Assembly (NCBI GenBank): GCA_965153455.1
Contig: OZ234494.1
Coordinates: 9,114,001-9,178,000 of the forward strand
Direction: 5' to 3'
DNA from: Sphagnum compactum
Taxonomy: Eukaryota
Length of the DNA stretch: 64,000 bases
Under the pieces are notes generated by a model. The model saw only the letters and a list, made by a program, of their open reading frames with translations, ran no database searches and had not been told where the DNA came from. Within the stretch, counting starts at the first letter, position 1. Each line of letters begins with the position of its first letter. Of the stretch, positions 1-64,000 are shown in pieces. Both the position numbers and the translations under genes were made by a program.

Positions 1-58
1 CCACAAGAATCCTTGTTTTCTTTTTCAGACCTGCAGCCTTCGTTTTTTCACTTTGCAG

Positions 59-1296
59 AGCATCCGAGCGGCGCGGTTGTCAGCACAGAGGGAGAACTTG
101 ATGTTCAAGAACATGATGAAAACGAGGAAGATGAGAACGGAGAGCTTGGAGAAGATGAAGAAGACGAAGCAGAAGACGATGAGGTGGAGGATGACGACGA
201 CGAAGATGACGCTGGGAAAGACGAGGTATAATAAGAGACACACCACCCTTCTTCTTTTATGGCCTACCTCCTTCGCTTGTGGGTTTTATATATGGGTTCT
301 GTTCTCAAGGACATATGCAGACTGTGAATACCTTGTTGGAGAGACGCTCTTTTTTCCCTGAACTTCACATGAACAACAACCTGGTGCTCTGTTCAGCTTG
401 TGCAGCAGATGTACTGACTTTTGTTGCTGATAGAGTTTCCTCCTGATTGTGGTGTTCAATCCATTTTGCTGTCTACTTCCTTTGCCTGGTAGTTCAACAG
501 GAGAGAGATGTAAGAGGTCTAGAAGGGTTGTGGGAAGGGAAGTCTTGAGGAGGAGAGTAGTAGCAGGGTTTCATGTAGAGACCATATAAATTACATGCCA
601 GATGGGGTTTCCAAGGGCTTCCAGCTGTGGCAGCTTGCTACTGTTGTTGTGCTCACTTCCATACCACTAGTGTAAGAGTTTGTGGGAAGTAACAAGAAGG
701 CATGTAAAGAAAGTCTTCCCTTTTTGATCCTGCAATCCTGCTTCTAATCTGAAGTTTTGAAGCATGGGTGGTGACTGCTGTTGCCTGAACTCCTGGGGTT
801 GTTGGTTTACAAAACGCTGGCACGGTCTCGCTGATATTTCATGTTATAATACCCAAAGTTACATTGGGAGGGTGCATGCAGATTTTTGCAGATTGGTCTA
901 TCTGATGACTGTCACAACTCCAGACTTTTCCACATCTCAGTCCTGTTAGATGCTGTGTTTGAGGCAGAGTTTTAGCTAGTTGGTAGTGGCTCCTTTGTGT
1001 GTGTGTGACATGCGGTTGTCAAATCTGACCTATACCCCTGCCTGTCTCTGTGTGTGTTGCAGGAGGATGAAGAGGACTATGGCACAGAGTATCTGGTGCA
1101 ACCTGTGCAGCCAGAAGATGATGAAGGAGCCAGTGACTTTGAACCAGGTGAAGGTGACAATGAGGATGATGAGGATGAGTTTGAAGATGAAGAGGAGGAT
1201 GTTGTTGAGGAGGCTGTTAAAGAACCCATGTTGGTCAAGGGGAAACGGAGTAGAGAGGAGGATGAGGAAAAAGAGGGACGGCCACTGAAACGGTAA
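59..1296 (+). CDS. 3' exons of an acidic leucine-rich nuclear phosphoprotein 32 (ANP32)-related protein; gene begins left of the window
   Basis: Exon 59-225 (tttgcag|...GACGAG|gtataa) and exon 1063-1296 (gttgcag|GAG GAT) join in frame. D/E-rich tail carries GTEYLVQPV..EDDEGASDFEP, the motif I recall from plant ANP32-related proteins, and a basic NLS-like end (KGKRSR...RPLKR). The LRR domain is not in the window. Confidence 0.7.
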
Positions 1297-1320
1297 GTGA
1301 CTGATTGTTGAAAAGAGATA

Positions 1321-1322
<2 letters not shown>

Positions 1323-1362
<40 letters not shown>
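1323..1362. repeat. (GA)n microsatellite
   Basis: About 20 perfect GA units just after the ANP32-like stop. Confidence 0.95.
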
Positions 1363-1363
<1 letters not shown>

Positions 1364-3949
1364 ATTGCTTTATTTGAGTCTTGCAGTTTTTATTCTGCAC
1401 TGGGGCTTGGGGGGGAGGAGCCATGCAGCGATGTGTTTTGTTATAGCTCTGGATAAGAGTGTTTGAAGAAATACTAAGAGCTACACAGAGCTGATAGTTG
1501 TGGATCACAGTTGTGCCACATGAACAGGGTCTGAAGACTTTTTACTCCCAAGTCTCCATTGTCATCAAAAACTGCAGTTTGTAAAGTTTGCTGAAGCTTT
1601 TTTGTTTTTCCTTTCTGGTTTTTGGGTGTGGTGACTTGTTGAGTGTGGCTGTTGGGTTGTTGTGTGTGTGCATATTTCCATATCGTAGAACTCCCCCTCT
1701 TCTGCTGTTCTTGTAACGGTATGTAACTTGTGCAAATCAAGGATAGTTGCTGTTTTTGACAACACACAAAAACTTGAAGTTTGCGATGGACAACAAGATG
1801 AAAGCATCCAGTCTGGGAAGCAGACATTGGAACTGGACTCCAGTGGTGCAAGTGACAAGAAGAGCACTCTGGCAGCTTGGATTCTTCAACAACTTGCAAC
1901 AGCTACTCTGAAGCAAACATTTTTCAACTTCCTTCGAAGCAACAAGAAGGAACAATACTGCATGCATTTCTGCACATCAAAACAGACCGCGGAGTCTTCC
2001 ATTAGGACAGAGTGAACCAACAGCCACACAAGCAGAATGAGGGATGGATGAGGGATAGATGGTAGTAGGTTCAGTTCAAGTTCACTAGCTAACCACAGTG
2101 GTTAGCTCAGTTTTTTGGGTTCTTTACTACCTACCTATGTAGTAACACCACAACCACTAGCCCTCATCTATAGACTAGGTAACCAGTGAGAGGACACTGG
2201 TTACCAGACATACCCTTTCTGTTCAGAGGTTTGAAAGCGACCTCATAACCCTCATGTGGGTGGATGAAAAGTTTTGTAACCTTCTTGTAGATGGATGAGA
2301 AAACACATAACCCTGATGGCTGTAGGATTGCTTTGGCCGCATCTACATAGTATATTTGTATATACCAATGTTGGTGGGTCCAAGGCATTGGGTATTTTTT
2401 TCAAAACCCTGTAGACAGCCAGCCCCTTGTTTGTCCAGCATCATCATGCCATACATGTTTTGCTTGCATCATCATCATCATCATCATCAAAGTAATTTTA
2501 TTTTTTCCCTGTACTAGTGTTGGCCATAATATTTTGCCTCTCCTTTCTTACCTACCTTCTTGATTGGTTCCTACCCTCCCCTTTGATTTAGGCTGTCAAG
2601 GGAAACACCTGGTTGGTCACCTACACTCTTTTGAAAAATGAACTTTGGTGTTGTTTTTTTCTCCCTCTCTTTTATCTCATGTTAGGTCTTTCTTGCAAGA
2701 CCTCACATTTCTGAAGGGGTTTATTTGTCGTTGGAACTTAGTATAGTGTGAATATGTGTGCATGTTTTGATGTGTGTGACTTCGTTAGTTTTGATAGCGG
2801 TGGGTATCAATTTAGTAATGCACAACACACAACATTAAGCTAATTGAATCTACATATTGATGTTTAATAACATCATGTGTGATACAATGGTGTGTCCATT
2901 AAATGTGTGTTGTCCATTTTTGTAATCTAAAGAGTGTTAATGTTCATGACTTTATAAGTATTACAACCTAAAATTGACATTTGCCATGTCTACTTGCTAT
3001 GAAAAACCTTAATAATAATACTAAATCCTTTACAAGTTGTAATCCTACCGTTGGGTTGTTGTGCCACCTTCATTATTGTAGGCAACTCAAAATAACCATA
3101 CAACAAGGTTATTCTCCCAATAGAAAAAGCTATGGGTATTGTTTATCTTGTTATATATATATATATCCTTCAAAGATAGTGGAGGGATGTTTTGAAAATG
3201 TGTAAATAATTAGGATTGTGCATTATTTCCTCACTTAAGGTCAATTTTCCATAAGCATAACTTGTTATTTCCATATTGATCTATTATTTGCATAATGCAC
3301 TATGTTTTTTACTTGTCATAACATGTTTAAATCTAATTTCGTTTCATAGTTTATTATTAGATGATGTCACTATAATTGAAGTTAAATTATGTATTTTTGA
3401 AGGAAATTACTTAAGTGTAATTAAAATTGACGATGATACTTACAACTTTAATTCATAATTATCATTGTCAGCATCATTATGAATGAAGTTTATTCACTAT
3501 TCAACATAATGTAATTAAAAAGATGCCCAAGAAATTTTTTAGAGATATTTTTCATATGAAAGCTTCTTTGAGCTAGGTTTTCAAACATATATAAATAAAG
3601 ATAATTCTCCTCATTATTTTGAATTTATTCATCACCAATCTAAAATATGATGCTGCACCATAACTTTCTTTGTTCTTTTCATGTTTTTATACTTTATCAT
3701 AATAAAATTTTGTTTAAGCTTATGTCTTACACATACATCTTATGTTTTTGTCTTTGATTTTCATATTTTATATTTAAACTTTATTAGACTTGATTTTGTC
3801 ATAATTTTTCCTAAATGTTCATGTCCTTTGGAAATTCCCTGGTCTTGTAGTTTTTTTCTCATGATAGGTGGCAACTATTAGGGTTAGGCAATGACTAGGG
3901 TAGGTGGGGATTACATGAGGGCTAGTTAGCGATTACTCTCTATTCTAGG

Positions 3950-5897
3950 ATTTCATTGGTCACTCCCACTTGTCCCACTAGTAGTTGCACATCTTTCAAA
4001 ACATGTGGTGCAACACATTGATTAATTGAGTATCAAATCCATCAATTGATCAATGAACCCATGTCCTTGGTTTTCATTTGTTTGATCATTTGGTGATGCA
4101 CATGGACAGGCCTCTTGAGCCAAATACCAAGATTTTGAGTTATGTCCTTGTTCTAGACTCTAATGATGTTGGCAAAAAATGCAATCTAGTTCCTAGAGTC
4201 TAATGATGTTTCTATGTTCGTAAGGAGTTTGTATATGCCCTATTCTTTGACACTTTAATATCCTTATTCCAACCTATAATCAACATTAGTATGGAAGGTA
4301 TCTATTCCCCTTTGGACTCCTTGAGATGTTGAAAACAATTTTATATTGAGCATGGGGACATGAATGATGTTCTTGAGAACACCTACCTTCTCCTTGCTAT
4401 CAATTTATGTTTTGAAAATTGTTGCATATGCCTTGGGCATACAATATCACTCCTTTGATCCCTTCAACTATTTGCTTCTCTTCAAATATGTCTTGATAAG
4501 TTGAAAACCAATATCTATGTTAACTCACATGTTGTGAGTGGCATTTGTCAATCTACCAATTGTTTGAGCAAAGGTTGAGGGTTGAAGCCATGAAAGCTTA
4601 TGAGTCTTTCCCGTACTTCTAGACTTGTTATTTTCTTTTTCTTAGGCATCTTCTTCTCCTTAGGGCACTTTCATGTCCGATAGCTTATCTTTTCCACAAT
4701 TCAAACAAGTGGTGGCTTTCTTTCATTCAACTATCTCCTTGCATTGTTCATGTTGCTCTTTGGTAAGAAATGATTCTTTAGATAACGAACCTCTCTTGGA
4801 TTTGAATGTGGTGGCATACATTATGGCTCCTCAACCCTTGTTATTTACTTGATTCTTAAAATCCTTCATCTTGCTTTCTTTTGTGATCAACCTCCCCATC
4901 ATGGTGCGCATGGTTCGCTCAACACTAGGAGCGTTCTCCTAGTACAATTGAAATGGCCTATAACATGCTAGCAATTGACTCAAAACGTTGACCATGACAA
5001 TGTTACAATGAAAGTATTGTTGTCAAGATTGGTTAGCTCACTTCTAGCTTCCTTGATCTTTCCCATGGAATCAACAATGCTTTCACCGTCCACGATGATG
5101 TCAAAGAAACACTACTAAATGTGATGTATGCTCTCATGTGATTGCTGTTCGTTGTGATATATGCTCTCATGCAGTAGCTGATCATGTACTTCTTTTAGCT
5201 TGTCACAAATCACCTTCGAGGTCTTATGACTCATGATATATTTTTAAATCTTCTCTTCAACAGCTTGACACAAAGATGAACTGCTTGACTTTCCTTCTTG
5301 ACCCATGCAACAAGACCTATTGCATCTAATGACAGAGGCTTTGGAGTTGTGCCATCTACCATGTCCATCAGCTCATTTCCAAGAAATACAGCTCTCATGC
5401 AATTCCCACATGTGAAAATTCTACCCTGAGAATCTCCTGATATTGCCTGAAGCATCTTCAGTTAACACCACTTTGCTAAGCATGATTACTAAGCACACAA
5501 AAAAGTTGACCCAGGTACAACTTCTTGACTTCTCACAAGTATGAGGACTTGACTCACACAATTACTTTAGGCACAATACCTTGAAACAATAGAATTGAAA
5601 AAAAGAGAACTGCAACACAACTAGATAGGCACGCTTTGCATGGAACAGATCCGTGGGTCCATAACCTATAATTATACAAGAAAACAACCTATAAGCAATT
5701 TACTGACACACAAACCCTGGAACTCAACTCAGAAACAGTGAAATCAATCACACAACACCTTGTACATGAGGATACAATGGCAAGGAATGTATTAGCCACA
5801 GATCACAGAGTTATACATAGCATAGAGCCCTTATAATCACACATAAACACAGTGCTTCAAAGTCTAACCCCTGCATTATACACCCACAACCTTAACA
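3950..5897 (-). mobile_element. Decayed Ty1/copia LTR retrotransposon 5' part (LTR, PBS, gag remnant)
   Basis: Minus strand: candidate LTR starting TGTTAAGG at 5897 with TATAAG near 5830; PBS-like GGTTATGGACCCAC at 5666-5653; gag-like MRAVFLGNELMDMVDGTTPKP..AWVKKESQA (5231-5455); zinc-knuckle remnant TCLNCGK near 4700; many stops and frameshifts. Confidence 0.75.
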
Positions 5898-6614
5898 CTC
5901 CAAGAACTTCCATATGCATGTACAACACATACAAGAGAGAGGGCTTCCCAGGAGTATCAAGAAGCATTGTACTCCTCTGTAGGAGTAATGGTTACCAGCT
6001 ACAGTGACCAACCTCAAACTGTGCTCTTACTATAGTGAATTCCCCCAATAGGGATACTCTTAGAGATGGTGTGCAACTTGCTAAATTTAGATGTATTGAG
6101 TGATTCAAGAAAATGGGTAGTCTTCTTTCTGTGATGTTAGTTAATGAAGTCATTTCCATCCTCATCATTGCCTGCTGGTCATGCAACATTTTGACAATTC
6201 TTAGTTTTGAGAGGTAACTGGGTAATTTTCTACACAGTGGAATTTGACTCAGATAGTGTGAGCACCCTTGAAAGCAAACAGTTAGTTTCGCTGCTATGTG
6301 CAAACTCAGCAACTGCAGAATACATGTGCCTCTAGAGGTTAGTTAGACTGGAAACTAATCTAACAAAATCAGCCTGAAAAGTGCCTGGTGTACACACCCT
6401 AGCACACATTCAAAAGAGTTATATTGTGCAAAATCTGGCACATTCCAGCTTTGCCACTGGCCTGTGTCATACCACTGACAAATAGTTGCACTGGAGCTCA
6501 CATGTGCATCCACCCAAATTCCTTGGTAATGATCCAGAACAAGAAGAGTTCACTTCATAAAATCTCTTCAGAATTTGATGACCTACAATTTGTGGCTGGC
6601 ACAAACTGCAGTTC

Positions 6615-9600
6615 CTACGCCTGATCCTCAGTGACAGAAAGTGTCAACTTGATATTCATTGCTGCCAGCTCTGCAGCAAGGTACCTGAATACATAAGGCA
6701 TAGCAACGCGTTCAATCCCCCGACTGGTGTTACATACGCGACAGAATGCCTTTTTGTTTCTTCCACCTGCAGATGGCAGACCCATCATCCCAAACCCAAG
6801 ACTGCCTTTGCTTTGTGCTTGAGGCAGCGGAGACAGGAGGCTGCCACACAGTGAACACACATCTGCTGTGTGGTAATCAGAGCAGGCATGCAGGCGGTCA
6901 TGAAGCAGGAATGCAGCACCATGAGCCAGTAATGAATCACGCTCCATTTCTCCAAATCGAATTCCTCCCCCAATCTTGCGTCCCTTCACTGGCTGTCTTG
7001 TTACTGGATTTACTGCGCCCATCGATCGCACCTGTTACAAAGCACACTGTGTTTTATGCAGTTGTTTCTCCTTCTATCATGTGTTGGTATGATGATGATG
7101 CACCTGAACATGTCTTTACTGTCACAGAAATTGATGCCAGAATCTTTGAGTTTTCACCTGCTTACCAGAACATTTTGTGAGTGCATCAAGACCAAGAAAA
7201 TTGACTCAGATTGAGATGCAAGACTTTACCTGATACTTATCGGACACCATGTGCCGCAATCTCTGGTAGTAGACAACACCCATGTAGATTTCACAGGTTA
7301 GCTCTGTGCCGAGAAGACCACTGTACATGACCTCTGTTCCATGGTAGTTGAATCCATACTCGGCCAACTGCTTCCCGAACTCATCAACTGCTGAGCCATG
7401 GGTGCCTTTCTGCTTCTTGGACCCATCCTTACTTTCATCTTGCTGTGGAGTGCACTTCTTGAAAGGAGTTGCATCAATGAATTGGCCACTCATAGTGCCC
7501 GCCTATGTTTTGCATCAGGGGCACAGAACCATAATAAGCCATGCTGTTTGTGTGGGTGAAGACTACTACTCAGCATTCACCAAGTCTCACCTGTGATCAC
7601 AACTTGCAGACCACTGAGCTTGTGACTAAAAACAATACAATCAAACAAATGGCGCAAATGTGAAAGAAGGCAGTGTACCTTGGCAGCCATAGACTCCAAA
7701 AGCATGCCAATGGTCATACGAGAGGGAAATGCATGTGGATTGATAATGATGTCAGGGCGCATTCCTGTTACTGCAGAAAACGGCATATCAATGTCTGGCC
7801 ACAGCTGAGATAGCACTCCTTTCTGTCCATGCCGGCTGCTGAACTTGTCTCCAATCTGTGGATTCCGACCATGTCGTGTTCGTATGATCACCTGAGACAT
7901 GGAAACTGTATGGATCAGAAAATTATATTATTAACTCGAAAGGCTAGAAGTAACTAAAAGGAAGAGGCTCAGAGTTCAAATCCAAATCCCCTTTGAAACT
8001 GATATAATCAATCCTCCCTCAAGCCATTATTGGCTTCAAGATCTGACAATTTCACAGTCAACAATATCTTGGGAAGTACAGATCTGGGAAAACTTGTAGG
8101 CACGTGTAAGCAACTTATCTCTGGAAAGAAGTGTTTTTATTTTTTCATTTTTTCGACATTGAAATTTGGGTGAGAATTTACAATATATTAGCAAAATTAG
8201 TTGAATTTACACTAGAAAACAAAAGTTTCCAATTTTTTTCCCAATTTCTTTGTTGAAAAATGGCGAAATTTTGCTGGAAAAAAACACTGCTGGAAGGAGA
8301 TCTGTTGGGCTACAAAGTAAAAGTTTTTTGCCTTTTGAGGAGGATGCAAAAGAGTGACAAAAAGAGTACCTTCTGAAGAGGATCCTTAGCACCTGTGCTT
8401 ATGGCTGCAACATAATCCACCACTGCTGCCTCTGATCCCTTCAATTTCGACACTTTTGATTGTCCTGTCATTGTATTCAGCACACTGCAATATGGACTTC
8501 CCTCGACCAATGCCTGTATATGCAGCAGCATCATTACAAAGACCATAAGTCCATTAGGTTTCTGAGCCAGGACCTTGCCTGCAGATCACTGGAAGATTCA
8601 ACAGACGAAAGTAGATATGGCCCTTATGGTTATTGGGTGGTGCATGGAACATGTACCAAATCACCAATGAGACATCAAAAGACCTTGTAACTGCACACTT
8701 GTAAGTCCCACTTTTGCAAGCCTTGTGGCAGAGTCTTAAAGCACTAGCTTTACCAAGGTTTATGAAAGAATATGATGATGCTTGCACATGAAGGGAATTG
8801 GGAAATCCTCACGCAAACACACTTCTCAAGGGCATCATACCTGGCCTATATGTGGAAGCCCATCGGAATCAATAAATTTGGCATCTTTTTCTGCAGTCTC
8901 CTTGAACCTGCTAGATGCAGCAGGTCGTCCAAAGACATTCACAATGCCGTCTCCCTTCTGCCGTAGGTGGGTCAAGTCGATTGTCTCTGACTGCAATCAA
9001 GAAACAAAAAATTCTCTGTGTATGTCACTATTTGGATAATGCAAAAGATAATGAGGGGGATTTGAAAGAGACAAGAATAATAAACAAGCACCCCCCTTGA
9101 TCAGAAAGACTCTGGCTTATGGCAAACCTTTCCTCACAGGGGAGAGAATCAATGTAGGCAACTAATCTACAGGTCCAAAAAAGGCCACACCTTGTACACT
9201 TGCCCATGGCACAACCCACGCTCCATTGACGATTTGTTCATAATCATGGCATCCTCCATATCGTACCTGTGCAAACAAACCCAACAGATACATGCATGAT
9301 GCTGACCTGTTCCCTTTTTCTGCAGTGCTGAGAGAAGACTGCACTAAGAGAGAAGAGGCACTCTTCCCAAGTGTCAAGGAGAATTGTATAGTTAAGGAGA
9401 CAGGTGGAGCAGAGACCACAAGCGCCAGACTGAGAAACACTGGAAGGCTGGGACAACCCAATTGTACTGAGATAGGTAACAACTGGGTCTGAGTATCCAT
9501 GAAGCAAGTGTTTGCCCCTGTTGCCTAAACCCTAAACCCCTGATTCCTGAACCCACTGCTCTTCTTTCAGACTCCCATTTGGTGTATCCGAACTAGGCTC

Positions 9601-12600
9601 TGGTCATATGAGTGCCTGACTGACTACAGTGATCAAAGTCTGATTTATCTTTGGCCTCTATCTTGCTCAGTCAGCTGATGTTATAGTGTCTCCACCGAAC
9701 AGATTCACAAATGGTGAGGGAAAACTTCCATCAATGCCAACAATGAAAGGTGTAATGTAAAACCACCACGACAACAGCTATCTCTATCAATCTGTCTTCA
9801 CATCAAAAGGCTTACCCAGTATATGCAAGCACAGCGACAATAGCATTAGTACCCGTTGGAAACTGATCCATGTGAAATTTGTTCCAAGCCACTGTTTGTG
9901 CGACTGGCTTTTGTGGTGTCTGCAACCAAGTGTACAAAGGCCCACATTTTGCTCATGTAGATCGTAAGGGTACTGAACACAAGTTGAAATCAAGGAAAGA
10001 GTGTGTTGCAATTGTTGTTGTGGGTCTCTAGACAAGCCTTTCAAACGGCAGATTAGAAAAAGTTGCAAAAAGTCCATCTTCTAACAGAATATGCTGGAAG
10101 ATCATAATACAGCATACATGCCCACTTTGGGACTAGATAACCAATCCTGCTCCCCAGTCAGATGCATACCTGAATGCGGTACATTTTGTTATCTGAACGA
10201 TGTGCCAGAGCTTGAGCTGGAAATCCCATTGTTTGCTTTCCCATCTGTAGTAGCTTGGGAACAGCCGAAAAAGAAAAAGAGTGTTAAAAATCTGTGGCCC
10301 AAAACCCAAAATAAAGAGAAAAAAAAGCATGCTGTGAAGGATGTGCAGGAGGAGTTTGTTGGCAGAATGCTGGAAAAGTGAAAGGCTTGACCTGACACTG
10401 GTACATGTTGCGTGGACTTTGATTATGGTCAGACCAAGGTGTGAGGCTGGCAACAACACTCAGCATGGCAGTGGCATGTGTTTCTTCATGCGTGGCTTGG
10501 GAACCTGCATTATCTCTTCCACCAGCTCCACCATCTGGGCATCTAATCTCCATGTATGCCTGCATACATGCGCCAACAACATATGTGAGTGCCGCTCCCT
10601 CGCGCACCAAGACCATAACTTTCTGTTGCTACATACAAACATATACAACTTGGCATGCGAACAAAGTCTGTCTTCACACCCAAAGCAGGCAGTTCTCCCT
10701 GGATGATTCAGGAGACACATCAAAATACAGTTTGGACATGTCCTGCTTGTTTGTAGGTTTACAACAAGGTTTGAATGGAAACTTGTACAACCTGCTCCAG
10801 TGGCCCGATGAGTTCCACTGCACCCTCATCCTGTAGCTGCTTTACAGGTCTCAGCAGACGTGATGGCGTGGTTGAGAGAAAAAGCCCTGGATACATCCCT
10901 GCTGATGTGCATGGGACATATGCTACTTCCAAGTCAGCCGGAACCTGCAAAAAAACACACGATGGACTTAAACCCTAAACCCATACTCCAGAATCTGCAA
11001 AACATGATCAAAGACAAAGGCAACCAAGCATAAATGATCCACAAAGCTAAGATAAAGAGCCTTTGTGCACCAGGGACTCCAAAAGTATACAGAACTGTCT
11101 CACCTCAGGTACTTTAGCAACTTTGAGATGCCGAATATGAGCTACCGCAGCAGGGATTGCGGAAGTCTCCATGTAGCCTACCACTCGGCCATCCAAGAGC
11201 ACTGTCAAATGAGTAGGGGGGGCCACTCGTGCCAAAGCTGGAATAGCTGGAATCATACCTAGCTGTACCAAAACTGTGGTAATTGCCTTTCGTGTCCACA
11301 GAGGATCTTTGACAACTCCTCGTTCATCTAAGTCTGTTGAAATCTCTGTGAAAACAAAAACAAAAAACAAAATACCCACACAATCAAACACAAAAAGAAC
11401 AAAAGCCATGTTTATGAGAAATTGCAGAGAAATCTCTACAACCCACACTCACTTTGAAGGTAACATGACAATTGAGAGCTGTCACATACGTAAAATCCTA
11501 TGAGATTAACTCATGAACCACCAGACTATCATCACCCTCATAAAAAATAGCAGTGACGACAAGGCTGCAATGACTACCCACTGTCTTCTGGAGCTGATGG
11601 AGCTTCATCCGTTCCTGACAGTAGGTGTAGAGATAAGTACACACCATACGCAGCACTTTATCACAACAAAACTCTAGTCTTGTTCTTCAGACATAAAACC
11701 ATGAGAATGAAAGCAAGCCCAAGACACAACTGCAACTGGCAGCATGTTGTTGCAGAGGATATAATAGACCCAAAACATGTGATGGAAAAAAACATTACAT
11801 CAGACAGTCAAGGGTTGCTTGTGGCTTCAGAAAAAGTGGGAAGGGAAGAGGAAGAGTTGCTTACGGCATACAGCAGTAAGATGGTTGAGCAGACCACAAG
11901 GTGTGCCATCAGGTGTATGAACAGGACAGAGGAAACCCCATGATCTGTATTCCATTGTGAATGATCCATTTATCTCAGATATGGAGCTCCAAAACACAGA
12001 GCAAATATGGTGAAGAAACTAGACAGCAATGATGCTGCCTTTCTTCTTCCAATAGTAGGTAGTAGTAATAGTCACAATATTATCACATTACCATCATCAT
12101 CATGAGTGCAAAAAGAAGGTGATGATCAAGGAGTGTGGAGACAGGAAAGGGGCAAATGTTTTTTTTACTCAGGGAGCAGTTTGCGGACTGTTGTGGTTCG
12201 TAGCGTTGCAAAAAAGGCACCTCTATGAACTGAGCGGAAATGTGAAATGTAACGCAAAAAGTTCAGCTTTTCTGCAACCAAAGTAAAGCCACCAGCCTGT
12301 GTTCCAGAAAAATGTCAACCAACAGATAACTTTAGGATCTATCTGTTGCCTTTTGATCAAATAGGTGTGAGGGAGATGGAACAAAAAGAGTGTGCCTAAT
12401 TCTTCACAGAACCAGCCAGACCCAGTATGTCAACCTGGAAAAACAGTTTAGGGTTTGGGGGTTAGGTTAAATCCTAAACCATTAAAAAAAAAAGTTATTA
12501 CTAAAACCCAAACTAGCAAGAAGCTTGAAGCTTTATTCAATAAAAAAACAAGCCTGCAATGGCACTGCAAGGTTTGAAAAGGCGAGAACTGCAAACTGCA

Positions 12601-15600
12601 GGTGTAAAGAGGGAAAAAAGCCCACTGAGAAAAGAAATCAATGCAACCAGACCTGCATAAGATCCAAGCCTGACTGGCTCACAAGGTTGCCTGTGTTGAG
12701 GAGGTACTCAACCTTCTTGCTTATATCTGAAGGTGGTACCCTTTCAAACATCTTCTGTACCTGGTTGACTGTGCCAATCATCTCCCCACATAAGTACCAA
12801 GATCCTGAAATCACCCCTCAAATTGCTTTGCAGAAAATTGAAAACAATTTCGCTAATCAACTTCTTCTTCCATCAGTGCCCATGAACCCTAAACCCTAAA
12901 AACCCAGTGCAGCTGAAAGACCCAAACAACACATGGTTGCTTCTAAGTATAACATGCTGCTGCTACTTACAGTCCTGGAGATCAAATTGGGCAGGTTTCT
13001 CCTTCATCTCATTGTTCAACTGTCCTTTCACTTTTGTCAACCAATCTTGCATCCTATCCTGCAGAAAGAAAAAGAAATGTTGCAGCTGCAAAATCAGCAC
13101 TTCTTCACATTGCACCAACCCCTTTCAAGACCTGCTGCTGTTGCTGCTGCCACCACCATGATGATGATGATACACAGAGATCGCTTTGAAGCTTGCATAT
13201 TGGAAAAGATGGCCTATCTTCTAACTGATCAAATCAGATACACAGATATCTATTTAAAGCTTGCAAATTGGAGAAGATGGGCTATTTGTCCAACTGATCA
13301 AAATAGGATTCAGAACACACAACAAGTGCAAACCATTTTGCATCCTCGAGATTGAACCCATTCCAATTGAGATGAGGAGGCATAACAATAGTAGTACCTT
13401 TACAACAATAGTCAGAAGATGTCCAGGTAGTAGAACCTCTTGATGCTGCAAAGCATCTGCATTGTCGGGAGCTGCTGTGCCATCTACTAGAGCAAAAAGC
13501 TTCTGTAGCATGAAGCTGCAAAATTTTCAAGGCAAACCCCCAAAAAACCAAGTACATCAAATTTTGTGGGGTACCAACCAGAAGGAAGTAAAACATCCTA
13601 CTTGTTTTCTGCACCAGCATGGGAGAGAACATCCAAAATCAAAACACTCCAATAACATAACACAGAGAAGAAGAAGAAGGAACAACCCAGCAGCACAGAA
13701 GAAGAAGAAGAAGAAGAAGAAATGGGGGGGTGTTAAGTAGCCTGTCATACATCAGCAGATTTAGCTTATCACTGGGGTTGTCTAGATGACAGAGTACAAA
13801 GTCGGCAAGAACTTTTTCGCCAACCTGATAAATCACCAACAACCAGATCCCATATCAATTTTAGGGTTTATTGCTGACAAAAGCTTATGGAAGCAGCAGC
13901 CACTGGTGGAGGGAAAATTCAGCCCTGCATAACCCATTTTAAATTCTAGCATCAGAAGTGATGCAGGGGATGCTGCCTTGACCACATCCTATACACAGCC
14001 TTTGAGTGAAAAACAAAGTACAATCAAAGAGATCAAGCTCAGAAAGGGTCCATTAAAAACCTCACAGCAGTGCAATTGCAACATTACATGGATGCATCTC
14101 AGCTTACCACAGCTGATGGTAGCTTATTGGAAACATCCATTACTGGCCGAAACCGTTCTCCTGCAGTAACAGAAAAAGGATCAATCAACGTGGGACTAAA
14201 AAACACACAAAATAGGGTTTTGAACTTGTTGGTCATTTGCTATTTGCATTGTTTGGAGGATCCATTGGCTCTTTGATGTTAACTGGTTTTCTTCATCTCG
14301 GCTCTTTTGGCTCCAAGGCAAAGGATTTTTGCACTTTTTCTTAGCGAAGATTATTCAGGTGGCAAATGCTTGTTTGTACCTAATCAAAAGTTGCCATAGA
14401 ACCAACTCAAATGCCAAGAAAGGTAATTATTGCTGAAATCACCACCCTAAACCCCAAACCCTAAACCCTAAACCTGGAACATAAGAAATTAGCATCAAGA
14501 ATGCTGAGATCGTGAAAAACAAAGGCATGTGTCAGGATCAATCAAGAACCCCCCCAACATACCAATAAATTCCAGGCACTCGTGGCGAGTGAAAAGTGCA
14601 TGACGTCGGACTTCCTCCAAAATGATTCGTGCCCGTTGACTCACAAATTGAGTGCCAACAGCACCCTTTGAGCTTTTCTTGCTTTCTTTTTGAACTGCAG
14701 TCAACCGCTCATAGATTTCCCACTCGTTTGTTTCAACTAGCGCCTGTTTTAGTAAAACCAGATCAACAATGAATGTAAGTCCCCTGTTCCCTTCCACTCC
14801 CAATCTTTCTTGCCTTAAATATCAGACCATCCCATCCTGACTTACTGAGACATTCATAAGGATCTGAGAGTGGGGTGGCGAGGGTTTTAAAATAAAATAA
14901 AATACCATGCACCTTAATCACGATTCCAATAGGGATCAGGAATTCCTGCCTGCGATGCCTGCAATAAGTTGTACCAAACCCACAGCAAGCATGCCAATGT
15001 ACACTGTCAGAGACCACAATATGATAGGGTTTAGGGTTTATGTTTCTCCTCTTCACATCCACGTGTGTTAGCAATTCACAATTTCAGGAGCTAATATGGC
15101 TAACTTCTAACCCAAGGAAAGCTTGCAGATCATCATAAAACACATATGTGGCTCTGTTTATACTTTCACGGGTAAAGATCAACACACACACAACAAAGGT
15201 AAAACTTCCTTGTGGGTGGTGGTGGTGGTCAGAGTGTAATGACGATGACTTACGAGAAGCCAAGTGTTGCGCTTCCATGCTGCAGATAGTAGACTCTGAT
15301 TGTGATTGCTGATTGATCCAGTCTTGCACACCTGGAGCACTCAAATTACATAAAGTTCAAAGGGCATGAATTTTACTTGATAACAAACCTAAATACAGAG
15401 TTCCAAGGATAACAAAAACCAAACCCTAAAGCCTAAACCTAAAAGATAAACTGAGGATAACAACCCTGAACAGCATTTTTATAGCAAAAGAGTTCCAAAC
15501 CCTCACAGATTGATAAACTTTTTGCCTTTGAACAGACAACATAAAAACCCATGTTCTATTTTACAGAAGGAAGACCAGTTTTACAAGACAACAGTAGACG

Positions 15601-17925
15601 ATCACACATTTTCAAAACTATAGTAAATATAGGAAGTATTAATAATATGAACAGAATGTGACACACAAAAGCTCAGCTAAGAGGGAGAGAGGGGAAAGAA
15701 AATGAAACCTAATCATTACTGCCTTGTCAGTGTAAGCACTCCCACGATTCTTGAATGTGTTTCTCTTCACACCAATCACCTGAAGCCAACAACCAGGTTC
15801 TCAATTCCTCTTCTGCATTTTTTCTGCATTTTCTGGACTTTCCTCAAAGTATTTGCATCTTATGATCATTGATTAGAAGCAAAAGAAAGACCTATCGGGG
15901 CACATCTGGCAGTTCTGTTCTCTTCAGGACCAACCAGAACAATAGTGACGCCACAAATTTCACTTCTTTCTCTCTTTCTGAAACAGATCCGAGCCTCCTA
16001 CTCATTCACTCAACAACAAACTGGGGCAAGGAACAGACATGGTTGCGTTTTGGCATGATCAGCAGGCGAATGACTCGCTCATTTCCATTGCAGATGAAGT
16101 ACCTGCCATCCATACCCCCACCCCAAACATCCAACAAAGCTGACTCTTAGGACAGTCACATCTGCCAACCCTCCCACCCCCCACAGCAACCACAATTGCA
16201 CATCACAGAAGCAGCACCTTGACAGATAAGACTCTGAAGAAAAGAGAAAGATTACCCTCCCATCTCCAAAGCTTCCTCCTTGACAGCAAGAAGCTGCCGC
16301 TCATCCAAACCCCGTAAATGGCACACACTGGACTGTAAAAGAAGAAACACAAAATAGAACCATGTTTGAAGTTGAAAAATCAGTGAGTGCTGCTGAAACT
16401 GAACTGATTTGAGCAACAACTTGAGTATAACCCACTGAGTTGAACAGCAGATCACAAGTAGAAAGAGGAAACATTTTTGCCATCACAAACACATACATAC
16501 ATACATACCTTAACCATGATTGGCATTTTCCCAAAAGATACATTGTGGTGTACTACAGTACTGTTGTTCCATTGCAGACAAACGTCAGCTGTGAATGCTC
16601 CTCTATAGCTCAATCCTGCCATCCGACACTGGCAACAGCAAAAACAACACCAAAAAAATCAAAACAGAAATAATAATCTAATAAGATGAGAAATTTTTCC
16701 AATTCACAGGAAGTGATGGATGGATTATTGTCATCATCATCGTCATTGGAAGTATTTATTTCCTGAAAGGCCCCACCTAACCAAGCCCCCATACCAAACC
16801 CACACAAAAATTGAATGCCACAGAAATGGGATCATCAATCCGCAGGCAGGCAGGCAGGGCATCAGCACCTGCTGCTCTGATGCAGAACTGCAAACAAATT
16901 TTCTTTCACAACAAGAAAAATGACCTAGTGTTGTTATTGTTGTTCTCTTTACCTCTGATGGGAGCAATCGCTGGTCCAATGCTTGTGAAGAATGCTCTTT
17001 CATCGGTGGGCTTATGATGGGTTTCTCAATCCACAGTGCAAACTAGTCAAGGAAAAGGAAAAAGAAAAAGAACCCTTGATGCCTGTAAGATCCCACCAGC
17101 ATCTCTCTCTCTCTCTCTCCATGTCTCTCTCTGATCATCCCATTGCAGTCATAGAGAGAATGCTCAAGGCGTGAATGCTGAAAGCAAATTGTGGCAAGAC
17201 AGACATACTGAAAGCAAAGTACAAATGCAAGTGCAAGTGATACTTAATCTGATCTCTTGAGAGGAAACACAAAAGCTAGCTGGTCTTCCACTACAGGCAA
17301 GGCAGGCAGGCAAGGCATTTTCCTAAAATTCATGAAGCACTCAATCAGGGTTTAGGGTTTAGTGTGCTTTTTCCAATCACAGACGGACTTGAAGACGAGA
17401 TCATCAGATTGCCATCTCCAACAACAATTCAACAACAAACAAACAAACAGTGGGTGGGTGTAGGGGTTAGTGAGCTTTCTTCAATCATAGACGGACTTGT
17501 AGACGAGATCATCATCAGATTGCCATTTCCAACAACAATTCAACAAACAAACAAAAAAACAGTGCGTGGGTTTAGGGTTTAGTGAGCTTTTTCCAATCAC
17601 AGACGGACTTGAAGACGAGATCGTCGTCAGATTGCCATTTCCAACAACAATTCAACAAACAAACAAACAAACAACCAACCAGTGGGCGGGGGAAGGGGAC
17701 GACAACGACGATGATGTTCAAGAGGATATTGCGCAGAGTAACGCCGGACACAGGATGCGTGACTTCCACTTGCTGTAGGCCTCGAGTCGCCATCTCCAGG
17801 CCTCTCTCTACAAAGTAATCAAAAGAGTCCACATGAGGTCTAGTGAGCTCCATCAACGAAGCAGATCCCACTTCCTCCCTTCGTAGATCCCTTGTCCCCT
17901 TCTTCCTCGCGTCCTCCCCCGCCAT
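6615..17925 (-). CDS. NRPA2: DNA-directed RNA polymerase I second-largest subunit (RPA2/RPA135), about 27 exons
   Basis: Spliced product carries [145 protein letters not shown] and C-terminal CxxC...CxxC. Pol I-type wording. First exons: 17925-17730, 17035-16953, 16628-16509, 16332-16256, 16102-16039; last exon 7031-6615. Confidence 0.96.
17036..17729 (-). other. U12-type (minor spliceosome) AT-AC intron, NRPA2 intron 1
   Basis: 5' end A|ATATCCTCT, branch site TCCTTGAC (17053-17046) about 10 nt from the 3' end TTTGCAC|. Removal gives in-frame ...[16 protein letters not shown]... Confidence 0.9.
17348..17685. repeat. Three tandem copies of a ~110-bp unit inside the U12 intron
   Basis: Unit GGTTTAGTGAGCTTTTTCCAATCACAGACGGACTTGAAGACGAGATC(ATC)AGATTGCCATTTCCAACAACAATTCAACAAAC recurs near 17350, 17465 and 17570. 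Confidence 0.92.
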
Positions 17926-18486
17926 CTTCGTCGTTCATTAAGATCCCACACGCTGATTGGATCCTCCCAGAGAACCCACAAGAAAAGCCTGATCTCCCAT
18001 CCACTACCCGAGAAAGAGAAAAAAGATGGCTCTGAGGTTCTGGGCTTTGGTGAGGGCCTAGGGTTTAGGGTTTAGTGAGCTTTTCCATAAGTTTCAGGGA
18101 TTTGACCCAACTAGTTTTATCTAGGGCTTTTAGTTTGTTGTTGGTTTCGGGTTATTGTCAGCAAGAAAAGCTTAATCTCCAATCCTCTACGCAAGAGAGG
18201 AAAAGATGGCTGGCTTATGGGCTTCAGCGAGGGCTCAAGATTTAGGGTTTAGTGAGCGTTTCCACAAGGTTCAGGGATTTTACCCAACTAGTTTTTACCT
18301 AGGGCTTTTTAGTTTGTTGAAGTTCGGATGATTTATTATTGTCAGCTCTTTTATATTATTATTAGTCTACAATTTTCGCTGCTGGATGGCGTAAACGTAG
18401 TTGCAACACACAACAAGAGAGAGAAGAATCCAAGCTGAATTCTCCACAGCAGAAGTTGTGTGAGTGTGAAGAAGAAGAATAAGAGC
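17926..18486. promoter_or_regulatory. Probable bidirectional promoter (NRPA2 / RlmN-like) with a duplicated ~185-bp module containing site II and telo-box motifs
   Basis: Divergent ATGs at 17925 (-) and 18487 (+). Two similar blocks (~17983-18162 and ~18165-18346) each contain TGGGCT followed by TAGGGTTT (telo-box AAACCCTA on the minus strand). Confidence 0.65.
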
Positions 18487-21400
18487 ATGGCAGGTTTTGT
18501 AGTTTGGAGAAGAGGAGGAGGAGGAGCAGCAGCAGCAGCTTCTTGTGTGCGTTCCGGTGTCTCTGCTTACTCTCAAGTTCCATCAGTTGCCAGACATCTC
18601 CATGTCACGATGGCAGCATCAGCAGCAGCAGCAGGAAGAAGTGCATCTTCAATCAGCCAGCAAGAGATGGTCATAGACGGGTATGTGTGCGTGTGTGTGT
18701 TTTCCTAGAGCTGTTGGGGGCCATTGTTTCCCCACCCAACATGCATCCTAAATCCTAAACCTAAACCCTCTCTTGTAGGTGAAGAATTCTCACACCTTGA
18801 TTGCTGCTGCTGCAGCAGCAGGAGGCTCCAGAGGATCTTCCTTGGATCTCTCGCTTGTAGCCTTTCTTCTTCCTTATCACAATCTTCATTTGCCTGACTT
18901 GTGTGGGTGGTGGCATGGCAAAACAGGCAAAAAACTGCTGCAGTTCTTAATCCCAAAGAAGCTCCACCTGAAAAAGTTCTTCTTCCCCTGGACAAGATTG
19001 GTAACCAAAAGAAGAGAAGCAACAGCAGCAGCTCCAAGTTCCTGCTGCTGGGCAAGTCAGAAGAAGAGCTTCAGGATCTAGCAGCTGCACATGGCGAGGT
19101 AAAAACTCATGTTGAAACCCATCCATGTCATTCGTGCTTTACAGTCTAGTTCATACAGATTCTTCCTTGTTTGCCATCTCAGATCCACAGCGTTTTTTTT
19201 CTCTCCGCCGATACAGATCTCTGTGAACGCTGATCCAAAAGGATGCACAGCTTTTTTCTCCCTATCAAAGGTATTGTATTTCTCATTTCTCTCTCTCTAT
19301 ATTTTGTGGGTTTGTTTTCTCATGTAGCGAAAGTACCGAGGAAGGCAATTGCATCAGTTGATATACAAGAACAAAGCCAAGGAAATCCAAGACTGTGCAC
19401 AATGTATGTATTCTTCCTCTTCTTCTTCTTTGTCAATCCCACGTTTAGGAAGGAAAATGTTACAGGAGAAATGGCAAATGCTTCTTAGTTTTCAGAGCTT
19501 TTCTTGTTGCAAGTGTAAAATAGGTAGGTACAGTCCTTTTGTTTCTTCTGGAATGTGTGTGGGTTCTATGTGGCATTCTATGTGGCACATGCATGACAAA
19601 ACTGTTGGAGGTGATTTACAAGAGTTTGGAATTTTTTGGCTAGTCTTTCTTTTTCTCTCTGGATTTCTTCAGAGCTTTCTCTTTCTCTAGAAATGGGAGG
19701 TTGTGGCATTGAAGGTGTGACTGCTAAAAACTTGAGAATTTGCATTTGTTGACTTGTTGCAAAAGAAACCTCACAAAGAGATGCCATTCTTTTTCTTTCT
19801 TGCTTCTCTGGATTTGACATGGTGTTTTTTTTGGTGCTGGGGTTTTGTTTTTGTGAATGAACAAACTCTGGATATGGAAATCAGTACCCAAGCTGTTTCG
19901 TGATTCTTTAGAAACAGCAGGTTGGAGCATTGGACGCGCCCCAATTCATCATGTTGCTACTTCATCAGATGGTACTGCAAAGGTTGGTTGCTTACTATTG
20001 TCTCTTTCTCAAAACTTTCTGTACAGTAAGCAAAAGACAAGTAGAAGAACAGACCTTCTTATGCTTGTTGGTATGGGAGCTGCTGAAGTCCAGCATCACA
20101 AACCCTAAACCCATTGTCACTGCTCTTCATGATGAAGAATATGAAGTCCGGTATTGTGTACTCTAAACCCTGAACCCATTGTCACTGCTATTCATGATGA
20201 AGAACATGAAGTCCGGTATTGCATACTCTAAACCCTAATCCCTAAAACCCATTGGTCACTGTTATTTGTGATGGAGAACATGAAGTCCAGCATTCCATAC
20301 TCTAAACCCTAAACCTAAAACCCCTTGGTCACAGTTATTCCTGATGGAGAACATAAAGTCCAGTATTGCAGACTCTAAACCCTAAACCTAAACCCTGTTT
20401 CAACACTATTTGTGATGAAGAAGAAGAGGAAGGTGATAATGCATCTCTAATACTTTGTTGTTGAACTTGTTATTTTGGAGATTGATTTTGCTCTGCAATT
20501 GGGTATGGAGTTCCTCTGTCACTAAGGTGATGGGTTTTTTTCTGTCTTTGTAGATATTATTGCAATTGGTGGATGATAGGCTGGTGGAAACTGTCGGGAT
20601 TCCTGTAGAAGAGACACCAGGGGCAAATCGGTTGACTGCTTGTGTCTCATCTCAGGTTTATACATCCGAGCTTCATTTCCCCTTTTCATATTCTACTTTT
20701 TCTGTGTTCTTTTTTCTCTTGCAAGTTTGCTCTATCTATTTATAAAATAGGTATGCTGTATACATCAGCAAGCTGCATGGCTTTTCTAACCACCATTCTT
20801 CTGATTGTGTATTCCAATCTACAGGTGGGTTGTCCTTTGAAGTGCACATTTTGTGCAACAGGCAAAGGCGGGTTTTTCCGCAGCCTGAAAGCTCATGAAA
20901 TTGTTGAACAGGTAAAAAGTTCAAATCCTTCAGATCCTTCCATCTGTGAAAATCCCAAGAGAGCACATTTGATCTGTGTCACAGAAAAAAAAGTCCGAAA
21001 GTTGTTGGTTGTTTTACCTTAACTTTTGCACTGCGAAACATGTGGGGGGAACAGGTGCTTGCTATAGAAGAGATGTTTAACCATCGTGTGACAAATGTAG
21101 TATTCATGGGAATGGGAGAGCCAATGCTCAATCTTACCAATGTGCTTGCTGCTCTCCGTGTTCTGAACCAGGTTTGTTTTTCTTCCAGCTCTTTTTTGAA
21201 ATGTTGTTGAACTGTTGATTCTTCAATTTTGTTTTGCTGTTGTATTTCTTACCAGGAGTTGACTGACATTTGAACTTGTTGATCCGATGGAAAACAGGAT
21301 TTGCATATAGGTCAGCGTATGATGACAATATCTACCGTTGGAGTTCCCAATACTATTGCCCGCCTTGCAACTCATAAACTGCAGTCAACTCTGGCTATCA

Positions 21401-22547
21401 GGTTAAATTTTTTTTTTTTTCCCCAGCTTGTGTACCAAGTTCTTGTCAAATATGAAGAAGAACATTTTCCTGTTTCTGATTGAGAAACAATTTTTATAAA
21501 TTGTTAATCTGAAAAAAACATCTTCAGAATTGTTTCTCTTTTTCCTGAGTTGGAGACCTAAATTGCTACAACCTGAGCATCTCCCCCCTCAGGCTGCTTT
21601 TGTTATCTGAATGTTTTCAGTATGAACCCTAAACCCTAAACCCTAAACCTCTTGCTATTGTTTTTGAGTAAGTTTGTTGTTGCTGTTGTTGCTGCCTTTC
21701 TGATTACACTCATGTGTTGTATGGTCATGTTGGCATTCTGACCAGCTTGCATGCACCCAACCAGCTGCTAAGGTCACAGATTGTTCCAAGTGCAAAGGCT
21801 TATCCACTGGAAGCACTAATGGAAGATTGCAGCCACTACTTCAAAACAACTGGCCGTCGTCTCTCTTTTGAGTACACTTTACTAGGTGGTGATTTCTTCT
21901 CTCCCCAATTGGGTTATGGGTTGGTCTGCTGCATCAGCAAAACCAACTTGGTCAGTTGCATATTTACATATTTCGAATAGAGAAAGTGTTGGGTGGCAGC
22001 AGGAGGAGCCCTTAGTTGTATACACCATGATTGGTGAAGTTCCATTCTATGTGTATATTTGCTTTGTTGTCTTTTGTGTTTTCTGTAAAGATCAGATTGG
22101 CCACGTATGCATGGTGTTGTCAAGTTGAGACAACACCCACCCACCATATGTTTGAAGTTTAGGGTTTAGGGTTTATGGCTTAGATAATATCTTTGGTTTG
22201 CAATTCTTTACATGCAAAACATCAGAAAGGGTCTTGGATAATAATCACTGCTTGCTTGGATGATGATCCCCTTGCTATGATGCAGAGGGTATCAATGATC
22301 AGAAGCATCATGCTGAGGAGCTGGCAAATTTGCTCCATCACTGGGAATTGGGGCGCCATGTGAATATCATCCCTTACAACCCTGTTGCTGATTCTGAATT
22401 TCGACGCCCACGCAAGCAAGCAGTAAGCAAAGGGAGATAGATAGACCAAAAGGGGACGGTTATCCTTTTACTGGTGGCAGTGCTGGAATTGGTTCAATAT
22501 ATGTATATATATTGTTTTTGGCTAGGTAGGTTGAATGACGTAAGATA

Positions 22548-22578
<31 letters not shown>

Positions 22579-22783
22579 GTCATCCATATTTTGCTATTGG
22601 TGATGTGAGGAGGAGACATTGATTGTTTTGCAGATATTGGAGTTTGTGGAGACTTTGGCTGCCAGGAGGGTGACAGCAAGTGTTCGACAAACTCGAGGAT
22701 TAGATGCCAATGCTGCTTGTGGGCAGTTGAGGAATGAGTTCCAAAAAGTTCCTATTAGGGTTCCCTCTGGCCCTTCAGCTTGA
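18487..22783 (+). CDS. rlmN: RlmN-like dual-specificity radical-SAM RNA methyltransferase, probably organelle-targeted, 11 exons
   Basis: Exons approx. 18487-18680, 18927-19098, 19328-19403, 19885-19982, 20554-20655, 20825-20911, 21055-21171, 21298-21401, 21746-21885, 22286-22422, 22634-22783. Motifs: [26 protein letters not shown] (CxxxCxxC), [39 protein letters not shown]. Ala/Ser-rich N-terminal extension; the exon 1-2 junction is the least certain. Confidence 0.93.
20084..20420. repeat. Intronic tandem repeat (~5 units of ~60-68 bp) with telomere-like AAACCCT tracts
   Basis: Unit GAAGTCC(A/G)G(C/T)ATT..ACTCTAAACCCT(AAACC)..CATTGTCACTG..ATGATGAAGAACAT repeated in RlmN intron 4. Confidence 0.9.
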
Positions 22784-23126
22784 GCAAACTCATAGCTCCA
22801 TTCCATTGTTCAGGGAGGGAGCTGGGCTTCAAAGCTTAACCCATCAGCTGTTCTGTATTCATGTCTGCTTTTCGCACAGGTATTTTCCTACAACCTTCCC
22901 CAAATTTAAGGGATCAGGCAAAAAAATTCTGGGCATCCTCTCCTCCATCTGAAAAAGATTTGAAGGGGATGCAAAGCTCTCAAAAATTAGTTCAGAAGTT
23001 GTGTGGGTACTCACCTCCCTTGTCTGTCATCACTTGCATTTCCATTTGTAGTCAGTGTCTTGGTAGGCCTGGAAGTCAATCTGTTCCAAATGTGGTCCCT
23101 TCAATGTGATGGAATGACTGTTGTTT

Positions 23127-23243
23127 GTCTGGTTTTTTTGTGACACAGCCTCTCTGCCTCCAGGTTTCGTCTGGTTTTGTGACATAGACTCTTCACCTCG
23201 AGATTTCGTCTGGTTTTGTGACGCAGTTCCTCTGCCTCCAGGT
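23127..23243. repeat. Three copies of a ~40-bp unit downstream of the RlmN stop
   Basis: GTCTGGTTTTGTGAC..AG..CTCT..CCTC(C/G)AG repeated three times. Confidence 0.8.
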
Positions 23244-25139
23244 CAAGGTACACACATCAGCTGGCTCTGTTAACAAGCTAATCCACACTAGTATTTCACT
23301 CTCCATTCTTGCCGTGTGGTGAAAACTCTCGATTAAGTACTATTGTCATATGTATGTACACGATTGTTCTGTTTGTTGGTGTCTGTGTGCCTCTCAGTGC
23401 GAGGTACAGAGCAATGCAGAAGCCCCTGATTAATAATATAAATTGTTGCCCAACCTAAAAGGAGGGGCAGGGTAAAATCTGACAATCTAATAATTCCAAT
23501 TTTATCTATTACTTGCATATCACAATGTGATTCTCTGTCTGCTGACTTTGGTGATCTCACATTTCCAACACAATCAACATGACTGTTGATTTTGACATGT
23601 GCTTTTCTGGCCAACAAAATGATTTTGGCTCAGCATTTTTCCACAGGATGCTGAGGCTGGTAAAAGGCATAGGAGAAACTAACACCTGCTGTTGACTGGC
23701 ATGTTTGACTTTTCTTCATCCAATTTTCTTTTGCTGGACCACATACTGAGTACTAGTGGAGCTGCTCTTAGACAGATGTTTCTGACAACATTTGAAGATC
23801 CCATCTTAAACCTAATCTATCAACATCTTGTGGCTAGATCGTTCTGCAGTCATCAAATTTTGTCACTGCAATTTGATCAAATGTTGCCCTCTTCATTTGC
23901 TCATATCATTTGTTTCGTTTCTTTCACTCTACTCCACAGAAACTTGACAATCTTAATCAGCAGCTGTGCTCAGGTATGTTTGCTAAATCTGTGTATGAAA
24001 CAAATTCCACAATCAGGCAGGCAGCAGATGATCTCTCTTACTGTCAACTAACCCCTCGTGTCACATGCCACAAGTTTCTCCCAACCCACAAGTGAAACTT
24101 TGATGGATCTTGGTGTATAAGAAAGTTTTATCAATGCCTTCTCTTACATCTTTTACTCAGACCAATAATCACATTATCTTTTTCCCACTGTTGGTTGCAT
24201 CAAAAATTAAGAATTGAGACTGTCTCCCACTTGTGCATTGTAGGTGTGTAGGTAGGTATACACAATTGTCACATTTGTTGACACTGCCTCTCAGACAGAC
24301 TGTGGAAGCATGCAAAAAGCTCTTGATTGTTCTTGTTGCATGTACACACCAAAGTTGGGTGGGTACCAATTTTGAACATACCAGTGGGGACTGGTATTGA
24401 ATCTTTGGAAATAGTCATACATTGCATGTTAATGCTATTGAATCTGAAAAAAAATTCATAACAGCATGGTAGTGGTATTAGCATCCAAAGGCTGATTTTT
24501 GGCTGAAATGTTACAAATATATATCTGGTATTGAGACTCATATAGAATTGGTATTAAACTAGTATTGCCTCAAGTGCCTGCCAGTATTGTTCTTGGTATT
24601 AAGTTTAAAATTTTTTCAATGTGTAGTAAGGGTTTAAAAAAATTTGAAATCCAATTTTTTGATACCCTTTCGGTATCAATACTTGGTTGTAGGTAAATTA
24701 ATAGTAGCAATATGAATTGGGTAAGTCAGAATTTATTTTACATAAATAACAGCTTGGATCCATGTATTAGATTTAGGGTTTTCAAAGTGTGGAAATGCTT
24801 TTTTTTTTGTGTCCTATAAAGAGAATAGAATGTTAGGATGGGTAGAATCACACAACAAGAGATAATACAAATAATATTCCACGTACAAGCATCTTGTCCA
24901 ACAAGAATTACAAGGGTGTGAGGTGTTAAAGTCTAAAATGTTGCAAGTATAAAATTTGAGTGAAAATTTGAATGCAGAAAGTAATGCATTTGTAACCCAA
25001 ATTTGTAAGTTTTACATCTTCAAACCCTGTATTCATTCTTCAAAATATCATGCTTTCTTTAGCATGATTTCATTCTCTTCCAACAAATTCTCTTGAGCTA
25101 GTTTTTGTTTGTTGCAATCATTTTATGCATTGCTATGCT

Positions 25140-26550
25140 AGTTTTGTAAATCATTATTATAAGCTTGTCAAGATTATCAACCTCAAGATGACATCGTCAT
25201 AAGCTAGTGAATACACCTAAAATTGAAAAGATTCATTTTGTTTTGATTTGTGAACTTGGGATGTCAAGAATTTGTTTTGCCAAGAACCCCACATTTGGGA
25301 ATCTCAATTGATTACTAGCACTCCACTTCAATGGATTGAATCCATTTGCGTTTTCCACATTGAAACATAGAAAATTTAGTTTTAAGAAGACCTTCAGAAA
25401 CTTTTTATGATGATACAACTTACCTAGACAACCTTTGAAGGTGGTTGAGATAGTGCAGGAATTTAACATGTTGTAGATTGTCTTGGATTTAGAAAACCTA
25501 TAATAATGTTCAATAATGGTAGCAAAACTGGTTCATCATAATATTGCACCAACATAGTTCCTTGATCTTTGCCTATGTGATCCATGATGTAATCCATGCA
25601 TTTAAAGCATAGATCAAATATCAACGTGAACATCATATGAACTTTTTCCTAAAAGTAGTTTGCAAAACCTAGAAAAAGACACGTCATATTAGTAATTTTT
25701 TAAGCCATTTTGCTATACAAAATCTCTATCTCTTGATAAAATTCCTCACACTATAGTGGAGGAACAACAACAATTCAATGGGTATATTCTTTTTTCACCG
25801 TCCCCATGATTGCCAAAGTAACAAATAATGCATTTGATAAAACTCAGTGCCCTTTGCATTGTTTAATAAGCATTGGTGAACAACAAGGTTTAAAGTTTTA
25901 ATTACCATTCACACAATTGCCTATGTAAGACCACTGGGAATTTTAACTTGTAATGATGAACTCTATCACGTGCAGAAGATGTTGATTGCATTAACATATT
26001 CCAAGGTTTCTTGGAACAAAATGACATTTGAAATGAAATGAGTTTTCACAAGGGTTTTTAATTTCTTGTGTTTCATGCTAACCTCATTGCAAGCCTTCTA
26101 CCACTCAATTTTGCCCTTCCTAGACTTCTTGGTTTAAGTGATTGTTTTTAAAGTGCAACTTGGGCGTCTTTCAAACTAACTTCCTTTGTGCATTCAGTAA
26201 TTTTAATCTTGTTGGTAACATATTGACATGCTTTTGACATAACATGACCAAAAACAAAAGTTATCAAATAGTTGAAGTAACTATAATGGTTCACAAGACA
26301 CAATAGAAGTGAAGGCAATGTAGATTAACTCCTTCATCTATAACTTAGGCTATAACTTTTTTTGGTAGGTTGAACTTTACCAACATAACCTTCATTTGTT
26401 TTGCAAGAGTTGCACTAAAAGATTAGGTGTTTCAAACAATCCAACTATTATATAACTAAGAACCAAGTTTTGTTTAATGAAATTGATAATCAAAACGAAG
26501 GTGTTATCTAGACGTCAAAAGTTGTTGTCACAATTGCACACTGACTAATG
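25140..26550 (-). mobile_element. Decayed hAT-family transposase remnant
   Basis: Minus strand NPLKW...RFPNVGFLAKQILDIPSSQIKTK followed by GVFTSL..C.L..NLDKL resembles the hAT C-terminal dimerisation domain; upstream KTIT*TKKSRKGKIEW near 26100-26150; many stops. Confidence 0.7.
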
Positions 26551-28652
26551 GCAAAAAACACATACCTCCATGATTTTTTGTAATAGAGTACTAAGAATAT
26601 ATGCTCACGAACAAATTTTCAAAATGAACATTGTATTTGACTATAGAAATGGAGCATTATTTGTTTCAACCAAGGGTTTTCCACAACAAATATGGACATA
26701 TAACTTTTTGTAATCATCAACATAAGATGTGTCTTTCCCCCTTTTTTTCTTCTTCTTCTTTTGCCTCTTTATGTGTGTGAAGGAGGAGGAACTTTATAAT
26801 AATAAGAGCTTGTTGGGTTGCATAATGTTTTTTAATGCTGACAGGCCATGAAAGAAGAAGAGCTCAACAACATTGAAGGTTGTCACCTTGTAAAAGTGTG
26901 AACTGTGAGTGTGTGGATTAATTAAAATTTTAATTAAATTTTTATTTTAAAATTATTTATTTATGTTATTTTGGGTTTTTTTGTTTTGTCTTATTTTGTT
27001 GAATTTTTGTTTTTATTATGTTTCTCCACCTCCTCTTTTGTTTCTATTGTCCTTAGCTATAAACCCTAAACTAGATAATTAAAATTTACACTTTATTTAT
27101 ATGCATTGTGCTTAGAATTGTGATGGGTATTTTTTTTATTTGCTTTGTTTTTGTTATAGTTGTTGAATTTGTTGGTTGTTATTAAATTGATTAAAATGGC
27201 ACCTAACACAAAGTTAGAAAATACTCAACCTCCACCAATCATGGATGAGATGGTTTTGATGACAGTTGATGGACTAGTGCATGGTGCAACACAAATGAAT
27301 TAGTGGCATCTATGTTAGAGGATCAAGTTAAATCAAATGTTGGGTGATGGAAATTTTTGTTTAATTTGAACATTATAGAGATAAACAATTACAATTAAGC
27401 ATTATATTTGTTCTTCCTCAAGGTGATCAATTTAACAATTTTCTTTTCAAACCTTCCTCACCTTCCCAAGAAGGTTGGTGGATGTTTTTTTTTTCAAAAT
27501 TTTTGGTGTAATATCTCAATTTTTTGGGATTTTAATTTAATATTTGAATTAGTAGTACCCATGCTTCATACACCCATGTTTGTAACCACTAGTGTGTAGG
27601 ATCACTTTCATTTTAATCCTCCCAACCTTCATCATTGTGTGTAATACTTTCATCATGTTGAACATTGTTTTCATTTCAATATGAAGGTCTAGTGTACAGG
27701 CAATACCCTCTTTATTATCCACCCATAGTTTAATAATTTTGTGCCATACCTTTATCATGTTGACATTGATTCTATTTCCAAACCCAAGGGTCTAGAGTGC
27801 AAAGAATACCCTTGTCGTGTTGACCATAGTGTTAAACAACATAAATAATTATATGAACATAATTTTTATAAATTTAATTCACGTTGTTTAAAGTACAACA
27901 TCAAATTGTTAAATTTAAACCTAGTTGCTTAATTAAACTGAGTACAACATGTAATGCACCAAAATTGATACCTTCATCATAGTGAAAACATTATTTGACA
28001 ACTTAATGCAATGCCCTAATGAGAATATTTCATATGATCTTGATTTTTATAACTTCGTGCACTATCCTCAAAACATTTTAAAACATATTTTTCAAGCTAA
28101 TGCATATTTGCAATATGGGTGATGAAAAATATTTAATCATGTCTTTTAAATATTGCTTGAGTGAACAAGTCCAAGCTCTATGCAATACCTTCAATTTATT
28201 TTATTTTTCATCAATTTCAATAGTTGCGAGATCTAATGGGGTGGCAGCCATGTAGTTAGGTGCAACCAAGTAGGTGAGATTTGGTAGGTACCTACCTAAG
28301 GGGCTAGTATGTAAGAAGGTGAAAGGGCATGCATGTAAGTATATGGGTGGGTAGGTAAGTAAATAGATGGGTGGGAGGGGGAGGTAGGAGGGAGAGAGTC
28401 TATTTTAAATTTGGATGTGTAGGTAAGTAGGTAGGGAAGGGTGAGTGGGATGGGTAGGTGAGAGTAGGTGGGTGTGGAGAAGGTTTCAAAAGAAAATTAA
28501 AAAACTGGATGGGGGCGGAGAGAAAACAAAGTTCCAAAACAAAAACTGAGATAAGGGCTGAGAAAGGGAAAGAAAATAGAGTCGGCTTGCCAAACCACCT
28601 TATTTAGCACAGGGACAGAAAAAAAAATCATATCAGTGGCACCATCCGTCCA

Positions 28653-28688
28653 GGATGGTGCACTGGTGGGTGCTGGTTCACTTTGGCC
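28653..28688. mobile_element. Solo TIR of the same MITE family
   Basis: ATGGTGCACTGGTGGGTGCTGGTTCACTTTGGCC matches the TIR at 51701-51734. Confidence 0.65.
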
Positions 28689-29939
28689 ATTATGAAACAG
28701 TTTTATGTTGGGTTCCCGTTCCGATGATTGCACAAATGTAATGTTCAAGATATCACAATAAGGTATCTATCTTAGTGATGAAACCCCAGTAAACTTTATT
28801 AAACAAAACACCCAGCCAAGGGGAAAATGAAGGACAAAGAGAGAGGACCAAGTCCGAGCCAAAAACACACACATCTAAAGGGGGCAGAAGGGGGAGTGCA
28901 TCTGGTGTGAACAAATGGTGCCATTATCTTTGCTCATATAATAGGTGCCTGTTCATGCATCTAGCAAAGGAAATCACCTTTTTCTCACATTCTTTTCATG
29001 TGGTATGGGCTTAACAATATTATACATATGTAAAATGTCTTCCACCTATTTATTTTCTAGTTGCTTGTCGTCTTGTTCCAAATGGTCTGGCTTAAAGTCA
29101 ATGAATAATGTCTTCAAACTAATATTGGAATGGCAAATTGCTTTTTGGAATAATCTTACCTTCTAGGTCTAGATTCTTCACCAAGTTTTCCAAATCAGAA
29201 AGTTGGGAGGTCCATGTGCCATATATCTCATATGGTCAGACTCCATTAGGCAACATTTCAACATCAATATAGCCTAAAGGTTTCATCTTGTAAGTACATC
29301 ACGAACAAACAAGCGCATATGATGATGGGAAAAGAAAACATTGATACAAGAGATGACTGAAACTTAGCTGTGGGAAAGAAACACACCATGACCAACATTG
29401 CTTTGAAATGTTGTCAATTCATCACTTTTCAACTAACAACTTTTTCCATCCATATCGTAGTTGTAGTTATGGTAGTTGTTTCCCACAATTTTGGAAGATG
29501 TTCCCACCACATAAAGCTGATGGCCATCTGGCCCTTTCTTGCAAACCTTCCTCTTTTATATAAACTGCCCCACCAAGAATTATATAATTCATGAAAGACC
29601 TAGGGGGACATCCTAAAAGCTCAAGTTGGGGTTGATTTGCACCATAGTCATCTCCTCTCCTCAGATGGCAATAGAAGTTTTGAAGAGACACCATCAAGTA
29701 TTTGCATCTTGTCTATTACCCATTGCTGCACATGCAATTTCTTCCAAAGGCCTTGATGTAAGATGGGTGTCTCAAGGGGACACTATTGGCAATGCCTCAA
29801 CAAAAGCTAAAAGTCTCCAAGCTTTTGTGTGCCGGCTAGATTCTTCCAAAAATGTTTGAAACGAAGAAATTTCATTCTGGATGCATGTCAGTTTTTAAAA
29901 GACTGCAAGGTAAGATCGCCATGATTTAGGTTGGTTGCT

Positions 29940-30182
29940 TTCATTACTAGTTGTACCAACCAGGTAGGTAGTAAAACCAGCCATTACCTCCTAGGTAAAA
30001 ACTAATTACTTATTTACGGGTCACCTACTTTCCTACCTATCTAGATCTATATATAGGACCTATGACTTCTTACAGGATGAGTTACCAAGGTGAAACCGGA
30101 TATTAACTCAGTTGAGGTTCAATCCACAACGGAGTCATAATGGGCATGCAGTGAATGGTGCATTGGTCGGTGCACTATGGCC
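29940..30182 (-). mobile_element. Partial inverted copy of the same MITE family
   Basis: TTAACTCAGTTGAGGTTCAATCCACAAC..ATGGTGCATTGG..GGCC is the reverse complement of the 51380-51470 segment. Confidence 0.65.
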
Positions 30183-31079
30183 TCCAAGGTCAGGGCACCT
30201 TTAGACAACACCCATGGGACGATTCTTTTTATTAAAAAAATTTAATTGTTTTTCTTCACCCCCAGGATGCATCCTCACTTCACTCCCCCTAATTTCATCA
30301 CCCTTCATGTGATCTCCCATGTAGTTTTAAGACAAATAAAAATCCAATCAGTGCTGTGGGAGGGTGCTGGCTAACATTTCAAGACATTTGGGGCATAGCT
30401 TGGAAAATTAGATCCTAGCATCTAAACCTTAAACCCTAAACCATTTCCGGTGTGGTCTGGTATAGATCGAGCATAGATCTATAAGGTTGATGATGATTAT
30501 AGGTTCGTATGAACATTTCAAAACATTTTCACCTTAGTCTAGAATAGATATGTATTGCTAGATCTAGGATTGATGACGATCTAGTATCATAATGACCTTG
30601 CTGGGAGTTCACAGTGTATTAGGAGGGTGCCTTAAATTCGCATAAAGATCCCCTCTTGACAGAAGAGGTCATCTTACTACCATTCTGGGCAGGCTCTTAC
30701 AGTTTAGTAAGCGCCCACGTGGGAAGGCCCTTGGAAGGGAGCGTTACCAGAGTACGGCCCTGCCCTTGACTCATGCGGCCTCAAGCTGGCGGGGCCTTTT
30801 GCTGGCAATGCCCGGGAACAATGCCCCAGTCAGCTGGCCTTGCCTATCAAATAACATTTCAGACTGATCCCCGTCTACGGATTCTAGTCTCTCGGCCGCG
30901 ATGCCATATTACGTCTACACTGAATGCTAGGAAACTCCGGCTAGTACGATTGACTTTGGTGCCCGCTCACATAACACCCAAATCCAAAAACAGTGATCAG
31001 TGCCAGCTACGCGGGCAACGCGTCTGATGCAGTCCATCATTTTCTACAGCATCCAGAGCACCAGCCGGAGCAGCTCTTC

Positions 31080-31081
<2 letters not shown>

Positions 31082-31113
<32 letters not shown>

Positions 31114-31142
31114 TATTATCATTATGTTGTTGTTGTTGTTGT
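31082..31142. repeat. (ATT)n/(GTT)n compound microsatellite
   Basis: TTATTATTA... followed by GTTGTTGTT... Confidence 0.9.
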
Positions 31143-31623
31143 AGCAGCGCCGACTATCTATCACAGCTAGAAAACTTTATATTATTTCATTGACTTTGAT
31201 GAGTTTGTAGCTTGTACCCAACAGCTGCTGCAGATTTTCCTTTCTTGGATTTGTCTTCTTTTTTTTTGCATCAAGACTCAGCTAATATTGAACTAGAGCA
31301 TAAGGATTCCACTTGCAACTCGTGTGGATCGATCGATATATAGCTTGATTGAATCGGCGGCAGCAACTGGATGGGGGTGCTATATGCTATATACATATAA
31401 TATTTGGAGAAGGATCTCAGCAGCAGGGACTGCAAGTGCGGAATCTACTGGTGTAGTAGTGAGGATCCGATTAAACCGATCAAAGTGGAGAAGGAAATCA
31501 GATAAGCTGCGAGCTTGCAGGAGATTGATGAATCACGTAACTTGCTATAACTTCAGTTTACCAATACGAGGTAGCTGAAAGTCTAGCTCATTTGCAGCTG
31601 CTGTCGACAGTTGTGGGAGGAAG

Positions 31624-34600
31624 ATGCATTTCGAGAAACTGCAAGTGTATGTAGAGGGTGCACTTGGTATAAAAAATCCCAACATTAGTCCAGGTGCCGC
31701 CTCCTCTCTCTCTCTCTCTCTCAAGATTTGTGTCTTTCATTCTTTCTTTCATTCTTTCTTTCTGTGACTAGTATTTCTTCCGCTGTTTTTCAATGTGTAC
31801 CAAAATAGGATGCAATGCAAATACTCCTTTCAGAACAAATTGTCGGCGAGAAAAAAACCTATTGTGCCCACACTCCTCCTCCTGCTGTCAAGGGCTTTGA
31901 TCAGTTGGTAGTCGAAGGCTTCTAGGTAGTTTTTCCCCACACCACCTCAAACACTAGTGCATCTCTGTAGAATCATCGACCATGGGTGGATGGGTGCCGC
32001 TGCTTCTGATGCAGGAGGTGCAGACAAGGCTGCAGGAACTTTTTACTGTGTGTTGACATGTGGTGCACTAGAGTGCAAAACTCTAACCTCCCAAGGTACC
32101 AGTCTTTAATCAACACCAGATTTCTGATCTTCTCTTCTGCACTTCTTAATTTCTTTTCTCAAGGCTAGATTTTTGCTGCCCCAGGTGCTGAGCACTGCAA
32201 CTAAAGTAATATATATATATATATTAAGTCTAGTAGTCTATCATCAATGCCTAAGCAAATTATTATTAACAAAGATTTTGTTTTAATGTTCCCAAAGCAA
32301 AACAAAATAGGGGGAAATTTTTTTAAGATGTTTCGCACAAGATGAAAAGGATCTGGTCCTTCTTACTGTAGTTTTTTATTTATTTTATATTTTGATCTTC
32401 ATAAAAAATAATAAATCAAAAGCTGTTAATTATTGGAGAAAGACTATATTTTAAACCAGTATGACTTTAACTTTTATCATAATCATTCATAAATGTGTTT
32501 TTACATAATAAAAAAAGACAAAATTTTATAAAAATAATTAAATGACGCAGTGACAAAATTTTGGTACACTTAAAAATTAATTGGACCCAATAAATTAAAT
32601 TAAATTATTTTGATTTTTTTCCAAAGAGGGAAACATGATCTCTAGTTTACTATGGTATTACATTTTGTGGCCTATTTTTTTTCCATGTCGAAGCAAATTA
32701 AACCTTTTTTGGGCATTTTGACAATTTAAAGTTGAATTAACAAAACATAGCAAAAGCTCTCCAAGGGAATTGTGGGAACAATATTTTAATTCAATGTTTT
32801 ATTGTAATTTTCCACATTGTGAAAGGGTTTATGGTACAGTTTTGGTGATTGATAAAATATGTAAAATTATTTCAGTATGAAATAAACATCTAAATAACTA
32901 TTTTTTCATTTGACTTTTTGTATTTTATATAAATTTTCAATCTATTATTTTCTAAATGTTTATGGATTTTATGTCCAAAGTAATAAACAAATACATAATT
33001 ATTTTGAATTGATGTCATGAGTTTTGTGAAGACGGAAATGAAGTCATATATGTGTGTGTATGTGTGTGTGTGACTGGTCTTAGACTTTGTGAGTCCATGT
33101 TTATTCACCACACAATGGTGATGATTGTCTTACATTGTGTGCTAGTGATATTCATAAGGTTAATACAAGTTCCTGCATATTTATTCTCCATATGTTGAGT
33201 GTTTTTTAATCAAAAAAAAACTCCTCAAGTAAGTCCACTGGCAAGGACCCCCAACATTAATTGGTATTGAAAAGTAAGTGTCCTAAGTTGGCTATAGCAT
33301 TTTTCTCCTACAAGTGGTGGCCTAGGAACAGGGTTTGTTTTTTTTCTGTTTTGTGATGTAGCAATCATTCATAAGATGATATAGTCAGATTTGGTTACAG
33401 ATTACATATGCAAGTAGAAAAAAAAACAGAATCCTTCTATATTCTTAGCTACCTGCTGAAACTTATCATAAAAATATGGTGATTCGAATTTATCTTTTTC
33501 CAAAATCTGGCAAATTTGGGCCCTTTTTTTTATACTGGAAAATCCTTGGAACATGTCGAAATAATATTTTTCAGGTCAAAATTTGTCGAAATTTTGCCAA
33601 AATAAATACACACTGCCTAGGAAGTGCCTAGATCTAGATGTGCCTAATTTAATCCAAATTTTCTTCTTCTTTTTTCATTTTCTGAAAAAAAAAGAAAATA
33701 AGCTGCGAAGTTGTGAAATTTTGCCACAAATTTTTTGAATAGGTTTGATTTTGTTGAAACAGATTGAATGGAAACTACCTCAATTTTTTTCTTTGCAATC
33801 CCATAGATTTGAGTTTTTGGAGTGGATGTTCTACATCCAAATAGTAATCAGTGGTGTGCTTAATAAAGGAAATGTTTGGAGTGCAGGAAGCCCTAAGGTC
33901 ATTTATCCTTTATGAAGGCTTACCTATACTAAACAAGAGAGATACTTGCAGCCTCAATGATGAAAGTATCAAGAAATTCAAGGTTCTTTTTTTATTAGCT
34001 ATGTCTCTTGAGTGCAAGCCAGCATCATCACTAAGCATTCCCCTCTAAAAACTTACAATAAAGACTCAGGATGCAAAACATTTCTGTAATTAATTGCCTG
34101 AGATTTTTGGTAGAGATTTTTTTTAATTTTTGGAGTTTTTGGGAGACTTTGATTAAGTTAGAGCTAGTGTGGTGGCTATTTGTGTCTGCTATTTGTGATG
34201 AAGGTTATGCCAGTCTGACACTCATATGGTTTTTGACTGCACTCATTCTTCTTGCCCATTAGCCTAGTTTTGATTAATTCTGGAGTTGGTTATAGGAAGG
34301 AACTGTTTGGTTCCAAGTAGTACATGAAATTGGGAATTTGAATGATGGAAGAAGTGAATATAATATTGAGTTGGAATTGACAATCTGAATGATGGACTAA
34401 TTGTTGGAAATATAAATAATTAATATGGCATTGAGAATCTGAATGATGGAAGTTGTGAATCTAGAATGAATATGGAATTGAGAATCTGGAGGAAATTTTC
34501 TGATCAGTTTCCAGGAACTTTGCAGCTATGCTGCTGAAGAGATCAGCATGCTGATATTCTAGGTTTGGGATTAGCTCGTAGCTTTAAGTAAAGAGATATA

Positions 34601-37600
34601 TGCCAAGCAGGTTTGGAATATAGTTAGATCTCCAACTTGCATCAGACCTGGTCATAAGATTGAATTGGACAAACTGATCCCAAGCTCTTATAATGCCCAC
34701 TTGATGCAAACTCACACGAGGGACCCATGATAGCTAACAGTTTAAGGATTGATCAGCTCTTTTAACCATATGCAGTATTGCAGTTACAGACATTGGAGAG
34801 ATTGACATGATACCAGCTCATAGGGCTTTGAACACTAATTTTGTTATGCAGATGACGAGGACTTCAATCCTTGCTGGAACACAACCTTCACATTCAAAGT
34901 TGACAGAAAGTCCCCTGGAAAGCTTGGTGTGAATATCTTCTGCCAGAATATGCTCAATGAAGCTGCAGACGATTTTTTGGTGGCCTACACTAGGTAAATT
35001 TATAATATAAATCTTCACTGCAACCAGAAATTTAATTACATCCTGTGTAGCCACAGATCAGCAGCTGCATTGATCAGCTTCAAGGTATGAGATTTCTATA
35101 CATAAAATTAGATTGCTCTAATGCTCAGTTCCAAAGAAAGGAATTCATCCTGGCAGTCATAATTTTCTTAATACACAAGTTCTTCAATATTGAAACTTGG
35201 CAGATTCTAGTCTTCAAGCCAGGTTCTCTGTTAGTGCTTGCTAGGGTTTCAAATTCTTTAAGCTGGAGTATCAAAAATGTGTTGCAACATTTAGGGTTTA
35301 GGGTTTATTAGTCCTGTTTCACCAAACACACATGAGGATTTGGAACCGGCCTAGGGTTTATTGAATTGATGTAGCTAGTTGTTTTGTGTTTTGGGGCTTT
35401 GTGGTCACTGCAGTTTATCATTCAAGAGATTGTTCCATGACAGCCCTGTTGTGCCAATTCAAGGTTTTGATGTGCTGCATCCATCTAGCAATGATGGAGC
35501 TGCAGCTGGCCAGATCAAAATGGGTTTCAAAATCTTCAGCAGAACCATGGGTAGTGATCATCTGCATCCGCAGGTGCGAGTCTTTCATAAGTCCTTGAAT
35601 CAAATTAGTGTTTATAATTCAAAGACCAGCAAGGCATAACTAATAATAAGCTGCTGCAATTCTTCTTCTCTGATCTAGATTCTTCTCTGTTCGAAGTACA
35701 GGTCAGATCAGATCCGATCAACAGATCAGATCCGATCCCTCTTCTGCAGCATTGATGCATTTTATTTTATTTTTGTGTTGTACATAATTGGTGGCATATG
35801 TACTTTGATTCAGAAGCCAGCTCCACTGCAGATTCAGGATTCAGATGAACAATTATACTTCCCAGGGGATTCAAGTGTGATCAAAGCTGTTGCTCGTGCA
35901 TCTTCAGCTGGTCCAAATCATCACGAATATCATGGGGACCAATCTAGTAGAGTAACATCGTGTTCTACTGGTCCTATTTCGAGGCGTCCAGCTTCCAGTG
36001 GACAACATTATGACATTCCGCGTGCCTCAAGAAATTCTCAAGCACCCTCAAGGCCGAAACAGTTTCACCCAGACTTGCAAGCAGCAGCTCCTCCACAAGC
36101 TGATGATCAGCTTACTGCAAGAAAATCACAAGCAAGCTCGGTGCCATATGGTCGACTTCATGAAGCTGATCGTAATTGTCCTCCAAACCTCGATCATCTA
36201 CAATACGGATCTACCAATTTCGCTTATAGCTCTGATGAATCCTGCAAGAAATCCGAATCTGCTTCTTATATATCTGCAGCACGTTCCAGCAGCAGCAAAT
36301 CAAAAGTTAGAAACGCATACAAGCAAGAACAAGATCAGGATCTCAATACCGACGAGCAGCAGCTGGAGGAACAGATCTGTGGACGAGAGGAGCAGGAGGA
36401 GAATGCAGATCAGGTCGAGGAGTACAAGAGGGAAGTTAAGAGTTATATTTATATTGCAGGTGACGCTTCTTCTAGGGTTGAGAGCAGCTGCAGCGGCGCC
36501 AGCCTCAAGCTGCTGGTTCCACAGGCAGGAAGAAAGACCAGATCTAGAGCTCAACATGGAGGAGAGTATCTGCAAGATCCTTCTGCCCAAGCTGGTACTT
36601 GTCCTCCCAAGAACTACAAGGTTCCTCCTCATGATGACTATGAACTTCCGTCGCCACAATCAGCTTCTAATTTGCAGGCGGCAGAATTAGTTTCTTCCGA
36701 CCAGCTGCAAGAAGCTGAAGATTTCAGCTACCAATATCATCAGGCCTCGTGCAGCCACTCTGTCTGGAAGAAAAAAGACATCCACAGGTGGTTGGAAAAC
36801 TCTGCTAGTATCATTGATGATCATTCACCACCTCCTGGTTATACTCATGCGAGCAGCACATCAGCAGAACACATAGCATCTCATCCAGCTACTCAAGCTC
36901 TGCATCAGCTTCATGAGAGACCCCAACCTGGTCGCAAACTAGCGCCTCCCGGAGTACCTGTACTGCGAAGACCAGCTGTAGCACCCGTCCATCAACAAGC
37001 TCATAACCAAATTCATGCTAGACATGAGTTCAATCCACAGTCTCCAAACCAACGGGGTGCTCCTGTGCTTGATCATGCTAATAGATCAGAAGACTTAGCA
37101 TCACATCCAGCTACTCGAGTTCATCATCATGATCGTGGGCCGAGACATGTTCCTCACAACCGTAGTCCTCTTCAGAACGCTCCTCGTCCTCGACCAGGGC
37201 CTGAACAAACTAGACCTGTGCAGGTCGCATGCAGTCTGCCAACGATGTCGAGGCAGCAGCCTCAATCCAAATATGTGCAACAACACCCTGCGGCTTCATA
37301 TTCTGATCATTACAGACAATATGATGCGCAGCTAAAGATTGCAGCTCATGGGTCGTCAAGGCAACAAGCTCTCGTTGTTGGGATACCCGTGCAGCAGGCG
37401 CAAGCTGTGATGATGATGCAGGAAGATCTGCAACAACGACCTCAGCAGCTGCTGCCATCGCAGAAACTGAAGAACGGATTAAATTCGTTCGTGAAAGGAG
37501 CAACAAAAGTAGGCAAAGTTTCATTGCCTTACGTTGCTCAAGCAGCTCGCGTTGCAACGATGTTGGCACTTGCAGCTACCGGCGTACCACCCAACCTGCT

Positions 37601-38615
37601 TACGGGATCAGCTGCAGGTCCCGGATCGAATCAACAAGTTTATACCAACAACGTCGTCCCTGCAGGAGGTGGCCCAGGCCGCAGCCGTGCAGTCGCCGCT
37701 ACTCATGGTCGAGGCAATAGACTCCAATATGATCCAAGACTAGCTGCAGGAAACTACACTGGAGCTGGAGATCATACTGCAGCTATAACGTATTATTACG
37801 ATGGGAGCGGGTCAGATCAGACGTATATGAGCAGTGGAGCTGGTGGTGCAGCTGGCCGGGACAGCTACAGCTCTGGAACTGCTGCTGCAGCTGGCCGGGA
37901 TAGCTACAGCTCTGGAGTTGCTGCAGCAGGTAGCAGCTACTATGGGGCAGGTACTGGTACTGATCAGATCAAATGGACGACATTTGCAACAGGAGGAGGT
38001 TCAGAAGAGTACTATGTCCAAGCTGCAGGCGATGTCGATCATGATCAAGCTGTCCTCTATGAAGGGGCAGCAGCAGCTGGAGAATACTACGACATGAACC
38101 ACATTAATGCAGCTCAAGACTATTGCAATGCAGGTGCGGGTACTGGTGTGATCATGTCTGCAGGCAATTATGGATCAATCCAGGATTACTCCTACCACTG
38201 CAACAACATGGGTGCAGCAGGATCAGACAGGTGCGACATTAATGGAGTTCAAGGAGGGTATAACTCTAGTGCAGCTGGAGCTCAAGTTCTAGAGTACAGT
38301 GAAGATACGCACTACACTACTTATACAGATGTAGAGTATACTGCTGGTAGAGGCGTGGATCAGTACACTGCTCAAGGTGTAGAACACATGCAGGGTGTAG
38401 GTGTTGAATACAGTACAGGTGTGGAGTACAATGAAGGTGTAGAATACTATGCAAGTGGTATGGACTACACTGAAGGTGTGGAGTACAGTGAAGGTGTAGA
38501 ATACTATGCAAGTGGTGTGGACTACACTGAAGGTGTGGAATACAGTGAAGCTGGTGTGGAGTACAGTGAAGATGTAGAATACAGTGCAGCTACTGTGGAG
38601 TGCAGTCAACAATGA
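31624..38615 (+). CDS. N-terminal C2-domain protein with a ~930-aa low-complexity tail (5 exons, ~1084 aa)
   Basis: Exons 31624-31693, ~32015-32095, 34852-34993, 35414-35573 and 35814-38615 have GT-AG ends and matching phases (1,1,2,0). N-terminus: MHFEKLQVYVEGALGIKNPNISPGGADKAAGTFYCVLTCGALECKTLTSQDDEDFNPCWNTTFTFKVDRKSPGKLGVNIFCQNMLNEAADDFLVAYTSLSFKRLF...GQIKMGFKIF, a C2 pattern (YCVL, KT, NPxWNxxFxF, DD). Exon 2 has three possible in-frame acceptors. Confidence 0.82.
34330..34490. repeat. Degenerate ~52-55-bp tandem repeat in intron 2 of the C2 gene
   Basis: ATTGAGAATCTGAATGATGGA core recurs 3-4 times. Confidence 0.7.
38385..38605 (+). repeat. Coding tandem repeat encoding (E/S)GV(E/D)Y(S/T/Y) units
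   Basis: GAAGGTGT(A/G)GA(A/G)TAC... units, including a duplicated 57-bp higher-order unit EGVEYYASG(M/V)DYTEGVEYS. Confidence 0.92.
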
Positions 38616-41600
38616 GGATTGCTTCAAGAATCACTCCAAGAAAATGCAGGCATTATCGTTAGTTATTGAGTGCTTGAGGATGAGAGACATGTGTTATTTT
38701 TTAATAATACATTGACTTTAAAGTAGCATTTTCAAGATTAGGCATCAACGCAAACATCTAGTCAAAAGGGACACTAAAAAAAAGTCCATCAAAATAGCTA
38801 AGGTTAAGGCTCACTTTAGATGGGTCCAAGGTTCAAATTCCTAAGAACCAATTTGGACTCATTTGAAACAAATTGGGCCATCTTCAAAACATTCACCTCA
38901 TTCTTGTAAATTTTTTGTTCAACTGGTTTTCTAGTGAACTAAAATAGTAAAGACCAAAAGCATAGTCTCGTTTCCCTTGTGTTATTATCACTAGTTGAAG
39001 GCCTATGGTGCATAGTAAACAAACTTCTAGGTTGAAATTTTATATTAATTCATTATCAATCATGGTCTTTAGATAGAAAATAGATTTATAGATTTTTTCT
39101 AACTCCAATAATGTAAACAATGTTGCTTTATTTCTCCATTAATAAAGCATTCTTCCAAATTTCCTTGCCCTTTCATAACATTGAATGTCCCTTCAACAAT
39201 TTTAACTTGCATGCATATTTAGGTTTTGTATTCCCATCTAGAAGTTTTGAATTGATTGTTACATATTTTGTTGCTTGAAAATAAAAGGTGAAAGCACACT
39301 ACGGTGACCTTTCCCTTTGGGGTGTCATATTGTACTACTTTCCAAAGATGTGCATGTTTGAATGTATCCCATCTCAAACTTTCGAAAGATTTTGACAATA
39401 TTTTTGCATATTATGTTAGAATATAACATAGACAAGAGTTTTAAAAATAAAGTATTTCATTTCATTGTAGAAAGTGAGAGATTGGAATATATTTGTGAAA
39501 ACAAATGTAGTGTACCTGTGTATTCAAAAAAACAAATATATTTCAAATATAATTTAAATGGTTTTTAATCTTTATGAAAGTCAAAGGTATATTGAACCAT
39601 GTCATTTCACATAATATGAACCATGTTTGGATACCATGTGACTAATTTGAAAATTTTCATCTCAAAAGATGAGTTTTTTCAGCAAAGATACAATAAATGT
39701 GTGGTAAATTGAAATTTTATAAGTAATCACATCCGCATACAAAATGACAAGCATAGCTAGATGGGCCATTTCTTTAATTTCATTCAAATTGATTATTTTA
39801 ATGACTAATGAAACCCTCAAGTCAATGCAATCAAAATGAAATTGTAACCCTATTATACCAATGTATACTATAAATATACTCATGAATCCTTCAATATAGA
39901 TAATGAAATTTATTTTTATTTTTTGAATAATATTACATAACATTAATTCTGTAAAATAATTATTTTAGGGTCCTAAAACCAAAATTGATTCTCAAAATTA
40001 AACGTACCATGCTTTTGGAACAATTAAGTATTGTATGTACTATAATACTAGACCCAAAAATGCTCCAAAGGGAGTCACCCTACAATATGCTTTCACCTTA
40101 TAATATCGAAGAAATGTTTTCATTTTCTAAATCCATGGTTGCTAATGTTACTTCAAAGGTTTTTATTTTATTTTCAAATTCAAACACATCATTATCAACT
40201 TCTATTTCATTTTCTTCAAACACAATGTTTGCATGGTTCTTCTTTACTAAGGGATAGATGTGAAAATCACTAACATGTGAAATTGTATTCTATCTATTCA
40301 AAAGGCAATCCCTAACCCAATGACCTTTCTTACCACAACATCAATTTTGTTTTCGACAAACAATTTAATTATAGACATTCCTCTAGTTCTCTATCTCTTG
40401 AGCATATCTACACTCTAGGATCAAAAATAACACTTGAAATACTTGATGAAGTACCAGCAAGTTCTAGTTCAACCAAATCACAAAGCTCCCCCCTTTCTAA
40501 TATGTTTGGATTCCAAATTTTCACATTGTATAGATTGAATTATCCTTCCAAGTTACTGACAAGTAGTTATTTAAGCCTAACATCTTTTTAAAATCAAGAT
40601 AATGAAAAAAATTCACAAAATAAAATAGAAGTTACAACACCTAATTAATGATGGTTTGTGATTGAGACATTATCCAATTTGATAGAATGTCAATACTTTG
40701 CATAGCTAACTATATAACTCTTGAATCCTTCAATGCTAATTCTATAGATTTGAAAATAAAACATTCTAAAAGTTCAACCTCACTTTGATACCATCAAAGC
40801 ACTTTCAATGAATGAATTATTAAGCCCCAATAAATAGCATATTTATGCATGTCACATGTTTAAGAAATTGTTAATGTTTAAGTTATCACTAAATGTTTAA
40901 ATTAAACAATATATTTTTGTCAAATGCTACAATGTAAGGGTGGCATTGATTTGTGACATAAGATAAATTGAGGTAAGTTTTATTTTTAAAACTTGATTAA
41001 GGAGTAGCACTAGAACTACTTACCACTAATAAATTATTGTCAAAAATATTTTTTAATGGAACGTCATCTTTAAAAAAAGTGCCAAAAAAATTGTTGCTTG
41101 ATATGGACAAAAGTTTTGGGCATATTGGCTATAGTCAAATGACAATTAAAAAGACACCAATCAAAGTGGACGAGTTCAAATCAACTTATCCAAAAATGCA
41201 CCACTTTGGTCAAAAGTTACCAATCCAAAAAATTGCATTTTTTTGTAATGAATCAAAAACCAGCTCCCACTCAATGTTCATTGACCATTCCCATTTAAGT
41301 GTCAATAGGGTGTAATCACATTGTAAAGAACCAATCATTACAAGGTCCAAGTGTTTTTTTAAAACTAGGCCTTATCTTATTTGAAACATGATTTCCATGT
41401 TTTGGCTAAGGCTCATAAGAAGATGATATAAAATGTTAACTTCAAAAGCTTAATTCACATGTGTTTCAATGAATTTTCAAATAACATGTAATTAGAAGTT
41501 TATAGAATGATTATTTTTCACATAAATTAAATGTGTATATTTCAACAAAAGTAAACATAATTTTCTTCAACATCAATATTAATGCAATAAAGCATATTCA

Positions 41601-42099
41601 CCATACATAGATAACACATGTCCAATCCTAATAAAAATGCAATGTTGACCTCTTTTGCACAACAAAAAAAATACAAATTTGAAGTTCTTCAAATTATGTT
41701 GTTTTAGTGGTCAAATTATGTTCAATTTTTTAATGATTATAATGGACAACTAGATTAAAACATATATTCAAGTTTATTTTGAATATCAAGCCTTCATAAT
41801 CACTAGTATATGGCCATTAGAAAATTAATTAATGGTTTTTTTTACATAGCATAAAAGTTTCAAATTTTTACACCTATCCAAGATCGAATTGTCCACTGCT
41901 ACTATTCACTTTAACCGATCAATGTAACATCTTGGAATTACACCAAAATCATTTAGATGCAAATTCACAAATACAGAAACATTATACATTTGAAATCATG
42001 CTTAAAATTCACGTAATAATTTTCAAAGTCCCTAAGGTACAAGATTTTATTACATTCAACACAATCCTTAGTACATTTGATAAGGATTGCACCTAATAG

Positions 42100-42520
42100 A
42101 TAAGCCTTTCATTAAAACGTCAACAACTTGTCTTGTGGTTAAAACATAAACAATTGAAGCCTTTTTGCAACTCCTTTTGTGATCATGTGAAATTGAATAT
42201 CAATATGTTTGGTTCTCTAATGGAATTAAGGATTATGAACAAGCTTAATGAAATTCTAGTTGTCATTAAAAATGCTAGTGGGTTGTTCTTATGTAAAACC
42301 AAGTCTATCCAAATGTTTGTGCATTTGAATGACTTCTTTTATAACAATTGTTCAAATTATATATCATCGACTTCACATATAATTGAACTTGAATAAGAAG
42401 TTTTGTGAACACTAAACAATAGGTTCCCAATTAACAATTTATGAAACATGTTCACGATTTGCAATCATCAAAATCAATTGCATAGTCTACATCAATATGT
42501 TGTTAGGATGTTAACAAGTT
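42100..42520 (-). mobile_element. Decayed Ty1/copia RNase H remnant
   Basis: Minus strand reads PTSIFNDN*NFIKLVHNP*FH*RTKHIDIQFH (copia DNQ...NPxFHxRTKHIDI) and IDVDYA near 42490 (copia SDADYA-like). Confidence 0.75.
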
Positions 42521-45500
42521 CATCTTCAATGAAAGAAATACCAAAGCTTGAGGTTGCTTTTAGGTATATGTTTCAAGATTTTGAAACTATGTTGCAATGA
42601 ATATGCATAAACACTAAAGAAAATTTGGTGGCTGTGGAAATATAGTACATCAAGATGAGTCCAAAAACTAATGAATTGCAAATTGCCCACAATCTCCTTG
42701 CTTTACTCCATAAATTGACTTGTGAAAATGAAATATTTTGTTCAATGTAATTGGATTTTCAAACCCAAGTGGCTATGTAACCAAAAAGAAAGGTGTAGAA
42801 AGAAGACTCTCTTGTGCAAGAATAACTCATAGTAGAAAGACAACTCTTGGAAATTTAAACACCATTAATTCCAACAAATTACATCACCGAGGCTACAGAC
42901 CTAGTGCTACCAGAATTCCATTGGTGTTACAAAACTGTTGGAACAAAATTCGATGTTCTATGTGTCAATCGCCAACTAATACACACATGGTGATTACTCC
43001 CTAACTTGTCATAATGGCAACGAATAGTTTGGACCATATACAAAACCATACATTCAAAAGACTAAAATCTACTCAGGTATAGCTTGAGGTCAGAACCTTC
43101 AGTGTTCAATCAGCCCACATGAGTTGTTAACCCATCTCCAACAAATGCAACAATGCAAAGAAACATTGAATTCCCTATTTGAAAAACCATCTTAGAGACT
43201 CTTGAACTCAATGTCTGAACCCAAGTACTAATGACATATACTAGATTGATTTAGAACCATTTAGGAAAGGCAGATTTTTTGTGCAGATTTGGACTGTAGA
43301 TATGTCTCTATTAACTTCCCACTTCTATTCTCATTTCTCTCATTCTACCCAACCCAAGGACACCTCAACTAAGGCTTCTAATGTTCACTCGAATACTTGA
43401 CCTACGACATGGATTAAAGAGAAACTTAACAAATATCTATAGTACCCAATTCAAATGCATATTGATCCTTTACATGCCCCTTTTTCTATAGCTCGGACTT
43501 CCTCCTTTTTGTCATCAATCATCAACATTAACCCCTTATAGAAACCATTCCTACCAAGAATACATTGCTTGCCACAGTGTAGTTTCTGGTGCAGTGGAAA
43601 TCAAATACAACAACTACTAATCATGACAAGTAAAGTCTACCATCTCCTGAAACTGATCATGAAAGAAGAACGACCTACTTGCATTGCTTCCGAATTCCCC
43701 TTCTTATCCTACCTTCCACCATCCAAATCTCCAAGCCTCCATTCAATTGTCGCACCTTCCTCAACCATCCATAGTTCGATGCCAATCAACTCTACATAAT
43801 ACACCAACATAAAAAACTTCCTACCCATCCTCACAAGCTTTCAGTTATTGTTGCAACTATCTTAAAAAAACAAACAATGACGAAATAATTTTCGCTATTA
43901 ACATGTAGAAAATTGACAATCACTAAAAACAAAAATTAAAACCCTAAAAACTTGCTATGTTCACACGAGAATATTATCTCATTTACTTCCTGTTAAGTCA
44001 CAACTAATCCATATACAACTTTTCAAAAATCTTGTAAAAAAATGTTGTTTTGATATCAAACTACACAATCTCCATGTCACAAGGTACAACAAGACTAAGA
44101 ACTATCTTGGGGTGAAACACAATCAAAACAACCATTTAAAGATATGGACATGTTATTTAAAATTGTATTTGTGTATTTTTGAAAAATCACAAGGGAAACA
44201 CAAAAATTTGAATTGTCAATAATTTTTTGAAATGAAGTCCATTACTTAAAAGTTTCAATCTTCAAAATTTGATGTAAATCAAAAAACTTTTGACATGTTT
44301 AAACACTCAAACGTTTAGAATGGACATTCCATTTTTTTAAACATCATTTTTTAGAACTTGCTAAGAATCCTATCCACCAAATATTAAGTTTGGACATATC
44401 TATCCATACCCAATTGGTCTCATATCACTTTGGGAAAAAGTTGATACCCTACTTATATTTGAATGTGAAGACATGTTTTTCAACTAGATAGTTTTTCAAT
44501 AGATAGGTGTTTTTCAATCTAAACCCTAAACTCTTTTTGCATCATGGAAATTCAAATTTTGAACATGCAAAAATATAATCTTCAAAAAACCCGCTAAAAG
44601 AGACCAAAATCTTTCAAGATATCATAACTCTATAACTAATCTTAAGTTTCAACACAAGCCAAAATATCATCTTTCAACTCCTCATGTAAAATAAACCTAC
44701 TACCTAGGGGCCAAAATCCCTTAAGCTACTATACTCAATAATCAATCTAAACACAATAACTTAAATCTTAAAACCTTCTTTGACACGATATGAGGTGTGT
44801 CTTAGGTTGGGTACTTTTTGCAAAACCAATCTTTTAAATTATGGCTAGGTACTAGGGTGTTCTGAAGTCAAGTTTTCGAAAAATCAACTCTTATGCTTAA
44901 TAAGCAAGTATCACCAAATATAATCCGCTACCAAATTGACAACCATGGAATTGTGTAGAGATGCAAATTGATATTCGATGGGTCTATTACATTTTCACAA
45001 TCCAGTTATTGGATACATTGTGTGACATTAAGGAAAAAAATTCAAATACAAATGGCAGCCACTTGCACCTCAAGCATTTTCCATACAAAATTGCATTCAT
45101 AGGTGGAGAATTCAGCAGTAAGAAAACCTAATGCTCCTTCTGCAAGATTCTGTAGCCTGGATTCACCACATGCTAAGCTTCTCAGGATGGATTTTCCACT
45201 CACCTGTCTTAATACGAACCCTGTTTGCAGCTACAATTAGTTTTGGTTTTACATGTAATTTGATTCAGACATATTTCGTGACTTCACTTGCTTTCCTAAC
45301 AAGATTTGAACAATTTTTCTCTAGGATTTTGTTATCTAACAAGACCTTGTTTTTAAGTACTACACCTTACGTACAGATTAAGGGCATTACCAGAAGCAGG
45401 CTCACACTTGGCTCCCACCTCACGCACGGCCCTTCTTTTGGTAATGCCCTCAACCTACCTCAGGCAGGAGAGCCAGTCATATGCGGGAACCCGGCGCACA

Positions 45501-46113
45501 GGTGTTCCATGAAATGGAATGCCTGCTGCTGAGTGCTTTAGGGCACATGGAATGATGAAAAGTCAGTTTGTCCAAAAGACTTGCACAAAGAAGTTCTAAC
45601 ATCACAAAATGTCCAGAAGTTACGGGTGTCTCATTAAACAGCATCCAAAACTTGATTACACCCAAAAAATAAGAGGTTTAGACATTCCAGACTCCCAAAG
45701 AAAGCTAGAAATCCTTGGAGCTAAGATGAAGATCCAGCTCACTACACCATTGTTTGATCAATGTCATACACACACTGCATCAATTGGCTCGTGAAAAAGA
45801 AAACCAACCTGGTTGAACCTTTTCAGCAGAGGATGAAGTGTATTTTGGCTTTTCTATCACACGGATTAGGTCATCAGAGCTTGTAATGATTGATCCTTGG
45901 CTCCGATAGGCTGGCTGCTGTACAAGGGAACAGACAGACAAAGTCCAGAAAGGTCAAAACTGTCAAGCCCAAAAGTTCAAACATTCAGCTCTTTGAATCC
46001 TTCACATCCCTTTGGGTTGAAGAAGATTCACCCTGAATAATTAGTGGATGGTGGATGGTAGTGTACACTTGACAACAAAGAAGTCTTAACTGCTGTGCCT
46101 GGATTGTCAAAGC

Positions 46114-49100
46114 TCATGTGGGAACAAGAGCATCATCTTGTGGCAGAGTAAGAGCCTTGACAACAGCTAAAGCCAGCGGAAGGGAAAGGACTACACACAA
46201 GGAGCCGCCCAGTGTAATCTCAGCATACCAGCACAATTTCCTCCACATTTTCTCCAAAGTGTGAATCATTGCAGCATTCCCTTGGCCCCAGTTGAACTTT
46301 TGAACAGGAATCTCTGCTGTGCTCTCTATTTCATCCTCCAGATAGTCTCCCATGCCTGTTGCAAGACTCCCATGACTGCAGGTATAATCATGTTGACCAA
46401 ACCTTGGCAGTCCCTCATTTGGATTCAACTTTGTCATGTCTTGAATGGTCCTGTTTCCCTCCTCTATTTGGCAATCAGACACAGGCTCTGTTCCAAAAGC
46501 AGCTCTATTACAGCAGCTCAAACTGCATGGCTGGCCCATAACCGCATTTCTTCCACAATTACCTTCTGAGTTTATGGAGTTGGAGAGAAGTAACTCCATT
46601 CCAGAGTCAGCACCCATACTCAGGCTACACTCCTTGCCAGAAACCTGCTTACTGTCAACTGATTTAATTCTTCTGTGATGGCAGGTTGATGCCATTTGGA
46701 GCTTGCGGGGACTAATTATCTCTTTAGAATTAGCAGGTCCATGAGGAAAGTCAGAAGATTCTTCACCAATGCCTTCATGTCTTTCCTCAACATCCTCTTG
46801 GCTCCTTCCATCTTTTCGTACCGACTCTTCTGACCTCAAATTGTCATGCACACTCCACCCAGCATCACTTGAGGTCTCCAAATCCATATCAGCAACATCT
46901 ATGCTTGTTACACCTTGCTCTGCTAACCCAATTTCATCCATAGATAAGGTCAGCTCATGATCTTGACTGCTCCTCTTGGAAAAAGAGCTTGAGATGTCTG
47001 ATTGTAGTGACTGCACAAGTCTTCGTGGTGAAATGCATGGCAGGAAGTCCTTTGCACTGATGAGCATTCTTGACTTCTGCAGGTCCCAGGAACCACGTCA
47101 TTGGTACTTTTTTCATAATTATGTTCTAGCATATTGCAAGCAACAGCAGAGACACTAGAACATTAAGAGTTTGAAGAGGAATGTAGTTTGACATCTTAAA
47201 GGCTCTCACCTGAGTAGATCCAGTGCTATCATCCTCTTCATTTTGATGTGCCAATAAGTTGAAGTGATGAGTGAGCAGATTCACCCGGCCCCTGGAGTAC
47301 CCTCCTGGATTCTCAACACTACTGCTTATAGCATAAGTATCTGAACTTATGCTCCTGACATTTGTGACTCTATTGACAGTTTTCTCTGTTGTTTCAATTT
47401 CACATCCACTTGTATGATGAAAACCAGCCCTGATGCTGTGATTCTTACTCTGGCTGCCCTCCTCAAGTCCAAATCCATGTTGATAGTGTCCATCACTGTG
47501 GCGAACGATGTGGGATCCAAAACTTTCACTGCTTCGGGTTGGACCCCCTCCATACTTGCTTTGAACAATAGATTCTGCACTCCGGTTTCCATCACTATTC
47601 AACCTCATCCTCCAAAGCACATCCTCAATCTCAATTCTGTTACTTTCAGTACTGCTACTGTTAAGATCTGCCTCCTTTGGGACTTGGGTTGTGCAGGATC
47701 TTGATGCCAACCTGTAATTTTCTGCCTCATTAAGACTCAAGACTTGTGTATCAAATGAGCTTATCTTCCTCAGAACTCTATCCATTGCATCCTGTGAATC
47801 ATGGGGGCTTTGGTTTGCATGGTGAGCTTGTTTATCTTCCTGTTGGGTTGCAGCTGCTATTTGTTTAGATCCAACTGGTGGGGTGAGGGTCTCATGAATA
47901 GGAAACTCTGTTAAAGGACTGTACTTGCCCACTCGGACACTGCCACTTGGAACTCCTGCTTCATCCTTCAGGGAAAGTGTCTCTTTAACAGCTGGGCCTC
48001 CTGATGTAATCTTATCCTTGCTATATGCTGCACACATTAAGACAGCAAGATTGTAATCACAACTCCAAACAGTGCAATCTGAGTCATGCTTGATCAGACC
48101 TGGAAGATGAGCAAGCAGCAGAGGGAAGAATGCATGCTTAGGGACATAGAACAAAAGACAGCACATAAATGTGGGCTGCAGAGGCCTCCACCTATCTGCA
48201 TACTAGGTTGAAAATTCAAGCAATATGTTCGAAGTTCACAGGGGAAGACAGGGACTCACAGGCAGCAGCAATAGAACCACATTCATCAGAGGCAGGGCTT
48301 GAGGGCAATAAAGTAGGGCTGCTAGATCCATTCGACTGGGTTTGAGACTTTGCTGGAAACAGAGGTGTTCTTCTTGCTCTCTTGATAGGACTCAGTGTTG
48401 GAGAAGACACCCGCACAACATCCATAGAATCAGAAGTTGCAGTGGAGGCTGGTGAAAATGAGAAATGGTGCGACTCTTGCGAAATTGGACTGGCTGTAAA
48501 CTTCAAAACTGGAGGGACTGGACTCTCTTCAGAATGCCATTCATCATTTGAACCTGCCACCACACTCCTAGTTACTGGAACCTCTGCTGCCCCTTCATCA
48601 ACAGTCTCCTTACTCCAATCGCACGATATCAACATTCTGGCTCTTTGCAGGGCTGCACCTATTGCAGCCCGCACATGAATCATTTTGTCCAGCCGACAGC
48701 TCTCCAAAGTCTGCATTATGTGGAAAGTGATAGTAAGTCACTGCTATGTGTAAAAGATATAGAGAAGGTGGCTTTATGTGTGCATTGCGGGGGAGGCCTG
48801 CAACTGGGAAAATGTATTCTTTTTACCTGCACTGTATGAGGAAGCTCCAAAGCCAGTGTCTCTTTATCCAGTATGGCAAGCACTGCCTGCAGCAAATGCA
48901 CTGCAAATTTTCGATGCTGCCAAGAATCAGGGAATCCCTTCAAGATTTCTTCCCCCTCCTTGAGCAAGCTTGCCCCATAAATGCTGAGAGTGACAGGGTT
49001 AATTGTGGCCAACAAGCGCACTAGCTGCATGTGGGCTACAGTGCGGTTGGATTTCTCACTCAACGCTGCTGTAGCACGCTGACATACTTCGTGTATCGAT

Positions 49101-49965
49101 TCCTCTGACGCATATTTCCATTTCTCACAATCCACTAGTGCGTGCAGGCATGTGGCCGCCCCAGCTGCCACAGGTTCCAACTTGGCTGCAGACGAAGGAA
49201 GATAACGGGCCACTGCTGAGGAACTCTCTCTCTCTCTCTTTTTCTTCTTCTCAAGTCCTACTGGAAGAAATGCTGCAGAAGAAGAAGAAGCTTAAACATT
49301 TTGTTTTGTTTGCTATTATGATGAAGGCTTGGCTTACCTGCAATTGCGTCAGTGAGAGGCTGAGAGAGCATCCTTAGTATCTGCTCAGCTTCTTCAACCG
49401 GAGTGGATGCATCTATGGTGAAGCAAGCCAACGCAGCCACGACTTTGGAGCACGTCAGGTGCAGCTGCGGTGAGCTTCCACTGGCAGACAGAGCCCGCAT
49501 GAGGGAGTTCATTACACGCGGAATGTGAGGGACGACGAGTTTTCCATGCACCTGAGCGACGTCTTGTACGAGAGAAACGGCGTAGGGGCGTGGACCTCCT
49601 GGTTCTCGAGTCTCTAATACCTGTGCAAACGAGGCGGCGGCGGGGGTTGAGGAAAGCAGGCAAGCAAGGGAAAAAGAAAACATAATTCCATCTCCATCAA
49701 TGCTCTCAAGAAACACAATTCACAAAATGCACCAAGAACGAACAGGGAACAGACAGCGAAAAACACACGACAGAGATGAAGAAAAGAAGAAGAAGATGAT
49801 GATGATAAAGAAGCATTATCGTACCTGGTTAAGAAATCGTGGCATGGAGACACAATCAAGCTGATCCACAAAAGCTTTGAGCGACTGCATTGCGATACGC
49901 CTTCTCTCTCCGTCCTTGTCCAACTCCGCCAAGTCCTGCTTCACAACCGGACTCAGATACCTCAT
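46114..49965 (-). CDS. SINE1: SINE1-like plant KASH protein (N-terminal ARM repeats, C-terminal TM + LVPT), 6 exons, ~1004 aa
   Basis: Exons 49965-49825, 49620-49338, 49185-48827, 48710-48260, 48027-47210, 47076-46114, all phases consistent. N-terminus MRYLSPVVKQDLAELDKD..RRIAMQSLKAFVDQLD..MPRFLNQVLET, VHG..VPHI, CSKVV, GAATCLHALVDCEKWKYAS and CRLDKMIHVR match the SINE1/SINE2 ARM region as I recall it. It ends with hydrophobic ITLGGSLCVVLSLPLALAVV then QDDALVPT-stop. Confidence 0.9.
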
Positions 49966-50731
49966 ACTCACCACGCTCTCCTCTTCTTTCATTTCTTCCC
50001 ACTGTCTTTTTCTCCACTAACAACGAAATTTTCCACCAAAAAGAAAACAACAGCAAAATCACTTCCACATTCAAACCTCGAAATGTTTTACAGTTTTTCA
50101 AGAAAAAAAAAAAAAAAAAGCGTTCAAAACCCGAAGAACTATTGCTCAAAATCTCTCTCCACCGCGTCTTCTTCCTTCACAATCTGTTCTACAAATCGCA
50201 GCACGGGAGGAGAAGAAGCATGAGGCCAGCCATTTCTGCTGCGTTTGAAACAGAAAAGCTCCCTCGCTTCCTCTCTCTCTCTCTCACTGGCCCGCTCGCT
50301 GGCTGGCTGGCGGGCGGGGAGGGCGGGCTCGAGAGATACGAAGCGGCCGTCGAGGAAACCAAGCGTCCAACCCTAACCGCGCGTCGCACCGTATTCCGGG
50401 GCTTGTTACCTACCAGGACGTAAGTACCTACCCACCTACCAAGTGCACCGTTTGGTCGTAGTTAGTAATAACTGCATGGTAACGTGGAGTGTGCGAAGTA
50501 CTGTAACTTACACAGAGTGACACAGAGAGAGAGAGAGAGAGTGGGAGGGGGGAAAAAAGTGGGAAATTAAGTTACACGTGCAGTTTACAATTTTGGCGCT
50601 TTTTTGTCAGTTGTAACTTCTTTTTTCTTTCTTTCTTTCCTTCTTTCTTCTTGCTGCTTTTTCATACGCTTCAGCTGAACTTTTTTACCCTTCAGTAAAG
50701 AAACTGGTACGATTTTTCTCCTTACAAAACT

Positions 50732-51118
50732 CAGTAGATTACACAATATTGTAACCCCCTGTCCCAGTATATTCCGCGATATTATTGTAAACCCTCTGTC
50801 GCAGTAGATTCCGCAATATTATTGTAACCCCCTGTCCCAGTAGATTCCGTGATATTATTGTAAACCCCCTGTCCCAGTAGATTCCGCAATATTATAGTAA
50901 CCCCCCTGTCCCAGTAGATTCCGCGATATTATTGTAAACCCCCTGTCCCAGTAGATTCCGCATTATTATTCCAACCCCCTGTGCCAGTAGAATTACACAA
51001 TACTGTAACCCCACTGTCCCAGTAGATTACGCAATGATGTAACCCCCTGGTACCAGTAGATTATGCAATATTGTAACCCCCTGTCCCAGTTAGATTACAC
51101 AATATTGTAACCCCCGCA
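50732..51118. repeat. Minisatellite, 11 units of 33-37 bp
   Basis: Consensus CAGTAGATT(C/A)C(G/A)C(A/G)ATATT(ATT)GTAA(A)CCCCCTGTCC, head-to-tail without spacers. Confidence 0.95.
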
Positions 51119-51378
51119 CCAGGCTGGTCAGTGAGTTTCGATCGTTTCAGTCTTTTCAAAAAATCCTTAGTATTCTTCACACTCGGTAAGCCCCTTTGTT
51201 TCAAGGATTACTGTAATGAGGCAAAACACTCAAGAAAAGATGGGAGGACCCAGCAAATTCTGCTTTAGAATGTGCCATCCAAATACAATAGGAAATTTTT
51301 GGCAGGTCTTTCCGTGTAAAATGAAAGGCAGGGTGCAAAGGGCGTTTTGTGTAGGGTTTAAAAGCCCATGGAATTTGG

Positions 51379-51734
51379 GGACACAGGGAACCAGCACCCA
51401 CCAGTGCACCATCCACTGGATGCACATCATTACTCAGTTGTGGATGAACCTCAACTTGAGTTAACATTTGGTTTCATCTTGGTAATCAATTCTGTAGGGA
51501 AATAGGTAACTGCTAGGTAAGTATATGGTTTATACATAGGTAATGGCTGTTTTTACTGCCTACCTACTAACAACCTGCTTATGAGTTGTTAGTAGGTAGG
51601 TAGGAAAATAACCGCAACTGAGCTAACCACCATGGTTAATTAACTAGGGAACTGGAACCCAACAGAAAACTGTTTCCTAACCACTTACCATTCATCCTTC
51701 ATGGTGCGTTGGTGGGTGCTGGTTCACTGTGGCC
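51379..51734. mobile_element. Mutator-like MITE with 34-bp TIRs and a near-perfect 9-bp TSD
   Basis: Left GGACACAGGGAACCAGCACCCACCAGTGCACCAT versus reverse complement of the right end GGCCACAGTGAACCAGCACCCACCAACGCACCAT; flanks GGAATTTGG / GAAATTTGG. Confidence 0.8.
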
Positions 51735-54700
51735 GAAATTTGGCAACTATTTCGTGAGAAAAAGGGAATTAGTGTCCCATTTTGGCAATTTTTCTCAACC
51801 AAAAAAAACGATTGATTAAATAGATTTGAGCATGCATGTGATGGACATGGGCATGCATCAATTGGGATGTGGGAATGAGCTAGATGTTAAGGCAATGGAC
51901 AACCAAGTAAGGGAGGTCCAAGGGCACAATGGCAAGGAATGTAAATGCATTTGCCAACCAACTTAACCAATTTTGTAATTACCTTGGAAATCAAGATATG
52001 AGTTATTAATTTAGTTTACCGAACCTAAATAAAACCTCGATCTAATTGTAGCAAAACATGTATTTGAAAACAAAAAAAACACATGCTTTCCTCAACACAT
52101 GGTATTGATATTCATGTAAATACTTTGACACTTGAAGTTATGGCTAATATCTATGCCATACATTCTCTTTAAAGAATTTTATGGGACACAAATCATCCAT
52201 TGACTCATGTGTTTTGATGACAAGGAAATGAATTTATTAACTGTGGAATATTAGATGCATTATGGGATGAGAGACCTTTTCTTGGGATGAAAATGTCAAC
52301 ACTTTTTGGATGGACATGCCCATCATCAAACATTTTTACATCACCAAATGTCTTAGTAGTGCATTTGCAAGTTCATGGGCACCCCATTCATCACTAGCAA
52401 ACACAATCTTGAAAATTTCTGTGATTGAACATCAAATCTAGGGCACCACCTAGCCATGACACTTACATGTGACGTATGTCCTAAACATTTAAGAGAAAAA
52501 AATTCGTGGAAAATTAGTTGCATGTCAATGGATCTAAACCTACGTTATTTATATGAAGCATTTTATATAAAGATTTATTCAACAACTAAATGTTGGCATG
52601 TTACCACCATCATCAAACCTCAAATGATGCCATGCACACATGTTTTTCTTTCTTTTTTTCACAAAATTGTAAAACATGAAAACAAATTTCATTTTGGTTT
52701 TGAATCTTGTGACTATAAGATGATAGAGGAAAGTCGGGAAATGAAGTTGGGTGCAAGCAAAATCCAAGAAGGAAATTCAAAATTTTGAAAGTCACATCAT
52801 ACCTCCACCAAAAAATACTCAAACAACATATATTTAAATAGATTTTGATCATTTTATGTGCTTTTAAAATTATGAACTACTAATAATTGTTGAATCTTGG
52901 TATAATGACAAATATCAGCCTTTCATGTTTCATTGGATTTTATACGATTTTGACATTTTCATTAGGTATTTAATTCACTTGTGATTATGAATGAGTAGGG
53001 CTTTTGGCATCTTATGCCCCTAGTGTCCTACCTCCTTAGTGTGGCCTTTGTAACTTGTCTTTGGAATTGATAGCAATGAACATTTTGTTTGTGAATGGTT
53101 GTGTCATTATTCATTTAACCATGTGCATGGAAGGAAAGTGCAGCCATCCAACTACCCAACAAATATGTCAAATCCATCTATTCAAAAAATTGAATTAATC
53201 ATGTTACATTATGAAAAAGTGTGTCTACATAAACTTCAATGCTCTGCAACTAGGTGTTTGAGGCAACTAATGTGCAACTATGTTACAACTATTTCATGGA
53301 AATACGAGGAATTAAAAATTAAAATGCCATGTTAAAAATTCACAAAGTTTGATTGTAGTTGTATGTTAGTTGCAAGATGGATTTTTATATAAGATCTTCA
53401 AGTCACATCAATCTTTTGTGATCACAATGATCCACCCATCTATAACGAATAGTTTTCAAAGGTCTCTACTATGCACTATCAAACAACCATCGAATTGTGT
53501 CACTTTGATGAAGAGCACAACATTCCTCCCCAAGCATCCCCAACAAAATGCAAAGGCTTCAAAAACCAACATTACAAGTGGAATTCTAAATAAACTTGAA
53601 TTCCCTATACCCATTACTTTAATTTTTTTCTCCAAGTGTCTACATGCCCAATGTAAAACAATGAAAGCAACATGAGGAAAATAAATTAATTAATAACACA
53701 AAGCTTTGAAAAGAAGATTGAAAAATGATGAAAATATTATACATTCAAATGCAGATTTCATAAACCTTAATGAAGATAATGCACATAAATCAAATCCATT
53801 TCAAAAGAATAAAAGGAAGAGGAAAGGAATGCAAAAGCAACAAACAACAATTGTGATGTGAACCTACAAAAACAAATCTACACATACACCACCAAGATGA
53901 AGAAAAAAAAGCCAAAAGAAAATAGTCTTGTTTACAAGGAAAATTGATAAGTTTCTCAATGCAATGTAAAAAAACAAAACAAAATGAAAGAACACCAAGC
54001 CTTGAACAAATTGCATCATAAAATAAAATTATTATCTATGAGGGAAAAAAATTCTCTCTTTGCAAAATTCCACATGAACAATTGTCATGAAACTCCAAAT
54101 GAACAATAAAATAGAACACTAAAGTACAAAAAAATGCAATGACCTCAACAATAAAAAAGATGATTTCTATATAATATAAGGAAAAAAGGAAAATTCTTTC
54201 AATGCATCACCAACAAACGAACATCACTATGAAGCTTTAAACAATAGTTGCAAACATCACCATGAAATTCCAAGATGAAGACTTGCACACAAAACACAAC
54301 ACAAAAACAACAAGAAAAAATTAATTTAAAAATGAAAAAAATGAAGGGAAAGAGGATTGTTTAACTTTCACTCAAATATGGACACCTCTCCAACTTTCAA
54401 GAATGATGCTGCAATGGTAGCTACCACCCACCATTTGGTGTGAACATAATACATGAAGGTAATGAAAAAGTTTGTTAGTTTAATGATGGCAAACACTAAA
54501 AACAAAACCTTAATCCATTGTTAAATCATTATCATACCTATGGTTGATGTTCAACACAAAATAATTCACAAAAGTTCTAATTGAAAAAAATAAAAATAAA
54601 ATCAATATATGATACAATTGTTGTCAAAATAGTTGAAAATCAAATTCCCAATTTGTCTTATCCATCAGGTTACTATTACAAATACATAATCACAAAGTGT

Positions 54701-57700
54701 ATTTTACATATTTATTCATCAACTATCACGGGCATAAAAAACTACAAGAATAAGAACTAAGCTAAAGACACAACAAGGAAAAACAATCATAAAAAATGCA
54801 AACCTAAATCTAATCCAAGATTGGGATCACAAAAACGTAAGGCAAAAACACAATATACACTAAAACATGATTCCAACATAACTTTATTCTAATAATGTAT
54901 GAAAACAAAGGTGGTGACAGGAAAGCGTACCCAAAATTGATGTTAAAAATATTGGAGGTAATGGGAGATCCTACCCCTATTTATACCCCATTGGGGACTT
55001 AGTTTTAAAAAGTTTTCATACAGGCTTCCATGTGTGTTCCAACCAAGGAAGTTTTTGAAAAAATTTCTAATTAATAATGAACTAAAGGTTAACTAATAGT
55101 TAACGATGATGCAGGTGATGATGTAGGTGATGATGTAGACAATTATGTTGATGCAAGCAATGATGTAAGCAATGATACAGGTGACTATGTTGGTACCAAC
55201 GATGACATAAACAATGATGCACGTGTAAGCGATGATGCAAGCAATGGATGATGGTAATGTCCGTGACATTAACTCTAAATTTTTTATAAAATTATATTTG
55301 AAATTGAATTTTTTAAGTAAATAGATATTTCAAAAATGTTGATTATTGGTCATATGTATAACATTAATATTTATGAATTAAACACCATGTACAACATACA
55401 CTTATTTAACCATCAATGGGATTAAGCTTCATTTTAAACATAACATCTAATAATTGTGATGATTTAATGGCCTATGTAATGTTAATGCAATTGAACGAAT
55501 ATTGAATTTAGTCAAAATGATTAACTAAAGCCCTATTGAAAAAATAATTAATAGGTCAATTGGATGACCAAGTTTAAAATTTAAGTTCACCAAATATTTT
55601 ATATTTTTCCCAATTCAAAATTTAAACTTGTTCTATATGGTTGTCTAATTTTTTCAATTATTTTTTATTCTTATTTATTTTAAAATCCAAATCAAAGAAC
55701 CTCTCATTCCAATTTTATGAAAGTTTTTAGAATGAAAAAACCTCTTATTTCTAGTTTTATGAAAAAATCAAATCAAATTTAACTTTTTGTTGTGGTTTGT
55801 TTTCCAAAAAAATTCAAAGAACCAATGGTTTTCACAAAATAACAAATAAGTCAATAAAAGGTTTTTTTTTCAATATATTAGTTTCTTAAAACTATGATTA
55901 TATATCAAAATAATTTTTCATATTTTTGAAAAATATGTTTATATTTCAAAATGAAATATTTGACCTTTTTGACAACCATGGTTACATATCTTTGATAATC
56001 ACACTAGTTATCAATTTTTTTAAATGTGTAAAATTAGTCCATATATCCAAATTTCACAATGTCCATTGTTTATAAATGCATAAAATTAATCCAAATATCC
56101 AAATTTCACAATGTCCATTTCATCCCATGTCCAACACTACATTATATTACTAAATGAATGTTTTGTTAATTTTGCACAACCTTACTCAAATTTAATCCAC
56201 TATTTGATTATGTTGCCATGTTTCAACAACTTTGTCCTTCTTCCCAACACACAACTTTATTTTGAACATGCACCATCTATTCAACTTTCCCCTTCCTCCT
56301 TCTTTCCATTCACAAAAACAACCCATTAAGGTAGGTGAATGAGTCTTGCCTACTTCCTACCCAAGTCGTTATCACAACCAATTCAAATTTTCCCAATGAA
56401 TTTTCTACCCCATTGACTTTCCTACCTACCTTTTAAACTTATGGCAACATCTCCTCGATTAAGTAAAATAGTTTGACAAGTCAACTAACCATTTAACACT
56501 CCTTAAAATAGTGGAAATAAAATCAACTAAACCTTTTAAAACAATGGATCAAGTAGGAGGCTTACATAACCACTCCTACCTACCATTGGTAATTTTGGGT
56601 TATTGTATTACTACAATAAATAATAGAAACCAACCAAAGGTTTGATAATTTTGTCTTAACATTCATATTTCATGTTGATAAATGTTCTTGCTCCATTGAA
56701 AAAATCACAATTGGCAATTGCTACAACATGCTTATAAGCCAACTATGAAAAGTTGATAAGAATGTGATTGCAATTTTTAATTGTGAATATGCACTATGAC
56801 CTTGTAGACATTTTTTATTTTTAAAAATGTAGATATGGTAAAACACACCATTCATTTTGGCAAAATGGCAAGCATAATGAATAATGGCATTAAGATTATC
56901 AAATGTTTCAATCAAATATAAAACTTAATTTTTCCAAGTAAACAAAAAGGTTAAGATTGTTGCAACAGAGGATTGTGTTTTCCAATCTTCATAATTTACC
57001 CATATTATCCCATCTTCATAATAGTATTGATATTGTCATGTCTATGTGAAAAACATGCATGAGGACCAAACAAAGCACCTCAACATCCTACATTAGTAAT
57101 GAAGGTAGAATTTTCATTTTTTGGTTCCAAAGTAAGGTAATGTTCCTCTCCATTTGGTTGGGTGGGCATTGGCAATTAGGGCCATGGCTTTAAAGCATGA
57201 ATATTATCTTTTTTGAGCTGACTGATTTAATTGTGTAGAGTATTATATCCCTCACCAAAGAAATTGATAATGTGATTTACATACCTTCATTTGGTAATCT
57301 TATTTTTGTTCACAATGCAATCATCATAGATGGTGTGTTTGGTTTATGTTTAGTATGTGTGTAAACATATGTTGTGTGTGAACAAATTTATTGTCTTCTA
57401 TATTGGGATGCAACAAAATTTATTATTTTGGGGCATGTTCACACCAGAAGGAATGTGTAACCACAATTTAGGTTTACATGATTACAATCATGTTTTAATT
57501 TCAAGTTTCATGAATGCTTGACAAATTTATCCACGAACATTTTTAGTATATCAATGTAAGATTTGAATAAATTTGAAAATAATTTAATGGATATGAAATA
57601 TCAAAAACACTTTTAAAACATTGTAACCAATGTTTTAAAATATCATTTTAACATTATTTTAACATTTTTCGATCAATCTATATTGTCACCTCAACTTATC

Positions 57701-59589
57701 AGGTTTACCTATCAAGACAAATGCACCATTGGCTCCTTTTATCTTGAATGTACCTTTTGTTATCAATTGTGATTTATTACTTTGTTGTTGGTTGTCCATT
57801 TGGATTTTTTCTTTGCAATTTCATACATGTGTATTATATTAGTTACATAAGGTATTATAAGTCTTTAACATGGGGCATACGCTGGTGGCATGCAAAATAA
57901 TATCATTAAGGTACTTTCAACCTTTATGAAATTGGTAATAACATTGTTTTCGAAAGAAGAAGATGAGACGATGTGGTTGGGGAAATGGTCATTTGTTGTT
58001 CCTTGGGATGGTTATTGCAACATTGATGTTTCGATTCCTACAAGTTACATGTTTAATAACATTCATGGATATATGACATGGCAAAGGTCCTTCAAACCAG
58101 AAAACCATTGTATGTTTTTGTTAAGAAATAGTTGGCCCCATAAAAAACCTCCACATCTAGAATTTGAAAAAACCAAAATTGGACAAGTTTTTTCATTCCC
58201 AAAATTTTCAAAAAATCAAAACTTGAGGTTTCTTTTCTTTTCACATTTTCAAAAATAAATATGAGATTATTAAAAAATCAAACAAATGCACAACTAATAT
58301 AATCTTCTATGAAGCATGTTGGGAAATTGTTTATGTGATGATTGTTTTTTTTTTGGTTGGGCATACACAACACATCACTACTTTTTTCAAATAAGTTTTA
58401 AAATATTACACATGTGAGGAAATGCAAATTCCATACCCAACCCCTTATGCATTAAGGAGTGGGTTAGATGATCAATTATGTACCTATGATTGAATTTTGG
58501 CACAAAATAATTTATAAAACTTCTAGCGGAAAAATGAGAAATTAAAATTTGAAATTTCCAAACCTCATTTTTAAAATAAATAAATATTCAATAAAAACAT
58601 ACCATACCATTGGTATGTCATTGAAGCTTACAAGTATGCCTTACTTGAAGGCTTAAATATATAATCCTTCAAAATGGATATATCATATAATCCTTCTAAG
58701 ATGTGGCAAAAAATAATTTAATGCTTCAAACCAGAAAAGAAAATAATCGAATCAAAATTCCATTCCAACGACACCTTAAAAAATGGTTTGTTCAATATAC
58801 TACAAATATATAAATTTAGTGTAAATAAGGTCACCTACTCTTCCCTCACCTTACATCTTTGGGTTCAAGTGGTTTCAACTCTCAAATGTTTTTAGCCCAT
58901 CACCCCACCTTCAATCCTCTCTTCCTCCTCCCCTCCAAAATTACCAATTACTTAAGCAAGAAAAATATTGCTTGAAAGAAAAAGCTAACGAAGAGAAAAT
59001 TGTAACCATCTTATAATGAACTCCAAGTGGTATTTTCATCCCTTTTTTCAACCTTCTTCATCATAATCGTGAGATTAATTTCAATGTGGGTTTTAACATG
59101 AATGAAAGTAACAATGACCAATTGACAACTCTAGAGATGAAGAACATTACAACATACCCAATACTTATGTCTAATGAAAGTTGTAACACATAACTATTCA
59201 AATAGAAAGCTATTTGTTTTTCAAAATTCAATGGGAAATGGGAGACTAGAGAATGCAAAGTGCAACAAATATGTTTAGGATTTAAACCTTAGTAACTTAC
59301 TTAAATAAAAATTCCAAAAATTGAAGTAAATTCTTAAATTTTGACAAACTGATATTTAATCCATAAAGGTTCTAGCCAATTTTGTGAACGCTATTTACCA
59401 AGCAAGTAGATTCTCTAATCAAATTTTGACAAGTTTAAGAATCAACATGTGAATTATCAATATGATAATTGTCTATTTTCTCAATATTAACTAGCCAACA
59501 TAGTTATTAAATAATCAAGGAACTCCCCAACTTTGATTTTTTTTTCTTTCTCTTCGTTGAAACACAACACAAATTGGAACCTAACAAGA

Positions 59590-59792
59590 AGTGAGCACCC
59601 CCGAGTCAAGCTCATTGACAAAGGGCCAACAAGAGTTTCACCTACACACCACTAAGTTTCAGCACCCCCAAGTCCAACTCATTGACAAAGGGTTAGCAAG
59701 AGTTTCACCTTCACACCACTGAGTTTGAAACTAGGACCTTTTGTGATCCTAGAGTCCCAAAAGGAGCTATATTAGTGAGCCACCACCCCTAG
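59590..59792 (-). mobile_element. Possible tRNA-derived SINE remnant with a duplicated ~66-bp block
   Basis: Minus strand GGTGGCTCACT (A-box-like) ... GGTCCTAGTTTCAAACTC (B-box-like), followed by two copies of a block (plus strand AGCACCCCC..CTCATTGACAAAGGG..CAAGAGTTTCACCT.CACACCACT). Confidence 0.35.
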
Positions 59793-62700
59793 GGTTTGCA
59801 ACTTTGGTTTTTACCACACTAATGTTGTGGTTATTTGCAAAAGGCCAACCTTGCTCGTCAACATTACAACATATTTGCAAGTAAGTCTCTAAAGATAACC
59901 TAACAAGGAGGAGCTCATCTTGTAATGACTCTACCCTTTATGGCAAGTTCAAACTTCAAACGAAAAGCTTCCCTTACTTGATTTAGAATTCTCATCTAGA
60001 TGTATGCACTTCTAGGAAAGATGCCCATGAATCATATAATATGCACACATACTACTCCAAATGTCACTCACACATTGGATCAAGTTGAAACCAAAACTTT
60101 ATGCCGGATTCCTACACTAATGAGTAGTCTCTCTCATATGGAAAGAGCCAACAACAAATGCCAAAGCAAGCCTGCTAGTCAACGCAAGGCCTGCTTGCAA
60201 GTAAGGCTCTTTCAGTATATCCCAACAACAAAAAGCCAAAGCAACAAAAGAGTGAACTCTGTAATAAACAAGAACATGTCGGAAAAGCATTAAATGGAAT
60301 CAGCTGATTTCTTAATTCAAAGCCAACAGATGGATGTCAAGAAATGGGGCTTCTGAATTGGCATTGTGGGTGGTGAAAATGAATGAGAGAGAGAGAGAGA
60401 GGATGCGCAGAGAGGATCGCCATTGATTGATGATGAACCCACCACCGGCCCAGCCAGGAGCAGCGAGTCAGACAGATCAAATGCTGTGGCTTTTCAATCA
60501 TTTGGGAGATCGCACATAATTCCTTTGGCTTTGCATCCAGGAGCCTGGTTTGTTCTTTAGCAATATGCATTGCTAAAAAACCTTCAGTGCTTCCAGATTT
60601 TCCTGCACACAAAACAGTCATAATTACTTCTGTCAGGAGCTAATTGCTACTCTTACTACCTCCACTTATTATTAGCTTATCTGAAGATCTCACATCCTGT
60701 CTCAAAATCTCTTTATAGTCTTCCAAGGGGGAGATCCGATCTGGAAGTCTTCTGTGATTTTACTTGCTCTACAGTTAGGAGACCATAGCTCCATTCTTCA
60801 TCTTTGATCCTAAACCTTTAAAACTCTAAAACCCCAACCTTGAGCTAAGAATCATGAATTCTCAAGCACTTGATATGTCACATCACAGGTTCATTCAGCA
60901 GCTGATGGATATTTGTCGTGGTCATCGCCATCAAATGCCTTGGAAAAAGAACTGCCAAGAGATCCAGCCTGGGTCTGATGAGGAACAGGTAGCCTACTGG
61001 GTTTTGCATGTTAGGACTCATGGGTTAGGGCCAATGGTGTCAGCTCCAGATAGTAAAAATCAAGCTAGAATTGTAGAACAAGGATTGAAACTAGATTATT
61101 TTAAGAACTGGACCTGGAACCAGGTTCCTGGTTCTATTTATGTCTGCAACTGCAATTGAGATGTTTGGAAAAAAAAGAGAGACTAGAACCAGGGGGTAAC
61201 CGGAGGTTAACTGGCAATTAATCATCGAGTTGACGGTCAGTTCCAGTCCAGATTACCTAACACAGAACCAGAGCTGGAACTGGATTCTCAGTTTCAGTTA
61301 TGTGGGGGGAACCAAAACCATTCTAATTTGTTTTTTAGAATCAGAACTGGATTTTTTCATAAAAGTAAAGAACTGCCCAATACTCGTCTTATGTCTAATC
61401 CTTCCAACTCATGGCAAAGATATTCATTAGTTCTTCAAACCAAAAAACTGCAAAAATCAAATGAATTCTTCAACCTGAACTTGCGCACTTCGTTTTTAAA
61501 AATTGGATTCTGTTAAAAAAAAACACTCCTAATTCAAAACAAATCCTCATCAGTCTCCAAATTTTGTAGTCAAAACTTTTCTTCTCATGCAAAGGCAAGG
61601 TTAAATCCTTCAGTTTAAGGGCACAGTTGACAGTAGCCCTTCAAACTTAAGGCCTGTTGACAACCCTACACCTTAAAAGTTCTGGGAGCACCATCTTTCC
61701 TAGTCAAGGATTTTTTTTTGTCTCTTCCTGTTTAGGAGGTGTAAAGGCTTTCCTTGCTAAATTTGTCTCTCCTCTTGTGCTCCTCTCTTTCCTGCTTTGA
61801 TTGAGTAGATTCCTATCCACATTAAGATCTGGTGCGACAGATTATGTCATTTTCGTGACATAGTCTTCTGGTGATGATCATACACTTTAATAGCGTACAA
61901 AATCTCTCTGTCGAACATGAATTTCCAAAAATTTGTTGAATCTCCCACCCTGGACCTGATTGTCATGAAATCGCTTCGCCCTTGCCTATTATGTTGGGTA
62001 CATCACTTAGAGCATCTCTGGTGGTGCTCAGTATGTGATACTGCACAGTAAAATTGGATGAAGAAAAGTCAAATAATGCTGGCTTGGCTGAGGAAAATGG
62101 TTTTGGCTCAGCATAATTTCACTATTTGCTGTGGCTGGTAAATGGCACAGCACCATTGTGCACCTTCAGAAAAGAGTGTAATTAATATGATCTGACTGAT
62201 GCTCAGTGTTTCTGATTGGCTCATCATAATGATTGGTCCAGGTGGTTTGCTATTAGTAGTCCCCCACCTATTTGCTATCCTAGTTTCAGGTTTATGGGTG
62301 GGACTGCAAAAAAGTATATAACTAAACTTGGATGTGAAAAACATTTTTGCAGGGTCACATACTGAGCACCGCTGGAGATCCACTTAGCTCGCCCTAATGG
62401 GATCACCTGGCACCTTACCCACAAGAGCTTAACCATACCATAGTACATGATTGTCAATCAATTGGTTTGTCTCGAAGTTCTCCATGCACCACCCTTCTCA
62501 AGTTCTGCCTGCAAAGAGAACATGGGAGGTAAAGGGCGAGAGTGAAACCAACACCAGATAATGCACCATGCAAATTGGATGATGGTATGTAAACAGAAAA
62601 CTTTTTTCTTATTATGTTCTTGTACTGTAACTAACCACAGTGGTCACCTAATAACTATCCACAAAAAGCACATCCACCTACCTAGTAATCACCAAGTGTC

Positions 62701-63275
62701 TTGCCTACTTACATATATACATAGAAATACTTATATTAAAGTTATCGGTAAAGTCAGGAAACGACGACACCAGGACCCCTATTTGGTCACATAGGGGATG
62801 ATGAGATTTCAAAAAACAGGGGAAAAAAGGACACTGGGCTTCAACCAATCACTGCTGCTGCTATGTGTACTGTAACGATAAATGTTCTCGAGCCTCGTGC
62901 ATTTAATCTTGAGTCTGAGAATTTCATACCCTTATTTAGAAAAATTTCATGACTTTGCCGATAACAGACAGGAGGCAACGAAGCATCAAAATGAGGGACA
63001 CAACAACTTTATGAGACTTTATGGAATAACTCTATTACCTACTTACTTATCTAAGATACTAACCCAAGAGACTGCCTCCTAGTTAGGCCCATCCTTGCCA
63101 TTAGTGACACAAAACCATCAAGTCTCATCCCTGGCTGTTGTCACCCAGTATTCTCTGCGGCTCGCCGCAGGCTCGCCGCGCCCCCGGTGCTTTGGACACG
63201 TATCAGAGAGGCGCTTGTTTCCTTTGTCCGAATGCTACTTTTTTTAAGTTAATTCTTGAGCGCTTTCTCTTGCTA

Positions 63276-64000
63276 ATGATGGATCTATGCCCTGATGCTG
63301 CAGATCAACAGAACTCGAAGCTCAATGAGTTCGTTCTGGTCTCTAGGAGGATCAGGAAGGCGGGGCTTGGTACTCACGCTTCCTCTCCAACGGACAGAAA
63401 AAGCTCACCGACTGCCAACGGCTCTTTTGTTTTTGCATCGCCAGAGTATCGCGAAGCTCCTTCCAAGCTCATCTCCCCCTTCTCTGGGGATGCGATCGGC
63501 AAGGAAGGAAAAATCGCGAGCTCAGTTCAGGCGTTTTCGGTTGTTTCCCAGGATCTTTCGAGGCTCCAGCTGCAAGGCAAGGAGGCGCAAGCTTCCCCGG
63601 CCAGGAGCGATGGCGATGGCGAACCTCGAGGAGATCCTCTTCAACGGTCGGCTACGCCATTCGCGCCTCTGGAGGTCGCGACAAAAATCCGAGAGAGCAA
63701 ACCCGAAAGCTCGGGCGTTTTGCGCACCCATCAGGTACCTCCGAAAGGAGATTCTTCCCTTCCCCACAAGTCAGATTTTGCTTCTGTACCTGCAGGTCTC
63801 GGAAGAAGCTCGGAGGGCTCGGAGACTACCGCTGCCAGGCAAACGGAAAGGAACGACCTCTCCGCCGCCAGGGCAAAAGCTCCGAAAGCAAGGAACTCGC
63901 AACGGAAGAATTCGAGCAACTCAGTGATCACCCCCTTGCCCCACTCTCTGATCGTGCAGCCAGGCACCGGGACAGGTGCCGCCTCCCCCGAGGGGGAGGC
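63276..64000 (+). other. GC-rich uninterrupted ORF (at least 241 codons) running off the window; possibly LINE ORF1 or a first exon
   Basis: ATG at 63276 (MMDLCPDAADQQNSKLNEFVLVSRRIRKAG...) has no stop up to 64000; abrupt switch to CpG-rich sequence near 63150. No conserved domain is visible yet. Confidence 0.45.

Follow-up and report, generated by a model that had tools for sequence, protein, structure and literature searches.

The question raised by this locus is whether its large open reading frame (ORF) encodes a domainless orphan protein or represents the last exon of a longer gene that starts with a recognisable domain. The ORF of 946 aa is a mechanical one, running from a GTG at 35775 within a stop-to-stop frame of 978 codons (35679–38612 of the window, i.e., the whole 64,000-nt stretch of Sphagnum compactum DNA that was analysed). 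The first-pass annotation, made from the sequence alone, supposed that four small upstream exons are spliced to this ORF in phase and that together they spell a complete C2 pattern in front of a disordered tail, in a greatly enlarged and probably lineage-specific protein. The locus is indeed a real, expressed five-exon moss gene, coding for a small, divergent, probable C2-type domain and a 933-residue disordered tail (Table 1).

All five exons lie on the plus strand, with GT..AG at every internal exon border (donor CAG/gt after exon 1, acceptor tgcag/G and donor AAG/gt around exon 2). Their phases are compatible: the small exons add up to 70 + 81 + 142 + 160 = 453 nt, or 151 codons, and exon 5 begins in phase 0. 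The spliced frame comprises 1084 aa with its sole stop at the end, in agreement with the gene model proposed at first. In-frame alternatives to the exon 2 acceptor are found at 31958, 32018, and 32024, the second of them being a tandem acceptor 3 nt 3′ of the one used in the model. The ATG of exon 1 is the first in-frame ATG past an in-frame stop at 31576, and the three ATGs in the 5′ UTR (31371, 31384, and 31528) open ORFs of 9, 64, and 16 codons, all closed before 31624. A repeat is masked in intron 1 at 31695–31769. An Rfam scan of 30500–39500 gave no match. The genes next to this one are an Rpb2-type polymerase gene and a TORTIFOLIA1-like gene.

RNA reads place the small exons and the large ORF on one spliced, polyadenylated plus-strand transcript, as had been assumed. 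In polyA RNA raw reads carrying the same species label (run X24, 448 reads), three of the four junctions are found exactly as predicted: 32095/34852 in 9 reads with 7 starts, 34993/35414 in 3 reads with 3 starts, and 35573/35814 in 13 reads with 5 starts. The junction between exons 1 and 2, 31693/32015, is not among the 15 of 35 joints listed. Metatranscriptome runs X1 and X2 provide one contig each for 32095/34852 and 34993/35414 (310 nt for the contig spanning the latter), and run X18 shows neither of these junctions nor 35573/35814. Transcription is one-stranded, with a first-mate-on-plus depth of about 0 over the whole gene. The depth on the same strand is 14–17 in exon 1, and exon 5 is covered throughout at 3–8 on one strand. 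Upstream of the coding part, X24 depth rises from 0 in the bin 30951–31267 to 1 at 31321–31370, 3 at 31448–31485, and 10 at 31568; downstream, it declines from 4.0 in the bin 38559–38875 to 2.69 in 38876–39192 and 0 in 39193–39500.

Table 1. Features of the five-exon gene (positions in the window)
Feature	Position	Strand	Details and basis
5′ UTR (start approximate)	31320–31623	+	X24 RNA depth
Exon 1, coding part	31624–31693	+	23 codons + 1 nt; proposed first C2 strand, KLQVYVEGALGIK
Intron 1	31694–32014	+	321 nt; CT-rich microsatellite at its start; GT..AG
Exon 2	32015–32095	+	81 nt; FYCVLTCG...CKT
Intron 2	32096–34851	+	2756 nt; spliced out in reads
Exon 3	34852–34993	+	142 nt; NPCWNTTFTF...LGVNIF...DDFLVA; recognisable C2 core
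Intron 3	34994–35413	+	420 nt; GT..AG; spliced out in reads
Exon 4	35414–35573	+	160 nt; proposed last C2 strands GQIKMGFKIF + linker
Intron 4	35574–35813	+	240 nt; GT..AG; spliced out in reads
Exon 5, coding part	35814–38615	+	933-aa low-complexity tail + stop; open frame
Helix-prone, more hydrophobic, slower-evolving stretch	37305–37577	+	tail residues 498–588
C-terminal tandem repeats	38395–38606	+	acidic Tyr-rich GVEYSE-type units; Tandem Repeats Finder
3′ UTR (end approximate)	38616–39190	+	X24 RNA depth

When the gene is compared with six related genomic loci from metagenome assemblies, which are possibly chimeric or paralogous, exons 1–4 contain no gap runs and their splice sites are conserved; exon 4, for instance, has no indels in four relatives. 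In the introns, 12 of 64 gap runs are multiples of three. Intron 2 accounts for 51 gap runs, most of them not multiples of three, and intron 1 differs from that of one relative, L005, by seven (1, 1, 2, 4, 6, 8, and 8 nt).

The N-terminus of the protein bears a C2 signature in exon 3. The core motif N-P-x-W-N is a mark of C2 domains; here, it is present with an alternating aromatic strand after it, midway along a proposed domain of ~130 aa that would begin at residue 5. The stretch NPCWNTTFTF corresponds to residues 56–65 of the spliced protein, and a PDB search pairs it with NPVWNETFEF from the C2 domain of cPLA2. In a Pfam scan of the four exon pieces at E ≤ 10, the C2 family PF00168 was the only one found, and it came from exon 3 (46 aa, about one third of the domain) with E 0.0014 and 19.3 bits, below the gathering score of 22 bits; the same scan gave no match to the NT-C2 profile of the PMI1/EHBP1 type (PF10358). 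Exon 3 of two relatives scores similarly against PF00168 (E 0.0017 and 0.0009; 19.0 and 19.9 bits). The match covers profile positions 45–81 of 104, i.e., residues ~54–92, and this position is consistent with a full-length domain at the N-terminus. Four of the five PDB matches to exon 3 at E ≤ 10 are C2 domains, the best three being those of cPLA2 (E 0.12–0.16), with the C2 domain of NEDD4L also among the matches. In the ESM Atlas, C2 clusters make up 25 of the 30 matches to exon 3, including the first one (0.96), though this score is weak evidence because the recognition value of 2241 falls below the mark of 2300.

Exons 1, 2, and 4, each taken alone, give no C2 signal in Pfam, the PDB, or the ESM Atlas, where the best score of exon 4, 0.80, is at the chance level. 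Their PDB matches are weak and unrelated: three for exon 1 and 24 steroid-receptor entries for exon 2, none of them C2, and a cyclophilin (E 0.052) for exon 4. The letters of the “complete C2 pattern” do stand where the first-pass annotation placed them, but only the part in exon 3 is recognised beyond chance. A word-indexed search for longer proteins with exon 3 gave two candidates, none at E ≤ 10. As a source for a C2 profile, viral contigs were scanned for the back-translated motif NPxWNExFxF, which gave four loci with one true C2 domain among them (L007, 45.7 bits). A search for relatives of the L007 domain found two proteins only, and the profile built from these two was powerless, ranking the real sequence third of 2001 against shuffles by a match to the motif only. 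When the peptides of the four exons were modelled as a complex of individual chains, the score was 0.15 against a mark of 0.34, which speaks neither for nor against a common fold.

It might be supposed that the gene is real while its N-terminal module has degenerated from a C2 domain, no longer binds lipids, perhaps binds protein, and leaves the main work to the tail. In the printed alignment with cPLA2, a Cys is opposite the “D” of MDANY, a presumed calcium-ligand position, and the Asn is retained; inspection by eye, guided by consensus positions, suggests that other residues stand here in place of most acidic calcium ligands known from classical C2 domains. This apparent replacement would fit a remnant, as would a detectable signal in exon 3 only and below the Pfam cut-off, the unrecognisable exons 1, 2, and 4, and the omega of the C2 exons (0.5–0.7, from 13–18 changes), which is not significantly below 1 (p 0.12). 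However, the four small exons are free of indels, and every relative that covers them has retained their splice sites and frame. Short pieces of 23–53 aa of any divergent domain are commonly missed by family searches, and membrane binding is kept by many C2 domains that do not depend on calcium. With all this in mind, a degenerate remnant appears unlikely.

The tail (residues 152–1084, 933 aa, a single exon) is rich in Ala, Ser, Gly, Gln, Tyr, and Pro, with a His/Pro-rich, basic middle. Its last part, residues 961–1084, has a net charge of −24 and 18 Tyr; ten V-[ED]-Y hexads are found in the C-terminal repeats, for which Tandem Repeats Finder reports periods of 18 (10.2 copies), 39, and 57, and the number of repeat copies varies among relatives. 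The expectation of a domainless, disordered tail is supported. Pfam finds no family at its cut-off in the tail from the window or from five relatives; a match to Lysostaphin_N (28.8 bits here, 21–51 bits over the window and the five relatives, cut-off 60) was rejected as a repeat artefact because it sits on the GVEYSE repeats. No transmembrane segment is predicted for the tail, as its maximal 19-residue hydropathy, 1.28, is below the requirement for a membrane span; this maximum belongs to the helix-prone stretch listed in Table 1, which also accounts for four of the six modelled helices, all of low confidence. The AlphaFold model of the tail has a mean pLDDT of 27.4, with 930 of 933 residues below 50, which is weaker evidence for disorder than usual because the underlying alignment consisted of only 8 near-identical rows.

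Only close relatives share the tail. It has three matches among 1,835,955,588 representative proteins, all at least 85% identical, so the lineage specificity supposed earlier holds as far as the tail is concerned. Proteins of the relatives form five clusters in a large protein collection, all of which begin inside the end of intron 4, at “MYLIQK”; the C2 part was missed by ORF callers, and the clusters seem to be domainless orphans. With a C2 module in front of it, the orphan ORF acquires a cellular address that can be tested.

The tail frame is kept open by selection. All 11 gap runs between exon 5 and its relatives are multiples of three, in contrast to the introns, and 204 substitution events have produced no stop, while 8.3 were expected (P 2.5e-4); this preservation of the frame is common to three separate clades. 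Amino-acid change in the tail is as fast as neutral or faster: for 912 codons, omega is 1.80 (p 0.0014 in a likelihood-ratio test), and for the 741 codons outside the repeats, it is 1.70 (p 0.017), the kappa grid being coarse in the omega = 1 fits. The events comprise 159 nonsynonymous and 29 synonymous changes, with 136.4 of 188 expected to be nonsynonymous. Pairwise omega is 0.56–0.75 in alignment codons 600–800 and 1.2–2.9 elsewhere. An antisense or overlapping gene as the cause of omega above 1 was rejected, the first-mate-on-plus depth over the tail being about 0. A neutral-or-faster rate combined with a strictly kept frame is the most unusual property of the tail and was absent from the first-pass annotation.

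An omega of 1 or more, no relatives below 85% identity, and no fold or family are also the properties of a young, effectively neutral transcribed ORF, in which the tail would be a lineage-specific extension drifting without function. Such drift is highly improbable given that 933 codons have stayed open without the expected stops, that in-frame indels prevail in exon 5 but not in introns, that the frame has been preserved in each of the three clades, that omega is significantly above 1 rather than equal to it, and that the gene is expressed and correctly spliced.

Another alternative concerns the 5′ part of the model, where exon 1 might be untranslated or alternatively spliced, with translation beginning at an in-frame ATG at 31990 or later and the first C2 strand missing. 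This ATG precedes 32017 by 27 nt and its frame is open, the junction 31693/32015 is missing from the joints listed, and the bin of exon 2 has a mean depth of 5.76 over 317 nt, equivalent to ~22-fold over 81 nt; the latter value is somewhat above the neighbouring exons and allows for some upstream-acceptor use or intron retention. Nevertheless, a wrong 5′ end is improbable, since exon 1 matches the other exons in strand and in RNA depth, with the remainder of its bin adding almost nothing; its ATG is the first in the mRNA after the short upstream ORFs; the RNA contig of X1 and X2 stops at 31694, where a splice branch point would be expected to end it; and in L005, exon 1 shows one difference in 70 nt and no indel, its donor and the 32015 acceptor are conserved, and an 8-nt insertion within 31958–32014 indicates that this segment behaves as non-coding.

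The locus as a whole is probably a nuclear five-exon gene for a 1084-aa cytosolic protein that combines a divergent C2 localiser with a disordered, adaptable tail scaffold. Residues 1 to ~135 would form a single divergent C2 domain with a complete fold distributed over the four small exons. Because most acidic calcium ligands seem, by eye, to be replaced, the domain would probably need no calcium to dock on membranes or on a partner. In the likely mechanism, the C2 module would place the protein at a site where the tail, with its basic His/Pro-rich middle, one short helix-prone segment, and a C-terminal array of strongly acidic, Tyr-rich repeats, would serve as an extended scaffold or interaction surface that is multivalent and adaptable.

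A more tentative, and rather doubtful, extension of this reading is that an ancient C2 localiser has been joined to a genus-level orphan exon of 933 disordered residues, whose frame is kept by selection while its residues are driven to change (omega ~1.8), to give a membrane-tethered diversifying interaction surface. If so, the tail could represent the moss side of an arms race (cf. effector-bound SRC2 tails) or a rapidly tunable condensate scaffold, and the birth and selection of a new long disordered region would have a clean natural example in this gene. The tail unites strict frame preservation, no detectable fold or distant relatives, and faster-than-neutral amino-acid change, and it is a compact case for the origin of, and selection on, long disordered regions in early land plants.

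None of the literature titles found describes a moss C2 protein followed by an orphan tail of ~900 aa, which is not proof of absence. The protein shares with the SRC2/BAP/ERG group a single C2 domain at the extreme N-terminus (signal at residues ~54–92) without any other folded domain, but with 1084 aa, it is much longer than the few hundred residues of that group. The SRC2-type proteins (soybean SRC2, pepper CaSRC2-1, grapevine VvSrc2, and maize ZmSRC2L1–15) have the same order of a single N-terminal C2 domain and a non-globular tail. In VvSrc2, residues 1–112 (C2) provide membrane localisation, and a piece of the tail (113–248) is the surface bound by a fungal effector (PMC12684713). The reported lengths are 291 aa for VvSrc2 (PMC12684713) and 212–402 aa for the maize family (PMC12989361); the moss protein differs from them both in size and in its 933-aa tail, which has no predicted membrane span and no relatives beyond close kin.

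The small C2 proteins OsERG1, OsSMCP1, BAP1/BAP2, and CAR are presented as cytosolic proteins with a single PF00168-type C2 and no other domain (PMC8875736, PMC12684713), which makes them similar to the moss protein. They have little beyond the domain and are described as calcium-dependent lipid binders, whereas here the classical acidic ligands are apparently mostly replaced (by eye, from consensus positions) and the 933-aa tail is added. The nearest precedent for a C2 anchor with a long disordered region is PMI1, along with other plant NT-C2 proteins: in its 843 aa, the NT-C2 module at 133–288 is near the N-terminus, and long disordered regions are needed for function (bioRxiv 10.64898/2025.12.30.697064). 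PMI1 belongs to the NT-C2 branch and has a conserved folded C-terminal domain, whereas in the moss protein exon 3 matches only the classical C2 family PF00168, and no folded C-terminal domain is found. The moss gene is not a new kind of system: C2 domains combined with disordered regions are already known in plants from SRC2 and PMI1.

Five exons on the plus strand make up the C2-domain gene, with GT..AG at all introns in the window sequence. Exons 1–4 total 453 nt, so exon 5 begins in phase 0, and the spliced frame comprises 1084 residues with the terminal stop as its sole one. Borders, phases and uninterrupted frame thus agree with the first-pass annotation, which had four small exons joining a big ORF in phase to give about 1084 aa. 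The mechanical ORF behind its 946-aa figure begins at a GTG (35775), and the stop-to-stop frame around exon 5 has 978 codons. Downstream of the in-frame stop at 31576, the earliest in-frame ATG is that at 31624, and each of three ATGs further upstream opens a short ORF only.

Features of the five-exon gene and its neighbours (window coordinates)
Feature	Coordinates	Strand	Evidence
Exon 1	31624-31693	+	GT..AG intron borders, joined frame
Exon 2	32015-32095	+	GT..AG intron borders, joined frame
Exon 3	34852-34993	+	GT..AG intron borders, joined frame
Exon 4	35414-35573	+	GT..AG intron borders, joined frame
Exon 5	35814-38615	+	GT..AG intron border, joined frame
Rpb2-type RNA polymerase subunit gene	6618-10628	-	exon-sized ORFs match Rpb2 domains 6 and 7, E down to 3e-35
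Radical SAM exon	20636-21019	+	exon-sized ORF, E 2.6e-5
hAT transposase fragment, dimerisation region (transposon remnant)	25236-25532	-	E 1.3e-4
TORTIFOLIA1-like gene, N-terminal region	48719-49719	-	E 5e-6

Of the four splice junctions predicted, three are present at the exact bases in raw reads from one polyA RNA run under the same species label (X24; 448 reads placed on 30000-39500): 32095/34852 (9 reads, 7 starts), 34993/35414 (3 reads, 3 starts) and 35573/35814 (13 reads, 5 starts). The first two also occur in one contig each of X1 and X2, moss or plant metatranscriptome runs that may be a single data set filed twice; all three are absent from a further RNA run, X18. The first mate lies on the minus strand in nearly all X24 reads and depth in the opposite orientation is about zero along the gene, which fits a single plus-strand mRNA without an antisense transcript. 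RNA coverage runs from near 31320 to near 39190; a (TTA)15 microsatellite (31081-31125) lies just upstream.

The 15 of 35 joints listed for X24 do not include the remaining junction, 31693/32015; a masked CT-rich microsatellite (31695-31769), whose length differs in the related metagenome locus L005, opens two bases past the exon 1 donor. Indirect evidence for this putative junction comes from the RNA depth of exon 1 (14–17, the remainder of its bin contributing almost nothing), from the RNA contig of X1 and X2, which stops at 31694, and from L005, the only relative extending this far, where the exon 1 donor and exon 2 acceptor are conserved. L005 carries an 8-nt insertion within 31958-32014, so that an upstream alternative acceptor at 31958 would lose the frame there. 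A tandem acceptor is seen at 32013-32018 (cag/GAG/G); use of the second AG (32018) drops one Gly codon and keeps the frame.

Family, structure and atlas searches took contiguous translations, and each exon was searched singly. Exon 3 (46 aa) matches Pfam C2 (PF00168) and no other family, with E 0.0014 and 19.3 bits, short of the gathering score of 22, over profile positions 45–81 of 104; its counterparts in two relatives reach 19.0 and 19.9 bits. Among PDB sequences, C2 domains account for four of its five matches at E<=10, namely three cPLA2 C2 domains (E 0.12–0.16), in which NPVWNETFEF aligns to NPCWNTTFTF of exon 3, and one NEDD4L. In the ESM Atlas, 25 of the 30 nearest clusters are C2 (best score 0.96), which is weak C2 evidence because the recognition value, 2241, falls under the 2300 mark. 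The three signals share one set of 46 residues and are therefore concordant rather than independent. About 53 residues precede the match, against 44 profile positions, and about 43 follow it as far as GQIKMGFKIF, a placement that would be right for a complete C2 domain. The C2 pattern listed by eye across the four exons is indeed found in the sequence, but profile support comes from exon 3, whereas exons 1, 2 and 4, searched singly, gave no C2 match in Pfam, PDB or the ESM Atlas. Taken together, the N-terminus quite probably adopts a C2 fold. Judged by the ligand positions usual in C2 domains, the acidic calcium ligands may mostly be replaced; in the PDB-search alignment, for instance, a Cys of exon 3 faces the Asp of cPLA2 MDANY. 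Separately, a giant-virus metagenome contig (L007, 901-930) holds a 161-aa ORF for a genuine protein with one C2 domain (45.7 bits to PF00168) and only two related clusters in a large protein collection.

A scan of metagenome contigs found six genomic loci matching the tail, the 933-residue product of exon 5, at 87–90% protein identity; one, L005, holds all five exons. Nucleotide identity to the relatives is 96–98% in exons and introns alike, so the conservation level by itself carries little information. The indel pattern differs: there are no gap runs in exons 1–4, all 11 in exon 5 are multiples of three, and in introns 12 of 64 are. Exon 5 has accumulated at least 204 substitution events and no stops, against 8.3 stop-creating changes expected under neutrality (P 2.5e-4), across three clades (the window; L001/L002/L005; L003/L004). 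Selection therefore keeps the frame open.

Within intron 2, about 777 bp of the window (32900-33677) are missing from L001 and L005, probably a lineage-specific insertion or deletion; the L004 alignment starts at 33051. In the same intron, RNA depth at 33804-34120 reaches 24.6 in X24 and about 320 in both X1 and X2, far exceeding that of the gene itself. Reads there mismatch the window at fixed sites (20/20 at 33833, 33841, 33846 and 33848), and reads at about 33833-33863 and 33986-34028 continue on both sides into unrelated sequence. The stretch appears to be a fragment of a gene or a short repeated element, with expressed copies elsewhere; neither Pfam nor Rfam gives a match. X18 has very high depth in bins near 35290-35307 and 30423-30608, together with numerous loose ends and unusual joints that connect the two places. 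This points to a dispersed repeat that is present in intron 3 and again ahead of the gene. The window as a whole is ordinary plant nuclear DNA.

The tail fits its first description as a single-exon, disordered and domainless stretch of about 930 aa. It is rich in Ala (12%), Ser (11%), Gly (9%), Gln (8%), Tyr (6%) and Pro (6%), Ile/Leu/Val/Phe/Met/Trp together making up just 15%, and contains no membrane span (highest 19-residue hydropathy 1.28). The Pfam search gave no family above threshold and a single sub-threshold match, on the terminal repeats. AlphaFold2, from an alignment of 8 near-identical rows, returned a mean pLDDT of 27.4, with 930 of 933 residues below 50; modelled helices, of low confidence throughout, lie mostly at tail residues 498–588. 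The last 124 residues are strongly acidic and Tyr-rich (net charge -24, 18 Tyr), and the C-terminus consists of GVEYSE-type repeats (periods 18, 39 and 57 nt) whose copy number differs among relatives. Among 1,835,955,588 representative proteins, full HMMER searching yielded three matches, each at 85% identity or more, and a word-indexed search five clusters at 86–91%. All five begin with MYLIQK, inside intron 4, since ORF callers miss the small exons.

Pairwise omega (the nonsynonymous/synonymous rate ratio) of the tail is 1.44–1.59 (Nei-Gojobori). Its alignment holds 159 nonsynonymous and 29 synonymous events, against 136.4 of 188 expected nonsynonymous with the observed transition bias included (one-sided p 7e-5). 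A Goldman-Yang model on a coarse kappa grid gives 1.80 over 912 gap-free codons (2dlnL 10.2 versus omega=1, p 0.0014) and 1.70 over the 741 codons outside gaps and terminal repeats (p 0.017). Synonymous divergence (about 0.03) resembles intron divergence (2–4%), so the excess lies in replacements, not in lowered silent change. Omega falls below 1 (0.56–0.75) only at alignment codons 600–800, which contain the helix-prone segment; in the C2 exons it is 0.5–0.7, on very few changes and not significant. These rates come from just six sequences, and the metagenome contigs among them could be chimeras or paralogues.

On the reading with most support, the protein is cytosolic and would be localised by its small, probably calcium-independent C2 module. 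The tail may provide a long disordered multivalent surface, with some blocks basic and His/Pro-rich and others acidic and Tyr-rich; its length and composition would be maintained, and its exact sequence free, or pushed, to change. We infer these localisation and scaffold roles by analogy with other C2 domains and with the tails of SRC2 or PMI1. SRC2-type proteins likewise combine an N-terminal single C2 domain with a non-globular tail; in grapevine, the C2 domain directs the protein to the membrane and a fungal effector is bound by the tail (PMC12684713). Their lengths, 212–402 aa in maize (PMC12989361) and 291 aa in grapevine (PMC12684713), fall far short of the 1084 aa of the present gene. 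Since it departs from the SRC2 group in length, the gene is filed as a C2-domain protein with no subgroup assigned, whose orphan tail is new and very long. PMI1 (843 aa) offers a precedent, combining a C2-type module with disordered regions that its function requires (bioRxiv 10.64898/2025.12.30.697064); unlike this gene, PMI1 is a member of the NT-C2 branch and ends in a folded domain.
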